Source of the DNA: a virus
Direction: 5' to 3' (one strand)
Virus record (IMG/VR): IMGVR_UViG_3300014325_000011
Span: 1-64,000 of that record
Length of the DNA: 64,000 nt
The number at the start of each line of letters is the position of its first letter. Within the stretch, counting starts at the first letter, position 1. The notes beneath the pieces were generated by a model, which was not told where the DNA came from, did no database searches, and worked only from the letters and a program-made list of their open reading frames with translations. The position numbers were made by a program, and so were the translations under genes. Below, one piece after another: positions 1 through 64,000 of this stretch.

Positions 1-1
1 C

Positions 2-229
2 GCGTGTCTCATCTCTTGGGCGGCGACACGGGCCGCGAAGCAGGGCGTCGGCTTGGTGCGGATCGACGTGTGGTCCACCAATCATCGACTCCACGACTAC
101 TACCGGAACATGGGGTTCCGCTACCTCCGGACGGTTCCCGACACGGTGAGCGGAGCCCTCTTCGATCTTCCGGCTACGGTCGTTGCCGATCTGCCTGTCG
201 TCGAGTGTGGGTCCGTCTGCGCCGGTTGA
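2..229 (+). CDS. GNAT N-acetyltransferase, 3' part (truncated by window edge)
   Basis: Frame 2 (not in the ORF track) reads ...SWAATRAAKQGVGLVRIDVWSTNHRLHDYYRNMGFRYLR...*, matching the GNAT C-terminal N-x-x-L-x-x-YY-x-x-x-GF motif. Confidence 0.75.
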   Translation, partial: ACLISWAATRAAKQGVGLVRIDVWSTNHRLHDYYRNMGFRYLRTVPDTVSGALFDLPATVVADLPVVECGSVCAG

Positions 230-255
230 TCGCACCCCCTCATTCTACCCCAAAT

Positions 256-277
256 TCGTACGAATGTTCGATAGAAT
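256..277 (+). promoter_or_regulatory. LexA/SOS box (1 mismatch) abutting a TAGAAT -10 element
   Basis: TCGTAC-GAAT-GTTCGA (256-271) vs actinobacterial consensus TCGAAC-N4-GTTCGA; TAGAAT at 272-277. Confidence 0.6.
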
Positions 278-349
278 GAGGGCGACAACGAAACGACCCC
301 GGTAGCGCTCACGACGCGACCGGGGCCTGACAGCCACCCGGAGGCTGCC

Positions 350-1033
350 ATGACTGAGGATACCGCTTCGGGCAGTGGAGTTCGTCGATCCACGGGCGAT
401 CTAGTCGGAGTGAAGCGCTGCGCTAGGTGCGGCGAGACGAAGCCCACGCCAGAGTTCAGCCGGAACAGGAGCGCGACAGACGGCCTCCAGCGGCAATGCA
501 AGGCGTGCAATCACGATTACTACGAATCCAACCGAATGCGGATCAAGGAGTACCGCCAGGCTAACCGTGAGGTGATTAGCGAGTACCAGCGGAGGTGGGG
601 GCAGGTCAATCAGGGCAGACTCGACGAAACTAGGCGCACCTACCGTGAGGCGAATCGCGAACAGATCCGCGAGTACGGGCGCGAGCATCAAGCAACCACG
701 CGCTATGGCTTGACCCGCGCGGAACGCGACTACATCGAAGAGACGCAGTTGCGTCGGTGTGCGGCCTGTCTCGACCCGTTGGGCAGTGACGCGCAGGTCG
801 ATCATGATCACGCATGCTGTGGTCGCGAGACGTCCTGTGGTGACTGCGTTCGCGGAATTGTTTGCGGACGGTGCAACAAGATCGTTGGCCGTTACGAGAA
901 TGGTACGCTGCGCAGAACGGATTTGATCGAGCTGGCTGCCTTCTATGTCGACATGACGCCACTGCGGATGGCCGCGTTTCGGTCCGACCGCACTGACCTA
1001 CGTCGTGATGCAGAGGATGTGGGAGGGGCGTAG
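350..1033 (+). CDS. Endonuclease VII-family (HNH-like) nuclease with N-terminal Zn finger
   Basis: KRCARCGETK...CKAC; RYGLT...CAAC...VDHDH...VRGIVCGRCN; GGAGG RBS. Confidence 0.85.
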   Translation: MTEDTASGSGVRRSTGDLVGVKRCARCGETKPTPEFSRNRSATDGLQRQCKACNHDYYESNRMRIKEYRQANREVISEYQRRWGQVNQGRLDETRRTYREANREQIREYGREHQATTRYGLTRAERDYIEETQLRRCAACLDPLGSDAQVDHDHACCGRETSCGDCVRGIVCGRCNKIVGRYENGTLRRTDLIELAAFYVDMTPLRMAAFRSDRTDLRRDAEDVGGA

Positions 1034-1359
1034 CCCGAGCGTCATCCCGCAGGACCCCGGCAACTCAGACCGGCGGTAGGCGTGCCGGGTTGGCCGGTTG
1101 GGTCTCCCCCTGCTCGTCACGCCGTCGGGCGGCCTGCGGTCCCTCGCCGTCCCGCCACCGGGTGCGACAGGTGCAGCCCGCAGGTCGTGGCCCCGGTGGT
1201 CGCGGGTCGTTCTTCTCTCCTGGACGAGGCCGGGGTGGGGTTTCCCGGTCAGCCGCGACCGCTTCCCGCTCAGCACGGCAGGCCGGGCAGGGGATCGCGG
1301 CGAACCGTATGCACGGCTGTCTGGGCGGTGACGGCTCACCGTAGGCGCTCATCGTTCGG

Positions 1360-2316
1360 TCACACGGTTGCCGCCGTCGGCCAGCCACCGAGTCGGCCGA
1401 CCAGGGCGTCATACCCGCCCTTACCGCCTGCCGTCTGCGCCTGACCCCGTACCGACGCGGCCAGCCATGCAGTGGGCCTCTGGGCGGACACATCCAACGC
1501 CCGCCCGGCAAGCGCCGCACCCTCATCAAACCGGCGGCCGGCGACCGCGGCCGAAGCCCGGTAGACAAGCACCGCCGACGCCATCCCCGGAGCAGCGTGC
1601 TCGTCGAACACGGCGTCAGAGAGACGGTCCGTCGCCTCGTCAAGCCTTCCCGCTCGGATCAGGGCACAGCCGCCGAACGCGGCAAGCTGGCCGGGGCTGA
1701 ACTCGCCGGGTCGCGGTTCGGGCAGCAGCCGGGCTGCTGTGTCCGCGTCCCGCAGCACGTCGATCACGTCGGATGCGGAGCCCGGTCCTCCCCGTGCGAG
1801 GATCGCCGCCTCGATCGACGCGGCGGCGACACCAAGCCACGATGTGCCGGCGCGGCGCCGTGCGGCCCGTGTCATCTGCAACGGGATCGCAGAGTCCGGG
1901 GCAACCGCGTCGTGGACCTCTGCCGCGACGAGTGTTGCCTCAGCTTCGGTGGCCGTGTCGCCGCAGGCCCGGCCCAAAACCCGGGCTTTCTGCGCTTCGG
2001 CAAGCGCTGGAGTCGTCTCGCCCAGGTCAGCGTGGGCGCGGGCCGAGAGCAACGCAACCCGCCCCGCGGTGGCCTGCCACTTGCCGCTGCCGGCACCGAA
2101 CTGGCGGCACAGGTACGCCCAGTGGTGGGTGGCGTTGAGGACGTCGACGAGGTTCGTCGACTCCCAGCGGGCGACTATGCCGGCAACACCCGTGTCGATG
2201 TCGGTGCGGACGCTGGTCGTGCTGGCGCCGACTGTTCCTCCGGCGTTCATGAGGCCCACCGGGAGGAGAAGTCCAGCGGTGAGGATGCGGCGGCGGTCGG
2301 TGTGGTCCATGGACAT
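1360..2316 (-). CDS. Putative actinobacterial regulator-like protein (helical/TPR-like)
   Basis: DRRRIL start and Ala-rich helical body like XRE-associated C-terminal domains; AGGAG RBS. Confidence 0.45.
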   Translation of the reverse strand: MSMDHTDRRRILTAGLLLPVGLMNAGGTVGASTTSVRTDIDTGVAGIVARWESTNLVDVLNATHHWAYLCRQFGAGSGKWQATAGRVALLSARAHADLGETTPALAEAQKARVLGRACGDTATEAEATLVAAEVHDAVAPDSAIPLQMTRAARRRAGTSWLGVAAASIEAAILARGGPGSASDVIDVLRDADTAARLLPEPRPGEFSPGQLAAFGGCALIRAGRLDEATDRLSDAVFDEHAAPGMASAVLVYRASAAVAGRRFDEGAALAGRALDVSAQRPTAWLAASVRGQAQTAGGKGGYDALVGRLGGWPTAATV

Positions 2317-2385
2317 CTCCTGTCCGGTGCGGGCGGACGGTGGCACACGTGTGTCTCCCCGTGAGCGTGTGGGATCGGCGGGACG

Positions 2386-2610
2386 CTAGTCCTTGGAATC
2401 GCGGGCAGTGGCCGGGTTGAGCCGGGTGAACTGGAACAGCAACGCCTCTTCGTCCTCGACGTCCGGGCCGGCAGTGTTCAGCCCAAGCCCGGACGGAAGC
2501 GTCCGAAGACCCCAGATCAGCGCAGCCGACGGGATACGGACGGGGACACGGACATCCCAGTCGTCGGAGCCGGCGGTGTGGGTTATGACGACGACCGACG
2601 GGCCGTTCAC
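2386..2610 (-). CDS. hypothetical protein
   Basis: Coupled to the upstream ORF by a 4-nt overlap. Confidence 0.5.
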   Translation of the reverse strand: MNGPSVVVITHTAGSDDWDVRVPVRIPSAALIWGLRTLPSGLGLNTAGPDVEDEEALLFQFTRLNPATARDSKD

Positions 2611-3035
2611 GACGACGCCCCATACAGGTCCGGCTGTGAGCCGGCAGCGTCCGGCGTCGTCTCGCCATCCGGCTGTGTGCCGACGATCGCGGCGAGCCCG
2701 GCCTCAAGGTTCAGCGTGGCCAGGTCTGCACCCAGGTCCGCGCGGTCCGCGGCGAGCATCCGGTCAACGACGCCGTCCGGCTCGTCCGGCTCGAACACCA
2801 GTAGCGCCATTCCAGAGCCGTCATCAGGTCGGGTGTCGACGAGCCGCACCCCGCCGGGTAGGTACATGGACAGGCCGCGGACCAGGTCCAACACTGATGT
2901 GCCGATCGCGATTCGGGCTTCCCAGCCATCGGTCACGTGGCTGTGCCAGATCGAGAATCCGCCGTCGCGGGACGTTCGCTGTGGTCTGGGCGTGGACTGG
3001 TCCGGCGCAGGGTCCGTCGGGGATGATGTGGACAT
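2607..3035 (-). CDS. hypothetical protein
   Basis: GGAGGG RBS, coding-like composition. Confidence 0.55.
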   Translation of the reverse strand: MSTSSPTDPAPDQSTPRPQRTSRDGGFSIWHSHVTDGWEARIAIGTSVLDLVRGLSMYLPGGVRLVDTRPDDGSGMALLVFEPDEPDGVVDRMLAADRADLGADLATLNLEAGLAAIVGTQPDGETTPDAAGSQPDLYGASS

Positions 3036-3212
3036 ACGGCGCCCTCCGATGGCGTCGTGCCCCGGGTCGGCCCGCCAGCCTGCCCGGGGCTTTTCTGTCT
3101 CAAAGCAACGCGACCGTTGCGGCGCGCGACTGGGACGTCAGGTTAGCGCGTCGAGGACCATGTCGGAAGTACGTACGGGGGAACCGCACGGTCAGCCCCA
3201 GCGTGTGAACCT

Positions 3213-3473
3213 GTGGACAGCACCGACGGGCAGGGGGCAGACGACGGCCGGGCAGCCCCAGGCGAGCTGATCACCATTGCCGAGATTCGGCTGTGGCTGG
3301 GCGTGGCGAAGACCCGCGCCTACCACTTCTCGCGCTATCGGGACTTCCCGGCGCCGTGGTGGACGTCCGTGGACGGGCGCGTGAGGGTATGGCGCCGGCG
3401 AGATGTGGAGCCATGGCTCGACCGCAACAGACCCGGGTGGCGTGCGGAACGGGACAACACGGACATCTCGTGA
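3213..3473 (+). CDS. AlpA/excisionase-like HTH DNA-binding protein
   Basis: LITIAEIRLWLGVAKTRAY...DFPAP...RVWRRRDVEPWL. Confidence 0.75.
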   Translation: MDSTDGQGADDGRAAPGELITIAEIRLWLGVAKTRAYHFSRYRDFPAPWWTSVDGRVRVWRRRDVEPWLDRNRPGWRAERDNTDIS

Positions 3474-3551
3474 CGCGACACGCACTTTCGGTTTGTGTTG
3501 TTCCGGGCTGCCCGCCCTACCGTCAGGGACAACCAGCAACCCGGAGGACGC

Positions 3552-4064
3552 ATGCGATTGTCACGCTTCACCACCTACCTGATGGGGCAGATCGCCGAGG
3601 CCGCTGACCCGGCAATCGACGTGGCGGTCACGTTCGCCGACGACACCGACCAGTTCCACGACAAGCCTGCTGGGGTCCGGTTCCGGTTCACAACAGGGGC
3701 GCAGATCTACGTTCAGACCGTGCGGGCCAGCCCGCCCGGCGGCGACGTGGGTGGCGAGCGGATCGTCGAAGGCGCCGCCGCGTTGCCCCCCGTCGCACTA
3801 CCCAACCTCGACGTGACGTCAGGCAAGGTCGACGTGGCACGTTTTGAGAACTGGCTCGCCGCGGTTGTCACCAACGGCGGCTCCCGGGAGATCGCACGGG
3901 TGCGCCGCTACTCGCGTGGCGAAGGAAAGTCCGCCGCCCGGCGGCCCGGTGTCGGTGTCGACTTCCACTCCGGGACGGAAATCTGCCTGCTTTTCGTCTA
4001 CGCACTGTCTGCGGGTCAGCCCCTACGGGCAGATCGCGAGTACATCACCACGGAAAGGATCTGA
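3552..4064 (+). CDS. hypothetical protein
   Basis: GGAGG RBS before ATG 3552. Confidence 0.6.
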   Translation: MRLSRFTTYLMGQIAEAADPAIDVAVTFADDTDQFHDKPAGVRFRFTTGAQIYVQTVRASPPGGDVGGERIVEGAAALPPVALPNLDVTSGKVDVARFENWLAAVVTNGGSREIARVRRYSRGEGKSAARRPGVGVDFHSGTEICLLFVYALSAGQPLRADREYITTERI

Positions 4065-4069
4065 TCGTC

Positions 4070-4258
4070 GTGCCTAGGTGGGGTAGGCAGCCAGATCCGG
4101 ACGAGGCCGATCCGGAGTATGACGACGGACGTGCCAAGGGTCAGTGGGCGACGTGTGGCGCATGCGATTCGACGGTGTGGGCAACTGCTGGGGTCATTTC
4201 GGATCACCAGCATCCGAAGACTCGGCGGACCTGTCCGGGGACCGGCTCGCACGTCTAG
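4070..4258 (+). CDS. small Zn-ribbon protein
   Basis: GAAAGGA RBS; CGAC...H...CPGTG. Confidence 0.5.
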   Translation: MPRWGRQPDPDEADPEYDDGRAKGQWATCGACDSTVWATAGVISDHQHPKTRRTCPGTGSHV

Positions 4259-4293
4259 CGTCCTCCGGCTGGAGGGCCGTTCACCTGCCCCCA

Positions 4294-4309
4294 TCGAACC
4301 CGTGTTCGA
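4294..4309. promoter_or_regulatory. Perfect LexA/SOS box
   Basis: TCGAAC-CCGT-GTTCGA, intergenic, upstream of the lipoprotein gene. Confidence 0.7.
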
Positions 4310-4386
4310 TCGGTCACCCCCGGTGGCTGTCTTGTGAGCAAACGTGCGCTACCTTCCCCCCGCCAACATCGCAAGGGGGAATGCAC

Positions 4387-4812
4387 ATGCCACGCAACGA
4401 CCACAGACGCTGGACGATGCTCGCCGCCGCCGGGCTCGCCGCTGCCAGTCTCGCAGCCTGCAAGACCTCCACCGGGGCCAGCGCCTCCACCTCAACCGGT
4501 GGGGCGACCGCGAAGGCCAGCGCCGGACCGGCGCACTCGGAGGACGTCGCCATCACCGCCTGCGCGCCCGACGATGCAGGGTTCGCGGCGGCAAAGGTGG
4601 TCGTCACCAACCACTCGTCGAAGGCGTCGAACTACATCGTCAACATCGTGATGGAATCGCCCGACGGCAAAACCCAGATCGGCACCGGACTCGTCTCCGT
4701 CAACGGCCTCGCACCCGGACAGGCATCCTCCCCGCAGGACGCCTCCAGCCTGCAAACCGCCAATGGCCCCTACACCTGCCGGGTTGGGGACATCACCCGG
4801 TACGCGGCCTGA
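4387..4812 (+). CDS. Lipoprotein (FxLYD-like Ig-fold domain)
   Basis: Signal peptide with LAAC lipobox, Ser/Thr linker, VVTNHSSKASNY...NGLAPGQ. Confidence 0.7.
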   Translation: MPRNDHRRWTMLAAAGLAAASLAACKTSTGASASTSTGGATAKASAGPAHSEDVAITACAPDDAGFAAAKVVVTNHSSKASNYIVNIVMESPDGKTQIGTGLVSVNGLAPGQASSPQDASSLQTANGPYTCRVGDITRYAA

Positions 4813-4815
4813 CGT

Positions 4816-5412
4816 TCAACCTTGACGGTCGAAAGTTGAACGGCCGCCGTCTGCGTTCAAGGTTTGCCCGTCTTCCTTGAACGTGGACGGCCGGTCGGCC
4901 TCCCGGGCTAGATCATGCAGCACCGCAAGATGCTCCACAGCGGTCGCGATCGTCTCGGCGCTGATCGGCTTCGCTGGCGCGTTCGGAAAGACCGCGGCGA
5001 GCAACTTCCACAGCCAAACCGTCAGGTCTTCCATGCCGATCGGCTCCGGACGGTCCCCGGCCGCGATCTCCGCTTCAAGCTGGCGGCACCGCTGGCGGAT
5101 CTTCTCCCTGCGGGCCTCCGGTATCCGCTCCCACGGAACTGTCATCGACCGCACGAGTCGAAGAAGGTCGCCTTCAGTCTCGGCCAGCGCGGCGCGCAGC
5201 CGCTCGATCTCGCCGGTCGGACGCCACGACTCGGGTTCGACGCTCGGCGCCGGCTCCCAGCCGTCCTCCGCGCAGTCGACGACGTGTCCGCCGCACATCA
5301 CCCCGAAGTCGGCGGCCGTCTCCATCAGCGCGTCCGACAGTGAGTCCCACAGGCCGAACGGGATCGGCTCGGTTTCGATGCGGGCCAGCACCCGGCGGCG
5401 AGGATCACCCAT
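4816..5412 (-). CDS. hypothetical phage protein
   Basis: Last gene of the coupled minus-strand operon. Confidence 0.55.
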   Translation of the reverse strand: MGDPRRRVLARIETEPIPFGLWDSLSDALMETAADFGVMCGGHVVDCAEDGWEPAPSVEPESWRPTGEIERLRAALAETEGDLLRLVRSMTVPWERIPEARREKIRQRCRQLEAEIAAGDRPEPIGMEDLTVWLWKLLAAVFPNAPAKPISAETIATAVEHLAVLHDLAREADRPSTFKEDGQTLNADGGRSTFDRQG

Positions 5413-7224
5413 CACGCCAATCCTCCCCATTCAAGATCCGGCGCACCCGGTAGGCGGCCACCATGCGACCCGACGCCTCCATGGCTACGACCAGGTTCGA
5501 CGTACCGCGGGCCTTCGACGCTTCCGCTTCCAAAGCCTCAACTAGGGCGATCAGCTCCGAGCGGAGCGCAGCCTCGGACGGCGACATCGTCAATCCTCCC
5601 AAGCCCGCATCTTGCGTAGCCGGTACGCGGCTTGCTGCAATACCTCGGTGAGCCAGTCAGAGACATCCGACGGCTCGGGATTGCCGTAGTCCCAGCCCTC
5701 AAGCAGGCGCCACAGGGCCCGCAGGTTCTCCGGCGTTCCGGCAACGGTCTCCGGCTCGACGAAGCCCTCCGCCTGCCACTCGCCGATCTGGCGGCGGCGC
5801 CAGACATGCACCGTCGGCGCGCCGTTCCACATCGGCCGGTCACACGGCTCACCGGAAAGGAAAGCGGCGCCGTTGGCGTGGTAAGACCAACAGCCCGACA
5901 CCGACCCGTCCGGGTTCCGGTGACCCCACTCGACATGGTCCACCGGACTCGGCTCCCACTCGGCCATCAGACCAGCCCCCCGATCGCCCGGACCAGCCAG
6001 ACCGACAGCCACACCGAGCCGTAGACCACCGCCAGCATGGTCGGAACGCCGACCGCGGCGACCATCGACCAGGCGAAGACTTGGGCAGCGAGCGGCGGAC
6101 GTTTCGGCTCCGGTTTCGCACGCAGTTCGCAGACATCAGCCATCGAGGGCTCCATTCACACTGTCCGGCGGGTCGAGGTCGACCAGCTCCCAGCCCGCCT
6201 CGGTCTCGATCTCGGCCATCGCGAGCACCGGGCGCGGAGTCAGATCTACGCCGTACAGGATCGTCTCCGCCTGCCGAGTTGATGTTGTCAACGTCAGGCC
6301 TGTGACCGTCGAGCCCAGTTCCGCGTGCCAGCCGAGACGTACCGAGGCGACGATCAGACGGCCGATCCGACGGCCCGCCTCGAACACGGTGTGGGCACGG
6401 CGGATCGTGGTCGAACGCAGATCAGCCATCGGAGGTCTCCGGAAGGACCACCCGAACCGTCATCTCCAGACGGGTACCCGGGGGGAAGTCGGCGGCCACC
6501 GCATACCAACCCTCACCAGAGACACGGACATGACCGACATCCTCGCTGTTGGGCGGAACGAACCGCATCGGGCCGACCTTGCCCACAAAGCCAGACAGGA
6601 GTTCCGAGACAACCAGCGTCGTCGTATGCGCAGGAAGATCCGGAGACACGCGGGCACGTCTGTGGTCTTGGCACAGCCAGGTATCCCGATCGGCCAGCAT
6701 CTTCGCGTTATCCCCACCGAGCGCCGCAGGCCACCGGAAGGTCTCAGAACATCCGGGGAAGGTGCAGCGGTACACGATGTAGTGCGGGGAACGGCTACCC
6801 ATCAGCCGGCCCTTTGCCACTCGTCGCCGTCGAGCAGCACCGGCGAGCCCGGAAGCGACGCCACCTCACCCCACGGCTCGGGATCGGCGGCCGGCTCCGG
6901 CTGGGCCTCGACCATCGGGGCCACGTACTCCCAGATCGGCCGTTCCATCTCCTTGCCGATACTGAACCGCCACAGGCGAAGCTGCTGGATCACAGCCGTC
7001 TTCGACGGGGTAAGCCCGGCGCCGAGCATCTGGGCGACAGCCTTCCGCGCGGCCTCCAACATGATGTCCGGGATCGGAACACCGTCCGGCGTCTTCGGGA
7101 TCGACGCCTCGGCGAGCCTCACCAGATCGGCGAGGTCCACGCGGATCGCCTCCCCCTCGGCCATATGGGCGTCATAACGGGCAGCCAGGCGACGAACAGC
7201 GGCGAGGACATCGCTGTCAGACAT
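5405..7224 (-). other. Run of coupled small hypothetical CDSs (5405-5587, 5590-5967, 5967-6143, 6136-6429, 6422-6802, 6802-7224)
   Basis: Abutting or overlapping start/stop codons with GGAGG-like RBSs. Confidence 0.6.
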
Positions 7225-8104
7225 CGTCGTCACCCTGCCTGCGCGCAACCTCGGTCGCCCGCGGGAACGGCTCGTTGTCCTTCCACACCAGAAGACTGAT
7301 CGTCCGGTCCTCCAACCAAGCGTTCCAGCCCTTGATGTAGGCCGCCAGCAGCGCGCGAGTTTCCGCCTTCCGCGGCACCATCGCCTCGCGGATCAGCCGA
7401 TTCCGCAGCACCCGGATCGGGCTGTTCTCCGTCAGATCCGCACCGTCCATCAGTGGACCCCAAAACACCGAAGCCCGGTCCGGCGCCGCCTGCGCGATGA
7501 TCCAGTAGGCCGCCGACGCCGTCGAGATCCGCGCGGGGATCATCTTCCGCAGCGCCCGGCCCTGCCGGATCGCCGTGTCCAACGACTCGCCATGCTCGTC
7601 AACAAACGCCAGCACCTGCGACAACGATCCGCGCCGAGCCATGCCCTGCTTTCGGCCCAACGTGTTGTTCACATAGCCCCAGCACAACTGCGCCGTCGCC
7701 GCGATGTTGTTCGGATCGGTGACGCCGCGAAGCTGCAACACGTTGCCCGTCGTACGACTGGCACCCTGATCCATCGTGTCCTGCGACTGCGGCGGCAGAC
7801 CCACTGCCAGGACGAACGGCAACGTCACCCGGGCGCGGACCAGCGCCATCAGACGATGCTGACCATCCAGCAGCGTGCCATTGATGTCGAACCGGATCGT
7901 GTCGCCGTTGAACTGCCACTCGCCGCGGGCCATCTCCCCGGCGTAGGTGTCGATCCGGCTCGGCCGGGTCTTCCGGTTGTGCAGGTTGCGAGCCTCCAAC
8001 CAGTAGGCGGCCATCTCCGGGGAGACGTCGACGATCCGAACATCCGGCGTCGGACTGATCGTCCGGTCGATTGTGCGAAGGGGTTCGGCGTGCAGCGCGG
8101 TCAT
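7217..8104 (-). CDS. ParB-like (DGQHR) protein
   Basis: VSPEMAAYWL..N.HNR...YAGEMARGEWQFNGDTIRFD..G.LLDGQHRL; AGGAG RBS. Confidence 0.75.
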   Translation of the reverse strand: MTALHAEPLRTIDRTISPTPDVRIVDVSPEMAAYWLEARNLHNRKTRPSRIDTYAGEMARGEWQFNGDTIRFDINGTLLDGQHRLMALVRARVTLPFVLAVGLPPQSQDTMDQGASRTTGNVLQLRGVTDPNNIAATAQLCWGYVNNTLGRKQGMARRGSLSQVLAFVDEHGESLDTAIRQGRALRKMIPARISTASAAYWIIAQAAPDRASVFWGPLMDGADLTENSPIRVLRNRLIREAMVPRKAETRALLAAYIKGWNAWLEDRTISLLVWKDNEPFPRATEVARRQGDDDV

Positions 8105-8135
8105 GACAACTCCTAGAACCGTTGATGCGGGCGGG

Positions 8136-8651
8136 TTAGAAGGGAGGTTGATCCGAATACGACCCGGTGGGCGCGGGCTGTGACCACGGGTCGTCCGCGG
8201 GTGCCGGACCCTGCTGGCCATAGCCCTGGGCCGGACCCTGCGACTGCTGGCCATAACCCTGGCCGTTGTCCTGCGACGGGCCGCCGCGGGCCGCGCGCTG
8301 CACCTTCGCCGTGGCATACCTGAGACTCGGGCCGATCTCGTCGACGTCCAGCTCGAAGACGGTGCGCTTCTCACCCTCACGGGTCTCGAACGAGCGCTGC
8401 TTGAGCCGCCCCTGGACGATGACCCGGGCGCCCTTCGTCAGCGACTCCGCGACGTGCTCGGCCGCCTGCCGCCAGATCGAGCAGCGCAAGAACAGCGCCT
8501 CGCCGTCCTTATATTCGTTCGTCGCCTTGTCCAGCACCCGGGGTGTCGAGGCCACGGTGAAGCTAGCTACCGCAGCCCCGTTTGGCGTAAAGCGAAGCTC
8601 GGGATCGGATGTCAGGTTGCCCACCACTGTGATGACGGTTTCACCGGCCAT
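8136..8651 (-). CDS. ssb: Single-stranded DNA-binding protein
   Basis: [31 protein letters not shown]...; DDPW...DQPPF tail. Confidence 0.97.
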
Positions 8652-8653
8652 GT

Positions 8654-9187
8654 CTAACTCGCCTTCCTGGTTGAACGCCGACCACGCGGCGGATCGATGC
8701 GGACGGGGCCCCCGACATGACCCCACGTCCGCCCGTTGACAATGTTGGAGACGCTTGCCACGCTGACCACATATTCAACCGCCAGCGAGACGATCATCTC
8801 GCCAGCAGCGAACCGGTCCCGAATCCGGATGATGTCCTCTTCGGTCAGCTTGGCCTTTGCGTTGCGGCTGCCCCTCGCACCCCGGATGCCAGCTCGGCCC
8901 TTGAGGTGCATGTCCAGAGTGTTGTCGCGGGGCGTCCCGAGGAAGAGATGCTCTGGCCGCACACAGGGCGGGTTGTCGCAACGGTGTAGTACCCACAGAC
9001 CATCGGGGATGGGGCCGTTCGACAGCTCCCACGACACTCGATGTGCTGCCAGGCTCTCACCGTAGAAGGTGAGCTTGCCATACCCAGCCGGGGTCGTTGC
9101 TGCCGTCCACTCCCAGCACTCCGTATCCTTCTGCACTTGGTGCCAGAAGTGCTCGCTGAATCTCGCCTGCCAGCTACACTGAGCCAT
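8654..9187 (-). CDS. HNH homing endonuclease
   Basis: CWEW...GYG...AHRVSW...[22 protein letters not shown]; AKLTEED HTH tail. Confidence 0.92.
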
Positions 9188-9261
9188 GCGATACGCCTCC
9201 CTTTCAGGCTGTCGAAGTGGCCTGCGGCGGGTTCTCCGGTCCGCCGCAGGCTGCGTATAAC

Positions 9262-9618
9262 TCAGACTCGGACGGGCACCTGTCGGAGCCGTTTTCGGGC
9301 GAGGGTGCGCAGGGCAAGGCGGGTCATCTGGTTCTTCAGGTACACCGCATGTTCTCCCGCGGGAAGCGTGGCCATCAGGTTATGCATGTACCGGATGCCC
9401 CCATCCCCGTAGGCATTCCAGCCCCATGAGCAGAACCACCGATGGCCGCAGTGGGAGCAGACATACGCCGCGCACCAGCCATCCTCCCCGCGGTTCCACC
9501 ACTCGACGTCGTTCCACAAGGCCACGGCCTTCGGAACCTCCGCCTCGTCCCAGCCATACAGGCAGCCCTCGGGGCAGCGATCCGAGAACGGTGGCGGCAC
9601 GAACTCTCCCACGGCCAC
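9262..9618 (-). CDS. hypothetical Cys/Trp-rich protein
   Basis: CPEGC...CSHCGHRW; preceded by an SOS-like box and TAGAAT. Confidence 0.5.
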   Translation of the reverse strand: MAVGEFVPPPFSDRCPEGCLYGWDEAEVPKAVALWNDVEWWNRGEDGWCAAYVCSHCGHRWFCSWGWNAYGDGGIRYMHNLMATLPAGEHAVYLKNQMTRLALRTLARKRLRQVPVRV

Positions 9619-9619
9619 T

Positions 9620-9647
9620 ATTCTATTCCTCTCGAACGTCAGTTCGC
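9620..9647 (-). promoter_or_regulatory. LexA/SOS-like box (1 mismatch) plus TAGAAT -10
   Basis: Minus strand GCGAAC-TGAC-GTTCGA (9647-9632) followed by GAGGAA-TAGAAT. Confidence 0.5.
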
Positions 9648-10949
9648 CATGTCGACGAAACGCGAATAGTGGCCTTGGAACGCGACCGTCACAACACCTG
9701 TCGCCCCGTGCCGGTTCTTGTCCACAATCAGGTCTGCTTCACCGGCACGCGACGACTCCGGACTCACCGCGTCCTCACGGTGGATGAGGATGATCCCGTC
9801 GGCGTCCTGTTCGATCGCCCCCGAGTCACGCAGATCCGACTTCTGCGGACGCTTCTCGGCCCGGTGTTCTGATTGGCGGTTCAGTTGCGCCAAGGCGATG
9901 ACGGGGATCTCCAGTTCCTTCGCCATCGCCTTCAGGCCGGCGGAGATCTCCGAGACCTCGGTCTGCCGGTTCTCGCCCCGGCGCACTGGAGACATCAGTT
10001 GGAGATAGTCGACCGCAACCAGACGTAGATCCCGACGCTGCTTCAACCGCCGAGCCGACGCCCGAATCTGCGCGATCGTCAAGCCGGAGCGGTCGTCGAT
10101 GGACAGGGGTGCATCGGACAGCATCTCCAGCCAATACGAAATCCGCTCCCACTCTTCCGGCCCGACCTGACCCGAGCGAAGCGCATGCAGGCCGATGCGG
10201 GTGTCCGCGGCAAGCAGTTTCATGGCGATCTCGGCGCGGGGCATCTCCAGAGAGAAGAACGCGGCCGGCATCTTCTTGTAGACCGCGACGTGCCGCAGCA
10301 TGTCAAGTACGAGGGTGGTTTTGCCGACACCCGGCCTGGCTGCGATCACCCACAGGTGGCCCGGCTGCAATCCGGATGTGAGCGCGTCGAAGTCCGTGAA
10401 CCCAGTCGGCACGCCAGCGTGACCTGCCTTGCCCTGCTCGACATCTTCGAGTACCGAACCGAGGACATCGCCAAGGTCGACCATGGATGTGCCGGTGTCC
10501 CCCGACGACAGGGCAAGCATCTCGTCCTGCGACTGCGCGACAGCGTCGGTCGGGTCGGCGCCGGGTGCGTGTGCCCGCTGGTAGGCGCGCATCGCGGTCT
10601 CTGCCAACCCGCGTAGCGCCGCCTTCTTCGCGACGATCCCTGCGTAGTGCCCGGCGTTCGCCATCGAGGGCACCGATGCAACCAGGTCGTGCAGATAGCT
10701 CTGACCGCCAACCGTCACGAGGTCGCCACGTCGACTCAGTTCGTGGGCGACCGATAGCGGATCGACTGGCTGCCCATCCCCCCGCATCGCAACCATCGCC
10801 GCGAACACGGTGGCGTGCGCGGGGCGGAAGAACATCGGTGGTGTCATCTCGTCCGAGAGACGTTCGCACCACTGTGACGACAGCATCATCGACCCGAGCA
10901 CGGCCATCTCCGCGTCGATCGCATGCGGTGGAAGCAGGTCGTCACTCAT
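9639..10949 (-). CDS. dnaB: Replicative DNA helicase
   Basis: PPHAIDAE, Walker A AARPGVGKT, FSLEM, VDYLQL, AQLNR, DLRDSGAIEQDAD, KNRHG. Confidence 0.97.
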   Translation of the reverse strand: MSDDLLPPHAIDAEMAVLGSMMLSSQWCERLSDEMTPPMFFRPAHATVFAAMVAMRGDGQPVDPLSVAHELSRRGDLVTVGGQSYLHDLVASVPSMANAGHYAGIVAKKAALRGLAETAMRAYQRAHAPGADPTDAVAQSQDEMLALSSGDTGTSMVDLGDVLGSVLEDVEQGKAGHAGVPTGFTDFDALTSGLQPGHLWVIAARPGVGKTTLVLDMLRHVAVYKKMPAAFFSLEMPRAEIAMKLLAADTRIGLHALRSGQVGPEEWERISYWLEMLSDAPLSIDDRSGLTIAQIRASARRLKQRRDLRLVAVDYLQLMSPVRRGENRQTEVSEISAGLKAMAKELEIPVIALAQLNRQSEHRAEKRPQKSDLRDSGAIEQDADGIILIHREDAVSPESSRAGEADLIVDKNRHGATGVVTVAFQGHYSRFVDMAN

Positions 10950-11547
10950 CGCCAACCGCCGGGGTGTAGACGTCCGCAAGACCCGCGATCATTCTTCGGA
11001 TCGCGACCTGACCGTCCGGGTTCGGGGGCGGCGCCTCCGGTGGCAGAACACCCCACCCCCCGGGCAGGGCCTTCGGCTCGGCGAGGCGCGCAGCAAGCAC
11101 CGGGTATGGGGTGGTAGCCAGTTCCCGCATCGCTTCGTCTCGCGCCGCCGCATAGCCAGCGACGAACCGGCCACGCGCGTAACGGTCGTCCTCGTCGAAG
11201 ACCAGCCAGCCAACCGTCCGAGCACACGCGAGGGCCGCAGGGTGGATGGAAGGCTCCGGGCCGATGCGACGGTCCAGCCAGTGGCGGAACCTGAGCGCCT
11301 GGGCGTAGGCGGTCTCCGGGTCCGGCGGTAGCGCGCCTATCTGGTTGGCGACCCGCCGGCGAATGTCGGCCACGGCGATGAACGGACCTGTAACGGCGAA
11401 GTGCTCGTGGACTGCCGCGGTTGCCGCGTCGGCGGGGATGTCGGCGAGAGCGGCACCCCACACCTCTGTCGTGTTCTCAGCGAGCGGCATCGAAGGCGAG
11501 TAGGCCGCGATCAGGTCGATCAGCTCTTGTGTTTCGAGACTGTTCAC
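10942..11547 (-). CDS. Putative helicase loader/inhibitor (G39P-like)
   Basis: LIDLIAAY...W..ALAD...A..AV..H....F..VADIR pattern; lies between initiator and dnaB. Confidence 0.6.
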   Translation of the reverse strand: MNSLETQELIDLIAAYSPSMPLAENTTEVWGAALADIPADAATAAVHEHFAVTGPFIAVADIRRRVANQIGALPPDPETAYAQALRFRHWLDRRIGPEPSIHPAALACARTVGWLVFDEDDRYARGRFVAGYAAARDEAMRELATTPYPVLAARLAEPKALPGGWGVLPPEAPPPNPDGQVAIRRMIAGLADVYTPAVGDE

Positions 11548-12629
11548 GCGGTCTCCCCGTCGATCACGATTGGGTACAGCGACGTCTGACTAGCCGGAGG
11601 CTGACCGAGGGGCGGCATGCCAAGACGGGCCCGGTTCTCAGCCCGAATCCGCGCCGAACGCTCGGCCGCGGACTCCGGACGTGAGCCGGCGACAGCTCGC
11701 GGCCGGGCCGAACCGGGCCTACGCCCGTCGATGGCCTGACGGATGTACTTCGCGAGCAGTCCAGGACCGACATCGGCACCGGCGCGCTGGTCCTCGCGGA
11801 GAAGTTGCAGTGCGGTTCGCACTCGCTTCTCGTCGATGCCCTCGGCGAGGTGCGTCTCGATGGCTGCCGACGCCCACTCGCGTTCCTTGCGCGGAGGCGT
11901 CGACGGGAAGCTGTCGAGGTACTCGTCGAGCAGTTCGCTGCCAGTCATCGTCGCCGGAGGCAACGGGCGACGCCCGGTGGCCTGCGTATCGGCAGGTGAG
12001 GCGGGTTGCGTCCCGGTCGAGCGACGGCCAGCCAGGGAAGCGACGGTCGCTTCGGACGAAGCGTCGCCCGCTTCCGCGCGCGAAGCGGGTTCAGGTTCGG
12101 GTTCGGGTTGCTTCACGCTTCCCGAAGGGAAGCTGTGAAGCGTAGACGCTTCGCTCTGCGAAGCGAAGCCCGCTTCGTCTGTCGAAGCGTCGTTCGCTTC
12201 GATTGAAGCGTCGTTCGCTTCGTCGCTTCGTGCGTCCCGCTTCGCCCGTCGGGCCTCGCCGGACCTCTTTCCGCCGCGTCGTCCCAGCTCAGCCATGTCG
12301 ACCGACGATCGACGCACTCTCTCTGATCGTTCAGGCCGGTCTGTCGGCGCCTTCTCCGGTGCGGCGTAGTCGCCCCAGTCGTGGAACCGCCAGCCGCCGC
12401 CGTCGCATGGCTCCCACAGTCCGGCTGTCACCAGCGCCCGTGCGGCCTTCGCACCCTTCGACCCGAGCAGGCGCCGCGGATACTCCCTCGGGATGAACCC
12501 GTTGAGCCCGTTGCGGTGGGTGTAGGTGTTGGCGCAGGTGTGCAGGGTGATGCTGCACGGGTCGGCGTCGATGGCTGCCATGACCTTCGGGTGGTCGTCG
12601 AAGGTGTCGTCGTACCGCGCCCAGCTCAC
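11544..12629 (-). CDS. Phage replication initiator-like protein
   Basis: WARYDDTFDDHPKV...LVTAGLWE...W.FHDW.DY N-terminus; internal repeats; upstream of loader and dnaB. Confidence 0.7.
   Translation of the reverse strand: MSWARYDDTFDDHPKVMAAIDADPCSITLHTCANTYTHRNGLNGFIPREYPRRLLGSKGAKAARALVTAGLWEPCDGGGWRFHDWGDYAAPEKAPTDRPERSERVRRSSVDMAELGRRGGKRSGEARRAKRDARSDEANDASIEANDASTDEAGFASQSEASTLHSFPSGSVKQPEPEPEPASRAEAGDASSEATVASLAGRRSTGTQPASPADTQATGRRPLPPATMTGSELLDEYLDSFPSTPPRKEREWASAAIETHLAEGIDEKRVRTALQLLREDQRAGADVGPGLLAKYIRQAIDGRRPGSARPRAVAGSRPESAAERSARIRAENRARLGMPPLGQPPASQTSLYPIVIDGETA
12037..12243. repeat. Iteron cluster / putative replication origin inside the initiator gene
   Basis: 19 GAAGC/GCTTC pentamers in about 210 bp; five GAAGC-N7-GCTTC units. 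Confidence 0.65.
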
Positions 12630-13576
12630 TCGATCACCCCTTGGGCGATCAACTCGGTGGCGCGCTCGTCGAGACGGCGCAATGTGTTCCACACGCAGCC
12701 GGCGAAGTACGGCCACCGACTCCCGTAGGCCAGCCCCTGCTTCGCGGCGGTGACTTCCATGAGCTGGAACAGTTGCTCGGCGGGAACCCCTGCATCCATC
12801 CACCGGGACAGTTGCTGACGCTCGACGGCGGAGAGAATGGGAAGGTTGCGCGGGAAGAGGGACGTCCAATGTCTCGACAGATCGTCGAGATCTGTAAGAC
12901 GACCAGCAGAGTTGCGGCGGATCTCCTCTGCTGCAACTTGCTTAGCCCTTGCCCAGCGGAGCGCATCGGCGGCCACGTCGTCGACGATCGCCGCGTCTGG
13001 CGGAACCGAAGATTTTCCGCCGTTGCAATCGGCGCACGCGGTCACAAGGTTCGACGGATCGTTGGTGCCACCAAGGGCGCGCGGCGTCACATGGTCAACG
13101 GTCAACTGGACTTCGGGTGGCGTACGACCGCAGTACCGGCAGGCGAAGTTATCGCGCCGGAAGATTTCGTAACGGAGACGCCGGGGAACCTTCCCACCCT
13201 TGACAGCTGGTGTGGCGGGAGGAAGTTGCCACGGCCGAATGTCGGCGTAGATGACTAGGTTGGCTCCCAAGCCGTTGACTGCTCGGGCGAGGTAGCCGGC
13301 GTCGACCAGAAGTGGGAGATAGATCGCCACCTCGCTCCAGACCCGGTCCTCGTGGATCTGGTCCGTGAAGTCGTAGGCGTACCCTGGCTGGAGTTCGGAT
13401 AGAACCCAGTCCAAGTAAGCGCGCTCGGTCTGACTCAACTCGCCTTGGACAACGCGGAGCGGCGCACCCTCGAAGCTGTCGAGATCCTCGGGCGTCGCGT
13501 AGACAAGCAGATGGCTGGAGTCGCAAGAATCTTCGCAAAATTCGGCCGACTTGTCGCCAATGAAGGTTACCGGCAT
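12626..13576 (-). CDS. HNH endonuclease domain protein
   Basis: LRYEIFRRDNFACRYCG...VDHVTPRALGG.ND.SNLVTAC.DCN.GK; GAAAGG RBS. Confidence 0.88.
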   Translation of the reverse strand: MPVTFIGDKSAEFCEDSCDSSHLLVYATPEDLDSFEGAPLRVVQGELSQTERAYLDWVLSELQPGYAYDFTDQIHEDRVWSEVAIYLPLLVDAGYLARAVNGLGANLVIYADIRPWQLPPATPAVKGGKVPRRLRYEIFRRDNFACRYCGRTPPEVQLTVDHVTPRALGGTNDPSNLVTACADCNGGKSSVPPDAAIVDDVAADALRWARAKQVAAEEIRRNSAGRLTDLDDLSRHWTSLFPRNLPILSAVERQQLSRWMDAGVPAEQLFQLMEVTAAKQGLAYGSRWPYFAGCVWNTLRRLDERATELIAQGVIE

Positions 13577-13680
13577 GGTAGCCTTTCCGTAGAGCGTAGG
13601 TTGGGTTGTCCGGCGGGAACCGGATGGCACACGTGAGAGGCCCGGTCACTACCCCCCGAGGTGGCCGGGCCTCTTGCTGT

Positions 13681-14202
13681 TCAGGGGTCCACTGCGGCCA
13701 CCGCCTCGTAGCCGCCGTCCGCGGTCAGCAGCACCCGCCGGCCACCCACGAGCAGCACAGGCTGTGAGGCCGGGTCCAGCCACGAGCGGACCGACCAGCC
13801 CTCGTCAAAACGACGCGGCGAACGATCACAAAGTGCGTGGCAGCCTTCGCCCGCATCCCTGCCGCAGACGTCGAGCAGGTTCGTGACGGTGTGGTCGCCG
13901 TGGCCTCGGCGCTGCCGGTGCTGTACCGAGCTGTGGCCGGGACGTAGGACGGTGCCGCACAGTTCGCAGCGGCCACCTGAGCGGCGGCGGACGACGGCCC
14001 GCACGTCGGTGGTGACCGGGTCGGGCGTGGGCTTGGCGGTCTTCCACCTAGGTGCCGTGAGGCGCCCCGGTTCGGCGCATCGGTGCAGTTCGGACCGGGT
14101 GAGCGTCGACCAGAGCGGCCCGTCGTGCTGTGCCTCGCGTCTGGCGGAGACCTGCCGTAGTGGGCCGCCGCGAGGCATGGGGGTGCGGCGTTGTAGTCCC
14201 AT
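13681..14202 (-). CDS. HNH-like Zn-binding nuclease
   Basis: RRSGGRCELCG...HR..RG.G....NLL.VCG....GCH. Confidence 0.7.
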   Translation of the reverse strand: MGLQRRTPMPRGGPLRQVSARREAQHDGPLWSTLTRSELHRCAEPGRLTAPRWKTAKPTPDPVTTDVRAVVRRRSGGRCELCGTVLRPGHSSVQHRQRRGHGDHTVTNLLDVCGRDAGEGCHALCDRSPRRFDEGWSVRSWLDPASQPVLLVGGRRVLLTADGGYEAVAAVDP

Positions 14203-14280
14203 CCCACCCCCTGGTCTGTGGCTGCTGTCGGCCGTGTGGGGTCCAGCATGGCACATGCCGTCCTAAACGACTAGTCGCCC

Positions 14281-14309
14281 TTGACGGATCAAGGACAGTC
14301 TAGGACAAT
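14281..14309 (+). promoter_or_regulatory. Sigma70-type promoter at the strand switch
   Basis: TTGACG-N17-GACAAT, followed by palindrome TGCGGTGC-CC-GCACCGCA. Confidence 0.55.
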
Positions 14310-14355
14310 GGTTGCGGTGCCCGCACCGCACGGGCTCTGAGCAGGGGGGCTTCTG

Positions 14356-14945
14356 TTGACCATCACCACCGACCAGCCAGCACTCGCCGGCCTGGCCGCC
14401 ATAGACCCGCACGACGCGGCGCTGATCGCCGTCATCTCGGGCGGGGTCGACCCGTTCGAGCCCTACGCCAAGGCGACCTGCCCGGACGGCGTGGACCTGC
14501 ACGACTGGCGCTGGGATCTGCTGGAGGAAGCCCAGAACCTGGCCGTCGGCAACGAGACGCTGGCGGACGCGGTCCAGAAGTTGATCGACGTGTTCTGGCC
14601 GCCGGTCGACGTCGAGGACGTGTTCGACATCGCCCCGTACGGCGTCGACGAGGACATTGACCCGCTCAACCTGGGTGACGCGGCGTGAGCGCCCCGAACC
14701 TGGCGGGACTCGTCGGCCGGAACGTCCGCATTCACCGCCCGGGTGTCTGCTCGGCCAGCGGCACCGTGACAGCCATCGACCTGCCGATCGAGTGGTCGAT
14801 CAGCACCCGCACGCCTGATGGTGTTCGTGACGACGGGAAGGCCGTCGGTCGACTGGTCACCTTCGACAGCGGCAGGTGCGCGGTCGTCTTCGCGGAATCC
14901 ACCATCGAGGTTCTGCCCGAAGAGGCGCAGGCGGTGGCCCGGTGA
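14356..14945 (+). other. Two coupled hypothetical CDSs (14356-14688, 14685-14945)
   Basis: GTGA overlaps; coding-like composition. Confidence 0.6.
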
Positions 14946-15223
14946 GCGACTGGTCCGACGCCATCGACGCGATGGTGGCCGACGTCGAGAGTCGAGAGGC
15001 GCCAGAGGTGCCGACCGGTTTCGACGCCCTCATCGAGGCATTCCAGATCTTCCGCAGGTACGGCAACCCGTCGTCGCCGACGTTCTGCCAGCACGACGCC
15101 CTCTACGTCTGCGTCGCCTACTCGACGGTGAGTGACGAGGACAAGGCCCGACTGGACGTTCTCGGGTTCTTCGAGAACAAGGAAGACGACGGCTTCATGT
15201 CCTACGAGTGGGGGTCGGCGTGA
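14942..15223 (+). CDS. hypothetical protein (paralog of 19173-19397)
   Basis: PTGFDALIEAFQIFRRYGNPSSPTFCQHD...GSA. Confidence 0.7.
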   Translation: MSDWSDAIDAMVADVESREAPEVPTGFDALIEAFQIFRRYGNPSSPTFCQHDALYVCVAYSTVSDEDKARLDVLGFFENKEDDGFMSYEWGSA

Positions 15224-16365
15224 GCGCCGTCCTCACGATCCCGACGCCGGACGAGGTTGAGATCGACCCGGCCTCGGGCCGAATCATCGACGTGTACGAA
15301 CAGCCGTCGTCCCTGTGGCAGGCCCGCTGCGCCTGCGGCGTGCTGACCCCAGTCGCGGCTGACCGTCAGCAGGTTGAGGCGTGGGGACGGGGCCACCGAC
15401 ACGAACGGGTCATCGAGGAGTCGACCGGCGGTCTGCTGCCCGACTCGGACGGCCTGTGGATGGTCGTCTGCCCCTGCGGCGCGTTCTCGCGCGGCTGGAC
15501 CCGGGAGAAGGCCGACCTCGTGTGGCGGTGGCATCTGGAGGACTCCTGCCTGCTGCGCCGTGGGGCGGTGGCGGCGTGAGCGCCTTCCTGGAGCGGCTGT
15601 CCGATGAGGCGATCGTCGCCGCGCTGGCCGTCGACTTCGCGGCGATGAGCCCCGGCACACTGCGCGACGACCTGTGTGATGCCCTGTTCGACGAGGCCGG
15701 CGGCGACCGGGCCACAGCCCTGTGGGTCAGGGCCTGCGAACTCGACGACGCCCGGCGGAGTGCCTGATGGGCGCCTACCCCGCGATGGTGACGTTCACCG
15801 GTTCCCGCCGTCCGATCCTCCCGCTGATGGTCTCGATTGGAGACAGCCCGCGCGAGATTGAGGACGCGATCCGCAACCACGTCTGGCCGTCGGTGCTCGG
15901 CGACATTGAGGTGCTACTCGACCCCGTCACCGGCACAGGCCGGGTGGTCTCCGGTTCGCGGACCGTCGCCCACTTCGTCATCGAGACGGCGGTGGCCGCA
16001 TGAGGACTACCGATCTGTTCGCCTGGCAGTTCGACGGTCACAGGGTCGTTGTCGCCGAGGACCCGCACGGCGACCTGGAGATCACCCCGTACTGCCCGGG
16101 ACTTGCCGACGGGGCAACACCGTGGTGCCGGGTGCCACAGACCTACGGCGGACTGTTGCGTTCCACGTTGGACCCGGCGTCATGGTGCGCGTTCGACCAC
16201 TGGTGGTCTGATCCGCCGGGTGACTGGCTAGCCGACGGCTACACGGTGGGGGCGCTAACTGCGGGTGTGTGGGAGATCGCCTGGAAGGTCGACGAGAGCC
16301 GCCAGGAGCCGATCTGGATGCCGTGGGTGCAGGTCGCCGCGGTCCGAGAGCCGGTGACGGCGTGA
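15220..16365 (+). other. Coupled small hypothetical CDSs (15220-15579, 15576-15767, 15767-16003, 16000-16365)
   Basis: GTGA/TGATG/ATGA overlaps. Confidence 0.6.
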
Positions 16366-16817
16366 CAGAACCGTTCCGGGTCCTGGTGACCGGGTCCAGA
16401 TCTTGGCAGGACCCCACTCGGATCGCTGGCCAGTTGGACCTTGTCCCGTGGCGTTCCGATGCGTCCGGACGGCTCGTCGTGGTTGTCCACGGCGACTGTC
16501 CAACCGGCGCTGACCGGTTCGCCCGCGACTGGGCGGAGCGGCGCAACGCCGACGGCTGGCGGGTCGAACACGAGCCGCATCCGGCCGACTGGAACCACCT
16601 CGGCAAGGGCGCCGGGTTCGCGCGAAACGCCCAGATGGTCCGGGCCGGTGCGGACATGGTCCTTGCATTCGCCCGACGCTGCGGGCTGCCCGGCCCCTGC
16701 ATGTACGACCGCCGGCCGCTTCCGCCGGGCCATTTCACCCACGGCACCCACGACTGCGTGACCCGTGCGGTTGGCGCCGGACTTGAGCTTCATATCTATC
16801 GGGAGACCGCGACATGA
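16362..16817 (+). CDS. SLOG family protein (DUF2493/YspA-like)
   Basis: RVLVTGSR.W...VVHGDCPTGAD..A..WA...AG..RN..MV..GAD.VLAF. Confidence 0.85.
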   Translation: MTEPFRVLVTGSRSWQDPTRIAGQLDLVPWRSDASGRLVVVVHGDCPTGADRFARDWAERRNADGWRVEHEPHPADWNHLGKGAGFARNAQMVRAGADMVLAFARRCGLPGPCMYDRRPLPPGHFTHGTHDCVTRAVGAGLELHIYRETAT

Positions 16818-17191
16818 CCGCCCTCGACCATCGCCTGACCAGACCTGGCGCCTTCAACGCTGCCGAAACGACCGGCGCCCACCGGATGCCCCGACAGTCC
16901 GGCCCTGACCGCACCCAAGGCGTTCTGGCAGCCGGTGTGCTGACTGCCGGTTTTCTGGCGGTCGGCGCCCTCGGCTGGTCCCGGTGGGACGCGCTGCAAA
17001 CCCCGCCGTCGACGCCCACGGCACCAGTCGTCCAGCCGTCGGATACACAACCCGACCCGACCGCCGAGTCCGGTTGCACCTTCAACGGCCAGCCCTGTGG
17101 TGAGGCCGTGCCGGCTGTCCTCGTCGGACATTCGCCGACGTCGCTCGCCGTGTCGGTGGCCATGGCCGCGGTTGGCCAGGTGGCGCCCTGA
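16814..17191 (+). CDS. membrane-anchored hypothetical protein
   Basis: One hydrophobic segment followed by a Pro/Thr-rich linker. Confidence 0.5.
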   Translation: MTALDHRLTRPGAFNAAETTGAHRMPRQSGPDRTQGVLAAGVLTAGFLAVGALGWSRWDALQTPPSTPTAPVVQPSDTQPDPTAESGCTFNGQPCGEAVPAVLVGHSPTSLAVSVAMAAVGQVAP

Positions 17192-17463
17192 TGGCCCGCG
17201 CGCTTACGCCGATTCCCGACTCGTCGCTGACCTCCGACCAGCAGGCCAACCTTGGCCACACCTTCGAGTCGAACCCGGACCGTCCGGGCTGTTGCGCACT
17301 GTGTGGCGAGAAGCCGGCCGCGGAGGCACACCGTGCGGCCTGACCGTTTCCACCAGCTCCCGTCGGCGGCGGCCCCCCCTTCCGCCGTCGACGGGGTTAC
17401 ACACCCGTCCCGGGCCGGTGTCGGTCCCACCCGGCCCGGGACGGGCACCACGGAGGCCGTCCA

Positions 17464-18846
17464 GTGACTCTGACAGTTACAGACCTGTTCGCTGGGGCCG
17501 GCGGCTCATCCACGGGCATGGCGAAGGCAGGGCTGCGCGTCGTCATCGCGGCGAACCACAGCGAACTTGCGGTCCGCACCCACCAGGCGAACCACCCGGA
17601 AACCGATCATGATCTTGCGGATATCTCACAGGTTGACTTCCGCCGCTACCCGAAGACCGATTTCCTCTGGGCCAGCCCGGAATGTACGAACCACTCGTTG
17701 GCCAAGGGCCGCCGCCGTGTCACTGGCCAAGGCGACCTGTTCGGCGCCGAAGACGACGACGTCGCAATCCGATCCCGGGCGACCATGTTCGACGTCCCCC
17801 GCGCCCTCGAAGCGGGCGTGCTTCGTGGACGTCCCTACCTGGCTGGTGTCGTCGAGAACGTCGTTGACGCGGTCGACTGGATGTACTGGGACAGTTGGAT
17901 TCGTATGTTCGACGCGGCCGGTTACCACGTCCGGCCCGTATTCCTGAACTCGATGCACGCCCAAGACGGCCTCGGCGCCCTGCCCGCACCGCAGTCCCGG
18001 GACCGGTTGTACGTCGTGTTCTGGTCGAGGAAGCTCAGCCGCACCCCGGATCTTGACATCCGCCTGCCTGCCTGGTGCCCACGCTGCGAATCCACGGTCG
18101 ACGCAATCCAGTCATGGCGACGGCCTGACCGGCTGTATGGCAAGTATCGGCAGCAGTACGACTACGCCTGCCCTGAGCCGAGGTGCCGCACGGTCGTCGA
18201 ACCGGAGGTACGTACCGCCGCCGAGGTCATCGACTGGTCTGATCTCGGCGGACGTATTGGCGACCGGACGCGCCCGCTTGCCCCTGCGACGCTCGCGCGG
18301 ATCGCTGCCGGGCTGCGTAAGTTCGCCCGGCCGATGCTCACTCCGGCCGGTGGGACGTGGAACGACGGAGCGTCGTCGGTCGACGAGCCGTTCCGCACCC
18401 GGACCACAAGAGAAACCGAAGGTATCGCCTGCCCTCCGCTGATGGTCCCGACGGAGCAACGCGCCGAACCGGGGCGCACGGCGTCGGTGCTGGGACCGTG
18501 GCGGACTCAGACGACCCGCCAGGACTTGGCGCTGGCGACCCCTCCAGACGGTCATCTGCTGATGGCCTACTACGGCAACGGCACCTGCACACCGGTTGCC
18601 GCCCCAGTGCCAACGCAGCCAACCCGGGACCGTTTTGCGCTGGTCGGTGGCGAGATCGAGGTCGAGGATTGCACGTTCCGCATGTTGCAGCCGAAGGAAA
18701 TCGCCGGCGCCATGGCGTTCCCCGAGGGCTACGTTCTGCTGGGTACCAAGCGGGACAAGGTGAAGCTTCTAGGAAACGCAGTAACACCGCCTGCTGCTGA
18801 ACTGTTGATGCGCCGCCTGGTGGACATGGTCGAGGCTGCCGCATGA
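17464..18846 (+). CDS. DNA (cytosine-5)-methyltransferase, orphan
   Basis: Motif I DLFAGAGG, IV SPECTNHS, VI ENV, VIII PQSRDR, X LGNAV. Confidence 0.92.
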   Translation: MTLTVTDLFAGAGGSSTGMAKAGLRVVIAANHSELAVRTHQANHPETDHDLADISQVDFRRYPKTDFLWASPECTNHSLAKGRRRVTGQGDLFGAEDDDVAIRSRATMFDVPRALEAGVLRGRPYLAGVVENVVDAVDWMYWDSWIRMFDAAGYHVRPVFLNSMHAQDGLGALPAPQSRDRLYVVFWSRKLSRTPDLDIRLPAWCPRCESTVDAIQSWRRPDRLYGKYRQQYDYACPEPRCRTVVEPEVRTAAEVIDWSDLGGRIGDRTRPLAPATLARIAAGLRKFARPMLTPAGGTWNDGASSVDEPFRTRTTRETEGIACPPLMVPTEQRAEPGRTASVLGPWRTQTTRQDLALATPPDGHLLMAYYGNGTCTPVAAPVPTQPTRDRFALVGGEIEVEDCTFRMLQPKEIAGAMAFPEGYVLLGTKRDKVKLLGNAVTPPAAELLMRRLVDMVEAAA

Positions 18847-19145
18847 GCCGTCAAACTGCCCGCCGGTTCGAGACGACTGTGGATCTGCGCCGCATCGCAC
18901 CAGACACGGTCACGATCCGCCGGCTTACCTCCGTCCCAGACGACGCGCTGCGGGACGAGCCGCCAACGGAGCCCGTCGTCCTGGCGTCCACCCGTTCACG
19001 TCTACGCCGGACGTTCGGAGCTGTCTGCCTCACCCTGTCGGCAGTCGTGTTCCTTGCCGCTTTGGTGTCCGCGGGCGCCTGGCTGGGCTACGCCTACGGG
19101 CTCGGCCGGTCGGCCACCGTCGTCTGCCCAGTCGACCGGCGCTAA
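18843..19145 (+). CDS. membrane hypothetical protein
   Basis: ATGA overlap; C-terminal TM helix. Confidence 0.5.
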   Translation: MSRQTARRFETTVDLRRIAPDTVTIRRLTSVPDDALRDEPPTEPVVLASTRSRLRRTFGAVCLTLSAVVFLAALVSAGAWLGYAYGLGRSATVVCPVDRR

Positions 19146-19172
19146 CCCCCAACTCCCTCCTGAAGGAGAGAC

Positions 19173-19397
19173 ATGCCCGCCGACCCAACCGGTTTCGACG
19201 CGCTGATCGAAGCGTTCACGATTTTCCGCAAGTACGGCAACCCAAGCTCGCCGACGTTCTGTGACCACGACGTTCTCTACGTCTGTGCCGACTACCACGC
19301 CGTGAGCGACGACGACAAAGCCAGGCTGGAAGTGCTCGGGTTCATCCGCAACGAGGCCGATGACGGCTTCATGTCGTTCGACTTCGGCTCGGCCTGA
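19173..19397 (+). CDS. hypothetical protein (paralog of 14942-15223)
   Basis: GAAGGAG RBS; PTGFDALIEAFTIFRKYGNPSSPTFCDHD...GSA. Confidence 0.75.
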   Translation: MPADPTGFDALIEAFTIFRKYGNPSSPTFCDHDVLYVCADYHAVSDDDKARLEVLGFIRNEADDGFMSFDFGSA

Positions 19398-19495
19398 CCC
19401 TCAGCCCCCCATACCCCCGCCGTCCCGGTGGTACCCCGCACGCCCACCCCCCTCGCGTGCGGCCGGGACGGCGGGTCACAACCCGGAGGAGAGAA

Positions 19496-19774
19496 ATGGC
19501 CTTCACGATCACGCACGCCACCGACGCCGACGGCTATGGCGAGAACCTTTATGTCCGCCACGACGGCGTCATGGTCGGCAGCCTGAACATCCAGCACGAC
19601 TGCCCCGAAGACCACACCGTCCGCCGACTCGGACTGATCACCTTCATCCAGCGCCTTCTACTGGCGGCCGGCGTCGATGACGTGGCCGTGCAGACGGTGA
19701 CGGCGTCCGCCGACGACATCGAGGACATCGCGGACGCCATCGCGCTTGAGGTCGCCGATCGGACTGGCGCCTGA
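19496..19774 (+). CDS. hypothetical protein
   Basis: GGAGGAG RBS after an intergenic hairpin. Confidence 0.6.
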   Translation: MAFTITHATDADGYGENLYVRHDGVMVGSLNIQHDCPEDHTVRRLGLITFIQRLLLAAGVDDVAVQTVTASADDIEDIADAIALEVADRTGA

Positions 19775-20064
19775 TGACCATCTTCACGGCCCGCAAGAGG
19801 CCAGTCGAGGTGCAGATCGCTGGCCCGTGGGACGGCACCGACGCAATGGCCGCCGAACTGGTCGCCTTCACCGGCGACGACGAGGGTAGCGATCCGGACT
19901 TCGACCCGCACGACGGGGCCGAAGTGTGGAACAGCGAGGAAGGTTGCTGGATCAGCGTGCCGCCCGGCCACTTCATCATCCGCGGGCCCCGAGGCGAGCA
20001 TTACCCAATCTCACCTGAAGCGCTGGCGGAGACCTACGACCTGATCGAGACAGCCGATGTCTGA
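19774..20064 (+). CDS. Conserved phage protein (PGDYG-like)
   Basis: RKRPVEV...PGHFIIRG.RGE.YP...F/L.ETY pattern. Confidence 0.65.
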   Translation: MTIFTARKRPVEVQIAGPWDGTDAMAAELVAFTGDDEGSDPDFDPHDGAEVWNSEEGCWISVPPGHFIIRGPRGEHYPISPEALAETYDLIETADV

Positions 20065-20935
20065 CCGCCGCGAACTCCAGCCCGGCGACCGGGCCGCCAT
20101 CTACGAGGCCGACGTGTCCGGCACTGTCAGGTCGTCGAACCTTGCGGTCACGGTCCTCGACGGCGACGACCACGTCACTTACACCGTGCCGACGATGCTG
20201 GTCTCCTGGATACCGCCAGACGATGACCCGGTCTTCGAGATCGGCGCCGCCTACCGAGACGCCGACGAGCCCGGCGGCGAGCGGTACTGGTTCCTCCCGG
20301 ACTCGACTACCGACACGCCGTTCATCGCCGTAGTGGCGACGGCGAACAAGCTCTACCGCCGTTACTTCCGGCGCGACCAGTTGCCCCGACAGATCGAGGA
20401 GGTGATCTGAGATGACCCTGACTGAGACGCCACTTCCCAACATGCCCGACGCCCCGCCAGGCTATGAGCCGTTCTCCTACCCGGCTCACCGGGCCCACGT
20501 CACCGCGGAGCGGATCGTCCAGCACCTGACCGCCGAAGCGCAGACGTTGGCCGTCGAGACGCGGAAAGCAGTCAAGCGGGCGAAGGTCGACGATGCCGAC
20601 GGCGCGGAGATCTACTTCGCGTTGAGTGCCGCATGGGTCAACCAGTATGCGCTGATCCACATCCTCCGCGAGTTCATCAAAGCCGCACCCGACCGGGCGG
20701 AACAGGCTGTGGCCGCCGTCTGGGAGGCGTGGGAGGACGGTGGCCTTCCCCACGAGCTGGTCTGGCAGTGGGGCAAAGAGTATGGCGTTCCGCGAGACGG
20801 GGAGATGGTCTGATGGCCCGCATCGGAGAGCCGAACCGCTGGTGGGACGAGCCGGAAGACGACCCGCTCGTCGCCCCCGTACCTACCGAGCCGGTCCCAG
20901 AGCCGATTCCTGAACCGGTGCTGGTGCCGGCGTGA
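20057..20935 (+). other. Hypothetical CDSs (20057-20410, 20412-20813, 20813-20935)
   Basis: Tightly packed, RBSs present. Confidence 0.55.
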
Positions 20936-21930
20936 GCGTGATCGCCTACCGGACGTGGAACGCAGCGCCGTTCGCCGGGATCCTCACCCCGGCGAACGGC
21001 AGCATGTACGCCGACCGGCGGAACCTGCTGCAATGGGAGCGCACCTGGGAGACGCCGGCAGTAACAGCGGTCTGTCATGTCGAAGGACTCCCGCCCCACC
21101 GGGCGCCGGCACCGGGCTGTACCTGCGGCATCTACGCATGGAAGCGGCCCATCGATCCAGGCTGGATCAACCAGTGGAACAAGGGAGGTCGGGACAACGT
21201 CGTCGTCGGTGTGGTTCGCCTGTGGGGCCGGATGTGCGACGGCCCCGGAATGACTGGCTACCGCGCCCAGCGTGCCCGCATCGTCGCACTGGTCCCGAAC
21301 GACAACCGCAACGTCGACCTTGCCGCGCAGTATCCGGACGTCCAGATCTACCCGGACCTGTTCACGATGTACTCGGAGTGGGACACCACCCCGGAACTTG
21401 GCTTCGCGATGAACGCAGACGTCGCCGACACCCGCCGCCGCGTGGCACGGCGGGTCGGATGGTACGGCTTCTGCCTCGGCTGCGGCGATCGGATCACAGG
21501 CCGGCAACAGACCGTCGACTACGACGGCCTGAACCCGTGGGCTGACGGCGAGGAGAGGCCGGCGCGGTTCCATCGCCGCGCGGCCTGCCTCATCAACCTG
21601 CCGAAACCGGCGAAGCCCGCGAAGGGGCAGATAGTTGTCCACCCGCAACTACCGGCTGCGGCGAATTCGGCGCAGACCTTCGACCGGGCATGGGCCTACG
21701 CCAACCGGAAGCCCCGAAAGCTCTACTGCCCCGGCGTCCGCACCGACCATCAGGACGACACGTTCACCTGTTCCCTCGGCGAAGACGGCTGCACCGCGGC
21801 GGGCTGGCGGAACGGCGACCTGATCCAGCACGCCAGCGTCAAACAGTGCCATGACGAGGGCTGGCCGTGCCATGTGTGCGAGTTCGTCTGCGGCGGACTG
21901 ATCCGCTTCGACGACAAGGACCCGGCGTGA
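20932..21930 (+). CDS. Cys/His-rich hypothetical protein
   Basis: H.AP..GCTCGIYAW...GVVRLWG...GYRA..ARI motif; further Cys clusters. Confidence 0.6.
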   Translation: MSVIAYRTWNAAPFAGILTPANGSMYADRRNLLQWERTWETPAVTAVCHVEGLPPHRAPAPGCTCGIYAWKRPIDPGWINQWNKGGRDNVVVGVVRLWGRMCDGPGMTGYRAQRARIVALVPNDNRNVDLAAQYPDVQIYPDLFTMYSEWDTTPELGFAMNADVADTRRRVARRVGWYGFCLGCGDRITGRQQTVDYDGLNPWADGEERPARFHRRAACLINLPKPAKPAKGQIVVHPQLPAAANSAQTFDRAWAYANRKPRKLYCPGVRTDHQDDTFTCSLGEDGCTAAGWRNGDLIQHASVKQCHDEGWPCHVCEFVCGGLIRFDDKDPA

Positions 21931-22394
21931 CCGATCACATCCGCGACCTGATCGACCGGTCGTCGCTCGGCACGTCTGGTGCCCGCGCCTTGCGTGCCCG
22001 AACCTCCGACGCTGAGGCGGCGGCGGTAGGCCAGATGTCCCGCGAGGCCGACATCCTGACCCAGCTCGACTCTGGCCTAGCCGTGGTGGTCCGCCTTCCC
22101 CCGTTCCGCAAGCCCTACAGCGCGTTCCTCAAGCGGCTGTCCGCGGAGGGCCGGCTGGTACGGATCTCCCGTCCCGGCCCGTGGGGCAACCCATACCGGC
22201 TGGCGCCGGGTGCTGGCGAGGCGGAGCGGGCGCAGGCCATCGACGCCTACGCCCGGCACCTTGACCGGTCGCCCGAGCTGCTGGCCCGGCTGCCCGAACT
22301 ACGCGGCAAGGCACTCGGGTGTTACTGCGCACCACTCGCCTGCCACGGAGACGTCGTGGCGGCGCGAGTCAACGCGCTCGGAGCCGAACCGTGA
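21927..22394 (+). CDS. DUF4326 domain protein
   Basis: ISRPGPWGNPY...LRGKALGCYCAP..CHGDV. Confidence 0.85.
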   Translation: MTDHIRDLIDRSSLGTSGARALRARTSDAEAAAVGQMSREADILTQLDSGLAVVVRLPPFRKPYSAFLKRLSAEGRLVRISRPGPWGNPYRLAPGAGEAERAQAIDAYARHLDRSPELLARLPELRGKALGCYCAPLACHGDVVAARVNALGAEP

Positions 22395-22836
22395 GCCTGC
22401 GCCTAGTCCCGATCTCGTTCGCCGACGCATGCGGCTTCGTCGCGATGTGGCACCGGCACCACGCCCCCCCGTGGGCCACAAGTTCTCGATCGGTGTGGCC
22501 AACGGGGAGGTGCTGGTAGGTGTGGCGATCGTCGGCCGACCTGTCGCCCGGCATCTCGACGACGGGCAGACGTTGGAGGTGACCCGCACGGCGACCGACG
22601 GGACGGCCAACGTCAACTCGATGCTGTACGGAGCCTGCTGGCGGGTCGCATCCGGGCTCGGCTACCAGAGGCTGGTGACCTACACGCAGCAGGGCGAAAC
22701 CGGGGCGAGCCTGCGGGCTGCCGGCTGGCGGGTCATCGCCGAACGGCCTGCGCGCCCGGGTTGGGATCGACCGTCCCGTCCCCGTGAGGACCGGGGTACT
22801 GCGGGGATTCCTCGGACCCTGTGGGAGGCGGCGTGA
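22391..22836 (+). pseudogene. XF1762/Mom-like GNAT-fold protein, frameshifted at a C7 tract
   Basis: MSLRLVPISFADACGFVAMWHRHHAPP in one frame continues as VGHKFSIG...GVAIVGRPVAR.LDDG.TLEV.R...SMLYGA...TYT...E.G.SLRAAGW in another; 1 nt missing at 22464-22470. Confidence 0.75.
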
Positions 22837-23095
22837 CAGCTTCGGTCTGCCGGTCGATCTCGTCTTGCTCGGACCAGCGGTGGTTCCACAACTCGAAGGC
22901 CACGTAGGAGCGGGTACCGCCACCCGTGTGGCTGTCCCAGCCGCAGGAACAGGTCACATCGAACCTGCGGACGCGACGGAGGTGGCCGAGTCTGACCCGT
23001 TCGCGGACGCCGGCTGTTTCGTAGACAGCCCACCAAGAGGCCCGATGAGCCTTCATGATCTCCGGGCGGATCAGGGCCGCCGGGTTGGCGTTCAC
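22833..23095 (-). CDS. hypothetical protein
   Basis: CSCGWDS.TGG motif; ORF shown in the track may end earlier, so the 3' boundary is uncertain. Confidence 0.4.
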
Positions 23096-23098
23096 GAG

Positions 23099-23539
23099 TC
23101 ACGCCACCCGAGTGATCTGACGGTTGACGACCTCGTCGTAGCGGGCAACATCCGCCGCCTGGCGCGCCCGGAACCACATTTCGGCCTCCGCGCTGTTGGA
23201 CAGATCCGCGTCGACCATCTCGCCGAGAAGCGCGGTCCACTCCCACGGCGAGATGTTCTCCAGTACGGCGCTCTGGACGCTGTTGATCCGACGGCCGCCG
23301 ACGTACTTGTCCCAGTGGCGCAGTACGGGGACGGCGGTCCAGAGAACTACGGTCACCTCGTCCGAGTAGGAGCCGGGGTACAGGGTGGCGGTGTCGATCC
23401 GGTCGACGATGTCGTCGCGGAGGCGGTGGTTGCCGAGAGCGGTCCAGCCGTCGCGGTTCCAGCGGGTGCGAGGACCGATCCGGTGGGCCTTGCGAAGGGC
23501 GCGGGTCAGTTCGGTGCCCTTGGTCGCCTCGGTAGCCAT
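23099..23539 (-). CDS. hypothetical protein
   Basis: AAGGGGAG RBS; coding-like. Confidence 0.65.
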   Translation of the reverse strand: MATEATKGTELTRALRKAHRIGPRTRWNRDGWTALGNHRLRDDIVDRIDTATLYPGSYSDEVTVVLWTAVPVLRHWDKYVGGRRINSVQSAVLENISPWEWTALLGEMVDADLSNSAEAEMWFRARQAADVARYDEVVNRQITRVA

Positions 23540-23587
23540 CGAGATCTCCCCTTGCTGGTCGGTGTGGCCCCAGCTTACATGAAAGCC

Positions 23588-23866
23588 CTAGCCATGCCTA
23601 GAGCTATCTTCGGGTGGGATCGCCTCCGCGCGGAGTTTCCGTGCCCGCGCGAGAAGGGCGTCGAGTCTGGCTTCGTTCACCTCAAGAAGGGTTGCGGCGG
23701 TGGCCCTCCCACCTCTCCCGAGGAGTGCAACAAGCTCCGCGGTTGCGCGCGCTCGGTCATCTGCTGCACGTCCGCGGATGGCCTCTGCGGACTCGACTCG
23801 GGCCTTGGCGTCTTGGGCGCGGCGGAGGGCATCGGCGGCTTCAGGGGTTAGGTCTGCGGGATCCAC
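23588..23866 (-). CDS. Small putative HTH regulator
   Basis: Coiled coil then RATAATLLEVNEARLDALL; divergent from the 23958 gene. Confidence 0.55.
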   Translation of the reverse strand: MDPADLTPEAADALRRAQDAKARVESAEAIRGRAADDRARATAELVALLGRGGRATAATLLEVNEARLDALLARARKLRAEAIPPEDSSRHG

Positions 23867-23880
23867 TCAGCCAGTATCCC

Positions 23881-23919
23881 CTACCCATGGGGCTAGACAT
23901 AAGCTCTAGACATGGGTAG
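23881..23919. promoter_or_regulatory. Operator-like inverted repeat
   Basis: CTACCCATG...CATGGGTAG with an internal CTAGACAT duplicate. Confidence 0.5.
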
Positions 23920-23957
23920 AGTTTTAGGTGTCAGAGAGCGACACCAAGGGGGCGGCG

Positions 23958-24401
23958 ATGACCACCACAACCGACTACGACCCGTTCGCGATCTTCGGCG
24001 ACGACGTCGAAATCAGCGACCGGATGTGGGAGCAGTTCCTGGCCGCGGCCACCACCCCCGCCCCCGTCGAGCCCACCCCAGTCATCCGCTGCCAGGGCTG
24101 CGGTCGGCCGTTGAAGTCGAAGATCAGCATCGCCCGGGGCTACGGAAGCGAGTGCTGGCGCAAGGCGCACCGTCGTGACCGCATCGCCGCACTCTCCGTC
24201 GGCTACACCGACCGGCAGGTCGAAGACGCCATCGAAACGATCGAGCTGGGCGGCGCGGTCCGCCTCCGGGGCCGCATCTTCCTGATCGTCGGCCACAACG
24301 GCGACGTCTACCGGGCGACGACGACCGGCCAGTGCCACTGCCGGGCGGGACTCGCCAGCAAGACCTGTTTTCACACCCTGACCGCAAAGCTCGCGGCCTG
24401 A
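23958..24401 (+). CDS. DUF6011-like Zn finger plus SWIM-type Zn finger protein
   Basis: CQGCGRPLKS..SIARGYG.EC and CHCRAG....CFH. Confidence 0.7.
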   Translation: MTTTTDYDPFAIFGDDVEISDRMWEQFLAAATTPAPVEPTPVIRCQGCGRPLKSKISIARGYGSECWRKAHRRDRIAALSVGYTDRQVEDAIETIELGGAVRLRGRIFLIVGHNGDVYRATTTGQCHCRAGLASKTCFHTLTAKLAA

Positions 24402-24461
24402 TCCCCTCGCCGCTCCCGCCCAGACCGGGCGGGAGCGGCCCCAGCCGAAAGGACCGACACC

Positions 24462-25406
24462 ATGCGTGACCTGATCGCCGAGACCGTTCTGACCGACGGG
24501 CCGATCCGCTGGCACCACGAGCACCGGCACAGCCTCGACGACGTCGCCGACTACGTCGTCGTCGCAACCCGCCGGACCGGCGAGGCGATCTACCGCCGCG
24601 ACCTGGCCATCGTCGAGGACGCCGGCCAGGCGGTGGAGATCGCGCACGCCGAGCGCCCCCGGGTGGACATCTCCGACGGTTACGCGGTCGTCGAGTCGGT
24701 TTTCACCTGCGGCTGCCGCTCCGATGCCCTGCTGTACCAACAGTCGCGCCGAACCGAAGAAAACACCCATGAGCAGTGAACTCCCCGACCGGCCCACCGC
24801 GGAGCCCCGCCACCTGGTCACCGTGGGCGTTGACGTGACGGCCTGCGGCCTCACCCGCCCGTGGGATCGAGGGCTGGACTACACATCCGCTCTGCGCCTT
24901 GTGACCTGCGCCCGCTGCCGGGCAACGAGTCGGACCGCCGCGAACGCGTAGCCATACCCACCCCGACCCCCTGACCCGGGTCGACGCCATTCGAAAGGAC
25001 CAGACGCCATGGACATCCGCATCGAGGCCGCGGACGAGGGTGAGCTGCGTCGGCGGCTTGACGTCGTACTGGGACTGCACACTCCCGTCGGGCATCCGAA
25101 GGACCAGATGTGCCGTGTCTGCATGAACCACCAGGGCGTCAACGCCGCCTGGCCCTGCCGGACGGTGCGCGCTGTGCGAGGTGAGACATGAAGGGCGACA
25201 GCGGCCGGTTCGCTGTTGGCGATGCCGTAACCGTGACCGGCCACTTCATGTGGGCCGGGAAAGACACCCACGGCATCTCGGGGCGAATCGTCGCCATACA
25301 CGAGAACATGCCAGGCGAGCCTCCCTTGTACGAGGTGCAGCCCGGGGCTGACGCAGTCGGTATCCCGTTCTTCGGCGGCGAGTTGGCGACGGCGGACGTC
25401 ACGTAA
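24462..25406 (+). other. Small hypothetical CDSs (24462-24779, 24769-24951, 25009-25191, 25188-25406)
   Basis: GAAAGGA RBSs preceded by hairpins; start/stop overlaps. Confidence 0.55.
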
Positions 25407-25429
25407 GCCAGTCCAGCCGTGGCCAAGAC

Positions 25430-25768
25430 CTAGCCTTCGACCTGCTTCGAGCCCTCGTCGTCTTCGGCGGGGGCATCGTCGCCTCCGAGTTCGGACAGTG
25501 GCCGCGGGTCGGCGAGGTAGCTGCGTACCGCGTCGATGACCAGCAGATGGGGTGCGCGTCCCTCAGTCAGGGCTCGCAGCAGCAGCATGGGGACCATCCC
25601 CTTGGGCGCGTCGCCGCGGAACGCGATCCCGAACTCGCTGGCGGCCGAGTTCGACCAGCCGTCCTCGCCGTCGCGGGCTTGGCCGCGTTTCCAGATCGCC
25701 TGCGGCGCGCTGATGTGGTAGCGGCCCTTCGCCAACCTGTCTCCCGGTAGTGGGCTATGCGTGGGCAT
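25430..25768 (-). CDS. Putative small DNA-binding (RHH-like) protein
   Basis: Divergent from whiB; tandem repeats over its start. Confidence 0.4.
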   Translation of the reverse strand: MPTHSPLPGDRLAKGRYHISAPQAIWKRGQARDGEDGWSNSAASEFGIAFRGDAPKGMVPMLLLRALTEGRAPHLLVIDAVRSYLADPRPLSELGGDDAPAEDDEGSKQVEG

Positions 25769-25999
25769 AGCGTGGGCATGACGATCACAGCAGTCTAGCT
25801 GCGGAAACAGAAAAAGCGTGGGGCTACGGCGATTTGGGGTTCCCCTGCCGAGAATTCCCGGCTATTGTCGGAGGCGACAACCACATAGGACCAAGCCAGC
25901 CCGCCCGCTCCACCGGGTGGGCCCCAGGCGCGAGGACTCCACTCCCCGAGCCCGGGACCGCTTGGTCCGCCCACCTGAACCCGCAGGTAGGAGAACCCG

Positions 26000-26407
26000 T
26001 TGGCCAGCGTGCCATGCGGCGTGCTCGAACGCGCGCCGACTCGTGATGTTGCGTCCAAGATGGGCGTCAGCAGTCCTCCCCGTGACCTCCGCTTCGACAT
26101 GCGGCAGGTCCGCCAGCTCCTCGGACTCCCCGAACCCGGCGCCGCCAACTGGCGTGAGCATGCCGCCTGCATCGGACTCGATGTCGACGACTTCTACGCC
26201 ACGGTCGGCGCAAGCGTCGAACCCGCCCGCCGTATCTGCAACGGCTGCCCGGTCCGCCGCGCCTGCCTCGACGAGGCCATCAACAGGGGTGAGCCCCACG
26301 GACTGTGGGGTGGCATGACCCCTGGACAGCGCCACAGAGAAGCGAAGCGCCGCGGGATCGCGGTCCCCGTTGAGTCGGACAGCGACGTCGACGAGGTGGC
26401 CGCATGA
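26000..26407 (+). CDS. whiB: WhiB-family transcriptional regulator
   Basis: W...AAC...F...ARRICNGCPVRRACLDEA...E.HGLWGGMT..QR; AGGAG RBS 6 nt before TTG. Confidence 0.93.
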   Translation: MASVPCGVLERAPTRDVASKMGVSSPPRDLRFDMRQVRQLLGLPEPGAANWREHAACIGLDVDDFYATVGASVEPARRICNGCPVRRACLDEAINRGEPHGLWGGMTPGQRHREAKRRGIAVPVESDSDVDEVAA

Positions 26408-27157
26408 GCCGCTACCGCAACGCCGAGGTACCGAGCTACGGCTCTGCGTCCGACCCTCACCGCGACCGGCAAATCCACGAGCTGCACGCCGAGGTCCAAC
26501 GGCTTCGCGACGAGAACCGGGCGCTGTTCGACAACGCCCGCGCGGCCCGCCTGGAAATCCGCCGCATCGAGAAGGCCGGCACGGTGACGATGGACGACGT
26601 CTACGGCATCGAACTTGCGCTCGACGGGCACGCGGCTGGGGACGGTGCCCGATGAGCCGCCAGCCTGACCAAGACCGCACTCCGATCTCGTCGACCCTTG
26701 CCGAGATCGCCGACCACCGGGCCGCAGCCGCGAACTACCGGATACAGGCCGAACAGGCGGACATCGAAGCGGGCGTCGCCTACAGCCAGCTGGTCGACCA
26801 GTTCATGCCGGCCGACGACTGGGTCGAGGACGGTCCGATGGACCCCTACCGGCGGGCCAACGCCGCACTTGCTCCCGCCTACGCCGAGATCAGACGGCTC
26901 GAAGCTGTCGCCGCCGGCCTGGAAGCGAAGGCACGGCGGCTGGAAGACCAGATCGCCGGAGGTGCTGGGTGAACGTCACCGATCCCCGGCAGCTGGTCTC
27001 CATTGCATACCGCGAGGCCCGCGAAGCGGAATTGAAGATCTTCGACTTGCAGCGCACCAAGAGTTGGACCACCGAAGCCGAGATCCGCGGCCACCTCGCC
27101 CAGGCGATCGAAGCGCTGACCGAGGTTCGAGCCCAGTTCGGAAGCGACGACACATGA
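26404..27157 (+). other. Coupled coiled-coil hypothetical CDSs (26404-26655, 26652-26972, 26969-27157)
   Basis: ATGA/GTGA overlaps. Confidence 0.6.
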
Positions 27158-27236
27158 ACCACGACGATCTTGCCTGCTCGGAGTGTGGCCGGATTTTGGG
27201 TGACCACGACTCGATCTGCTCCAAGGGTGGCGCCTC

Positions 27237-27563
27237 ATGAACCGCGACTTGGCCAACGAACCGCCTCGCGACCGGTTTACCGACGCCCAGTGGGCCCGGA
27301 TCCGGATCGGCCGATGCCCCGAGCGGGGCTACATCACCCCCGACCTGCCGTACTTCTGCAACCTGCCCGCAGTCCCCGGCGAAGTGCTGTGCGACAGCCA
27401 CATGATCGCATACCTGGCCGCGGAGACAGAACCATCGCCGGCCTGGAACGACCAGGAGGCCCGTCCGCCGGCCCCGGTCTCGCCGGCCACCGTTGCCGTT
27501 CTCCTCTTCGCCGTGGCCGCGAGCCTGGCGATCATTCTTCATCTGCTTGGAGTCCTCAGATGA
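27237..27563 (+). CDS. membrane protein
   Basis: Cys/His motif and a C-terminal TM helix. Confidence 0.6.
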   Translation: MNRDLANEPPRDRFTDAQWARIRIGRCPERGYITPDLPYFCNLPAVPGEVLCDSHMIAYLAAETEPSPAWNDQEARPPAPVSPATVAVLLFAVAASLAIILHLLGVLR

Positions 27564-27949
27564 CCTCGAGTCCCTACTTTGGCCGCGAGCGGCAACCAGT
27601 CGAAGACCAGCCACTCGGGTACGTCGACCAGTACGACGACGACTACGAGGACAAGGCCCCGACAGTTCCGCAGCGCACGACCTCGACGGTGAAGGACCGT
27701 CTGGCCGTCTGGTTTTACGGTTCCACCATTGAGGGGTGGACGCCGCGGATTGTCCTCACCGCCGCCGGCCTGTTCGCCCTGACCGGCTGGCATCTGCGCA
27801 ACGGCGCCGCCGCCGGGCTCTCCCTGATCGCCGTCCTCTACTGCGTCCAGATTGGGCGGTCCTCACGGGTCGGCCGGTTCTGGTTCGCCCGTCCGATTGT
27901 CGGGGCCCTGTGCGCTCTCCTGCTCACCACGCTGGTGCTCGTCCGATGA
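27560..27949 (+). CDS. multi-pass membrane protein
   Basis: ATGA overlap; about 3 hydrophobic segments. Confidence 0.6.
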   Translation: MTSSPYFGRERQPVEDQPLGYVDQYDDDYEDKAPTVPQRTTSTVKDRLAVWFYGSTIEGWTPRIVLTAAGLFALTGWHLRNGAAAGLSLIAVLYCVQIGRSSRVGRFWFARPIVGALCALLLTTLVLVR

Positions 27950-28230
27950 AGCCGCCGTCGGACGTCCCCAACACAGCCTCCCGCAGGCTGCCCCCGTCCG
28001 TTCTCGCCTTCACCGCCGCGCTAACCGTCATCGGCCTGGCGACTGTCTTCCACCGTCTTCACGGCGGCATGTTCGTCTCCCTGCTGCTCATCGCAGCAGG
28101 CTGGTCGACCGTCCGCCTTGTCGCGCTCGGATTCCGCCGCGAGAAGGCCACTGGCTGGTGGAAGCGCCAGGCAGCACTCTCGGTCGGTCTCTTCGTCGCC
28201 GCGTTCGTGACTGCGGGGGTGATCGGCTAA
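27946..28230 (+). CDS. multi-pass membrane protein
   Basis: ATGA overlap; 3 hydrophobic segments. Confidence 0.6.
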   Translation: MKPPSDVPNTASRRLPPSVLAFTAALTVIGLATVFHRLHGGMFVSLLLIAAGWSTVRLVALGFRREKATGWWKRQAALSVGLFVAAFVTAGVIG

Positions 28231-28703
28231 TGGTCGACACCGACACCGCAGTCATGACCCCACGCGGCGGTTCGGGCGTAGCCGCCCCACGTGCCGGCAG
28301 CTCGGTCTCCAAGACTGAGCCGGTCGTGCTGTCCGGGTTCGCGAACTTCGTCGCGGCGAACGCCCAGCCGATGCGCTGGCGCGACCTCGGCTGGGTTCAC
28401 AGGGCCAAGCCCGGAGAGCGTCCCCCGAAGCTCAGCGCCGAGGATCGGAAAAAGCAGGCCAGCGAAAACGGCGGCCTGTCCGACCGGGGCACATGGAATG
28501 TCCACCTCGCGGTCTTCACCGGGCTCTGCGTGGTCGGCACGGTGGCGCTCCTCATCGCCTGGACCATCAGCGTCGTCGGCTGGATCTGCCACCTGTGCTC
28601 GTCCCACACGCTGCGCCTCGCCGCCGGGCTTGTGATCGGCCTACTCGGCTGCTGGGCGGCAGCCCACTTCGGCCATGTCCACGTCCACGTGTGGCGTAGC
28701 TGA
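28230..28703 (+). CDS. membrane protein
   Basis: TAATG overlap; 2 C-terminal TM segments. Confidence 0.6.
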   Translation: MVDTDTAVMTPRGGSGVAAPRAGSSVSKTEPVVLSGFANFVAANAQPMRWRDLGWVHRAKPGERPPKLSAEDRKKQASENGGLSDRGTWNVHLAVFTGLCVVGTVALLIAWTISVVGWICHLCSSHTLRLAAGLVIGLLGCWAAAHFGHVHVHVWRS

Positions 28704-28740
28704 CCACCTCCTACGCCCTATGAGAGAAGGTCCCAATCCG

Positions 28741-28968
28741 ATGGCCAAGGTGGCTGTTGGCCTGCTCGTCACGCTGTCCGTCGGCATACCCCTCGGATTT
28801 GTCTGGCGGCGGCGTGTGCTCTGGCCCGTTGCGCTGCTGCTTGTCGTCTGCGGCATGACTCTGTGTGTCACGACCGGCTTCTACCGAGCGGGAGCGCGCT
28901 GGCAGGACGACCTGAACCAGTGGATCAGCCAGGCCCGCAAGCCGGCGATCGCGGGCAGCACACGATGA
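28741..28968 (+). CDS. small membrane protein
   Basis: GAAGG RBS; 2 TM segments. Confidence 0.55.
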   Translation: MAKVAVGLLVTLSVGIPLGFVWRRRVLWPVALLLVVCGMTLCVTTGFYRAGARWQDDLNQWISQARKPAIAGSTR

Positions 28969-29768
28969 GCGCCAAGGGCAAAGGGCGGCGGTGGCCAACG
29001 GTCAACGAGGCCGGCATCTTCGGCGTCGGCCTCGCCGCCGCCGCCTTATCCTTCGACACGTTGAAGGGCCTTGCCGGGCTGCTTGCCTACCCGTGGGCCC
29101 TGACCTACCTGTACCCACTGGCCTACGACCTGTACGGGCTGATCGTCGCCCGGGTGTGGCTTGCCGCAGGCGCCCAGTCGAAGAAGCTCCGCAACTGGGC
29201 GATGTGGAACACGATGCTGTCGATCGCTCTGTCGGTCGCCGCGAATGCCCTGTACCACGCACTCATCAACGGCCTGTGGACGAAGGTCGAGCCGGGTCTG
29301 GACGGCCAGCCGGCGCTGCACGTCGCGATTCCGGTGGTGATCGCCGCGTCGGCTATCCCACCAATCGCCCTCGGCCTGGTCATCCACCTGTACACGGTGA
29401 TGACCCGGGAACAGGTCGAGTCGGCCCAGACGGTCCTGCCAACCCCGTCTCCTACGGCAGACGGACCGATGACGGCACCATCCTTGGCGGACGCCGCCGC
29501 CGCCCGGACCAGCATGGCCGACACCGAGATCCTTGACGCAGAGGTGGTCGACGAGCTTTCCGCCACGTCGGGGTCGTCGCAGACCCGGGCGGCAATCGAA
29601 TCCCCGGAAGCGTCCAAGAAGTCCGCGGTCGTCGCCGAACTGATCCGCCTCCGCGACGAGGAAGGCGTGAGCTGGTCGAGGCGTGGACTCGTCCCCGACC
29701 TTGCCCGCCAGTTCGACGTGTCCCGTTCGCTTGTCGAGCAGGCGAAGACCGTGGCGGCGAAGGGATGA
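28965..29768 (+). CDS. DUF2637 / Spd-like membrane protein with C-terminal HTH
   Basis: AALSFDTL.GLA...W..TYLYPLAYD...LSVAANA..H...SAIPP.AL...HL; LARQFDVSRS HTH. Confidence 0.75.
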   Translation: MSAKGKGRRWPTVNEAGIFGVGLAAAALSFDTLKGLAGLLAYPWALTYLYPLAYDLYGLIVARVWLAAGAQSKKLRNWAMWNTMLSIALSVAANALYHALINGLWTKVEPGLDGQPALHVAIPVVIAASAIPPIALGLVIHLYTVMTREQVESAQTVLPTPSPTADGPMTAPSLADAAAARTSMADTEILDAEVVDELSATSGSSQTRAAIESPEASKKSAVVAELIRLRDEEGVSWSRRGLVPDLARQFDVSRSLVEQAKTVAAKG

Positions 29769-31756
29769 GACGCCTTCTGGCGTGGGCGGCGGCGCTGGTC
29801 ATTGTGGTCGGCGCCGCCAGTCCGCTCGCGCTCGCCACCCCGGCCCACGCGGACGGCGTCAACGTCGGTGCCGCGATTGCCTTCGCGCGGGCGCAGGTCG
29901 GCAAGCCCTACGTGCTCGGTGCGAACGGGCCGAACTCGTGGGACTGCTCCAGCCTCGTCCAACATGCCTACGCCGCCGCCGGCCTCGCCCTGCCGCGGGT
30001 GACCACAGAGCAGATCGGCGCCGCCGGCTGGGTACCCCTCTCGCAGATCCAGCCCGGCGACCTTGTGTTCCGCTCTGGGTCCGAGGCCGAGAAGCCTGGC
30101 CATGTCGGTCTGTACGCAGGCGGCGGGCAGGTCATCGAAGCCAAGGGCTCCGCCTGGGGCACCGTCGTCACCCCCCTGTCGGTGTGGCATCCCCTCGCGG
30201 TGATCCGCCCCGGCGCGCCGGGCGTCAACGGCTTCATCGACCAGGCTGCGGCCCGGACCGGTGTTCCCCGGGATCTCCTGCGTGCCCAGATTTGGCATGA
30301 GTCCGGCTTCAACCCGACGATCGGTTCACCTGCCGGCGCGCAGGGCATCGGCCAGTTCATGCCCACCACTTGGAACGACGGGCACGGCGGCGGCCGTGGG
30401 GTCGACGGCAACGGCGACGGGAAGAGGAACATCCTCGACCCGGCCGACGCCATCCCTGCGATGGCTGACATGGACGCCGACCTGATCCGCGCCAACAACG
30501 GCGACATCGGCATGGCCCTGGCCGCGTACAACGCCGGACAGGGAGCCGTCAACAAGTTCCACGGCATCCCGCCTTACACAGAGACCCAGAACTACGTCAC
30601 GAACATCCTTGCCTCCGCAGACCTGAAACCCGGCCGGATCGACCTCCATCCCACCGCGCCACCGGCCCCGCCGATCGCCACACTGGTCCGGGAAGCGGCC
30701 ATCGCCGCACTGCCCACACCGGTACTTCCCACCAGCGTTGTGGACTGGGTAGGAGACCTCACCTGGGCTCTACTCACCATCGCCGCCGGGCTGACGCTTC
30801 TTCGCTGGCTCGCCCCGCATCTCTACACAGCATGGAAGGCCCGCGCGCAGAAAGCCACACGCCGCATGTACGCCACAGTCCGTACCCGGCCAAGGCCACA
30901 GCGCAGCACACCGACCGCCCGGTGGATCGCGCGGGAGTACACCGCGCGGGCCACAGTCGCCGCGGAACGAGGTGCGGTCAAGGGTGCGGCGATCCGCGAC
31001 GGCCGGGCCTATCGCCACACGCGCCTTGCTGTCACCACACGGCGCGCCCAGCCAACACCACACCGCTCCGGACGAGCACCGCATAGGCCGCCGCTGACTC
31101 GCCACACCACACCCGGCAGCACACAGGGTCGCCCCGTCATCCTCGCCGTCCTGTCCGGGCTGCGGTCAGGACTCGGCTGGCTCGCCACACTGCGCCGGCC
31201 CCCGAACACCACACCGCTTCCGAACACCACACAACCCGGGTCGACACCACATGCCGGAAGGCCACACGCTTACGCGCCCCCGCCGAACACCACACCCACC
31301 CCTCCGGCCGACACCACACCCCTCGTTGGAGTGGTCGAAGCCAGACCACACCGCCCTGACTGGACACCGCACACCAGGAGCCGACCCATGGACCTGCCCA
31401 CCCCGCTGTACAACGCGAAGTGGCGCGAACATCTGACGAACCCCAGCTTCGAGGCCGGTCTCCAGACCCGGCATGCGATCACCTCCCTCGAACTCGACTA
31501 CACACACGAGGTCGACGCCGTCGCCGAATACCTCATGGAGCTGTGCTCGGGCCTGTCCGAAGCACTCACCGTCTATCACGACGAGGTGCATGTCCGCGAC
31601 TACGACGAGTCGATCGTCGTCGACATCGCCGCTGCCGCCGAAGACCTCAACAGAGCCGCGAACAACCTGTTCGCAGCCCACAAGGCGTTCCCCGAGAAGC
31701 ACCCGGACTACTTCAAGGTCAAGGGCGCCCGCGGCATCGAACGCATCGGCGCCTGA
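29765..31756 (+). CDS. Secreted NlpC/P60 + lytic transglycosylase protein with TM and a long repeat-encoded extension
   Basis: Signal peptide; GKPYVLGANGPNSWDCSSLV...PGDL...GHVGLY; ESGFNP...AGAQGIGQFMP.TW...ALAAYNAG...ETQNYV; possible separate start at 31388 (AGGAG RBS). Confidence 0.85.
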   Translation: MRRLLAWAAALVIVVGAASPLALATPAHADGVNVGAAIAFARAQVGKPYVLGANGPNSWDCSSLVQHAYAAAGLALPRVTTEQIGAAGWVPLSQIQPGDLVFRSGSEAEKPGHVGLYAGGGQVIEAKGSAWGTVVTPLSVWHPLAVIRPGAPGVNGFIDQAAARTGVPRDLLRAQIWHESGFNPTIGSPAGAQGIGQFMPTTWNDGHGGGRGVDGNGDGKRNILDPADAIPAMADMDADLIRANNGDIGMALAAYNAGQGAVNKFHGIPPYTETQNYVTNILASADLKPGRIDLHPTAPPAPPIATLVREAAIAALPTPVLPTSVVDWVGDLTWALLTIAAGLTLLRWLAPHLYTAWKARAQKATRRMYATVRTRPRPQRSTPTARWIAREYTARATVAAERGAVKGAAIRDGRAYRHTRLAVTTRRAQPTPHRSGRAPHRPPLTRHTTPGSTQGRPVILAVLSGLRSGLGWLATLRRPPNTTPLPNTTQPGSTPHAGRPHAYAPPPNTTPTPPADTTPLVGVVEARPHRPDWTPHTRSRPMDLPTPLYNAKWREHLTNPSFEAGLQTRHAITSLELDYTHEVDAVAEYLMELCSGLSEALTVYHDEVHVRDYDESIVVDIAAAAEDLNRAANNLFAAHKAFPEKHPDYFKVKGARGIERIGA

Positions 31757-32183
31757 CCGTCACCACACAGAACGTCCGACCTTCGAGAGGCCCGACCGCA
31801 CATGTCACCGGAGCCCCGCGCCCAGCTCGCCGTCACCACACGGCGCACCACCCCTGCCCGGGAACACCACACCCCCGCTCGCCACACCACACCGAGGTTC
31901 CGTCTCGCTGTGGCCGCACCCTCCGTGGCTGTGGTCGCCGCGGCGGTGGCCGGTGTGGTGATCGGCCTGTGGTGGGTCGTGCTGCTGTGTGGTGTTCTCG
32001 CGGTCACCACGGTCGGGTTGGTAACGGCCCGGCGGGGTGTGGCCACAGGGCTCCGCCGGGAACTCGTCACCGCCGCGGCTGGTGTGGTGACGGTCGCCGT
32101 TGCTGCGGCGGCCGGTGTGGTGATCCATCTTGCGATCCCCATCGTCATCCTCACTATCGGGGCAACGGTGCGGATCACCACAC
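31033..32183. repeat. CACCACAC octamer cluster
   Basis: 12 exact forward copies and 4 exact reverse (GTGTGGTG) copies, plus variants. Confidence 0.85.
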
Positions 32184-33721
32184 ACCCGACCACACGGGCT
32201 CGCCGTGAAGCCGAGAAGGCCACACAGGCCCGCCAGGCTGAGCTTGTGGCCTACGCCGACGACTGGCCACGCATCGTCCGTCTCGCGAAGCTTCCGAAGG
32301 ATGTTCTTCTCAACGGTCCGGTCATCGACCGCGCCCCGCTCGGACGTACCTACCGGGTCTGCACCCGCAAGGAAGACGGCGACATCGGCTTCCTCGCGGG
32401 CATGGTGCCCGGTCTGACCGTGGCCCTAGATCAGCCCTGGGGTGCGGTCACTGTCGAGGTGTCGAACAAGTGGCCGCGGGAGGCGTTCGTCCACGTCAAC
32501 GACGGCGATCCGCAGGAAGTCGCCCGCGCCACCACCGAGATCCGGCCTGTCGACACGATCGTCGACACGGAACTGTTCGTCGGCGCCTACCGGGCCGACG
32601 GGTCACCGTATGCGCTGCGCTGGTTCGACTCGGAGGTTGGCACCCGCCATCAGATGTCGGTTGGCGACATGGGCATGGGCAAGTCGTCGATCAACATTCG
32701 TGCGTTTGCCCAGCTCCAGGACGCCAGAGACTGGACGATCGTCTGTATCGACGGCGCCCGACGAGACTTCGGCCCGTGGGCGAAAGCGGGGGCCTTCTTC
32801 CGCTACGCCACCGACCCGGCGGACGCCCTGAACATCCTCCTGACCTTGGAGTATGTCCTCGAAGGCCGCGAGCAGTTCATGGACGACAACGGCTGGCGAG
32901 TATGGCAGCCATCGGCCCTGCACCCGGTCCTCGTCGTACTCATCGAAGAAATTGCCAAGTATGCGGAGCATCCCGTTGTGGGCCGGAAGATTCAAAGCAT
33001 TTTGGCCCGTTCGTCGAAGCGGATGCGCGCTGCCGGCATCAAGTTTGTGACCTCCACGCAGACAGGCACAGGCGGCGGTGTTGGCGGCTACGAGTTCCGG
33101 CGGATGATGCAGGACCGGCTGCACTTCTACTCAGTCGAGTCGACAGGGTTTCTGGTCCGCTCGAAGCCTGCCTGGCCGGGAGACATTGGCGAGTTCGCCG
33201 GCTACCTGTTCGCCGAGTCGCTTCGCGAGAAGACCGGGATGCTCATCAAGGCGGCGTGGACGCCGGACGAGGACCGGCCGGACATCATCGCGAACATCGC
33301 CGCGCACATCGCCCGTCCGGAGGATGAATGGCTGGCCGCCGAGCAGGCCCGGGTCCGTGCGGAAATGCCCGCCGACGACGCTCCCGCCACTCCGGCATCC
33401 GCCGTTCCCGCCTCTGCGGATACGCAAACTGTCGAGGGCGAGTACACGGTCCTGTCGGTCCACAAGCCGCCCGTGAAGACCCTCCCCCCGAAGGCGCCGG
33501 AGATGACGTGGGACCAGGCCAGGCGGACTTTGAATGCCATGGTCGAGGATGCGAAGGAACGCGGGGTGGTGATGAAGGAGATCGAGGCCGTGACGGGGCG
33601 GAAGCGCACGTGGATTCGAGACAATCTGACGAATCCGGCGATCGAAGCAGGGTCGATTGTGTGTGTCCGCTCGGGTCGGGATCATCGGTATACGGCTGTC
33701 GAGTACGCCTCCGCCGCATGA
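31802..33721 (+). CDS. TraB/FtsK-SpoIIIE-like conjugative DNA translocase
   Basis: N-terminal TM helices; Walker A GDMGMGKS; Walker B LVVLIEE; RAAGI.FV.STQ; C-terminal wHTH-like domain. Confidence 0.8.
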   Translation: MSPEPRAQLAVTTRRTTPAREHHTPARHTTPRFRLAVAAPSVAVVAAAVAGVVIGLWWVVLLCGVLAVTTVGLVTARRGVATGLRRELVTAAAGVVTVAVAAAAGVVIHLAIPIVILTIGATVRITTHPTTRARREAEKATQARQAELVAYADDWPRIVRLAKLPKDVLLNGPVIDRAPLGRTYRVCTRKEDGDIGFLAGMVPGLTVALDQPWGAVTVEVSNKWPREAFVHVNDGDPQEVARATTEIRPVDTIVDTELFVGAYRADGSPYALRWFDSEVGTRHQMSVGDMGMGKSSINIRAFAQLQDARDWTIVCIDGARRDFGPWAKAGAFFRYATDPADALNILLTLEYVLEGREQFMDDNGWRVWQPSALHPVLVVLIEEIAKYAEHPVVGRKIQSILARSSKRMRAAGIKFVTSTQTGTGGGVGGYEFRRMMQDRLHFYSVESTGFLVRSKPAWPGDIGEFAGYLFAESLREKTGMLIKAAWTPDEDRPDIIANIAAHIARPEDEWLAAEQARVRAEMPADDAPATPASAVPASADTQTVEGEYTVLSVHKPPVKTLPPKAPEMTWDQARRTLNAMVEDAKERGVVMKEIEAVTGRKRTWIRDNLTNPAIEAGSIVCVRSGRDHRYTAVEYASAA

Positions 33722-33749
33722 TCGTTAACCCCACTCCCCCACCGGGGGT

Positions 33750-33862
33750 GGCTGCACGCTGCGTGATGCTGCCGGACCCTGCCGTTGATCTACCGTCTCG
33801 CGCACGCGCGCGCGTAAGGGTGCCTGTGGCAGGGTCCACGGCAGCGGCAGCGGCAGCATCCC
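33750..33862. repeat. clt-like locus: nested inverted repeats and GGCAGC tandem repeats after traB
   Basis: GATGCTGCCG/CGGCAGCATC; GGACCCTGCC/GGCAGGGTCC; (CGGCAG)x3; central CGCGCACGCGCGCGCG. Confidence 0.55.
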
Positions 33863-33870
33863 AGTAGGGG

Positions 33871-34125
33871 CTATCCGTCACTCTCCGTAGCAGACTCCGG
33901 GGGTTGGTGAGTCTGGTTCCGCGCCGCGTTCGCCGCCGCGACGACCCGCTGAACCGTCTTCCGCGTAATGCTGAGAATGTCCGCGATCTCGTCGTAGTCG
34001 AGCCCGGCGGACACCGCGGCCAGGATCGCGGGGTCCCGCTCCGAGGTGTATTCGCGGTGCAGGTCGGCGAGTCGTCTGAGGTTCGCTCGCGTGGTGTCGG
34101 CGCTGGCCGGTGGGGGAGTGGTCAC
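33871..34125 (-). CDS. Small HTH repressor-like protein
   Basis: RDPAILAAVSAGLDYDEIADILSITRKTVQRVV. Confidence 0.7.
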   Translation of the reverse strand: MTTPPPASADTTRANLRRLADLHREYTSERDPAILAAVSAGLDYDEIADILSITRKTVQRVVAAANAARNQTHQPPESATESDG

Positions 34126-34147
34126 AGAGGCGAGTCTACCGGGCGGG

Positions 34148-34185
34148 ACCACACATGGGACATGATGTCCCATGTGTGGTATGGT
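34148..34185. promoter_or_regulatory. Perfect 16-bp-arm palindromic operator overlapping a TG-N-TATGGT -10
   Basis: ACCACACATGGGACAT-G-ATGTCCCATGTGTGGT (34148-34180) between divergent genes. Confidence 0.7.
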
Positions 34186-34191
34186 GGAGAT

Positions 34192-37100
34192 GTGAGCGAG
34201 AACCGGCATCCCGAAGGGCTGCTACCCGGCGACCTCATCGAGTCGCCGTTCCGGTGCGGCCTTCGGATGCGGTTCACCCACACCGGTATCGCGCGACTCG
34301 CCGACGCCATCGACAAGCCGAACCCGGAACTGGACCCAAACGAGCCTGTGCGGCTCGTGTTCGGCGAGGACCCGACGCATGGCGGGTTGGACCGGTGGGT
34401 GCTCGATCTGAACGGCACGGTGCGGCTTGTTGAGGCCATGCCGAGAAAGGGGGAACGGTGAACCTGACCGCAGCACGGGAGCAGGTTCTGCGCGCTGTCG
34501 CCCGGGGCGAGGTGACTCGCAACAACCGTGACGACACGCGACCCTGTTGGGATCGAGGCCGCCGGAAGGCGGTCACGGTGCAGGTGAAATGGCTCCGTAA
34601 TGCGGGGATGGTCACCTACAACGTCGACCTTCGTGCAGGGTGGACGCCGGTCACCCTCACGCCTGCCGGCCGCGAGTGGTTGGACGCCAACCCGGAGAAG
34701 GGAGCGGACTGAGATGGACACCGTGTTCGTGCTGACGTTCACCGACTGGACGAACTCCAAGAGGTGGGGTGACCGGCCGTTCGCGGCGGCCGTCTCACTG
34801 GACCTGGCGAAAGCCGATGCCGCAGATGTGGCCACGCACAGTCTGGGCGACATGGTCGTGGACGACTGGTCGGAGATCGTCGATGGCGACTGGGAGACGC
34901 CGGTGTGGGTCGCCCCGGTCGTCGAGCCGTTCGTGATGCGACGGCAGGTTGGCGTGTTCGAGATCCGCGCCTTCAAGGTTCGGGAGGGCTGAACGGTGGC
35001 CGACTTGAACTGGGTCCAGGTGGGCGCGAAGGTCGCCAGCATGGGCCACACCTCGCTGAGCATCACAACCGTTGAGAAGATCACCGCAACGCAGATCGTC
35101 CTGGCGAACGGAAGCCGTTACTCGCGCAACACGGGCCGCAAGGTAGGCGCCACCGCCTACGACACGCACGAGCTGCTTCCGGTCGACCACCCGCGGATCC
35201 GCGATCGTCGAATCCGCGCCCAGATCCGCCAGCTCGGACACAAGGTCGACGAGCTGTGTCTCGGCATTAAAAGCAGCGACGAGGCCGCGTCGGTGCTGGC
35301 CGAGGTTGAGAAGGCGGTTGCGGCGACCCGTAAGCGAATCACTGAACTTGGAGGGGAGAGCTGATGGACCCGCTGTTCGTGCTGTCCCATGTGGCCTACA
35401 CCGGGTACACGGTCGGATCGGTCTACCCGTTTCGCTCGCTCGCCGGCGCGCAGAAAGCGGCTGACAACTGGGCTGAGGACGTGTCTGGCACGCCGACAGG
35501 TGAGTTCGACGCCTGGCGCGGCTGGGAGCACATCGACGGCGACGACTGGGACCGCACGATGTGGCGCCGCCCGCTGTTCTACAAGGGTGCCGAAGTGGGC
35601 GCGCTGGAGATCGTCCAGTTCGACGAGATCGGCGACTAGCCATGCAGCGCGGCGGCCGTACCGGCGGCGTGTCCGACTGGTCGGCCGGCCGGATACACGG
35701 ACGGTCGGCCAGCCGCGCCGCATGGAGACAACAGGCAGTCGACGACCAGATGGGGGAGGGCATGTTCTTCGCCGGTGACGAGTATGCGGGCGACGAGGTC
35801 ACCTCGGGGCCGTACAGCGGTCTGGATGACCCGGACGCCGACGACTACCAGTACGACGATCTTGACGCCGATGTGGCCGACGGCTGGGACTACGACCGCG
35901 AGTACGACGACAACGAGGGGGACGACTGATGGGACTCGACATGGCGAAGGTTCGCGAACTCGCGGACGCGGCTGGTGACAGCGGCGACGCCGTGTTCCAA
36001 CTTGGCCAGGAGTTGCTGGGCGCCGAGTACCGGATCGACCGGTCGCTTCACCAGATCCGCGCCGCCTTGGACGAGATCGACAGGGAGCGCGCCCGCGGCC
36101 GGGAGACCGGCGGCATCAACGGCCTGTCGGGAGGCGAACTGGTCGAGCTGTTGACGTCGTTGGGTGAGCGGAACGCGCTGATCCGGGCTGCGAAGCGGCT
36201 CGGCGTCGACGTGACGGCGCTCTGAGGGCTGACATGGACGCACAGGCGGCGGCTGTCGCCCGGGTTGCGGCGAAGAGTCGCCAGTTCTGGGAGGACCTGG
36301 AGACGGCCGCGGTCGGTCTCGGCCCGGACGAGGACCGGCCGACACCCATGGGCCACATCCCGCATCCGGGGGACAGTTGCCGCGCGGTGGGCTGTCCGGG
36401 TGTCGACGGCTACCGGACAGGCGACTGGGGCGACCTGTACGGCGATGTGGGCGACGACGAAGACAACGGGCCCTGCGATTTCGCCTGGGAGGGCGAATGG
36501 CCCGGTGTTGACGGCCCGGTGCTCGTCTGCCAAACCCACGGACAGAAGTCGCCCTGCGAGCACAGCCCGGAGTTCGACGCGTACGAGCGGGAGTGGCCTC
36601 ACCGTCCGTTCGACGTGAGCGACTACCCGCCGAAGAGGGTCTGAGTAAGGAGCCTTCGCCCCGCCGTGAGCGTGGGGTGTGAAACCCGGCGAAGGCGCGC
36701 GGACAGACACAGGACTGAGGAGGAAAAGTGTTCGAAGATCCATCGGGCAGCCTTCGGGACGCCATCAGCGCCATCAGCCTAGGTCCACATCCGGGCGACC
36801 CCGAGTGGCTGGCCGACTGTGTGGGGAACGACCGCCAAGCTGACATCAAAGTCGGGTCGGCGGTCACGCCGAACCTTCGGCCGGGAGTGGATGCGCGTCG
36901 CGCGCCGGTCGGGGTTGTGCTGTGGCGGGAGGTGAAGTTCGGCGTCGGGTACTGCGGCGTGCGCTGGGGCGACGGCCGCGAAGGTCAGGCGCCTGCCTGG
37001 TCGCTGCGGATCGCCTGACGAGCGCAGAACCTCTGGCGCGCTGATTCAAAGCGCCGCCGGGTGGACCCGGGGCAGAGGCACGTAGACAACAGGAACGATC

Positions 37101-37303
37101 AAGGGGGAGTAATGAAGGTCAAGCTGACGGCATCGTCGCCGGCTTCGGTCCGGTTCTCGGCGACCCGCACCGTGGATCTCCACATCGACCGCGAGGACTG
37201 GGACGACATGTCCGACGACGAGCGGCACGCGGAGATCGACGCGGCTGTTGAGGCGTACCGCCGGGAGATCGTCGACATCGACACCGAAATCGTGGAGGGC
37301 TGA
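34192..37303 (+). other. Array of small hypothetical CDSs (34192-34461, 34458-34712, 34714-34992, 34996-35364, 35364-35639, 35642-35929, 35929-36225, 36234-36644, 36728-37018, 37112-37303)
   Basis: Tight packing, RBSs and overlaps. Confidence 0.6.
36652..36696 (+). ncRNA. Candidate small structured RNA (three-way junction with T-loop-like hairpin)
   Basis: GCCTTCGCC/GGCGAAGGC closing stem enclosing GGGT-GTGAA-ACCC. Confidence 0.3.
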
Positions 37304-37306
37304 CCG

Positions 37307-37663
37307 GTGCCGGACCGAGCAGATAGCGCCCTGTTGGACGCCAAGAAGATTCCCGCCGGAACGACGCATGTTCTCGTGTTCCTTCCGCCGTCGCTCTACG
37401 GGAACGTGAAGGATCGGCTGACCCGGCCGGGCTGGTGGGAACTGCTGACCGTCGACATGTTCCGCGCGGGCAGTTCGGCGCCGAACGGGTGGGATTGGGA
37501 TGGCAGCCGGCACACCGCGGCTAAGGTCCTCGCCGAGCGGGCGGCCGGGATGCTCGGAAGGCCGGTGCGGCTGTCTCGGGGCCGCTGGTCGGTGTCGAGG
37601 GGCGGCCTGCTGTCGATTTCGCACAGCGAACCGCTGTTCTGGGTCCGACCAGCGGAGGACTGA
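37307..37663 (+). CDS. hypothetical protein (paralog of 40248-40562)
   Basis: THVLVFLPP.LY..VKDRLTRPG.WEL.T...SEPLFWV. Confidence 0.7.
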   Translation: MPDRADSALLDAKKIPAGTTHVLVFLPPSLYGNVKDRLTRPGWWELLTVDMFRAGSSAPNGWDWDGSRHTAAKVLAERAAGMLGRPVRLSRGRWSVSRGGLLSISHSEPLFWVRPAED

Positions 37664-37666
37664 CCT

Positions 37667-39685
37667 GTGGCCGATTCGATGCTCGACATCCTGACCGGCG
37701 CCCGAGCTGGTGTTGGCGACCCGGACATGGTCGGCGAGGAACTGGCCAAGGCCCGTGCCGAACTGCGCGCACTGTACGCCACCTGGGCTGAGGCGGCGAA
37801 GCGCGACCCGATCACCCCGGAGTTCGACTGGCTGGCGCTGCGTGCTGTCGGCGCCGTACCCGCCCTACTCGACACGATCGAGTTCCTACGGGACACGCTG
37901 GCCCGGATCGCCCGTGGCCAGGACCCGACGCGGGCCGAACGGGACGCCTCCGAATGGTGGGGGACAACGGACTACGAGCCGGTCGAGGCGATCGCGTCGA
38001 TGGCCCGACGACTCACCGGGGAGGTGTGAGCGGTGGCCGACGACTTGATCCGGGCTGTTATTGCGGATTCGCGAGACGCTGCACAGCGCCGCGCACTCAT
38101 CGCGGTACTTGACCTTGTCGGCACCTGGAAGACGTCGAAGGACAGGTTGGCGGCAGCGGCCGAGGTTCGCAGCGTCATCGTCGATGCGCTCGCACCAAGA
38201 CGGGAGGGCTGACCGGTGGCCGACTCGACGACACCGACGGACCACGCCGGGTTGCAGGCCCTTGCCCGTGAGAACGGCTGGCGAGTCACTACGTCGATCG
38301 TCAACCCGCGCAAATGGTGGGCGAGTCGCGACACCGTCGATGACGTGGAAGAAATCGAGGTGGTCCACACGGTGGATGGCTCTGTCGCCGTCGGTTCAAT
38401 GTGGTGGCCGTCGGCGGCTGGTAGCGGCGAACAACTACCCACGGCTGCCGATGTGCGGGCCGCACTCGAATGGAAGGAGTGAGCGGTGGCTGCCCCCACG
38501 ATCGAAGCGCTCACGGCAGCCCCGTCTCGTGACGCCGCCGCCGACATGCTGTCCGGTCTGACTGTCGCGCAGCTCCGCAACTGCGCCGCCGAATGCCGAG
38601 TGACGTTGCTGAGCCGGGACACCAAGGCCGAGATGATCCGGCGGATCGTCAACGGCACTGTCGGTGTCCGCCTCACCGTTGAGGCGTTCAGAGGGGCCAC
38701 GCGATGACCGTTTCCGATGTCGACGCCCAGCGGGCCGCCGACCGGTGGGCCGAGATCGAGTCCGGCGAGGCGGCGCTGTGCCGTCTGCCGGGCTTCATGG
38801 CCAGGATGGTCATCCGCGAGGACCTCGAAGCCGTCCATCTTCTGGGTGCAGACGACTCGTTCCCCGAGGCGTTGTACCGGCAGATCTGCGATGAGCTGCT
38901 ACCCCGCGACGGAACCGAGATGGACTCGTGGGGTGCCACCGAGTGGAAGCCGGTCCTCGCGCGGGCCCGTGAACTGTCAGGAGGGATGGTCCGGTGAGGG
39001 CCGACCGTGTGAAGTCCGGCATGCTCGTCAAGGACGACGAAGGCGTCTGGCAGGTCGTCGTTGACCGCCGCGGCCCTGCCTGCCTTGTCTACGCCAACGG
39101 GCATGAGGAGTGGGGCCAGCCCGATGACGACGTTGAGGCTGTCCGGCTGACCGCCCCACAGGTCGAAGCTTTGCGTCGTGCCGCAACTGGCAACCTGTGG
39201 CGCCTTCAGCGGGCCAAGGATGACCGGTGGACGTGGAAGTTCGGCGGCCTGATCCACACCACCATTCCGCAGGGACCATCAACCCACTGCGTCGACCTCG
39301 GCCTGATCGAGATCAGCGGAACTGAGCCGCGCCACGAGTTCTACCGACTGACCCCGTCCGGCCGTGCCCTGCTCGACCTGCTCGACAAGGAGACGGTGTG
39401 ACCGCCACACGACGAGACCTCGAACGAGAGCACCGGATGCTCATCGTTGCGGACAAGGTCGAACGGCGCCTTCTCGCTGGCGGCAGGATTCGCGGTGCCG
39501 ACGCGGAGTTCATCGCCGCCGACATGGCGGTCAGGGCGATGAAGGAGTTGGTCCGCTGCGATGGGGACGTGTCGTGGCTGTTGCCGCTGGACCTTGCAGC
39601 TCTGCGGTGGGCCGGTGTGGACCCGGCCGACCGCGCGACGTGGTTTCTCGAAAGCGCCACCACCAATCCGGAGTCGACACCATGA
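37667..39685 (+). other. Array of small hypothetical CDSs (37667-38029, 38033-38212, 38216-38482, 38486-38707, 38704-38997, 38994-39401, 39398-39685)
   Basis: Conserved junctions and overlaps; 38033-38212 (59 aa) is absent from the ORF track. Confidence 0.6.
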
Positions 39686-40251
39686 CCCGCCCCCGGCCGC
39701 GTGTCCTCGACTGGACGACGGCAACCAGCCTCGCCGACCTCGGAGAGTTGACCGCTCGCTACCTCTCCGGCGAGGCCGACGCGTCACCCACCTACGGCGG
39801 CCCGCCGAACGCGGAGACCGCCGAAATCCTCGAACCGTTGCTCGCGTTGAACCATGCCGGTCTGGTCACCCACTGGTCCCAGCCGGGCGTGCCGACCGAA
39901 GGCTGGCAGCAACGCGCCAGCGTGGTCGGCTACTGCACACCTGACCTTGCCATTCGGCTCGCCGAATCCTGCCGCACGGCAGGATTGGACACCACCGTGA
40001 TCGCCCCATCGGACCGCCCCCGATGGCGGACCAGTTTCGCCCGGCGGGTGCCTGTAAGCCTGCGGAACGGCGAAGAGTTCACATGGCTTGGCGCGGTCGA
40101 ATCGACCCATGCGCTTCGCCGCGACTGGGGCTGGGCCCTTGCGCCGACAGGTCTGGCCGCCTTGCTCGACGCCTGCGAGTTCACCGTCCACGACCCGGAG
40201 TGGGGCCGCAAAGACCTGCTCTGGGACACGCTCACCAGGGAGATCCATTGA
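39682..40251 (+). CDS. Conserved actinobacterial protein (DUF6919-like)
   Basis: W..A.SL.DLGELTA.YL.G...ET......L..LN.AG..T..SQPG...QRA.V.G. Confidence 0.6.
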   Translation: MTRPRPRVLDWTTATSLADLGELTARYLSGEADASPTYGGPPNAETAEILEPLLALNHAGLVTHWSQPGVPTEGWQQRASVVGYCTPDLAIRLAESCRTAGLDTTVIAPSDRPRWRTSFARRVPVSLRNGEEFTWLGAVESTHALRRDWGWALAPTGLAALLDACEFTVHDPEWGRKDLLWDTLTREIH

Positions 40252-40562
40252 CCACCCGTCAACAGGCAGTCGCCGCCGCCACGCATGTGCTGGTGTTCAC
40301 TCCGCCGCGGATGTACGAGAAGATCCGCGACCGGGTCACCAAGCCCGGTTCCTGGGAACTGGTCACCATGGCCGACTTCAACGATGGGACCTCCGCGCCC
40401 GACGCCTGGGCGATGGAGACCGGACGGGACACGCCGATCGCGGCACTCAAGGCGTGGGCGGGTGCCCTTCTCCGCTATCCGGTGACCTTGACGAAAGGAT
40501 CGGCCCAGGTGGGTCGGCGTTCGGAGCCCCTGTACTGGGTGCAGCGGGAGGAGACCCCATGA
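40248..40562 (+). CDS. hypothetical protein (paralog of 37307-37663)
   Basis: TTG start overlapping the upstream stop; THVLVFTPP.MY..IRDRVTKPG.WEL.T...SEPLYWV. Confidence 0.7.
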   Translation: MTTRQQAVAAATHVLVFTPPRMYEKIRDRVTKPGSWELVTMADFNDGTSAPDAWAMETGRDTPIAALKAWAGALLRYPVTLTKGSAQVGRRSEPLYWVQREETP

Positions 40563-40674
40563 CCATCCGCCGCGTCCTGTCGGCGACCAGCTACCACGCC
40601 GTCGCTGTGGCGCTCGCCGCGCTGATCGTTGCCGCGGTCGCTTCCGAAGCCGAACGGACGATAGGAGCCCGGCA

Positions 40675-40959
40675 GTGAGTTGCGCCGAAGCCGTCGAAAC
40701 CCGCTTCTACGTCGAGCGGCCCGACGCCGACGGCTGGATACGGTACATGCCAGCCGTCATCGAAGTCCGCGTCGAGCAGACCGGCGAGGACACGCCGTTC
40801 GACGAACGCTGGCACACGGTCGCACCGCGCGAAATCGCCGACCAGTGGATGACGATCGTCCGCCACCGTATGGTCCGCGTCGACGGTCCAGCACGGTTGC
40901 TCACCGAAGACGAGCATCGGGCACTACTCGCTTCGACGGATCGGGCTCACGCATCGTAG
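40675..40959 (+). CDS. hypothetical protein
   Basis: AGGAG RBS, GTGA overlap. Confidence 0.55.
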   Translation: MSCAEAVETRFYVERPDADGWIRYMPAVIEVRVEQTGEDTPFDERWHTVAPREIADQWMTIVRHRMVRVDGPARLLTEDEHRALLASTDRAHAS

Positions 40960-41180
40960 GGCGGTCCCTCGATCGCCTCCGCTTCGGCCGCGGTGAGGTG
41001 GCGCGCGGCCAAGGCCCGCACACGCAGTTCAGCCTCTACGAGCGCATCGACTGGCACGTCGAGCGGCGAGTCTCCCGGCCTGCGGTTCGGGTCGGCTGCC
41101 ATCTCGGCGAGGGTACGGCGAACATCGGCTTCGATCTGGGCGCGAACCTCGGCCGGCACGTCAGCAGTGTTGTCAGACAT
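40947..41180 (-). CDS. hypothetical protein
   Basis: Coding-like helical ORF. Confidence 0.45.
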   Translation of the reverse strand: MSDNTADVPAEVRAQIEADVRRTLAEMAADPNRRPGDSPLDVPVDALVEAELRVRALAARHLTAAEAEAIEGPPYDA

Positions 41181-41236
41181 GGTCCGGCAGTCTGGACCAA
41201 GATTGCTGCCCAGACCAGCAGGGTAGATCACCCAGC

Positions 41237-41380
41237 ATGTTCGCTGTTTTCGCTGCTGTCTGCTTCCTACTCGCCGCCCTCAACGTCCACGCCGGGGATG
41301 TGAACCTGGTCTGGCTGGGTCTGGCCTTCTGGGCCGCCGACTTCGCCTTCCCATACCGGCCCGGCATGCTGAACCGTTGA
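41237..41380 (+). CDS. 47-aa two-TM membrane protein (not in the ORF track)
   Basis: MFAVFAAVCFLLAALNVHAGDVNLVWLGLAFWAADFAFPYRPGMLNR. Confidence 0.55.
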   Translation: MFAVFAAVCFLLAALNVHAGDVNLVWLGLAFWAADFAFPYRPGMLNR

Positions 41381-41404
41381 CACCTGTTTCCAGGCATGCC
41401 GAAG

Positions 41405-41443
41405 ACGGCCCGGCTGCCTCCACCAGGGAGACAGCCGGGCCGT
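41405..41443. terminator. Hairpin terminator between convergent units
   Basis: ACGGCCCGGCTG...CAGCCGGGCCGT. Confidence 0.65.
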
Positions 41444-41470
41444 TGTGTGAGTTGATCCGCGAGGCGGAGC

Positions 41471-41824
41471 TTACGGGATCGACGCCGTGTTCGGGTTGCC
41501 GACCTTCTTCGCCACAGCACCCTTCGCCAACGCCAGAACGGCGGCGATCAGGGGTACGTAGGCGTCGGGCACGCCCCACAGGGTGACAGGCAGAGCAGCC
41601 AGTGCGACCTGCAACGCCGTCCACCCAGCTTTCTCGACTGCGGCGGCGAGCGAACCGAACCCGGTGACGCTCGTCAGTAGCCCGCCGAGCAGCGACAGGA
41701 CGGCGGCGATCGGCAAAGCCCACCACACATGTGAGCCGTTGAATGCGGTGACGGCCACGCCGATCGCGGAGAACAGGGCGGTTGCGAACACCCGCCAGGA
41801 CAGATCCTTGCCGAACGCGGACAT
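41471..41824 (-). CDS. Holin-like membrane protein
   Basis: 4 TM segments; EKAGWTALQ...KG.VAKKVGNPNTAS resembles r1t-type holins; in the lysis cluster. Confidence 0.65.
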   Translation of the reverse strand: MSAFGKDLSWRVFATALFSAIGVAVTAFNGSHVWWALPIAAVLSLLGGLLTSVTGFGSLAAAVEKAGWTALQVALAALPVTLWGVPDAYVPLIAAVLALAKGAVAKKVGNPNTASIP

Positions 41825-41854
41825 GCGCGGTCTTCTTTCCGGGGTGGGGTCGGG

Positions 41855-42214
41855 TCAGCCGGCGGCCGGCGGATTGACCGCCCCGTCGGCCTCGGTGGTG
41901 AGGTCTTCGAGCGCCGACGTGTCGACACCGACCGCGGTGTGGACGTCGGCGAGGCCGGAGACGGCGGCGTCGATCGCAGCCTGCGCGGCGGGCGGGATCG
42001 ACTGGCCGGCGGTCTGGAGTGCGGCGACGAGGGCTTGGACGGCGGCGGTGAGCTGGCCGATGACCGCGGCTTCGGCGGATTCGTCGGCGGCGGCTTGGGT
42101 CACGGCGGCGGTCAGGTCGTCGATGCTGGCCATGAGCGGACCGATCCTTTCGGAGAGGGTGTGAACCGCCTCGGCGAGGACGGCGACTGGAGATCGGCGG
42201 CGGCAGAGGCGCAT
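41855..42214 (-). CDS. Coiled-coil lysis-region protein
   Basis: GGGAGG RBS; second RBS GAAAGGA before the internal Met at 42133. Confidence 0.6.
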   Translation of the reverse strand: MRLCRRRSPVAVLAEAVHTLSERIGPLMASIDDLTAAVTQAAADESAEAAVIGQLTAAVQALVAALQTAGQSIPPAAQAAIDAAVSGLADVHTAVGVDTSALEDLTTEADGAVNPPAAG

Positions 42215-42244
42215 CCGCACCTCCCGGATTGAGGGCGAGACGGG

Positions 42245-43489
42245 CTAGGAGGCGGCGCGGAACGTCCACACCGCCGGGTTGCTGGACGTGCCGACCTGCG
42301 GCAGGTTGGCGCCGCCAATCGAGATCCCCTTGGCGCCCATCCACGCGGCGAACGCCCCCTGGTAGACGGCGAACGCCTTCGCCAACTCCACGTCGGCCGG
42401 GTCGGGCTGCGCCGACGGCACCGGGCTCGGCGGCGGAGTCGGAGTCTGCGTGAGGAGGCTGGCGAGGGCTGTTCCGACGGGCACGCCAAGCCCCGAGTCG
42501 GCATCCCAGCCGACAGACGGCGGGTAGACGTCCCTGCCCCCACCGGAGACGATGTCGACGAACGCCTTCGGGTTGGCGTACAGCAACTCGGCCGCGTTCC
42601 GGATCGGCCCGCCGTTGAGCTGGCACAGCCGGGCCCAAAGCCCGGCCATCAGCGGTGCGACCGCGGAAGTTCCGCCGACCGTGGCCCACTGGCCGCCGGT
42701 CACCATCTGATAGCCCGAGTTCGGATCGGCGTTCCCTGCCAGGTCGGGCAGGCCGCGGTGGGAACCGACTGTGGACGGCTGCCAGGCGGGCCGCGCGAAC
42801 ACCTTGGAGTAGCCGCCACCGGTCGCCGAGTCGGCCGAGTCATCCCAGGGTGTCTCCGACAGCCGCGCCCCCGACGAGTCGAGGACAAGCCGGGTACCGC
42901 CGCAGGCAAACACGTTCGGCGACGACGCTGGGAAGTCGGCGACCTTCCGGCCCGTGCCGTCCAGGTCGCCGCTGTCCCCGGCCGCGCAGAACACGGCAAC
43001 CCCAGCGGCGGCCGCCTTCGCGAACACCGCGTCGTAGGCGCGCATCGTCGCCGCCGTCCACGACGACTCCGGGCCACCCCACGAGCACGACACCGCGCAG
43101 GCGCCCGACGCGATCGCAGCCTCAAACGCGTCCAGAAAGCCCGCATCCGAGTTCTCGCCGAAGAAGACGAGCTGCTTGGCGCCCGGAGCCGCGGCGGCGA
43201 CCACCTCGACGTCGAGCATCACCTCGACATCGGCCCCGCCCGGGTCGGCGACGATCGACGCCCCACCGACCGCGGTTGCGGTCACCGATGGAACGGCGAT
43301 GCCCGAGCCCTTGCAGAACATGGCCAGGTCCGTCGGGCTGTAGGCGCCGCCGAGTTCGACGATCGCCACCGTCTGCCCGGTGCCGTCCGCCGTGGTGGGG
43401 AACTGGTAGGCGCCGGTGATCTGTGTGACGGTGAGGGCCTTCGGGCTGCTGCCCGCGCGAGGAAGGGTAAGGCGGGGGGTTGCTCGCAT
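42245..43489 (-). CDS. Peptidase S53 (sedolisin/kumamolisin) catalytic domain
   Basis: EVMLDVE (Glu/Asp), SCSWG, AAGDSG, DFPASSP, GGTSAVAP (Ser), GWD...GLG.P. Confidence 0.92.
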   Translation of the reverse strand: MRATPRLTLPRAGSSPKALTVTQITGAYQFPTTADGTGQTVAIVELGGAYSPTDLAMFCKGSGIAVPSVTATAVGGASIVADPGGADVEVMLDVEVVAAAAPGAKQLVFFGENSDAGFLDAFEAAIASGACAVSCSWGGPESSWTAATMRAYDAVFAKAAAAGVAVFCAAGDSGDLDGTGRKVADFPASSPNVFACGGTRLVLDSSGARLSETPWDDSADSATGGGYSKVFARPAWQPSTVGSHRGLPDLAGNADPNSGYQMVTGGQWATVGGTSAVAPLMAGLWARLCQLNGGPIRNAAELLYANPKAFVDIVSGGGRDVYPPSVGWDADSGLGVPVGTALASLLTQTPTPPPSPVPSAQPDPADVELAKAFAVYQGAFAAWMGAKGISIGGANLPQVGTSSNPAVWTFRAAS

Positions 43490-43511
43490 GTGCGGCCTCC
43501 AGAGGGCATGC

Positions 43512-43541
43512 GAAAAAGCCCCCGGCCGGAGACCGAGGGCT
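43512..43541 (-). terminator. Intrinsic terminator after the endolysin
   Basis: Minus strand AGCCCTCGG...CCGGGGGCT hairpin followed by TTTT. Confidence 0.6.
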
Positions 43542-43553
43542 GAAAGAGACGGG

Positions 43554-44654
43554 TCAGACCTGCGGCCGAACTAGCGCTGTCGCGGTCGCGGGTGGCAGCA
43601 CCGCGCGCAGAGTCAGCCCGGTCAGCGCCGCTGTCAGCGCATCCAGCCGTGACAGCACAGGCGTCAGATCAGCCCCACCCGCGGTCGACACGGGCAACGC
43701 TTTGATGGCGGTGAGAACGGCGACAAGCTGCTGGGAGAGTGCGTTCAGCGCGGCTACGACTTCGCCAGTCGGCCCGAGGTAGTTGACGATCTGCCCGACC
43801 TCGGACGAAATCGCATCTGACCGGGCGGCAATAGACAGGTCGCCCTTGTTCCAGCCGAGCGCGGCAATGATCGCGTTGACACCGTTGTAGACGGTCTGCT
43901 CCAGCGACAGGATCGCCTTCTCGGTGGCCGCCCACGCAGGCTGGCCTGCGCCAGTGCCCTCGTTGAGGACGGCGCGGACGATGCCTGCCATCTGCTGGGC
44001 CGTGGGGTCGTCGAGCACGAGACCTCCAAGAGTGGGGAGCCATTCGCGCAGGACGCGGGAACTGTCCGACTTGCCGGGGATACCGGGCTGGACGGCCTGG
44101 TTGGTGTACTGGCGGGCGACGACCTGTGTCCGGTCCCAGCCGGCGGGCAGCGGCATCGCCGAGTCGGCGACGGCGGCGTTGTAGGTCGCGAGGTGCAGAC
44201 GGCGCCAGCCCGGCGGCAGGATGCCCGCGGTCAGGCCGACTGGTGTGGCGTACCAGATGCCGCTGTAGATCACGCCGGTTGGGTAGCCGTACTGGACGAG
44301 CCGGTTGGCGAAGTCGGCGGCATGCCGGCCGCCAAGGTTGGCATGGTCGTTCGGGTCTTCGGCATCCAGACACACCCAGTCGCGGGGACCGGCACCACCA
44401 GCCGCTTCGAGGGCAGCGACGAAATGATCGGCTTCGGCGATGCCGCTGGACTGGGACGGCCGCGCGAAATGGTAGGCACCGCGGGCCAGACCCAACGCGT
44501 TGGTGTGCTGCCACCAGGTGGCGAACAGCGGGTTGGTGTAGCCGACACCTTCGGTGGCTTTCATCATGAGCCGGTCGCGGCCCGAGCGGGCGTAGGTGGT
44601 GAGGTCGAGGCCGGCTTGGTAGGGGTAGGAGACGTCACTGAACTCGGGAGGCAT
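43554..44654 (-). CDS. Endolysin, GH25 muramidase
   Basis: DVS..Q...KATEG..Y.NP.F...GAYHFARP...LDAE...IYSG...QYT. Confidence 0.88.
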   Translation of the reverse strand: MPPEFSDVSYPYQAGLDLTTYARSGRDRLMMKATEGVGYTNPLFATWWQHTNALGLARGAYHFARPSQSSGIAEADHFVAALEAAGGAGPRDWVCLDAEDPNDHANLGGRHAADFANRLVQYGYPTGVIYSGIWYATPVGLTAGILPPGWRRLHLATYNAAVADSAMPLPAGWDRTQVVARQYTNQAVQPGIPGKSDSSRVLREWLPTLGGLVLDDPTAQQMAGIVRAVLNEGTGAGQPAWAATEKAILSLEQTVYNGVNAIIAALGWNKGDLSIAARSDAISSEVGQIVNYLGPTGEVVAALNALSQQLVAVLTAIKALPVSTAGGADLTPVLSRLDALTAALTGLTLRAVLPPATATALVRPQV

Positions 44655-44751
44655 GGAGTCTCCCGTAATCGACAGGTGGTTAGCGGCCACATTTCGTGCT
44701 AGGCTTAGCTAGCAGCGGACGCGTTCCGAGCGGCAGCCACAGGGGGACCAC

Positions 44752-45171
44752 ATGCTCACCGAAATCGACAGCAGCACCGACCTCGCGACGATCCTCAACG
44801 CGCCGCCGGCCACCGAGCAGGACGCCGCCGAGACGCCAGCCGACTGGCCCGGGATCGGCCTCATCGGACGCGATGGGGTCATCCACACCTACGACCTCGA
44901 CAAGGCCATCACCACGGCCACCTTCGCCGCACTCGCCGATGGCACGGCCGCCGCCCGCCTCGAAGCAGGCCGGTGGGTTCCCGACCGCGACGAGTGGATC
45001 GACAGTGACCTTGACGCCGCTGTCGTCCGCGACTTCCGCCGGGTCGAAACGTCACAGGGCTCATTCCGCGAGGAAACCGTCCACGACACAATCGAGCAGG
45101 CGAACGCCGCCTACCTCTCGGAGATCGCCGAGATGGAGAAGCTGCGCGACCTGCCCGAGTACCAGCAGTGA
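44752..45171 (+). CDS. hypothetical protein (opposite-strand insert)
   Basis: AGGGGGA RBS; upstream TG-C-TAGGCT -10. Confidence 0.6.
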   Translation: MLTEIDSSTDLATILNAPPATEQDAAETPADWPGIGLIGRDGVIHTYDLDKAITTATFAALADGTAAARLEAGRWVPDRDEWIDSDLDAAVVRDFRRVETSQGSFREETVHDTIEQANAAYLSEIAEMEKLRDLPEYQQ

Positions 45172-45455
45172 CATCAGTCCGGACGAACCGCTTGCTCGCC
45201 CAGTTCGCACTGTCGACCCGGCAGGCGGCGGCGGATAGGCGGGCACTTCTCGCCGAGGCCCTGCACACGGAACTCGGCACTGACGAGGCTGTTGCCGAGG
45301 CGGTTTCAGCACACCAAGGGCGGTCGGTGTCGCGCCCGGCTATCGAGCAGGTGCGGCGCCGCGCAGTCGAGGTGAAAGCCGATCCTGTCCGCTACGCCGC
45401 TGCGCTCGCACTCGGCGGCCCCATCCCAACTGCCAGCACCGCCAGGAGAGCATGA
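45168..45455 (+). CDS. small putative DNA-binding protein
   Basis: GTGA overlap; DEAVAEAV...VSRPAIEQVRRR HTH-like. Confidence 0.45.
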   Translation: MTSVRTNRLLAQFALSTRQAAADRRALLAEALHTELGTDEAVAEAVSAHQGRSVSRPAIEQVRRRAVEVKADPVRYAAALALGGPIPTASTARRA

Positions 45456-45829
45456 TGACCATCAGCACGCTGATCATTCGGCCAACGGTCGCAGACGTGG
45501 CCCCCGGCCAGGACATCGCCAGCGGCATGCTGCGGGTTGGCTGGGATGACCTGCCCGAGCGCGCCCAGCAGTGGGCCACCGAGCACGGCTACGGCCAGCC
45601 CGGCGTCATCCTGAACCTCGCGACTGGCGACCGTACCGCCACCGGCCGGCGGACGCTCAGCGATGGCCGAGTCGTTCCCGTCGGCGTGCCCTACAACATC
45701 CAACACCTGCCGATGCTCGCGATCGACCTGTATGTCCCGCCGACCCCGTACGAGGTCAGGCGAGAGCCATCAGACGCGGAACTTGCTCAGTCGCTTCGCC
45801 GGATCGACCGGATCGAACAGCACCGCTGA
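45452..45829 (+). CDS. hypothetical protein
   Basis: AGGAG RBS, ATGA overlap. Confidence 0.55.
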   Translation: MMTISTLIIRPTVADVAPGQDIASGMLRVGWDDLPERAQQWATEHGYGQPGVILNLATGDRTATGRRTLSDGRVVPVGVPYNIQHLPMLAIDLYVPPTPYEVRREPSDAELAQSLRRIDRIEQHR

Positions 45830-45884
45830 CCTGCCGCGAGCCCCCGAGCCAATCCGGCCGGGGGCTGGTGGCATTCGAGCCCAC

Positions 45885-47372
45885 TCAGGCAGCCAGCATC
45901 TGAGGACCGGCTTTCACCTTCGGAATCGTCACCCCGGTGAGCCCACTGGCCACCGTGTTCCCGCTGATCGTGTTGTTCCCGGACCCTCCGGACCATGTGC
46001 CGGTGAGCTGTCCGGGCGCGACGTCGCACCAGTTGCCGGTGATGGTGTTGAACATCGACCGCCGCGCGTCCGACCTGTCGCCGCCGTTCTGGTCCATGTA
46101 GATCGTCACGCTAGCCGGGTTGCCCCACACGTAGTTACCCGTCGCACTGTCGTGGTTGCTGGACTGGATGACGAGGCCGGCAGCGCGCCACGGGTCCAAC
46201 CTGGCACCTTTGCCGTTGCCGGCGATCAGGTTCCCGGTGAAGACGTTGTTCCCGCCGGTCTCGTCACACAGGCCCGAGCCATAGTTCGAGTAGATCAGGT
46301 TCCCGGTGAACGTGTTCCCGCTACTCGGGGACGCCGACACATGGTCGCCGGTCAGCCCGCAGCTCACGTCCATCCACAGCCCCGGGCCGCCGATACCGCC
46401 GTAGGCGATTCCGGCCGGGTTCGCCTTGTGGATCAGATTGCCGACCCACGTCGCGCCGGTCATCAGCGCCATTTTGATCCCGCCATTGTCACCAGGCCCG
46501 GTGTCGACCGCGGTCGACGTGAAGTTGGCGTAAAGCTGGTTGTAGCGAACCGTCGACCCTGCGCCGCCGCCCATGATCCCGTGAGCCTGGTTGTGATGCA
46601 CTGTCGAGTTCTCGATCAGCGACCGGTCGCCCAGCCCGAAACCGGTGTAGCTCCCGGTCAGCTCACAGTTGGCGACATGCCAACCGGAAGCGCCCGGACG
46701 GGCACCGCGGCCATTGCTCTCGATCGCCGAGTAGTAGTAGCCGACCGGGGACTTTCCGCTACACCCCTGGACAGTCATGTTGAAGATCCCGACACCTGTG
46801 GCCGACGAGTCCGAGTTCGTCCACCACACGTTGTTCGTGATCGTCGCGCCCGCACCCTGGCCGTAGAACTGCTGGCCGGCCTTCGGGTACACGACAGACG
46901 GGCCCGTGTAGGTCCCTGCGGCCAAGGCGAACACAGTCCCCGCAGGGTTGGCCTGCGCAAAGCTGTTGATGTTCGCCCCGGCGGGGATCGGCACAGCGCC
47001 TGACGGGATCGCCAGCGGGGCAGGCATCAGCACCCGGTCCGGCCATGCCGACGTGTCCGCCAGGTTCGTCGTGCCACCCCAGTAGACGCCATCCGCCGGA
47101 GGCGGAGTCGAACCACCGGAGCCACCCGAGCCGCCCGGATCGGTGGTACCACCCGACCCCCCCGAACCGCCAGACCCGCCAGGGTTGGTCGACGCCGGCT
47201 GAGGTGCTGGCAGCCACGACACCGACGTGCCGTCCATCAGCACCCACACCGTGTCGCCCACCGACGGGGCAGCCACACCCGCAGCAGCCGAAACGGCGAC
47301 CTGCGCGGCGATCTGCACCGACGGACGGCCCTGCGAGTCAACCGAAACAACAGTGCCCTGAAAGACGGCCAT
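45885..47372 (-). CDS. Tail spike-like protein: OB-fold-like N-terminus plus right-handed parallel beta-helix
   Basis: GTVVSVD...PSVGDTVWV; G/S linker; Asn/Gly-rich PbH1-like repeats. Confidence 0.7.
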   Translation of the reverse strand: MAVFQGTVVSVDSQGRPSVQIAAQVAVSAAAGVAAPSVGDTVWVLMDGTSVSWLPAPQPASTNPGGSGGSGGSGGTTDPGGSGGSGGSTPPPADGVYWGGTTNLADTSAWPDRVLMPAPLAIPSGAVPIPAGANINSFAQANPAGTVFALAAGTYTGPSVVYPKAGQQFYGQGAGATITNNVWWTNSDSSATGVGIFNMTVQGCSGKSPVGYYYSAIESNGRGARPGASGWHVANCELTGSYTGFGLGDRSLIENSTVHHNQAHGIMGGGAGSTVRYNQLYANFTSTAVDTGPGDNGGIKMALMTGATWVGNLIHKANPAGIAYGGIGGPGLWMDVSCGLTGDHVSASPSSGNTFTGNLIYSNYGSGLCDETGGNNVFTGNLIAGNGKGARLDPWRAAGLVIQSSNHDSATGNYVWGNPASVTIYMDQNGGDRSDARRSMFNTITGNWCDVAPGQLTGTWSGGSGNNTISGNTVASGLTGVTIPKVKAGPQMLAA

Positions 47373-47440
47373 GGCGGTCTCCGTTCGAGCGCACGAAGAA
47401 GACCGAACACCGCGGAGGCATCCGGCCGAGGGAAGGGGGG

Positions 47441-48046
47441 TTAGCGTTGCGGCACGGTGCAGGTCAGCGGGGCCGCCGGGTAGCCGCGCAGAAACATCTG
47501 CTCGGCGCTGATCCGCCCGTCGAACACGGTGTGCGCGAACGCTTTCGTCGCATCCGACGCCCTCGGACCCGTCAGCAGCGCCAGCGATGCCTGATCGGCT
47601 GCCAGCTCGCCGCGGACGAACGCAACCTCCGTTGCCGTCCGCACCTGCGACACCTGGCAGTTCGCAGCCCGCTCCTGCGCCAACTGGTCAAACTGGGTCC
47701 GGGTTGCCGCCAGATCGCGGGACCGCATCACCAGCACAAGGCCAGTCGAGGCCACCCCACCCAGAATCGTCAGCAACAGCAGGGCGGCGACGACAATGCG
47801 CCGGCGGGTACCCCGCACCTGCGAGGCGACCTCCACCCGCGGTGCCGCATCCTCGGCGACCTGTTCGGTACGGGCCTTCGCCTCGGCAAGCCGATGGTCG
47901 TATTCGACCCGGTCCGCCTCGACCTGCCGCGTCAGCTCCTGGGTTGCCGACAGCAGCCCGTTGAGCGCACCCGTGATGTCCTCGCGACCGTCGGCCAGCC
48001 GGTTCGCCGCATCGGCCAACTGTCGGAGGGCCTCGCTATTCGGCAT
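47441..48046 (-). CDS. Membrane-anchored coiled-coil protein
   Basis: Coiled coil, one TM, two Cys. Confidence 0.6.
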   Translation of the reverse strand: MPNSEALRQLADAANRLADGREDITGALNGLLSATQELTRQVEADRVEYDHRLAEAKARTEQVAEDAAPRVEVASQVRGTRRRIVVAALLLLTILGGVASTGLVLVMRSRDLAATRTQFDQLAQERAANCQVSQVRTATEVAFVRGELAADQASLALLTGPRASDATKAFAHTVFDGRISAEQMFLRGYPAAPLTCTVPQR

Positions 48047-48227
48047 CGGGGTCCTCCGGGAGACGGGCCACAAGCTCCGCGATCACCACGTCGTGAAGCG
48101 CAAGCTGGTCGAGGAGGTCCTCGTAAACCTCCCCGGCGTCCGACAAAAGCGTTGAAATCGCCCTCAAACGGCGAGCGGAAGCGGGCGGCAGCACGGCTGT
48201 CGGCATCCGTACCGCCTCATCGCTCAC
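48036..48227 (-). CDS. hypothetical protein
   Basis: Overlaps both neighbours. Confidence 0.5.
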   Translation of the reverse strand: MSDEAVRMPTAVLPPASARRLRAISTLLSDAGEVYEDLLDQLALHDVVIAELVARLPEDPDAE

Positions 48228-48625
48228 GGTGCGCCCGCCCGCCTCGCCAGTTCGTGCAGATGCTCGCGGGCGAGATCATTCGACCGGACCAGCGCATCCG
48301 TCGACCGGGTCAATGCCGGTACCACCTGATCGCGGGTGAACGCGAACGACGTGTCCAACCCGGTTCGCAGCGCGGCGATCTCCCCGTCCTGCTGGGCGAT
48401 CGTCTGCTGCAAAGCGGCAACCTCACGCTGATGGGCCGTCTCCCGGGCGTCCAACTCGTCCCGGTGGGCGGAATCCTGCCTGGACACCACCCATCCGGGG
48501 ACCAGCATCCGCGTCAGCAGAAGAACGACCACGATCCCTAGAACGCCGTAGCCCAAAATCTGGGACAGCACATCCGCGGGAGGACTGTCCGCAGCCACAG
48601 CCGCAGCGGCGAGGACGGCAATCAT
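48224..48625 (-). CDS. Membrane protein with coiled coil (lysis-accessory-like)
   Basis: GYGVLGIVVVLLL..MLVP followed by a coiled coil. Confidence 0.6.
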   Translation of the reverse strand: MIAVLAAAAVAADSPPADVLSQILGYGVLGIVVVLLLTRMLVPGWVVSRQDSAHRDELDARETAHQREVAALQQTIAQQDGEIAALRTGLDTSFAFTRDQVVPALTRSTDALVRSNDLAREHLHELARRAGAP

Positions 48626-48643
48626 CGGCAGCCGATCCGGACG

Positions 48644-51600
48644 CTAGTCGGGTAGGACAGGGGACAGTTGGCAGGTGACCTTCCACGACTGGCCGTCCGG
48701 CTCCACGCTGATGGAATGCGAAAGCGCGTCCACATAGCCGTTGAACGTCCACGAAGGCGCACCCACGGGCCGCAGCACAACCTGGTTCAGATCGGAAATG
48801 TCCATCGACAGCGCCGGGACGAACAGGTCGTCCGGGTTCGCCGACGGCTCGAACGTGAACGCGGACAGCCGAGTCCGCGGCGACGAATACTGGCGGAGCA
48901 GCAGTTGGGCACGTTGCGCCGCGTCCTCATCAAAACCGGTTCTGATCGTCTGCGTGAAGGTCCGCGGAAAGTACTTCGTCATCGACGCCGAGTCGGAAAC
49001 ACTCGCCAACGCCCCACCATCGCGGGTCACCGAAACCTGGTTGTACACATAGGTCGGGTCGGTGTCCGTTTCCAACCCGTCCAGCTCGTAGGGCAGACCA
49101 GTAGCCGGGTCGAACACGTTCACCGGAGTGGCCTGCGACGGCCGGTAGGAACGGTCCTCGAAGCAGGGCGCCCCGTCGGCCAAGCTGTACACTTGGCCTT
49201 TGTCGGCGTCGCCCTGATCTTGGATCGAATCCAACGCAGACTGGCCGCCCAGACCCGACAGGCCGAACGTCCCCGCCGAACCGGCATAGGTCCGGCCAGG
49301 CATGACCGACCTGAGGTTCTTCGGCCATCCCCAATAGTTCAGAACCCGGTCGACACGTTCCCCGGTAGTTTCAGGAACATAGCCGGCCGCCGGGCCATAG
49401 CCGCCGTACACACCGACGACCCAGTGAGCGTTGACCCGCGTTTCGGTGAGTTCCTTGTTGTAGAATGCGACATGGGAGACGAATCCGTTGTACTGGTTGG
49501 CGGTCGCTGTCGTCCCGATCCAGTCGCCGCCGATAACCGTGTGGGCCACCGGGTTGCCGAAACTCGCCGTCCCCTGCCACAGATACTCGTGGGTCCCATC
49601 GGTCAGCCAACCGGCATAGTTGCCCGCATACAAGGTGATCACACCCGTGTAGCTGACGGTCACAGCCGCATAGTTGCCAAAGCCGCCTCCCAACAGAATG
49701 CCGCCCGACGACTCGTAGACCTTCGTCCCGCCGACATACAGGGTGAGCTGCTGGGCGACAGTCCGACCCACCATGATCTCGATGCCTGTTTTGTTACCGG
49801 AGCCGTCGAGATGGCAGAAAATCGGCGCCGAGGTTGGGGTCGTCGTTCCGTCCTGGCCGAAGAACAGGTCCATCGACCACGGGCCGCCCATAAAGTTCGC
49901 GTCGTTCCCCGCAGACAGGTCCAACACATCTGCCTGATAGGGGAAGCTCGTCGACGCGGACGGGTTGAGCCGCAGCGCAGCCCCCCCGTCGAAAATGATC
50001 GTCTGGCCGCCGAACGTCGACTTGCCGCCGCCCGCCGACGCGGACACCAGCTTCGCCAGCGACCCGGCGGCCGCCACATCCCCAGCGCCACCGGTCGACG
50101 CCGATTCGGCCAGCGGGTAGAACGCCACCGGCCCGTCGAGCAGCACTTCCTGCTCGTAGGTGGTCCGCATCGTGCCCTGGCTGAGTGCGGCCAGGGAATC
50201 CACACAGGTGATCTCCGGAAGGGACAGTGATGGTGTGACCCATGTCTGCGGCCACCGCTCGACAAACCCGGCCCACAGCGGGTAACGCAAACCCCGCCAG
50301 ATCGCAGTCACCCGGATCGGGACCAGCGGCACAAGATCCGGCGAATACGGCCCGGCAGTGTTGGTCGGGTCGAACCGGCCGCCCGAGTTGTCGACAATGA
50401 TCGACGCGGTGCCAGCCTCGAACCTGTCCAACTCGTACTGTCGGGACGCCCGGTTCAACTCCAAGCCGCGGACATAGCGGGAGATGTCCGTCCACGGGAC
50501 CGCCGACGTACATTCGATGCCAGCGATGACGTGCTGCTCACCTGCGGCGAGCCCCACCCAGCCGACGACCAGGTTCAGCCGGGACGCCCCAGCTGCGGGT
50601 GTCGAGGTGATGGTGACGGTTGTCCACCCGGTCGCCGAGTCGGCGAACGTCTCCACATCCTGGTTGGTGGAGGTCGCATTGGCTGCGTCTGCCCACTCGG
50701 CGGTCACACCACCGAACCGCGGCGACAGCCCGGCGCGAACCCGCAGGGTGATCGTGTACTCGACGCCGGGGATGATGGTCCCCGCGTCGGTGATCAGTAG
50801 CACCCCCGCAGCACCGTCGGTCAGGGCGGTGACCAGCAGGCAGTTACGCCACGGCGCGGGGGCGAAGTTCTGCCCCCACAGCAGGCTGGAGTTACCCGAA
50901 GTGCCCCACCGTCCGATCGACCGTGAGAACGTCGCCGAGTCGCCAACGATCGGCGGGTAGGCCAACGGCGACGCCGGATCCAACCCGAATCCAGCCTCGA
51001 CAACCACCTGGGGCCACAGCGTTGACCCGACAGTGCCGATCCCGCCGCCGCCAACACCCCCACCTCCGCCACCGCCACCACCTCCGCCGCCACCTGTGGG
51101 GGCTGCGGGGACGATCTCGAAGACGATCCACGACAGATCCCCGAAGGGCGCCGTGGTCGCGATCTCCATCGTCGTCCCGGCGGACACCGGTGAGGTGTAG
51201 GACAAGACGGCGCCGGTCATCGACCCGGTGATCGACGAATAGCGGCTGCCAGGTGAGACGGTGGGTGCGCCGGAGCCCGACAGGTCGGCGTAGATCGCCC
51301 ACAGTTGGGAGCCGGTGCGGGTGCAGGTCATCGACTGGGCCATGAGCGACGACGGACCCGACGGGGTGCCACCCCCACCGCCGGTACCTGTGCCGGTGGT
51401 TGCCTGCGGACCGGCGAGCAGGGTCGGAACGGTGACTCCGGAGAATCCGCCGACGACCGTGTTCCCGGAGATCGTGTTGTTTCCCGAGCCGCCGGACCAG
51501 TTACCGGTGATCTGCGCGGGGGCAACGTCTAGATGGTTACCGATGACAGAGTTGTTCTTCGACCGGTTGGCGTCGGCCCGGTCGCCACCCGTCTGATCCA

Positions 51601-53035
51601 TGTAGATGATGACCGAGTTGCCGCCGTTGTTCCAGATGAAGTTGTTCTGCACGGTGTCGTGGTTACTGGACTGGATGGCGATTCCGCATCTGCGGAAGCC
51701 GTCAAGGCCGCTGCCGTACGCATTGCCGACGATCAGGTTATTCTTGAAGACGTTGTTTCCGCCGGTTTCGTCGCAGATGCCACCCGAATAGTTCGAGTAG
51801 ATGATGTTACTATCGTAGACGTTCCCGAACGCCGGATAGTTCCCAGTCCTGTCGGCCAGGTTGATACCGCAGGAGACATCCTGCCAGACACCGTGGCCGC
51901 CAATGCCACCGTAAGACCCGCCGTTTCCATTGCCCTTGTGGATCAGATTGCCGATCCACGTGGCACCGGTCTGCAACGCCATTTTGACGTTCGAGTCGTC
52001 CGCGCCCGAATCGTAATAATTATTCTGGCCGGGGGTCAGGTTGAAAAAGAACTGGTTGTACCGGATGATCGAGCCCTGCTCGCCGTCACCGATAGCCTTG
52101 CCACCGTTGTGATGCAGCGTGCAGTTCTCCAGGATGAAGTTCGGCCCGAGCTGAATGCCAATGTAACAGTTGGTGATCTCGCAGTTGGCCACATGCCAAC
52201 CGCTGGCGGTCTGGTTCTCCGAGAAACACGAGTCGATCGCACCGCGCTGCGAGGTGTTCGGACCCACATCGCGCAACGTCAGATTGAAAATGCCAATGTT
52301 CGTGGTGGCCGAGCTTCCCCGGTGAATCTGAATGTTCGACAGGATCGTTTTACCGGCGCCCTGGCCGTAGAACTGCTGACCTGGGTTAGGAACGATCGTG
52401 TAGCCGCCGCTGTAGGTTCCAGCGTCGAGGACGAACACAGTCCCCGCGCCGTGGCTCGACGCGGCCGACGCGATATTCGATCCGAGCGGAATACGCACCG
52501 CACCCGACGGGATCGGCAGCGCCGATGGCATGATGACCGAGTTCGGGTAGGCGGTCGTGTCATTGACGTTCGTCGACCCGCCGTAGTAGTTGCCGGTGCT
52601 GCTACTTCCGCCGCCCGACGAGCCGCTGGAGCCCGACCCCGAACCGGACGATGGGTTCCCAACACCAGTCACATGCTGCGGGAACGTCGCCGCCAGATCA
52701 GCGCCTGTAAACACCAGCACTTGGACAAACTTCGCACGACTGTTATCGGACGCGCCGACAACTGTCACCGTCCGCGGCGCCGCCGCCGTCGCGATCGTCG
52801 CCCAAAAATCGACCTCGGCGGTTGTCGACGTCGGCGCCCGCCAATCCCAGCGGGGCCAGTCCAACCTGCCCGAGTCGAACGCGAACGCGCCAACCGTGGT
52901 CCCATCGGCGCGGGGCGCCATCGCCGCGAGAATGACGATGACCGACCCGGCGGGGGCCGTGAACGAAGCTGTCGTCGCGTTGCCGGTGGCGACGTAGACC
53001 GCGGGCGGGGACGACGGGTCGACAGCGAGAGTCAT
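48644..53035 (-). CDS. Large minor tail protein (beta-helix, carbohydrate-binding-like, LamG and tail-tip domains)
   Basis: Directly follows the tape measure; WTDISRYVR...AGTASI..DNS.GRFDP.N; PVAFYPLAE...SHVAFYNKELT LamG; TG.RV.RVL. Confidence 0.85.
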   Translation of the reverse strand: MTLAVDPSSPPAVYVATGNATTASFTAPAGSVIVILAAMAPRADGTTVGAFAFDSGRLDWPRWDWRAPTSTTAEVDFWATIATAAAPRTVTVVGASDNSRAKFVQVLVFTGADLAATFPQHVTGVGNPSSGSGSGSSGSSGGGSSSTGNYYGGSTNVNDTTAYPNSVIMPSALPIPSGAVRIPLGSNIASAASSHGAGTVFVLDAGTYSGGYTIVPNPGQQFYGQGAGKTILSNIQIHRGSSATTNIGIFNLTLRDVGPNTSQRGAIDSCFSENQTASGWHVANCEITNCYIGIQLGPNFILENCTLHHNGGKAIGDGEQGSIIRYNQFFFNLTPGQNNYYDSGADDSNVKMALQTGATWIGNLIHKGNGNGGSYGGIGGHGVWQDVSCGINLADRTGNYPAFGNVYDSNIIYSNYSGGICDETGGNNVFKNNLIVGNAYGSGLDGFRRCGIAIQSSNHDTVQNNFIWNNGGNSVIIYMDQTGGDRADANRSKNNSVIGNHLDVAPAQITGNWSGGSGNNTISGNTVVGGFSGVTVPTLLAGPQATTGTGTGGGGGTPSGPSSLMAQSMTCTRTGSQLWAIYADLSGSGAPTVSPGSRYSSITGSMTGAVLSYTSPVSAGTTMEIATTAPFGDLSWIVFEIVPAAPTGGGGGGGGGGGGGVGGGGIGTVGSTLWPQVVVEAGFGLDPASPLAYPPIVGDSATFSRSIGRWGTSGNSSLLWGQNFAPAPWRNCLLVTALTDGAAGVLLITDAGTIIPGVEYTITLRVRAGLSPRFGGVTAEWADAANATSTNQDVETFADSATGWTTVTITSTPAAGASRLNLVVGWVGLAAGEQHVIAGIECTSAVPWTDISRYVRGLELNRASRQYELDRFEAGTASIIVDNSGGRFDPTNTAGPYSPDLVPLVPIRVTAIWRGLRYPLWAGFVERWPQTWVTPSLSLPEITCVDSLAALSQGTMRTTYEQEVLLDGPVAFYPLAESASTGGAGDVAAAGSLAKLVSASAGGGKSTFGGQTIIFDGGAALRLNPSASTSFPYQADVLDLSAGNDANFMGGPWSMDLFFGQDGTTTPTSAPIFCHLDGSGNKTGIEIMVGRTVAQQLTLYVGGTKVYESSGGILLGGGFGNYAAVTVSYTGVITLYAGNYAGWLTDGTHEYLWQGTASFGNPVAHTVIGGDWIGTTATANQYNGFVSHVAFYNKELTETRVNAHWVVGVYGGYGPAAGYVPETTGERVDRVLNYWGWPKNLRSVMPGRTYAGSAGTFGLSGLGGQSALDSIQDQGDADKGQVYSLADGAPCFEDRSYRPSQATPVNVFDPATGLPYELDGLETDTDPTYVYNQVSVTRDGGALASVSDSASMTKYFPRTFTQTIRTGFDEDAAQRAQLLLRQYSSPRTRLSAFTFEPSANPDDLFVPALSMDISDLNQVVLRPVGAPSWTFNGYVDALSHSISVEPDGQSWKVTCQLSPVLPD

Positions 53036-53067
53036 CACATCTCCCGCTGTCGACGCCGACGTTCAGA

Positions 53068-56000
53068 TCAGACCCCGGCGATACGGGCCAGACCGTTGCT
53101 GGGGTTCCGCCGGTTGTACCGGAGGGATTGCTTCTGGGTGGACTTGAAAACCTTCTGGCCGTCGATGACGACATCGGACGCCTGCACCGTCAGGTTGATC
53201 GTGATGCCGCCTCCGCCGCCCGACGGCTGCATCCCCACCCAGCCGCCGCCAGCCTTCCCGCCGGCCAGAATCGACTTGGTCTCGTTGGCCGGGTGGATGT
53301 AGGCCGGTGCGCCGAACACGGCCAGCTCCGGGCCACGCTCACCGACGAGCACCGCCTGGCCGACGGGCGGGGAACCACCCTCGGCAAACGGGGCAATCTT
53401 GTTCAGGGTGCCGACGAACCCGCCGACCGCCTTGGCGACACCACCGATACCTCCGGTGATGGTGCTGATCGCATGACCGATCGAGTCGAAGATCGGTTTG
53501 AGGACGCCCCAGATCGTGGTAACTGTGGTCTTGATCCCACCCCAGATCGTGTCCCAGGTGATTTTGAGGGCGCGGAGCGCGGCACCGATCGCCGTGTCAA
53601 GCGCCCCGCCAATCGCGTTGAACGTCGGCGACAGGAACGACGTCCACACCGTGGACACGGCAGTGTGGATCGCCCCCCAGATCGTGTTCCACGTGGTCTG
53701 CAAAGCACGCAGCCCAAACCCGATCACAGCGTCGAACGCCGAAGCGATCGCATGGAACGTTGGCGACAGGAAACCATTCCAGATCGCGGAGAGGGCTGTT
53801 TGAATAGCACCCCACACGGCGTTCCATGTCGCCTGGAGCAGACGCAGCCCGAATCCGATGACCGCGTCGAACGCTGTTGCGATCGCGTGGAACGTGGGCA
53901 GCAGCACCGAGTTCCACACAAACGACACGGCGGTGCCAAGCGCCGACCAGATCCCGTTCCAGATCGCCTGAGCTAGGCGAAGGTTACCGATGATGAACGT
54001 TTCGACGCCTGAGACAATCGCATGGAAGGCGGGCAGCAGCACCGAGTTCCACACCCAGTTGACTGCGGTTCCGAGCGCATTCCAAACGGTTCGCCAGGCA
54101 GTTTCCAGCCAGCGGATCGCCGTTCCAATCGTGCCGGTGACGACCGAGGCAACACCCTTGCCGAACGGTTCGAGCACGTTGTGCCAGAACCAGAGGACCG
54201 CCTTGCCGATCGCCCGGTAGGCGATCTCCCAGGCGAGCACCTGCAACCGGATCGGCAGCAGCAGAAGGTTGATCGCCTTCGCGATGGCCTTGAGGATCGG
54301 CTCCAGGAAATGCCAGGTGGCGAGCGCTGCTGTTCTGATCGCACCCCACGTGACCCGGGCCGCGGTCGTCAAAGCGCCTGTGACGGCCCGCCAGGCGGTT
54401 TCAACCCCACCGACGGTCGCCCGAAATGCTGAGACGAACGGGCGAGCGACGGCCGACAGGAACGAGATTGTCGCCCGCCACGCTGTCGACAGTGCCGATC
54501 CGACCGCATGCCAGGCGGTGACGATCCCACCCCACGCCGCCTTGAGGCCGCCGATCATGCCGTTCCAGCCGGCGACGAAAAACCCGGAGACGGCATGCCA
54601 CGCGGTCACCAGCGCGCCGAGGGTCGCCGACCAGGCGATTTTGAGTGCGTCCCAGACCGCGAGCGCGGCGGTTTTCATCGCACCCCAGACGGTCGACCAG
54701 TGCTTGACGAGTTCGTAGATGGCGAAACCGAGCAGCGCCAGAGCCGCGACGATGAGAATCACAATCGCTGTGATCGGTGCGGCGGCGACCTCTGCGCCGA
54801 CCAAGGCAATCCCGAGCGCAACAACAGCCTCAATCACACCGTAGATCCACATGGCGACGGAAAGTGCCATAAGGGCCGCGAACGCTATGACGATGCCCTT
54901 TGTCAGGTTCTGATGGCTCGCGAAAAACTTGGCGATCGCTTCTAGCTTCGGAATCAGCCAGTTGCCAAGCTGGATCATCAGCGCCTTGGCGGACATCTCC
55001 AGTTGCTTCAACTGCTGGGAAAACGAGTTCGCCTGCGTGGACGCGAACGCCTTGTTGATGTCGCCGGTCGCGGAGCCGGCAGCCTTGACCTTCTCCGTGT
55101 AGACCCCGTAGGCGCCGATCATGTCGGAGATCGAGTTGCCGCCCTTGGTCCCGAACATGCTGGTCAGGGCGATCTGCTTCTTCAGATCGGCTTCCTTGCC
55201 CGAGCCGTACAGCTTGTCGAGCGACATCTTGATGTCACCGATAGCCTTCGGCAGGCCGCCTGTCGTAATGTCTTTCGACAGCTTGTCTACGGACAGGCCC
55301 ATCTCGTTGAAGTATTTCGGTGCCGTCGCCGCGGGATGCAGCAGATACTTCATAGTGTTCGTCATCGCCGTGCCGGCAGCGGCGCCGCGAAGGTTCATGT
55401 CACCGAACAGGGCGAGAGACGCCGTCACATCGGTGATCGACAGGCCATAGTTCTTCCAGATCACGACGTTGCCCTTGCCGAAGGCGTCGGACATGTCCTG
55501 CATGGACATGTCACCTTCACCGACAGCAGCAACGAGCTGACCGGCCGCCTTGGAAAGGTTTTCCATCCCGGGCAGGCCGGAGACCATCGCCGCGTCGAGG
55601 GCGTTGGTTACGTCGACCAGGTTCGCCCCGGAGACCGCGGCGGCCTTACCGGCGATCGTCAGGACATCCATCGCCTTCGGGGCGCTGGTCCCCATCGACT
55701 TCGTGGCGGCCTCGACGTGGAGCAGCGCTTCGGCAAGCGAATCCGGGTCTTGGCCGATTTTGCCGGCCAGGGCGAGCACTTGGCCTTTGAGTGCGTTGAC
55801 CTGCGGCATGGTCATGCCCAACTGGGAGTTGAGCTTGACCATCTCCTTGTCAAAGTCGGCGGCCATTTTGACCGACTCGGCTCCGACGGCGATGAATGCG
55901 ACGGCGGACGCTTTGCCGAAGGCGGTGACGGCTTTGCCCATGGAGGCGACGGCCTTCTCACGGGACGCGGCAATCTTCGCGTCCGCGGCGGCCTGCGCGG

Positions 56001-56325
56001 CTACTTGGGCGTCGAGGGCGGCCTTCCACTCGATCGTGCCTACGGTGGCCGCCCGAGTCTGGGCAACCTGCATCGCCAGCGCGTTGCGGTCTGCGGCAAC
56101 AGCCTGCTTCGCCCATTCGGCGTCCCACGCTGCACCCCACTTCGCGGCACCCTCAGCTCCGGACAGGGCCATAGCGTCGCTGGCGGCTTTAACCGCTGCG
56201 GCGCTCGACTCGGCCATCTCCTTGACGGACGCGCCGGCCTCTTTCATGCCAACGGCGAACTCGGCCGCATTGTTGACCAGCTCGATCATGACCGGGGGCA
56301 GAAGGCCCCTCACGGGAGACCCCAT
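53068..56325 (-). CDS. Tail tape measure protein
   Basis: 1085 aa; AADFDKEM, G..AGTA; Trp-spaced amphipathic repeats; FAEGG...VGERGPE. Confidence 0.93.
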   Translation of the reverse strand: MGSPVRGLLPPVMIELVNNAAEFAVGMKEAGASVKEMAESSAAAVKAASDAMALSGAEGAAKWGAAWDAEWAKQAVAADRNALAMQVAQTRAATVGTIEWKAALDAQVAAQAAADAKIAASREKAVASMGKAVTAFGKASAVAFIAVGAESVKMAADFDKEMVKLNSQLGMTMPQVNALKGQVLALAGKIGQDPDSLAEALLHVEAATKSMGTSAPKAMDVLTIAGKAAAVSGANLVDVTNALDAAMVSGLPGMENLSKAAGQLVAAVGEGDMSMQDMSDAFGKGNVVIWKNYGLSITDVTASLALFGDMNLRGAAAGTAMTNTMKYLLHPAATAPKYFNEMGLSVDKLSKDITTGGLPKAIGDIKMSLDKLYGSGKEADLKKQIALTSMFGTKGGNSISDMIGAYGVYTEKVKAAGSATGDINKAFASTQANSFSQQLKQLEMSAKALMIQLGNWLIPKLEAIAKFFASHQNLTKGIVIAFAALMALSVAMWIYGVIEAVVALGIALVGAEVAAAPITAIVILIVAALALLGFAIYELVKHWSTVWGAMKTAALAVWDALKIAWSATLGALVTAWHAVSGFFVAGWNGMIGGLKAAWGGIVTAWHAVGSALSTAWRATISFLSAVARPFVSAFRATVGGVETAWRAVTGALTTAARVTWGAIRTAALATWHFLEPILKAIAKAINLLLLPIRLQVLAWEIAYRAIGKAVLWFWHNVLEPFGKGVASVVTGTIGTAIRWLETAWRTVWNALGTAVNWVWNSVLLPAFHAIVSGVETFIIGNLRLAQAIWNGIWSALGTAVSFVWNSVLLPTFHAIATAFDAVIGFGLRLLQATWNAVWGAIQTALSAIWNGFLSPTFHAIASAFDAVIGFGLRALQTTWNTIWGAIHTAVSTVWTSFLSPTFNAIGGALDTAIGAALRALKITWDTIWGGIKTTVTTIWGVLKPIFDSIGHAISTITGGIGGVAKAVGGFVGTLNKIAPFAEGGSPPVGQAVLVGERGPELAVFGAPAYIHPANETKSILAGGKAGGGWVGMQPSGGGGGITINLTVQASDVVIDGQKVFKSTQKQSLRYNRRNPSNGLARIAGV

Positions 56326-56343
56326 GGGGACCTCCCGGGACGT

Positions 56344-56772
56344 TCAGAATCCGAGCGTTCGCCGTATCGCGGTCAGCGCGGCGGTCTGCATTTCGCCGTA
56401 CGCCGTGTTGTAAGCCGGCTGCACGTAAGGCCGAGGTGGCAGTGTTGTGCGATGGTGCCGCCCGGTGGCCCCACCCAGTTCTTGGATGCGGGCGTAGACG
56501 ACTGACGGGCCAACGGCCACATATCCGGGGCGGGTTTCGACCATCACGGAGCGGCGAAGGGTGCCGCTGATGACCGCTGGTGGCGCGTCGGGCGGGGATG
56601 GGGTGGGTGTGCCTCTGCGATGGGAGTAGATCGACAACTGGCGTTTGATCGACGCCTCGGCTACCGCCGCGCCAGCTTTCGCGCCTGCCATCGCGGCAAG
56701 GTCGGCCTTGGCGCCGAGCGCGTTCAGTCCGGCGAGCAACGCCTCCACGTCGACCCGGAGGGCCATCACCAT
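56344..56772 (-). CDS. HK97 gp10-like tail/neck protein
   Basis: P.V.SGTLRRS...YARIQELGG...PPRPY..PA. Confidence 0.8.
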   Translation of the reverse strand: MVMALRVDVEALLAGLNALGAKADLAAMAGAKAGAAVAEASIKRQLSIYSHRRGTPTPSPPDAPPAVISGTLRRSVMVETRPGYVAVGPSVVYARIQELGGATGRHHRTTLPPRPYVQPAYNTAYGEMQTAALTAIRRTLGF

Positions 56773-57035
56773 CAGCGCGACCTCGCGTCCATCTCGGCGC
56801 GGCGCACATCCCGGTCGTGTTTACGCTGCCGGCCTTCGTCGATCGCTCGCATCATCAGCGGCCAGTCGTCGACCAGCGGCAGCGGAAGCGCATCAACCTG
56901 GTCTGGCGTCCACTGCCAGCGTTCCGCGTACCAGGAGTAGAGCTGGGCGTCGTCGATCCAGTCGGGTAGCGGCGCCTGGTTGGGTCGGAGTTCTTCGCCC
57001 TCGGCGAGTTGGCTCAGTCGCGCGAGGGCACGGAA
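56772..57035 (-). CDS. Tail assembly chaperone T-segment (probable frameshift product)
   Basis: YAERWQWTPDQVDALP; no own start or RBS; -1 frame overlapping the end of the upstream chaperone. Confidence 0.6.
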   Translation of the reverse strand, partial: FRALARLSQLAEGEELRPNQAPLPDWIDDAQLYSWYAERWQWTPDQVDALPLPLVDDWPLMMRAIDEGRQRKHDRDVRRAEMDARSR

Positions 57036-57451
57036 GGGGACTGCGGGTCCATGCTCGGCTTGGTGTCCCGCCGTCCGTTGATCTTGTCGAGGACGGGCTT
57101 CAACTCGTCTTCCAAGACGTCGATGATGTCCAGGTCGATGGCAGCAAGCGCCTCGTCGTCGAGATCGAGGGGGATCGGAACCGGCTCGCCGCTCTCCGGG
57201 TCCTTCAGCGACCAGGCGACGACCCAATGCCGGAGCAACGCATCGAACGACGCGACCGACGCCGCCCCGACATTGGTGACCTTGCCGTCATCGTCGAGTT
57301 CCACAACGCTGAACGACGCGACCCGCAGATCATCCCGGTCGCCCTTCGTGACCCGCTTGGGGTTGCGGATCTCGGCCCACTGGCCGGTGCCATAGTCCTC
57401 GGTGGCTGGCAGGTCGACGCGCACGGTCTGCGCGCGAGGGTTGTTGGACAA
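57014..57451 (-). CDS. Tail assembly chaperone
   Basis: Downstream of the tail tube; VVAWSL.D...P.P motif; AGGAG RBS. Confidence 0.7.
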   Translation of the reverse strand: MSNNPRAQTVRVDLPATEDYGTGQWAEIRNPKRVTKGDRDDLRVASFSVVELDDDGKVTNVGAASVASFDALLRHWVVAWSLKDPESGEPVPIPLDLDDEALAAIDLDIIDVLEDELKPVLDKINGRRDTKPSMDPQSPSVPSRD

Positions 57452-57480
57452 GGGAGTCTCCTGCGGTCTGCGCGGTCGAG

Positions 57481-57516
57481 CCCACCCCCGGTGCGACCGC
57501 CTGCACCGGGGGTGGG
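57481..57516 (-). terminator. Hairpin after the major tail gene
   Basis: CCCACCCCCGGTGC...GCACCGGGGGTGGG. Confidence 0.55.
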
Positions 57517-57528
57517 AGAACGGGGGAT

Positions 57529-58752
57529 CTACTGGAAAGTCGAACTGGAGATCGCCGACTTGGTGACGATCGTGCAGGCCCCGAAGCCGCCGGAGGCGCC
57601 CACGTTGGTCGTGTTCCCGATCGCCGAAAAGTCGGTTTCGACGGTCGTGTAGTCCTGGCCGCGGCCGACCTTCGCACCCCGATAGGACACCGACTGCATG
57701 GCAATGTCGATGCCTACCAGCGACGCCCCGCTACCGGCTTCGAAGTTGACCGTCAGGGCCGGGTTGGTGGCGTTCAGATAGCGAAGGAACTCGGTTTCGT
57801 CCGCGGCGATGAACGTCAACTTGCCAGTGGCGGCGAGCGGCCCGAGCCACACGGCATAGGGGCCCTGAACGCCGTCAACGGTGTTCAGCACCTTCACGTC
57901 GCGTTTGAGCTGCAACTCGCCGGACTGGACGTAGAGAACCGGGCTACCGCCGATCGACGTCACACCCCGCCACGCGGGAAGCGGCGGACTGATACCCGAC
58001 CACGACGAGGTCGGCTTGGGGATGACACCGGACGGCCAGCCGGTGAGCTTCGCCGACCAAGTCAGCAGAGCTTCCGACGACCAGGTGATCGTCAGTTCGG
58101 ATACGACGCTTCCCGGGTAGGCACGGGCCTTGTTCGACGAGGCACCGGTCAGACCAGAGAAGTCCGCGATGGTCAGCGATTCGGGCTGGCCGCCGCCGTA
58201 CACACCAATGTTGTTCTTGATGTTGAAGGTGTGGCTGTACGGGGCCGACCCTCCGGTGACGGCATAGTCGCCGAGCAGGGCGCCGAGAAAATAGCCGATG
58301 CTCTCCGGGTACACGTCACCGGAGGTGCTGTACTCCGAATGGATGACACCGGGAATCGCCCCGAACAGGCCCACCTCGGAGCCGCGGTAGCCCATGTCCT
58401 CAAGAATGGTCAAGTTGTCGACGGGCTCAAACGTCTTGACCGGGATGTACGCGGTCGGGGCGGCGTTCGCGGCGGTGACGACGACAAGGTTCCCGGCACT
58501 GTGCGCTGCGACGGTCGCCGCACAGGTCACCGTGGTCCCCGACACCGACGTATAGGCGACCGTCTCAACGGTTGTGCCACCAGACGTCGGATCGTAGATG
58601 GTGAGGTTGCCGGAGTTCGGCCAGTTGGTGGTGTCCGAAACCGACAGCGACGTCGCCGACTGGTTCGCGCTCGCGGTCAGGAACGCCCGGTACTTGTCGA
58701 GGGACACGCCTAGGTAGGAGAGATTGGTTGCCTGTGCCGGAGCCGCGCTCAC
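57529..58752 (-). CDS. Major tail (tube) protein
   Basis: Position; Y.HTF, SLTI.D, YPG..V.EL.I, G.LT motifs; N-terminal inserted beta domain. Confidence 0.8.
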   Translation of the reverse strand: MSAAPAQATNLSYLGVSLDKYRAFLTASANQSATSLSVSDTTNWPNSGNLTIYDPTSGGTTVETVAYTSVSGTTVTCAATVAAHSAGNLVVVTAANAAPTAYIPVKTFEPVDNLTILEDMGYRGSEVGLFGAIPGVIHSEYSTSGDVYPESIGYFLGALLGDYAVTGGSAPYSHTFNIKNNIGVYGGGQPESLTIADFSGLTGASSNKARAYPGSVVSELTITWSSEALLTWSAKLTGWPSGVIPKPTSSWSGISPPLPAWRGVTSIGGSPVLYVQSGELQLKRDVKVLNTVDGVQGPYAVWLGPLAATGKLTFIAADETEFLRYLNATNPALTVNFEAGSGASLVGIDIAMQSVSYRGAKVGRGQDYTTVETDFSAIGNTTNVGASGGFGACTIVTKSAISSSTFQ

Positions 58753-58934
58753 TTCCCACCGCCTTTCTTGGGCGTCGAGGCCGGCTCGACGGCGATGGGA
58801 GAGGTATCGGGCGCCGACCAGTGGGGGTCGGGTGGTTCGGGCCAGTCGGCTATCTCGCCGGGCTGAAACCAGCTACCCCGGTCGGAGTAGTAGCGGGCCT
58901 GCCCATCGGCCGGGGCGAACGTGAATGCGGGCAT
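58749..58934 (-). CDS. small structural-region protein
   Basis: GTGA overlap with the tail tube gene. Confidence 0.5.
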   Translation of the reverse strand: MPAFTFAPADGQARYYSDRGSWFQPGEIADWPEPPDPHWSAPDTSPIAVEPASTPKKGGGK

Positions 58935-58964
58935 GCGAAAACCCCCAGCCGAAAGGCGGGTAGA

Positions 58965-59507
58965 CTATGAAATGATGAATTCGGTGACGGTCGTGATGAC
59001 GGCGACTTCAACGTGAAGCCGGTTGTCTTTCAGTTCCGGCTCGCCCGGGTTGATTTCAATGTCTTCGCCGGCCTGCCAGATGACGCCGAAGTCTCGACCA
59101 CCGGTTCCCCAGGTGCGGTCTGCGCGCGCTCGTTCGGCGAGTGCGTCGAGGAATGCGTCGAAGTCATCGATCGCGTCCTCAACACGCGGCTGCCGGGACC
59201 GGAAGTAGGTTTCGAGGTAGACCGTGCGGTCGATCCGCTTTTCGCCGGCTGGCGTGATGCCGTTGGTGCCGCCTCCGCCGATCGACTCTCGCTTCTCCAG
59301 GTGGTTGACGAGGTGAACCGTGCAGACAGCGCCGGAAACCTGGCCGGGCAGGGGGCAATAGTCGTCGTCCTGTGCCTCACGCGGGCCGCTGGTCCAAAGG
59401 GTGCCCAAGAACTTGACGGGGCCATCGCGGTACATCGACGGTCGGGAGGGTTGCGGTCTTCCCCCGAACCAGGCTGCGGTGGCGGCGCGGATTGTGGCCC
59501 GAGACAT
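58965..59507 (-). CDS. Tail terminator/completion-like protein
   Basis: MSRATIRAA start; R.D.T.G motif; GGAGG RBS; synteny. Confidence 0.6.
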   Translation of the reverse strand: MSRATIRAATAAWFGGRPQPSRPSMYRDGPVKFLGTLWTSGPREAQDDDYCPLPGQVSGAVCTVHLVNHLEKRESIGGGGTNGITPAGEKRIDRTVYLETYFRSRQPRVEDAIDDFDAFLDALAERARADRTWGTGGRDFGVIWQAGEDIEINPGEPELKDNRLHVEVAVITTVTEFIIS

Positions 59508-59525
59508 GACGCCTCCGGGCTGGGT

Positions 59526-60680
59526 TCAGACTGCGATCCGCTTGTACCGGTCGAGGATCATCCGTGCGGCTTTTTGGAAGACGTCCATGTCGGTGCCCAC
59601 CGACTTGTCTACCGACGGCGCCCCGGTGTCCGACGACCGGCGGATGAGCACCACGGCCATCTGGCCGACCGCGGTCTTGATGTCTTCGGGCATCGCGCCG
59701 ATGGAGGTACCTGCCGGGTGGGCGTAGGCCGCCGTGCCGACGAGGGGAAGGGTTGCCGGGCCGGTTGTCGGGGTCCACGAGGTGGCGACGCTGACAGCTT
59801 CTTCCGAGCCTGGGTGGTGGATGTTGAGCGTCTGGCCGGGTTGGATGCCGGTGGCGTCCTGTATGGCCAGCGTCGTGGCGGCAGCAGCCGAGGCCGCGGT
59901 GAGAATCGAGATGGGGAAGCCGGCGATGTAGTCGTACTCAACCCACATCCGCTGGCCCGGTGGAGGTCCGCCGAACTGCAACGGTACCGTTCCACCGCCG
60001 CCCGTGAACGGGACGACGATCAGCCCATCCGCGGGCCAGTAGACGGCCGGGGTGGAGTCAGTCATCTGCCCAGGGCTGCCGTAGGCCAACCTGGACAGCG
60101 ACACTGCGGGTACGGTGCCGGAGGTGTGCCGGGGCGACAGGGTGATGGTGCCGTCGCCCGCGACCCGCACCGACTGCCGCTCCGACAGCACTCGGTGCGC
60201 GCCGAGTTGCACAGCGCAGTAGTTGTCGCACCATCTGGACGCCCTCAACAAGATGTTGCCCAGCTCGGCATCGTTCGCTGCCAGCGAGCCGTTGGCGATC
60301 AGGTCGTCAACGTTGGTGCCCGTCGGCATCGCCCTGAACTCGGCGATCGTCACATAGGAGCCGGGCCAGCCGAACACCTGCCCGGAATCGGCATACGCAC
60401 CCGACGGCAGGGCGGTGAACTCGCCGTCGAGGCCGCCGTTCGGTGCGGTTGCCCTGTACCAGTAGGCATACCGGCCCTCGTTCGGCGGCGTGTACACATA
60501 CTCGTACGAGCCGACGCCCAACCGGGTCAGATCGACCAGGTTGGCGGTGACGGTCGACCCGTCGGGCAGCCTGATCGTCAGCGACAGCGTTTCCGGATCG
60601 ACCGGCGTACCGCTGACCGGGTCGACAAGCTGGCAGGGCAGACGAACAGCCTGCCCCGCCGCGTAGGGGGTCGTCGACAT
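59526..60680 (-). CDS. Head-tail connector/adaptor with Ig-like N-terminus
   Basis: YVTIAEF...L.RASRW.D.YC...Y.AGF...PEDIK.A...A..IL.RY. Confidence 0.7.
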   Translation of the reverse strand: MSTTPYAAGQAVRLPCQLVDPVSGTPVDPETLSLTIRLPDGSTVTANLVDLTRLGVGSYEYVYTPPNEGRYAYWYRATAPNGGLDGEFTALPSGAYADSGQVFGWPGSYVTIAEFRAMPTGTNVDDLIANGSLAANDAELGNILLRASRWCDNYCAVQLGAHRVLSERQSVRVAGDGTITLSPRHTSGTVPAVSLSRLAYGSPGQMTDSTPAVYWPADGLIVVPFTGGGGTVPLQFGGPPPGQRMWVEYDYIAGFPISILTAASAAAATTLAIQDATGIQPGQTLNIHHPGSEEAVSVATSWTPTTGPATLPLVGTAAYAHPAGTSIGAMPEDIKTAVGQMAVVLIRRSSDTGAPSVDKSVGTDMDVFQKAARMILDRYKRIAV

Positions 60681-60695
60681 GACACCCCCACAGGG

Positions 60696-63308
60696 TCAGA
60701 TCGTCGGACTGCCGGTGAGGACCACGGCGGGTTCGTCGCCGCCGGCCGGCGCTGTCGCCGCGCTTGGGGTGCCGGTGAGGATTGCTCCGCCGAGCATTCC
60801 TCCGTAGTCGCCGCCGCCGTAGCCGACATCCCCGTAGCCGACCGCATCGCCCGGTCCGGATGGGACATCGAGGCCGGTGAGGATCGCAGTCACAATGCGG
60901 GCGAGCGCGTCGGAGTCATCGAGCACGACCGTGTCGACGCCGCCGTTGACCGCCGCGTCGATGTGCGCTTGGTCAACTGCCCGCGAGGATTCGGAGGCGG
61001 TAACCGTGGCCGACATCGGGCCGAACGTGTCGGCACCTGTAATCCCGTCAACACTGAACGCGGTGACGGCAAGTCCGGTCTGGTCGGCCGCAGAGCCAGC
61101 GTCTGTGCTGGCCATACCGACTGCCGGGGTCTGCTCGCCAGCAGCGGCCTGGTCAAGCCCGGCGACGTTGGCGGACAGCGATCCGACCGCCTCCGCCAGC
61201 CCACCCTGATCGGGTGTGGCTGCGGTGACGCCGATCGCGACTGCCACACCCCCGTAGGGGTCGACACCGTAGCCGGCCTCGCCGTAGCCGTCGCCGGCCA
61301 TCAGCGCGGACACGGTGTCAACGTCGGCGACCTGCGCGGACAGGGCTGCGAGGGTGTCGACGGCGACATGGTTGTCACGCGAGGTCAGCGTGACCTGCGG
61401 GGCACCCTCAGCGACCGAGGCTGTATCCGTGTCGGACAGGCCGACGAGCGCCACCTCGGCTACCGCACCGCTGTCACTGGCGGTCAGGCTGGCTGCGACT
61501 GCCGGGGTTTCGCCCGCAGTCGCCCCATCCCCCCCGGCCACCGTGGCATTCAGCGACACCACCGAGTCGGCCGCGGTGATGCTGTCCATGCCGAACACGG
61601 TGGGGGACAGAACAGTCGCATCGGCGGCGGTAGCACTGTCCGAGCTGACCAGCAGGTAGGTCAGCGCACTACTGTCCGCTGCCGTGGCCGCATCAACACC
61701 GGCAACACCGATGGTCGGTGTCGCCTCAACGAACGCCGCCGTGTCCGAACTGGCGATCGACGGGGTGAGTGTCGCGCCGTCGATGGCTGTGATGCCATCA
61801 ACGGCGGCCAGCGAGATGAGGGGAACATCGCCGCCGTAGGAGCCGCCGCCGTAGCCACCTGCGCCGTAGCCATCCCCGGACCCGGTCGCGGCGACCACAT
61901 CAACATCGGCAACCGAGGCGGTCAACGAAACCAGCACATCGGTAGCGGTGACCGTGTCGCTGTCCGATTTGACAACTGCGGTGGCCGTCGTTTCGGAGGC
62001 GGTCGCACTATCCGAACTCGTAGCCGTGCCGGTGACCGCGCCCAAGTCGACGGCCGTACTACTGTCCGAATCGGCCGGCGTGGCCGTGATGGCCGCAGCG
62101 TCGGTAGCCGTCGCCGTGTCTGTCGACGTCGGTCCGACGGCAGGGATGCTTCCCGTGTCGGCGGCGCTGCCGGCGTCCACCGAGGTCAGCGAGGCGGCGA
62201 CCTGGCCAACATCAGCCAACGTCGCGGAATCGACAGGACCAGTCAGGGAGATCGCCGGGGCGGCCTCGCCGAACGTCGCCAGGTCGACGATCGAGGTCAG
62301 GCTGATCGCCAGTGCGGCCCCGTCGGCGAGGCTGGCCGTGTCCGAACCGGTGAACGTGGCGGTGAGCGCTGTCAGGTCCGCCGCGGAGGCCGCATCCGAC
62401 CCGGCCACAGACGCCGACAGGGCGGTGACATCGGCAGCCGTAGCGGTGTCCGCCGAGGACAACACGGTGGTGATGCCCGCGGTTTCAGTACCAGTCGCAG
62501 TGTCCGCCGCCGCCGGAGTGACAGCGATCGAGACGGGGCTTCCTATCCCGCCGCCGTAGCCACCCTCGCCGTACAGACCCGCTCCGTAGCCGCCGGAGCT
62601 GGCGTCCATCTGCGCCGTGTCCGACGCGGTCACCGTCGCCGTGATGCTGGCGGTCGCTGTGGCGGTCGCACTGTCCGAGGAGAGCAGCGTGACGGTCGCC
62701 GTCTCGGTGGCAGTACCACTGTCTGTCGACGTTTTGGCAACCAGCGCCTGCACTGCGGAGGCGACGGTGAACGCCGAGAACACGACGTCGCCGGACGAGT
62801 TGTACGTGTCCAGACCGGCCTTGCTGCCGCCCGTGATCGACGAGTCCGTACCCGACCAGATCGCCGACCCGTTTAGATCAACCTCAAGGGCGGTGCCATA
62901 CACCGAAAGAGTGGTCGTGCAGGGAAACGACGGCGCGGTGAACGCGACCGACGTCAACACGCTGACCGAGCCGGACACGCATTTCAGAACATACATGGTG
63001 CCGGTGTCAAAATGAAAATCGGCCGCGTAAAACGACTGGGAACTCAGCAGCGTGCCCGAGTTCGACATGCGGGCGGCGACACCAGCCGACCGGCCCGACG
63101 GTGCGGCGTTGACCGTGACCGTGACCGCCATGTCCGCCGACGGCACCGACGTGTTGTCACACCGGGCGTAGGCCACCGCGCTGCCCAGCGTCACCGTCGC
63201 AGTGTTACTGCCAGCATTAACCCAGTTGCCGGTGATCTCCGTCCACGACTGGTCGCCGCCAAACGCCGGACTCGCCGACGGAAACGTCTCGGTGTAGTAG
63301 GTGGTCAC
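60696..63308 (-). CDS. Ala/Thr/Asp-repeat putative structural protein
   Basis: N-terminal lectin-like beta domain; many D-(T/S)-A-T-A-x-D repeats; four GYG-rich motifs. Confidence 0.7.
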   Translation of the reverse strand: MTTYYTETFPSASPAFGGDQSWTEITGNWVNAGSNTATVTLGSAVAYARCDNTSVPSADMAVTVTVNAAPSGRSAGVAARMSNSGTLLSSQSFYAADFHFDTGTMYVLKCVSGSVSVLTSVAFTAPSFPCTTTLSVYGTALEVDLNGSAIWSGTDSSITGGSKAGLDTYNSSGDVVFSAFTVASAVQALVAKTSTDSGTATETATVTLLSSDSATATATASITATVTASDTAQMDASSGGYGAGLYGEGGYGGGIGSPVSIAVTPAAADTATGTETAGITTVLSSADTATAADVTALSASVAGSDAASAADLTALTATFTGSDTASLADGAALAISLTSIVDLATFGEAAPAISLTGPVDSATLADVGQVAASLTSVDAGSAADTGSIPAVGPTSTDTATATDAAAITATPADSDSSTAVDLGAVTGTATSSDSATASETTATAVVKSDSDTVTATDVLVSLTASVADVDVVAATGSGDGYGAGGYGGGSYGGDVPLISLAAVDGITAIDGATLTPSIASSDTAAFVEATPTIGVAGVDAATAADSSALTYLLVSSDSATAADATVLSPTVFGMDSITAADSVVSLNATVAGGDGATAGETPAVAASLTASDSGAVAEVALVGLSDTDTASVAEGAPQVTLTSRDNHVAVDTLAALSAQVADVDTVSALMAGDGYGEAGYGVDPYGGVAVAIGVTAATPDQGGLAEAVGSLSANVAGLDQAAAGEQTPAVGMASTDAGSAADQTGLAVTAFSVDGITGADTFGPMSATVTASESSRAVDQAHIDAAVNGGVDTVVLDDSDALARIVTAILTGLDVPSGPGDAVGYGDVGYGGGDYGGMLGGAILTGTPSAATAPAGGDEPAVVLTGSPTI

Positions 63309-63340
63309 CGACGCCCCCGTCCAGGCTCACCTTCCGCCGG

Positions 63341-64000
63341 TCAGATCGCCTGCCAAGAGGTCCCATCCCAGACGAACGTGATGCCGGTCGTCGCAGAGGC
63401 CGTTGTCGAAAACGACTTTCCGTTCAGCTTGAACACCGCGTTCAGGGTCACCGTCCGGCCGCCAGTGCCGTCCTGCGTGAGCAGCAACGTGAGTTTCTGG
63501 CCCACCACCAGGTAGATCCCGGTGCCCGTGTTCGTACCCGTCAGCGCCGGGGCGCCGACCGTCGTGTTCCCGGTCAGCGTCATCGCGTACGTTTCGGACA
63601 GGAACGGGTCAGGTGTCCAGCTCGACGAGTAGGATAGGGCGTTGAACCCGCCGCCCTGCACACCCATCTGCACCTTGTTCGACCCGATCACACTTGACGC
63701 CTGAAGGGGCGGCATGTTGGTGCTGTTGTCGTTCAACTTGCCGTAGAAGATCAGCTCGACGCGGTTCCCTGTGGCACTTGACGTGATATTCAGCCCGGAG
63801 GCCTGATGGTTCAGGTTCGCCGCCCGATCCCAGGTCAGGCCGGTGACCGTACAGTTGCTGCTACCGCCCAGATCCACCCCGGCGAAGGAGCCGACCGGCG
63901 TGCCCGTGGACGTGCCGTCCGAGGTGCCATTGTGGCTGTTGCTGTCCGCCTCGATGCCGACCAGCGTCTGTCGGCCGCCGCGCACATAGAAGCCCGCGCG
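63341..64000 (-). CDS. Fibre/spike-like protein, C-terminal part (truncated by window edge)
   Basis: TLTGNTT...GQKLTLLLTQDGTGGRTVT...F.WDGT.W. Confidence 0.65.
   Translation of the reverse strand, partial: RAGFYVRGGRQTLVGIEADSNSHNGTSDGTSTGTPVGSFAGVDLGGSSNCTVTGLTWDRAANLNHQASGLNITSSATGNRVELIFYGKLNDNSTNMPPLQASSVIGSNKVQMGVQGGGFNALSYSSSWTPDPFLSETYAMTLTGNTTVGAPALTGTNTGTGIYLVVGQKLTLLLTQDGTGGRTVTLNAVFKLNGKSFSTTASATTGITFVWDGTSWQAI

Follow-up and report, generated by a model that had tools for sequence, protein, structure and literature searches.

Gene content and setting of the module

The window, i.e., the whole stretch of 64,000 nucleotides analysed here (positions 1 to 64,000 of IMG/VR record IMGVR_UViG_3300014325_000011), carries at 27237-33721 a run of co-oriented genes. 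Five of them encode small proteins for which membrane helices are predicted, and the others a DUF2637-like protein, a cell-wall hydrolase and a TraB-like ATPase, here called the pump (Table 1). Gene calls combined a third-position GC frame plot with start-codon choice, while transmembrane (TM) helices were predicted from a hydropathy scan only. Most gene junctions in the module overlap by 1-4 bases, and gene calling confirmed the co-oriented, mostly overlapping arrangement described by an earlier reading made without database searches (the sequence-only reading). The whiB gene that it placed ahead of the run was also verified with Pfam, and its statement that tail, lysis and DnaB genes lie on the same molecule was borne out.

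The genome, 115 kb long and complete, is that of a temperate tailed phage infecting a high-GC actinomycete, and its contig ends overlap by 124 bp. Genes for a tail tube, a tape measure, a portal and an intein-bearing terminase, as well as capsid-like genes, are present beside the pump on this one contig, together with those for a GH25 lysin, DnaB and a serine integrase. The best match of the portal, from a Thermoanaerobacterium phage, is 32% identical. The lysis cassette (GH25 lysin plus protease) is separate from the module at 42-45 kb, the DnaB region lies ~20 kb from the array/pump locus, and integrases are found only in distal parts of the phage (serine at 110.7 kb, tyrosine at 94.8 kb). 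The module is surrounded by small genes of early type, and base composition is even throughout the window. Among the ORFs scanned in ~20.9-36.6 kb, neither an integrase or Rep, in line with the sequence-only reading, which saw no AICE integrase or RepSA, nor a GntR domain (TraR/KorA-type repressor) was detected. A repeat scan of 33400-34200 gave no att-like boundary, no Pfam or PHROG match to VirB4, a coupling protein or a relaxase was obtained among the module ORFs, and PADLOC returned no matches for the module.

A second, independent complete 115-kb phage with terminal repeats (G001) is collinear with the window phage from ~20 to 47 kb and beyond, and carries the module in the equivalent place with collinear flanks. 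On comparison of such genomes, the module is regarded as a backbone part of a temperate tailed actinophage lineage. The pump is the fastest-diverging syntenic gene between the relatives, with 30% amino acid identity and no DNA match.

Small protein 1 has no match in Pfam, PHROG or PADLOC, and small membrane protein 4 has no family match in the same collections, while the region of small membrane proteins 2 and 3 shares 81% DNA identity with the related locus L001 over 27668-28248. The DUF2637-like protein scored 19.8 bits in Pfam, under the cut-off of 22.8; the protein atlas backs the assignment, a feature search returning DUF2637 clusters (score 0.92, 26/30 matches). The protein also matches PHROG 733 (2e-6), but has no relatives by word-index search, and L001 encodes at its position a 357-aa protein that is not alignable. 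According to previous studies, spd genes form translationally coupled operons, often without mutual similarity (PMC4170104, PMC4447253, PMC3583192). The small membrane proteins, which share an overlapping operon with the pump, have an architecture that would fit such genes. No sequence similarity to known Spd proteins was found: tblastn against plasmids gave no matches, and pIJ101 SpdB carries no DUF2637.

The hydrolase begins with a signal peptide, followed by an NlpC/P60 endopeptidase (Pfam 1.7e-19) and an SLT lytic transglycosylase (8.9e-17). Next come a TM helix (aa 328-346), then a low-complexity linker in which octamers lie, and finally a rare C-terminal domain without relatives by word search. 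Its full-length identity to L001:7889-9904 is 48%, and an equivalent two-domain hydrolase precedes the TraB-like gene of a 179-kb metagenome contig (L002), the hydrolase-pump pair being present in three loci.

Table 1. Features of the module and its immediate surroundings (positions in the window).
Feature	Position	Strand	Basis
WhiB-family regulator gene, head of the co-oriented run (context)	26000..26407	+	Pfam Whib, E 1.3e-18; homologue at equivalent place in L001
Small protein 1, 108 aa; N-terminal part Cys/His-rich, one C-terminal predicted TM helix	27237..27563	+	GC3 frame plot, hydropathy
Small membrane protein 2, 129 aa; ATG overlaps preceding stop by 4 bases	27560..27949	+	Frame plot, hydropathy
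Small membrane protein 3, 94 aa; three predicted TM helices; 4-base overlap	27946..28230	+	Conserved in L001
Small membrane protein 4, 157 aa; two predicted TM helices	28230..28703	+	Frame plot, hydropathy
Small membrane protein 5, 97 aa; two predicted TM helices; shorter if start is 28720 or 28741	28675..28968	+	Frame plot, hydropathy
DUF2637-like protein, 267 aa; N-terminal half hydrophobic, C-terminal tail HTH-like	28965..29768	+	Pfam, protein atlas, PHROG
Cell-wall hydrolase, 663 aa, secreted, bifunctional	29765..31756	+	Pfam NlpC/P60 and SLT
Octamer array, candidate TraB recognition repeats (clt), CACCACAC	31033..32183	.	16/19 genome copies
TraB-like membrane-anchored FtsK-fold dsDNA translocase (putative), 639 aa	31802..33721	+	Profile comparison, structure model
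Single-copy conserved intergenic element	33722..33870	.	DNA conservation, hairpin structure
Small convergent HTH protein, 112 aa, possible regulator	33871..34209	-	Pfam HTH_23/GerE weak, sub-cut-off; 39% identical homologue at equivalent place in L001

Pump, octamer array and hairpin

In the pump, N-terminal TM helices are followed by a middle domain, by a motor that bears the motifs Walker A (GMGKSS) and Walker B (VLIEE), and by a C-terminal winged helix. Its hydropathy peaks at aa 44-62 and 98-116, the AF2 model (pLDDT 76) has helices at 39-127, and the TM region aligns with that of the TraB-like profile. The modelled winged helix, with helices at 570-587, 591-598 and 602-615 followed by strands at 619-624 and 627-632 (pLDDT 80-90), aligns with the C-terminal domain of the same profile. 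A Foldseek search with the model returned FtsK motors on dsDNA first (E 1e-14), then TcpA and EccC, and the pump family profile matched FtsK motor chains (E 8e-11). In Pfam, FtsK_SpoIIIE reached 17.4 bits, under the cut-off of 24, and there was no FtsK alpha or gamma match; the curated NCBIfam model plasmid_TraB (NF041214) was not matched at E 0.01.

Full-length relatives of the pump number only ~10 among 1.84 billion representatives. The next tier is formed by proteins of 650-760 aa, which in 20/20 tested cases have plasmid_TraB as top NCBIfam family (best E 1.8e-117), although at least the seven scored individually fall far under the 800-bit cut-off of NF041214. With hhalign, the pump family profile aligned with this TraB-like tier over 578 columns, which reach from the TM helices through to the winged helix-turn-helix (wHTH) domain (probability 100, E 2.3e-64), but with canonical FtsK over 296 columns of the motor only (E 1.2e-11); the TraB-like set was drawn from the pump's own matches, which favours the query. 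The single pump protein still aligned with the TraB-like profile over 467 columns (E 5.6e-34). Bona fide pIJ101 Tra was matched by the TraB-like profile at E 4e-21 and by the pump family profile weakly (E 7e-7, 168 columns). A profile search of 31802-33721 against TraB and chromosomal FtsK, which the sequence-only reading had suggested, thus supports the grouping of the pump with TraB-like translocases, full length, rather than with chromosomal FtsK, shared in the motor only; as judged from the profiles, it is a full-length yet very distant homologue of plasmid TraB.

The octamer CACCACAC occurs 12 times in forward and four times in reverse orientation within the array, while the three copies in the remaining 114 kb correspond to chance level. 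Because the copies occupy both strands, all three codon phases, and two genes plus the intergenic gap, the array is a DNA-level feature, and it is the sole non-triplet 8-mer cluster in the genome. At the equivalent place, G001 carries a different octamer, TCCGCAAC (17/26 copies). The L002 array keeps to one codon phase per gene and in part repeats a 21-bp unit in tandem; protein sequence may therefore be what drives it.

Directly after the pump stop lies a short G+C hairpin, followed by a ~100-nt hairpin (33761-33862) with nested inverted repeats, an alternating CG core and (CGGCAG)3. The intergenic element shares 82% DNA identity with L001 over 176 bp, whereas the adjoining TraB-like genes have no blastn match; compensatory pairs for the hairpin were found in L002, and no Rfam family matched. 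The sequence-only reading had taken this region as a clt-like locus, and its repeats are real. However, the hairpin was rejected as the clt specificity site, because phages with TraB-like proteins of only 30% identity carry almost the same hairpin sequence; it is a conserved hairpin. On sequence grounds, the best clt- or TRS-like candidate is instead the CACCACAC array at 31033-32183.

Proposed function and competing explanations

We consider it moderately probable that the locus is a TraB-type module for dsDNA translocation, with the pump loading on the octamers and the phage genome passing without a capsid. TraB has been reported to assemble on the 8-bp TRS repeats of clt via helix alpha-3 of its wHTH, and clt loci, which combine direct and inverted repeats, lie in or beside tra genes (PMC4170104, PMC4447253, PMC3583192). 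In a similar way, pump hexamers would load on the array through the winged helix and drive the circular phage genome through the membrane, while the hydrolase would make a local opening in the wall, and a channel or anchor would be provided by the small membrane proteins in the manner of Spd proteins. Whether excised, replicating or plasmid-like, the phage genome would then pass cross-walls within the mycelium or enter a touching neighbour without a capsid, provided that the host grows as a mycelium. The phage DNA may in this way reach other host cells or compartments with no virion, and such capsid-free spreading is plausible. The winged helix and the octamer would change together between related phages, and through this joint change each phage would have a transfer specificity of its own.

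It is hardly credible that the assembly is chimeric here, or that the module is a separate AICE or plasmid fragment nested within the phage, even though the hydrolase-pump pair in the less phage-like L002 lies by two tyrosine recombinases, a GntR regulator (gene 4.5 kb downstream) and a canonical FtsK. The collinearity of the complete G001 across the module and flanks argues against both, and neither the ORFs scanned, which hold no integrase or Rep, nor the uniform composition across the window fits a nested element. Module proteins that are identical or 99% identical were moreover found on two to three contigs, the longest of 115,143 bp, with identical proteins on other contigs of ~115.1 kb. 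The view of the sequence-only reading that no simple nested AICE is present is therefore supported by the equivalent place of the module in G001, its proposed search for shared synteny in other phages yielded this collinear genome, and the chimera it had allowed for is contradicted by both lines of evidence.

When detrended, the cumulative GC skew falls to its global minimum at ~32.4 kb and peaks at a distance of about half a genome; G001 follows this pattern too, with a minimum ~1 kb into its pump gene. As both genomes have their minimum at the array/pump locus, the array and/or hairpin might be a bidirectional replication origin (iterons plus unwinding element), and the role of the pump might be genome segregation instead of transfer between cells, e.g., carrying copies of the phage or plasmid prophage through septa as they close, or into prespores, or clearing such copies. 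Streptomyces theta-plasmid origins of the pWTY27 type do use 7-8-bp direct repeats plus inverted repeats (PMC3583192), and another part of the genome codes for a Xer-like tyrosine recombinase. However, the locus has no adjacent initiator gene and no DnaA-box cluster, the DnaB region is distant, the C-rich array and linker themselves account for about a third of the skew dip, and the two minima are not independent, because the two genomes are related. The octamer also differs between relatives in step with their fastest-diverging syntenic gene, the pump. We regard an origin or segregation role as rather unlikely. Distinctly improbable, in our view, is a service of the module to the envelope of the infected cell, in superinfection exclusion, host takeover or as a lysis aid, with the ATPase exporting something else or blocking incoming plasmid or phage DNA. 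In PHROG 1358, FtsK/SpoIIIE-like proteins of phages are classed as moron/host takeover, FtsK-like genes of unassigned role are found in Bacillus phages, mycobacteriophages and Streptomyces phages, and the early-type neighbourhood would suit such a role; but PADLOC had no matches, the phage has a separate lysis cassette, and exclusion leaves unexplained the cis array on the phage's own DNA and the family-wide conserved, predicted sequence-reading winged helix.

Points that count against a TraB-type reading are the lack of an adjacent GntR repressor and of an NF041214 match, and the position of the array at the GC-skew minimum. The sub-cut-off Pfam FtsK_SpoIIIE score, the weak match of the pump family profile to pIJ101 Tra, the choice of the TraB-like set from the pump's own matches, the lack of similarity to known Spd proteins, a hydrolase foreign to classical TraB systems and the possibly protein-driven array of L002 also count against it.

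As an extension of the TraB-type translocation reading, it is possible, though doubtful, that this large temperate actinophage lineage has a true second, capsid-free infection route, in which a fast-evolving pump, a private octamer array in coding DNA at or near the origin and a wall hydrolase would serve origin-first export of the replicating genome across cross-walls or into touching hyphae, with octamer and winged helix switching together. If true, such joint switching would create transfer-specificity groups among related phages.

Comparison with known systems

Like the TraB/Tra-clt-Spd systems of Streptomyces plasmids and AICEs (pSVH1, pIJ101, pJV1, pWTY27), the phage module has a membrane-anchored FtsK-like motor of hexameric type with a C-terminal winged helix (PMC4447253, PMC4170104, PMC3583192). 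Both also combine short repeated motifs (7-9 bp) with inverted repeats that lie within the tra gene or next to it, and the overlapping genes for small predicted membrane proteins resemble the translationally coupled operons of those systems. However, the similarity of the phage pump is at profile level only, the curated TraB model being unmatched, and the 16 octamers are spread over 1.15 kb within coding DNA at the 5' side of the pump gene, whereas clt has 4-9 repeats in 50-175 bp. The phage operon also includes a dedicated NlpC/P60 and SLT hydrolase; to our knowledge, classical TraB systems have none. Furthermore, a GntR kil-kor repressor is not adjacent, the carrier is a 115-kb tailed phage, and, unlike in an AICE, the module has no integrase or Rep of its own among the ORFs scanned.

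Membrane-tethered two-enzyme hydrolases (glycosidase-type plus NlpC/P60 or CHAP peptidase) inside a transfer operon, as here, are known as CwlT of ICEBs1, PrgK of pCF10 and TraG of pIP501, which belong to type IV systems (VirB4/VirD4) that transfer single-stranded DNA with the help of a relaxase. Unlike in this Gram-positive type IV conjugation, VirB4, VirD4 and relaxase are lacking among the module ORFs, and TcpA-like coupling proteins are second-tier fold matches only. The FtsK motor fold is shared with FtsK-KOPS and SpoIIIE-SRS, in which the winged helix reads polar 8-bp motifs dispersed genome-wide. In contrast, the CACCACAC octamer is confined to one 1.15-kb locus, and the pump has no FtsK alpha/gamma Pfam match.

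Among cultured temperate phages, Streptomyces phage Gilgamesh (MN234216) encodes a comparable 637-aa protein, gp10, annotated as 'FtsK-like DNA translocase', which matches the TraB-like profile from the TM region to the motor (E 1e-37) and the pump family with the wHTH included (E 3.5e-19). Unlike the pump, gp10 passes Pfam FtsK_SpoIIIE, has no annotated hydrolase or DUF2637 neighbour, and is accompanied by a weak 5-copy 8-mer cluster at the 3' end rather than a large array.

The Streptomyces plasmid-phage pZL12/phiZL12 (GQ919031; relative pSLE1) also combines virion genes and a TraB-related FtsK-like gene on one molecule, pZL12.71c matching the TraB-like profile at E 5e-20. It belongs to a different lineage, however: tblastn of the pump against all phage records, a collection that includes pZL12, gave no match at 1e-5. 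Moreover, the annotation of pZL12 includes ParA/ParB, and the genes beside its tra locus encode other proteins without a Pfam family, while the phage described here combines a serine integrase with a hydrolase partner for the pump and a large octamer array. Previous studies describe that pZL12/phiZL12 needs its tra locus for conjugal transfer and has a plasmid/lytic phage cycle (PMC3583192, PMC4487206), and the idea of a dual-mode element moving by virion and by conjugation is thus already known from it.

Gene module and phage carrier

The genome under study is a single contig of 115,125 bp, the window being its first 64 kb, with a 124-bp overlap between its ends. Its phage identity was verified by Pfam matches, including a tail tube, a portal and an intein-bearing terminase. 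The phage is, by sequence comparison, far from cultured phages; the best match of its portal is 32% identical, and the largest tail protein had no phage match by tblastn. PADLOC returned no matches. The G+C content is 64-71%, and the composition shows no island at the module.

Genes were called from third-position G+C and start choice, because the high G+C makes raw ORF lists useless, and most junctions in the module are overlaps of 1-4 bases. The hydrolase possesses NlpC/P60 (E 1.7e-19) and SLT (E 8.9e-17) domains in Pfam, together with a signal peptide, a membrane helix and a linker of low complexity. Its C-terminal domain is rare, and a word-index search with it returned only itself. The Pfam matches to DUF2637 and FtsK_SpoIIIE each fell under their own cut-offs, and the DUF2637 call was backed by the protein atlas (score 0.92, 26/30 hits). 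For the DUF2637-like protein, tblastn against plasmids found nothing, and the word-index search returned the query only. These gene calls, Pfam matches and atlas results therefore uphold the gene run described in the sequence-only reading, in which "membrane" stands for predicted hydropathy and "Spd-like" for architecture only. A scan for promoter and terminator consensus sequences was uninformative. As well, the first small protein carries a Cys/His-rich N-terminal part (CPERGY...FCNLP...CDSH) followed by a C-terminal membrane anchor, and may be a zinc-binding tail-anchored protein.

Features of the module and of the phage genome that carries it
Feature	Position	Remark
WhiB	26000-26407	ahead of module run
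Small protein 1	27237-27563	predicted membrane helix (hydropathy)
Small protein 2	27560-27949	predicted membrane helices (hydropathy)
Small protein 3	27946-28230	predicted membrane helices (hydropathy)
Small protein 4	28230-28703	predicted membrane helices (hydropathy)
Small protein 5	28675-28968	predicted membrane helices (hydropathy)
DUF2637-like protein, 267 aa	28965-29768	
Hydrolase, 663 aa	29765-31756	
ATPase (pump), 639 aa	31802-33721	45-bp gap after hydrolase gene
GH25 lysin	43554-44690	Pfam
Tape measure	53068-56325	Pfam
Tail tube	57529-58752	Pfam
Subtilase-type protease, DnaB	within window	Pfam
Portal, intein-bearing terminase, capsid-like protein	beyond window	Pfam
Xer-like tyrosine recombinase	genome 94777-95826	Pfam; beyond window (L004, L005)
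DpdA (7-deazapurine DNA modification)	genome 105182-106234	Pfam; beyond window (L004, L005)
Serine integrase	genome 110702-112165	Pfam; beyond window

One IMG/VR contig, G001 (115,477 bp), encodes a relative; it carries direct repeats at its termini, and CheckV rates it 100% complete. Its gene order matches that of the window between about 20 and 47 kb, and over their full length the two genomes are collinear, apart from a circular permutation. Between the two phages the hydrolases share 48% identity and the pumps 30%, while the proteins at the DUF2637 position are unalignable. Moreover, the module proteins recur, identical or 99% identical, on two to three contigs, the longest of 115,143 bp, and no integrase or Rep was found among the scanned ORFs adjoining the module. 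These observations make it very unlikely that the module is a nested AICE or an assembly chimera, and both readings were rejected, which bears out the earlier argument against a nested AICE. The module is ancestral to a phage lineage.

Relationship of the pump to TraB proteins

When 1.84 billion representatives were searched exhaustively with phmmer, only about 10 full-length relatives of the pump came up, at 31-36% identity, one of them from Candidatus Protofrankia californiensis. The next tier of matches consisted of proteins of 650-760 aa, matched over the motor. The NCBIfam model plasmid_TraB did not match the pump; it was the top family in 20/20 tested proteins of the next tier (best E 1.8e-117). 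A profile of the phage pump family was then compared with a profile of these TraB-like proteins, which had been picked from the query's own hits. The two aligned over 578 columns (probability 100, E 2.3e-64), spanning the transmembrane region, the middle domain, the motor and the C-terminal winged helix, whereas canonical FtsK was matched by the phage profile over the motor alone (E 1.2e-11). The single pump protein aligned with the TraB-like profile over 467 columns (E 5.6e-34). For calibration, the experimentally defined Tra of pIJ101 was matched by the TraB-like profile at E 4.3e-21 and directly by the phage profile at only E 7e-7.

The phage profile also matches FtsK motor chains in the PDB. 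The structures nearest to the AlphaFold model of the pump (pLDDT 76) are FtsK motors on dsDNA, followed by TcpA and EccC, and residues 570-632 of the model form a winged helix of the helix-helix-helix-hairpin type. Among phages and plasmids, the module had no match by megablast and the pump none by tblastn; genome contigs scanned with either the pump or its Protofrankia relative yielded none. We conclude from the profiles that the pump is a distant, full-length member of a broad TraB-like group outside the curated model. The TraB-type assignment proposed earlier for this ATPase is thus supported at the profile level, though the curated model is unmatched.

Octamer array and the hairpin after the pump gene

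The octamer CACCACAC occurs 19 times in the 115 kb, with 16/19 copies within 31033-32183; a triplet repeat aside, no other 8-mer is clustered in this genome. The copies are spread over the hydrolase linker, the 45-bp gap and the opening 380 bases of the pump gene, occupy both strands and every codon phase, and encode unrelated peptides. Where the protein is disordered these are NTTP, HHTP and TPHR, and within membrane helices they are GVVI or GVVT. The constraint therefore acts on the DNA. The disordered linker of the hydrolase seems to be a carrier for DNA sites. The octamer of G001 is a different one, TCCGCAAC, with 17/26 copies in 1.7 kb at the same junction, also multi-phase and on both strands, one copy being intergenic. 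In L002, a metagenome locus with a hydrolase-pump pair, the octamer is CCGCGAGC (15/19 copies of the 21.9-kb locus), in one phase per gene and partly as a 21-bp tandem repeat, an arrangement that may be protein-driven. In the hydrolase linker (window 30900-31400 versus L001:9000-9600 of G001), the proteins are almost unalignable and each is full of its own octamer.

According to the cited passages, TraB loads on clt at repeated 8-bp motifs via alpha-3 of its winged helix, and clt loci comprise 4-9 short direct repeats plus inverted repeats inside or beside the tra gene (PMC4170104, PMC4447253, PMC3583192). The array fits this description of clt, although it is larger and lies 5' of the pump gene. 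A genome-wide polarity signal of the KOPS type was rejected, as the octamer is restricted to a single locus.

The sequence-only reading had placed a clt-like locus after the pump gene, at 33750-33862. The intergenic element there (33722-33870) is single-copy, and its DNA is 82% identical to that of G001, while the neighbouring pump genes show no DNA match and the flanking genes share only 30-40% protein identity. It folds as a long hairpin around an alternating CG core, and L002 carries compensatory changes in it; an Rfam search found no match. Phages that differ in their octamers, and whose pumps share only 30% identity, have nearly the same hairpin; it therefore cannot set specificity, and the proposal was dropped in that respect. 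It could terminate the convergent genes, act as an RNA, or work as an origin or transfer element. A perfect 15-nt inverted repeat, CCACTCCCCCACCGG, at 33731-33745 and 34107-34121 brackets a small convergent HTH gene (33871-34209).

By analogy with TraB, the pump winged helix would likely load on the octamer array, and the pump would drive double-stranded phage DNA across an envelope opened by the hydrolase. Alternatively, a bidirectional replication origin may lie at this locus. After detrending, the cumulative GC skew is lowest, genome-wide, at about 32.4 kb and highest near 96 kb, about half a genome off, as is the pattern of such an origin, and G001 shows the same with a minimum about 1 kb inside its own pump gene. 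However, the C-rich array itself accounts for about a third of the dip, no initiator gene or cluster of DnaA boxes was found nearby, and the two genomes are related to each other. The origin and the pump loading site could also coincide.

Comparison with known systems

Of the metagenome scans, one was without a match and another led to L002, on a 179-kb contig. Its hydrolase-pump pair adjoins two tyrosine recombinases, a canonical FtsK, a GntR regulator and a WhiB-domain protein, a setting that looks more like an integrated element. The two recombinases precede the TraB-like gene, and what directly follows it is the canonical FtsK, with alpha, motor and gamma domains, and the GntR regulator (L002:12444-14867 and L002:16374-16733), so that a TraB-like pump and a true FtsK stand side by side.

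Many known phages of Bacillus, mycobacteria and Streptomyces have genes annotated as FtsK-like, but none of these spans 80% of a TraB-like protein. Gp10 of Streptomyces phage Gilgamesh (L006:4440-6353), annotated as "FtsK-like DNA translocase", is TraB-like by profile, including the membrane region, but has only a weak repeat cluster, with 5/10 gene-strand CGACCCCG copies of its genome at the 3' end of the gene.

If the pump moves phage DNA, phage spread in filamentous actinomycetes, lysogen formation and gene flow would not be limited to virions, and phages would grade into conjugative plasmids along a continuum. To our knowledge, classical TraB systems have no built-in peptidoglycan hydrolase, and their route across the wall awaits an explanation. 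The kind of element is already known. The Streptomyces plasmid-phage pZL12/phiZL12 is described in the cited passages as needing a tra gene and two neighbours for conjugal transfer (PMC3583192; PMC4487206). Its gene pZL12.71c is TraB-related, like the pump studied here. Beyond pZL12, what is new is a very divergent TraB clade missed by standard models, the built-in hydrolase partner, and an array, embedded in coding sequence, that switches from one relative to the next. The two phages, collinear but carrying different octamers at this shared site, form a clean natural experiment, in which recognition specificity is directly testable by swaps of domains and arrays.

Follow-up and report, generated by a model that had tools for sequence, protein, structure and literature searches.

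A dense octamer array overprinted on two genes of a tailed phage, a candidate clt/TRS-like locus of a TraB-type DNA-transfer module

Introduction

Why should a tailed actinomycete phage write the same octamer, CACCACAC, over and over into the codons of two neighbouring genes, one for a cell-wall hydrolase and the other for a TraB/FtsK-like pump? The locus lies in a virus record, a tailed-phage replicon of 115,125 bp, whose first 64,000 nt form the window analysed here. In Streptomyces plasmids, hexameric TraB assembles on the 8-bp TRS repeats of clt via helix alpha-3 of its winged helix-turn-helix (wHTH), and the clt words differ between plasmids (PMC4447253, PMC3583192, PMC4170104). An initial annotation of the window had proposed that the octamers are TRS-like recognition units of TraB, or else a centromere-like array bound by a neighbouring DUF2637 protein. 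We address in turn whether the array is a matter of DNA or of peptide, which protein would read it, and what it would serve.

Results

The array is real and confined to one place. Nineteen exact copies of CACCACAC occur in the whole replicon, 16 of them inside 31033-32183, where 12 forward and 4 reverse copies are packed into 1.15 kb; all 16 coordinates given in the initial annotation were exact. The one-mismatch variants it mentioned number 13 in 30500-32600, and exact copies and variants together fall in about 1.6 kb. The window holds 18 exact copies compared with 3.5 ± 2.2 in dinucleotide shuffles (maximum 9), and local Markov nulls on 31000-32200 gave means of 0.47, 1.23 and 3.14 (orders 1, 2 and 3, respectively). 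An unbiased 8-mer scan of the whole genome, part of the check proposed at the outset, returned CACCACAC as the top non-simple cluster.

The array consists of two parts separated by a motif-free segment of 440 nt. Array I (31013..31372, plus strand) falls within the part of the hydrolase ORF that encodes its basic tail and has seven exact copies, all forward (31033, 31056, 31105, 31207, 31225, 31288 and 31312), with one-mismatch variants at 31013, 31100, 31117, 31183, 31245, 31344 and 31365. Array II (31761..32195, mixed orientation) runs from the gap between the two genes to codon 127 of the pump gene and has nine exact copies: one at 31761 in that gap of 45 nt, three forward copies (31834, 31865 and 31885) in the codons of the pump's disordered basic N-terminus, four reverse copies (31953, 31987, 32082 and 32115) in transmembrane (TM)-helix codons, where they are read as Gly-Val-Val, and a last forward copy at 32176, after the final TM helix; variants stand at 31846, 31880, 31967 and 32188. 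All four reverse copies of the array are thus in TM-helix codons and the 12 forward copies elsewhere. The motif-free spacer (31388..31756, plus strand) carries a strong coding signature and encodes the acidic C-terminal domain of the hydrolase ORF. In total the array, whose region is 68% GC, extends from 770 nt upstream of the pump gene to pump codon 127, i.e. 380 nt into the gene. Its description as lying before and within traB was right as to position, but the part before the gene is an ORF and not intergenic: the hydrolase frame is kept open through the array in this phage and in its sister phage, and the other frames contain 2-6 stops.

Could the repetition merely follow from the encoded peptides? 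Of the 11 copies that lie forward in coding sequence, nine are in a single phase, C-ACC-ACA-C, giving x-Thr-Thr-x, and every homologue has encoded tails that are basic and disordered, as would suit a by-product of low-complexity linkers of Thr-Thr-Pro type, or of slippage, in which the DNA itself has no function. The codon-aware null, set beforehand as the refuting test, left the enrichment standing: with both proteins kept and the codon usage of the replicon applied, synonymous sequences held 2.0 copies on average (maximum 7, n=5000), and permuting each ORF's own codons gave a mean of 2.9 (maximum 8), against 16 observed. The prediction that the sites force rare ACA codons was borne out as well; of the 15 Thr-Thr pairs in the two ORFs, 11 are written ACC-ACA, compared with 4 of 134 elsewhere, and ACA makes up 21 of the 54 Thr codons of the hydrolase ORF versus 9% elsewhere. 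One copy is intergenic and four are reverse, encoding Gly-Val-Val. The initial statement that the gap, both strands and every codon phase contain copies holds, although with the one dominant phase noted above. Position -1, outside codon logic, is also constrained: it is A or T in 16/16 array copies (chance 1.8e-8) and in 0/3 of the copies elsewhere, and the full site reads [AG][AT]CACCACAC, roughly 10 bp. Because the codon-aware nulls, the forced ACC-ACA pairs, the gap copy, the reverse copies and the A/T at -1 agree, the view first proposed, that selection acts on the DNA and not on the peptide, is well supported. We conclude that the array is real, selected at the DNA level and unique in the genome; the low-complexity or slippage explanation is largely refuted, and we hold it to be scarcely credible.

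The two overprinted genes were then characterized. The hydrolase ORF (29765..31756, plus strand, 663 aa; Pfam NLPC_P60 1.7e-19, SLT 8.9e-17) encodes, in order, a signal peptide, an NlpC/P60 domain, an SLT transglycosylase domain, one TM helix, a Pro/Thr/Arg basic tail (pI 12) encoded by array I, and an acidic C-terminal domain of 122 aa that has no family match in Pfam, PHROGs or Atlas. The GC3 coding signal of the ORF is lost over 30850-31387 and is back after 31388. An in-frame ATG stands at 31388 with AGGAG just before it, and the acidic domain (31388..31756) may also be translated on its own.

The pump gene (P0002; 31802..33721, plus strand, 639 aa) had been called traB. As a single sequence its product falls short of Pfam PF01580 (FtsK_SpoIIIE; 17.4 bits versus a cut-off of 24, E 0.0032), but its assignment as a TraB/FtsK-like membrane-anchored dsDNA translocase, an FtsK-type motor, is upheld by family profile and fold. 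It matches phrog_1358 (FtsK/SpoIIIE-like) at 4.2e-10, the profile of its family matches the PDB FtsK motor 2iuu at 7.6e-30, and a Foldseek search with its model matched the motor of FtsK at 9e-16, with target-normalised TM scores of 0.57-0.64. The architecture comprises a basic tail, four TM helices, the motor domain, a disordered linker and a winged helix; in the AF2 model (pLDDT 82.5) residues 1-38 are disordered and helices lie over 33-126. The Walker A residues G293-K294 and E383 are invariant in the family, of which ten full-length homologues (31-36% identity) were obtained, all with basic disordered N-terminal tails. The C-terminal wHTH segment (residues 560-639; 33479..33718, plus strand; pI 9.0) is modelled as H-H-H plus a beta hairpin, the winged helix spanning residues 570-632 at pLDDT above 90, and its profile matches to ArsR-type wHTH are marginal (E 0.005-0.07). 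The pump is thus an FtsK-type motor with TM helices and, in the model, a winged helix, and by sequence it represents a divergent FtsK/SpoIIIE subfamily. It is also only distantly related to plasmid TraB; tblastn against 72,556 plasmids gave no match at E 1e-5.

A sister phage (G001) was available for comparison. G001 is complete (115,477 bp) and syntenic with the phage studied here (G000), most proteins being 60-100% identical. It shares with G000 the arrangement of ORFs and an array in two parts around a motif-free middle (5503-5917 of its locus, L001), but this array is written in another word, TCCGCA (TCCGCA[AC]). Within L001, 47 of the 58 copies of TCCGCA fall within 1.5 kb, four of them intergenic; 30 of the 50 copies of STCCGCAM in the whole genome are at the array locus, and the TCCGCA family is the top cluster in the 8-mer scan of G001. 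Same-strand copies in L001 are phased at ~10.5 bp (R 0.44 versus a null 99th percentile of 0.31); helical phasing is without significance in the window itself. The word of L001 is found in all phases, on both strands and in the gap, and the peptides encoded by the arrays differ completely between the two phages while the layout is kept, both of which tell further against a by-product of peptide composition.

The two phages lose DNA similarity over precisely window positions 30677-33715, from array I through the pump stop codon, whereas the flanks are 77-95% identical (DNA values 77.5% and 82%), and the pump is the most diverged shared protein (30% identical). The array position is conserved in the sister phage and the word has been exchanged with the pump cassette. 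Just 3' of the pump gene lies an inverted-repeat plus (CG)n element (33722..33890, unstranded) with three 10-nt inverted pairs, 82% identical to that of G001 (blastn, 33716-33888; mean column identity 88% over 33700-33900). This element is conserved although the pumps are only 30% identical; it is not allele-specific and forms the downstream edge of the swapped cassette. The use of different words by closely related phages makes a phage-encoded reader likelier than a host factor.

Which phage protein would that be? The covariation does not single out the pump, because a second block has been exchanged between G000 and G001, the gene of a DUF2637-like membrane protein with an HTH-like C-terminus (28863..29768, plus strand; Pfam DUF2637 E 7.9e-4, 19.8 bits, under the 22.8 cut-off). 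No similarity is detectable between this gene and the one at the equivalent position in G001. The same cis-site might thus be read by this protein through its C-terminal HTH, to tether DNA at the membrane or septum for the pump or to repress the module. A DUF2637 gene, passing the cut-off in both cases, accompanies the pump in two further phage contigs, L002 (4e-8) and G003 (6e-5), whose words are CGGGGA[AC] and CCGTCC, respectively. G003, a relative with a tail tube 100% identical, has its densest CCGTCC cluster (about 20 copies) in the linker of the DUF2637 gene, and its pump lacks a detectable wHTH, the wHTH of the pump family being undetectable anywhere in the G003 locus. In L002, 23 of the 29 CGGGGA copies are clustered in two places, the 3' portion of the gene of a wHTH-bearing pump relative and the stretch just downstream, and the DUF2637 protein of L002 has no obvious C-terminal HTH. 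In G000 the HTH of the DUF2637-like protein was read by eye only, a conserved 800-bp hydrolase segment parts the DUF2637 block from the array while the array is contiguous with the pump gene, and we found no DNA-binding role for DUF2637 described in the literature. We therefore regard the DUF2637-like protein as a serious but rather unlikely reader; most likely, as far as sequence can suggest, the word is read by the module's own DNA-binding protein in the form of the pump's winged helix. A comparison of the recognition helices of homologues with words guessed from their N-terminal peptides, a weak test, gave no obvious tracking.

Both the pump start codon and the gap before the gene are straddled by sites, plasmid traB is toxic when left unregulated (PMC4447253), and many phased sites would suit cooperative coating. 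The array might accordingly be a regulatory operator field on which a repressor, or the pump, coats the region and silences or autoregulates a toxic pump gene, as kil-kor does for plasmid traB, with no role in DNA loading. We consider this distinctly improbable: no sigma-70-like promoter was found in 28500-34500, Pfam and PHROGs detected no Kor or GntR-type repressor gene in the cassette, and a reach of 770 nt upstream, in another ORF, and of 380 nt into the pump gene goes far beyond the needs of an operator.

Cumulative GC skew, taken in the orientation of the module, reaches its lowest point genome-wide at the array in G000 and likewise in G001, in the latter as a clean V with the maximum about half a genome away. 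Hence we weighed whether the array might be a set of iterons or a centromere, serving replication or partition, with the pump gene only as its neighbour. The C-richness of the array itself, however, contributes 225 of 784 skew units in G000, and without the array the minimum moves; neither ParA/ParB-type nor initiator genes were detected by Pfam and PHROGs among the ten neighbouring ORFs, and in L002 arrays adjoin pump genes in an unrelated context. A more typical iteron-like array, a 24-bp tandem plus dyad, is present at 12133-12224 beside DnaB. An iteron-type origin was given little weight on account of the missing adjacent initiator gene, the 68% GC of the region, this better candidate and the skew confounded by array composition, and the centromere-like role suggested initially found no support, no partition genes being adjacent. 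An origin or partition site is accordingly very unlikely.

The wider distribution of the locus was surveyed with several searches. Neither 29700-33800 (megablast/blastn) nor the pump (tblastn) retrieved anything useful from 72,556 plasmids and 50,697 phages, and a word-indexed protein search matched the query alone. A metagenome scan yielded distant, non-actinomycete relatives only, and unbiased word scans of seven of these distant relatives revealed no word cluster above the null. Scans of genome collections with a homologue and with the tail tube as queries gave no prophage relatives, and none of 113 loci found via the hydrolase catalytic domains had a pump gene of this family. Scanning viral contigs for three spaced CACCACAC copies produced 119 loci, mostly unrelated; in one of them, G002 (173 kb), four copies are packed into 68 bp at 0.5 kb upstream of the gene of a distant pump. 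This match is ambiguous, CCGGACAG being the word that clusters most strongly there, just downstream of that gene.

Discussion

Taken together, we put a probability of about 0.5 on the array being a clt/TRS-like locus overprinted on coding DNA, with cis-acting, allele-specific binding sites that belong to the TraB-type DNA-transfer module of the phage. The TraB/TRS idea of the initial annotation gained from the sister phage, where the position is kept, the word is changed and the swapped segment coincides in extent with the TraB-like gene; it lost some ground to the G003 cluster in the DUF2637 gene and to the exchange of the DUF2637-like gene. From the sequence we infer a binding protein, ring loading and DNA transfer as follows. 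The C-terminal winged helices of the pump would recognise the roughly 10-bp site [AG][AT]CACCACAC; many close sites would concentrate subunits such that a hexameric ring assembles on the phage's own dsDNA; and the motor would pump phage DNA across the septum or into a neighbouring cell, aided by the upstream wall hydrolase and membrane proteins. In a broader and more tentative extension, against which the odds clearly lie, a group of temperate actinomycete phages would move its own dsDNA between hyphal compartments or cells without virions by means of a plasmid-type single-protein pump, with the array as address label. Exchange of pump and word would then create private, mutually exclusive transfer specificities, by which a co-resident relative is neither mobilised nor able to hitch-hike.

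Should the array prove to be where a phage-borne pump of TraB type loads, actinomycete tailed phages would possess a second way to spread that needs no virions and is borrowed from conjugative plasmids, and G000 and G001 would be a natural specificity-swap pair with the same backbone and a different pump allele and word. The locus also offers a clear case of dense, predicted protein-binding sites overprinted on two genes, in which the sites dictate rare codons and even the amino acids of disordered tails, a case useful for annotation and for dual-coding models.

Among known systems, FtsK and SpoIIIE use their gamma domains to read KOPS and SRS, asymmetric sites of 8 bp. The array resembles these as an asymmetric 8-bp word whose predicted reader is a winged helix at the C-terminus of an FtsK-type motor. 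KOPS and SRS are scattered over the whole genome with a polarity that points to dif, whereas here there is a single local cluster with an orientation set by what the codons allow. The Streptomyces plasmid-phage pZL12 is reportedly an actinomycete element with phage particle genes and a tra gene needed for conjugal transfer, a combination similar to the phage and pump genes found here; unlike our phage it is a ParAB plasmid-prophage. tblastn of plasmids revealed no similarity between the pump and pZL12 Tra, and the passages on pZL12 in papers citing it describe no comparable overprinted array (PMC3583192, PMC4487206).

In the SpdA-sps system of Streptomyces plasmids, binding repeats likewise lie in the codons of the spread gene itself, spdA, and impose a repeated peptide motif, SRDD/E (PMC4170104). 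Those repeats are a 12-bp palindrome in 2-3 copies that is kept across plasmids, while the words described here are asymmetric, number 16-47 copies and differ between sister phages.

The closest parallel is clt/TRS of Streptomyces plasmids and AICEs (pSVH1, pJV1, pWTY27 and pIJ101), in which clustered words of 7-9 bp lie beside or overlap the gene of an FtsK-like membrane-anchored wHTH translocase and each element has its own word, as in G000, G001, L002 and G003. The clt of pJV1 has nine copies of CCGCACA[CG][CG], whose CCGCACA shares CCGCA with the TCCGCA[AC] of G001, and the word of pWTY27 is TGACACC (PMC3583192, PMC4447253, PMC4170104). The clt of pWTY27, located at the 3' end of and after tra, reaches 16 bp into the tra gene (PMC4447253, PMC3583192, PMC4170104), and in running into tra coding sequence it resembles the present array. 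In contrast to these loci, the element here is a 115-kb tailed phage; the array covers 1.15 kb with 16 exact copies (47 in G001) as opposed to 54-175 bp with up to nine repeats in the clt loci compared; it is situated 5' of and within the start of the pump gene instead of at the 3' end or downstream; and it is built in two parts round a motif-free 440 nt, in mixed orientation and almost wholly overprinted on two ORFs.

Results

The window is the opening 64 kb of one virus record of 115,125 bp (replicon G000), a tailed phage with a tape-measure protein, tail tube, GH25 lysin and DnaB. The module analyzed here contains a DUF2637-like membrane protein (weak match, 28863-29768), a 663-aa hydrolase ORF with signal peptide, NlpC/P60 and SLT domains and one TM helix (29765-31756), and the pump P0002 (31802-33721). 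As a single sequence, P0002 fell below the Pfam FtsK cut-off. It belongs with the FtsK-type motors based on its match to phrog_1358 (FtsK/SpoIIIE-like), its family profile against FtsK motor structures (7.6e-30), and an AF2 model (pLDDT 82.5) for which Foldseek ranked FtsK motors top (9e-16); in this model a disordered, basic N-terminus leads into four TM helices and a motor domain, and a winged helix (wHTH) ends the chain. The window also carries a C-5 cytosine DNA methyltransferase gene (17464-18846, Pfam 8.8e-23).

All 16 positions at which the initial annotation had placed CACCACAC were exact, and an unbiased 8-mer scan of the whole replicon returned this octamer as the top clustered non-simple word. 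The sole cluster above it consists of dense GGC/GCC trinucleotide-type repeats at 67.7-69 kb of G000, outside the window, probably encoding a Gly/Ala-rich structural protein. The window holds 18 copies of CACCACAC versus 3.5 +/- 2.2 in dinucleotide shuffles, and 16 of the 19 copies in the whole record lie within 31033-32183. A codon-aware null, in which synonymous codons of both ORFs were resampled with the proteins unchanged, gave a mean of 2.0 copies and a maximum of 7 in 5000 against the 16 observed; permuting each ORF's own codons gave 2.9, and local Markov models gave 0.5, 1.2 and 3.1 at orders 1, 2 and 3, respectively. The proposal that the array forces ACA codons was likewise upheld, Thr-Thr being written ACC-ACA in 11/15 cases here versus 4/134 elsewhere. 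The recognition site exceeds the octamer: position -1 is A/T in all 16 array copies and C/G in all three copies outside, and position -2 is mostly a purine.

Array I (31033-31319) comprises seven forward copies behind the hydrolase TM helix, in a stretch without GC3 coding signal whose translation is a Pro/Thr/Arg tail of pI 12. In both this phage and its sister phage G001, frame 0 is open through array I and the other frames contain 2-6 stops, which argues that the array-encoded tail is very probably translated. The peptide GRPHAYAPPP (31251-31285; hydrolase ORF residues about 496-506) is kept in both phages amid otherwise unalignable tails and may be a docking motif in the array-encoded linker. 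The motif-free segment that follows (440 nt, 31388-31756) has a strong coding signal and codes for an acidic domain of 122 aa; at its start is an in-frame ATG with AGGAG ahead of it. Array II begins at 31761 with one copy in the 45-nt intergenic gap and runs into the pump gene, with three forward copies in disordered-tail codons, four reverse copies in TM-helix codons, read as Gly-Val-Val, and one forward copy in the turn after the last TM helix, a layout agreeing with the earlier description of copies on both strands and between genes. Copy orientation tracks what the codons can carry, which suggests that the reader accepts the word either way round. An operator field appears unlikely, as the array is too extensive for operators and a promoter-like (sigma-70) site was not found across 28500-34500.

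G001 is a complete IMG/VR phage of 115,477 bp, syntenic with G000 and 60-100% identical in most proteins. The three ORFs recur in it, as does the two-part array with its motif-free middle, but the array is written in a different word, TCCGCA, of which 47 of the 58 copies in a 13.9-kb locus (L001) are packed into 1.5 kb. Four of these are intergenic, and all phases and both strands are represented; together with the synonymous-codon nulls, this contradicts a repeat driven by the peptide, which we regard as highly implausible. Genome-wide, 30 of 50 STCCGCAM copies in G001 lie at the array locus. CACCACAC and the G001 variant CTCCGCAC agree at 6/8 positions, which would fit diverging homologous readers and could also be chance. 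Same-strand copies in L001 show significant phasing of ~10.5 bp; the best period in the window and in the viral contig locus L002 is 10.25-11 bp, significant in neither.

DNA similarity between the two phages is 77.5% in the catalytic part of the hydrolase, absent from 30677 to 33715 (array I, small domain, array II and the pump gene to its stop codon), and back at 82% directly past 33715. The pump is the most diverged protein common to both (30% identity), and a further diverged block, separate from this one, is formed by the DUF2637-like gene. Physically, the array belongs to the pump cassette. Directly after the pump gene, at 33722-33890, lies an element made up of a (CG)n tract and nested inverted repeats of 10 nt; between the phages it is 82% identical by blastn, and its alignment has a mean column identity of 88%. 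We rejected an allele-specific clt (the plasmid locus recognized by TraB) here because the element is conserved while the pumps differ; it marks where the swapped cassette ends, and may instead be a terminator or module-junction element. The replication module including DnaB (6400-13600, compared with G001 43.6-54.4 kb) is another swapped cassette: at E < 1e-5 it has no counterpart in the sister phage, which is syntenic otherwise.

The cumulative skew minimum falls at the array in both genomes, as an origin or centromere would have it, but much of it comes from the array's own composition, neither initiator nor partition genes neighbor the array, and a more typical array, of 24-bp tandem units and dyads, adjoins DnaB, making this reading very unlikely. 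That second array (12048-12250) has four 24-bp tandem units (12133-12224), GAAGCG/CGCTTC dyads and, within 200 nt, 11 copies of CGCTTCG, inside ORF 11544-12869 (-); its arrangement looks iteron-like, and as a candidate origin it is better than the CACCACAC array.

Two further viral contigs pair the module with other words, as G000 and G001 do. In L002, a wHTH-bearing pump is accompanied by a DUF2637 gene and one unknown ORF, and 23 of the 29 CGGGGA copies form two clusters, one in pump linker codons and one downstream. G003, whose tail tube is 100% identical to that of this phage, carries a third module allele (5898-12605 of L259, G003:C1:14000-33999): a WhiB-like gene, a DUF2637 gene, a 310-aa ORF and a 700-aa FtsK-like protein, with the family wHTH not detected at this locus. 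It has ~20 CCGTCC copies within 330 nt of DUF2637 linker codons and eight more in the 310-aa ORF ahead of the FtsK-like gene. Mainly this contig supports the chief alternative, that the DUF2637 HTH reads the word, which we consider doubtful. The module is absent from the complete relative G004. In the 173-kb viral contig G002 (L253, G002:C1:106000-121000), four CACCACAC copies occupy 68 bp (7528-7595 of L253), 0.5 kb upstream of a distant pump gene (8102-10468), and 6/8 copies of CCGGACAG cluster just downstream of that gene (about 10659-11860).

Discussion

The different words of the sister phages make a phage-encoded reader more likely than a host factor. Hexameric TraB assembles on the 8-bp TRS repeats of clt via wHTH helix alpha-3; clt words vary by plasmid (CCGCACA[CG][CG], nine times, in pJV1; TGACACC in pWTY27), and clt can enter the tra gene (PMC4447253, PMC3583192, PMC4170104). 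In these plasmid systems, SpdA-sps is a precedent for binding sites within spread-gene codons (PMC4170104). Combining these precedents with the cassette linkage and a probably phage-encoded reader, we interpret the array as a clt-like locus that is enlarged, overprinted and located on the 5' side. The TRS interpretation of the initial annotation is thus favored as to the locus, by the change of word between sister phages and the array's place within the pump cassette; as to the reader, the pump wHTH is the most likely candidate, with a probability of about 0.5.

We found no published account of phage-borne TraB-like pumps with clt-like arrays. Sites of the clt/TRS kind are already known; compared with them, this one is new in being carried by a phage, in its size, in its two-part layout overprinted on the 5' side, and in having been swapped naturally as a cassette.
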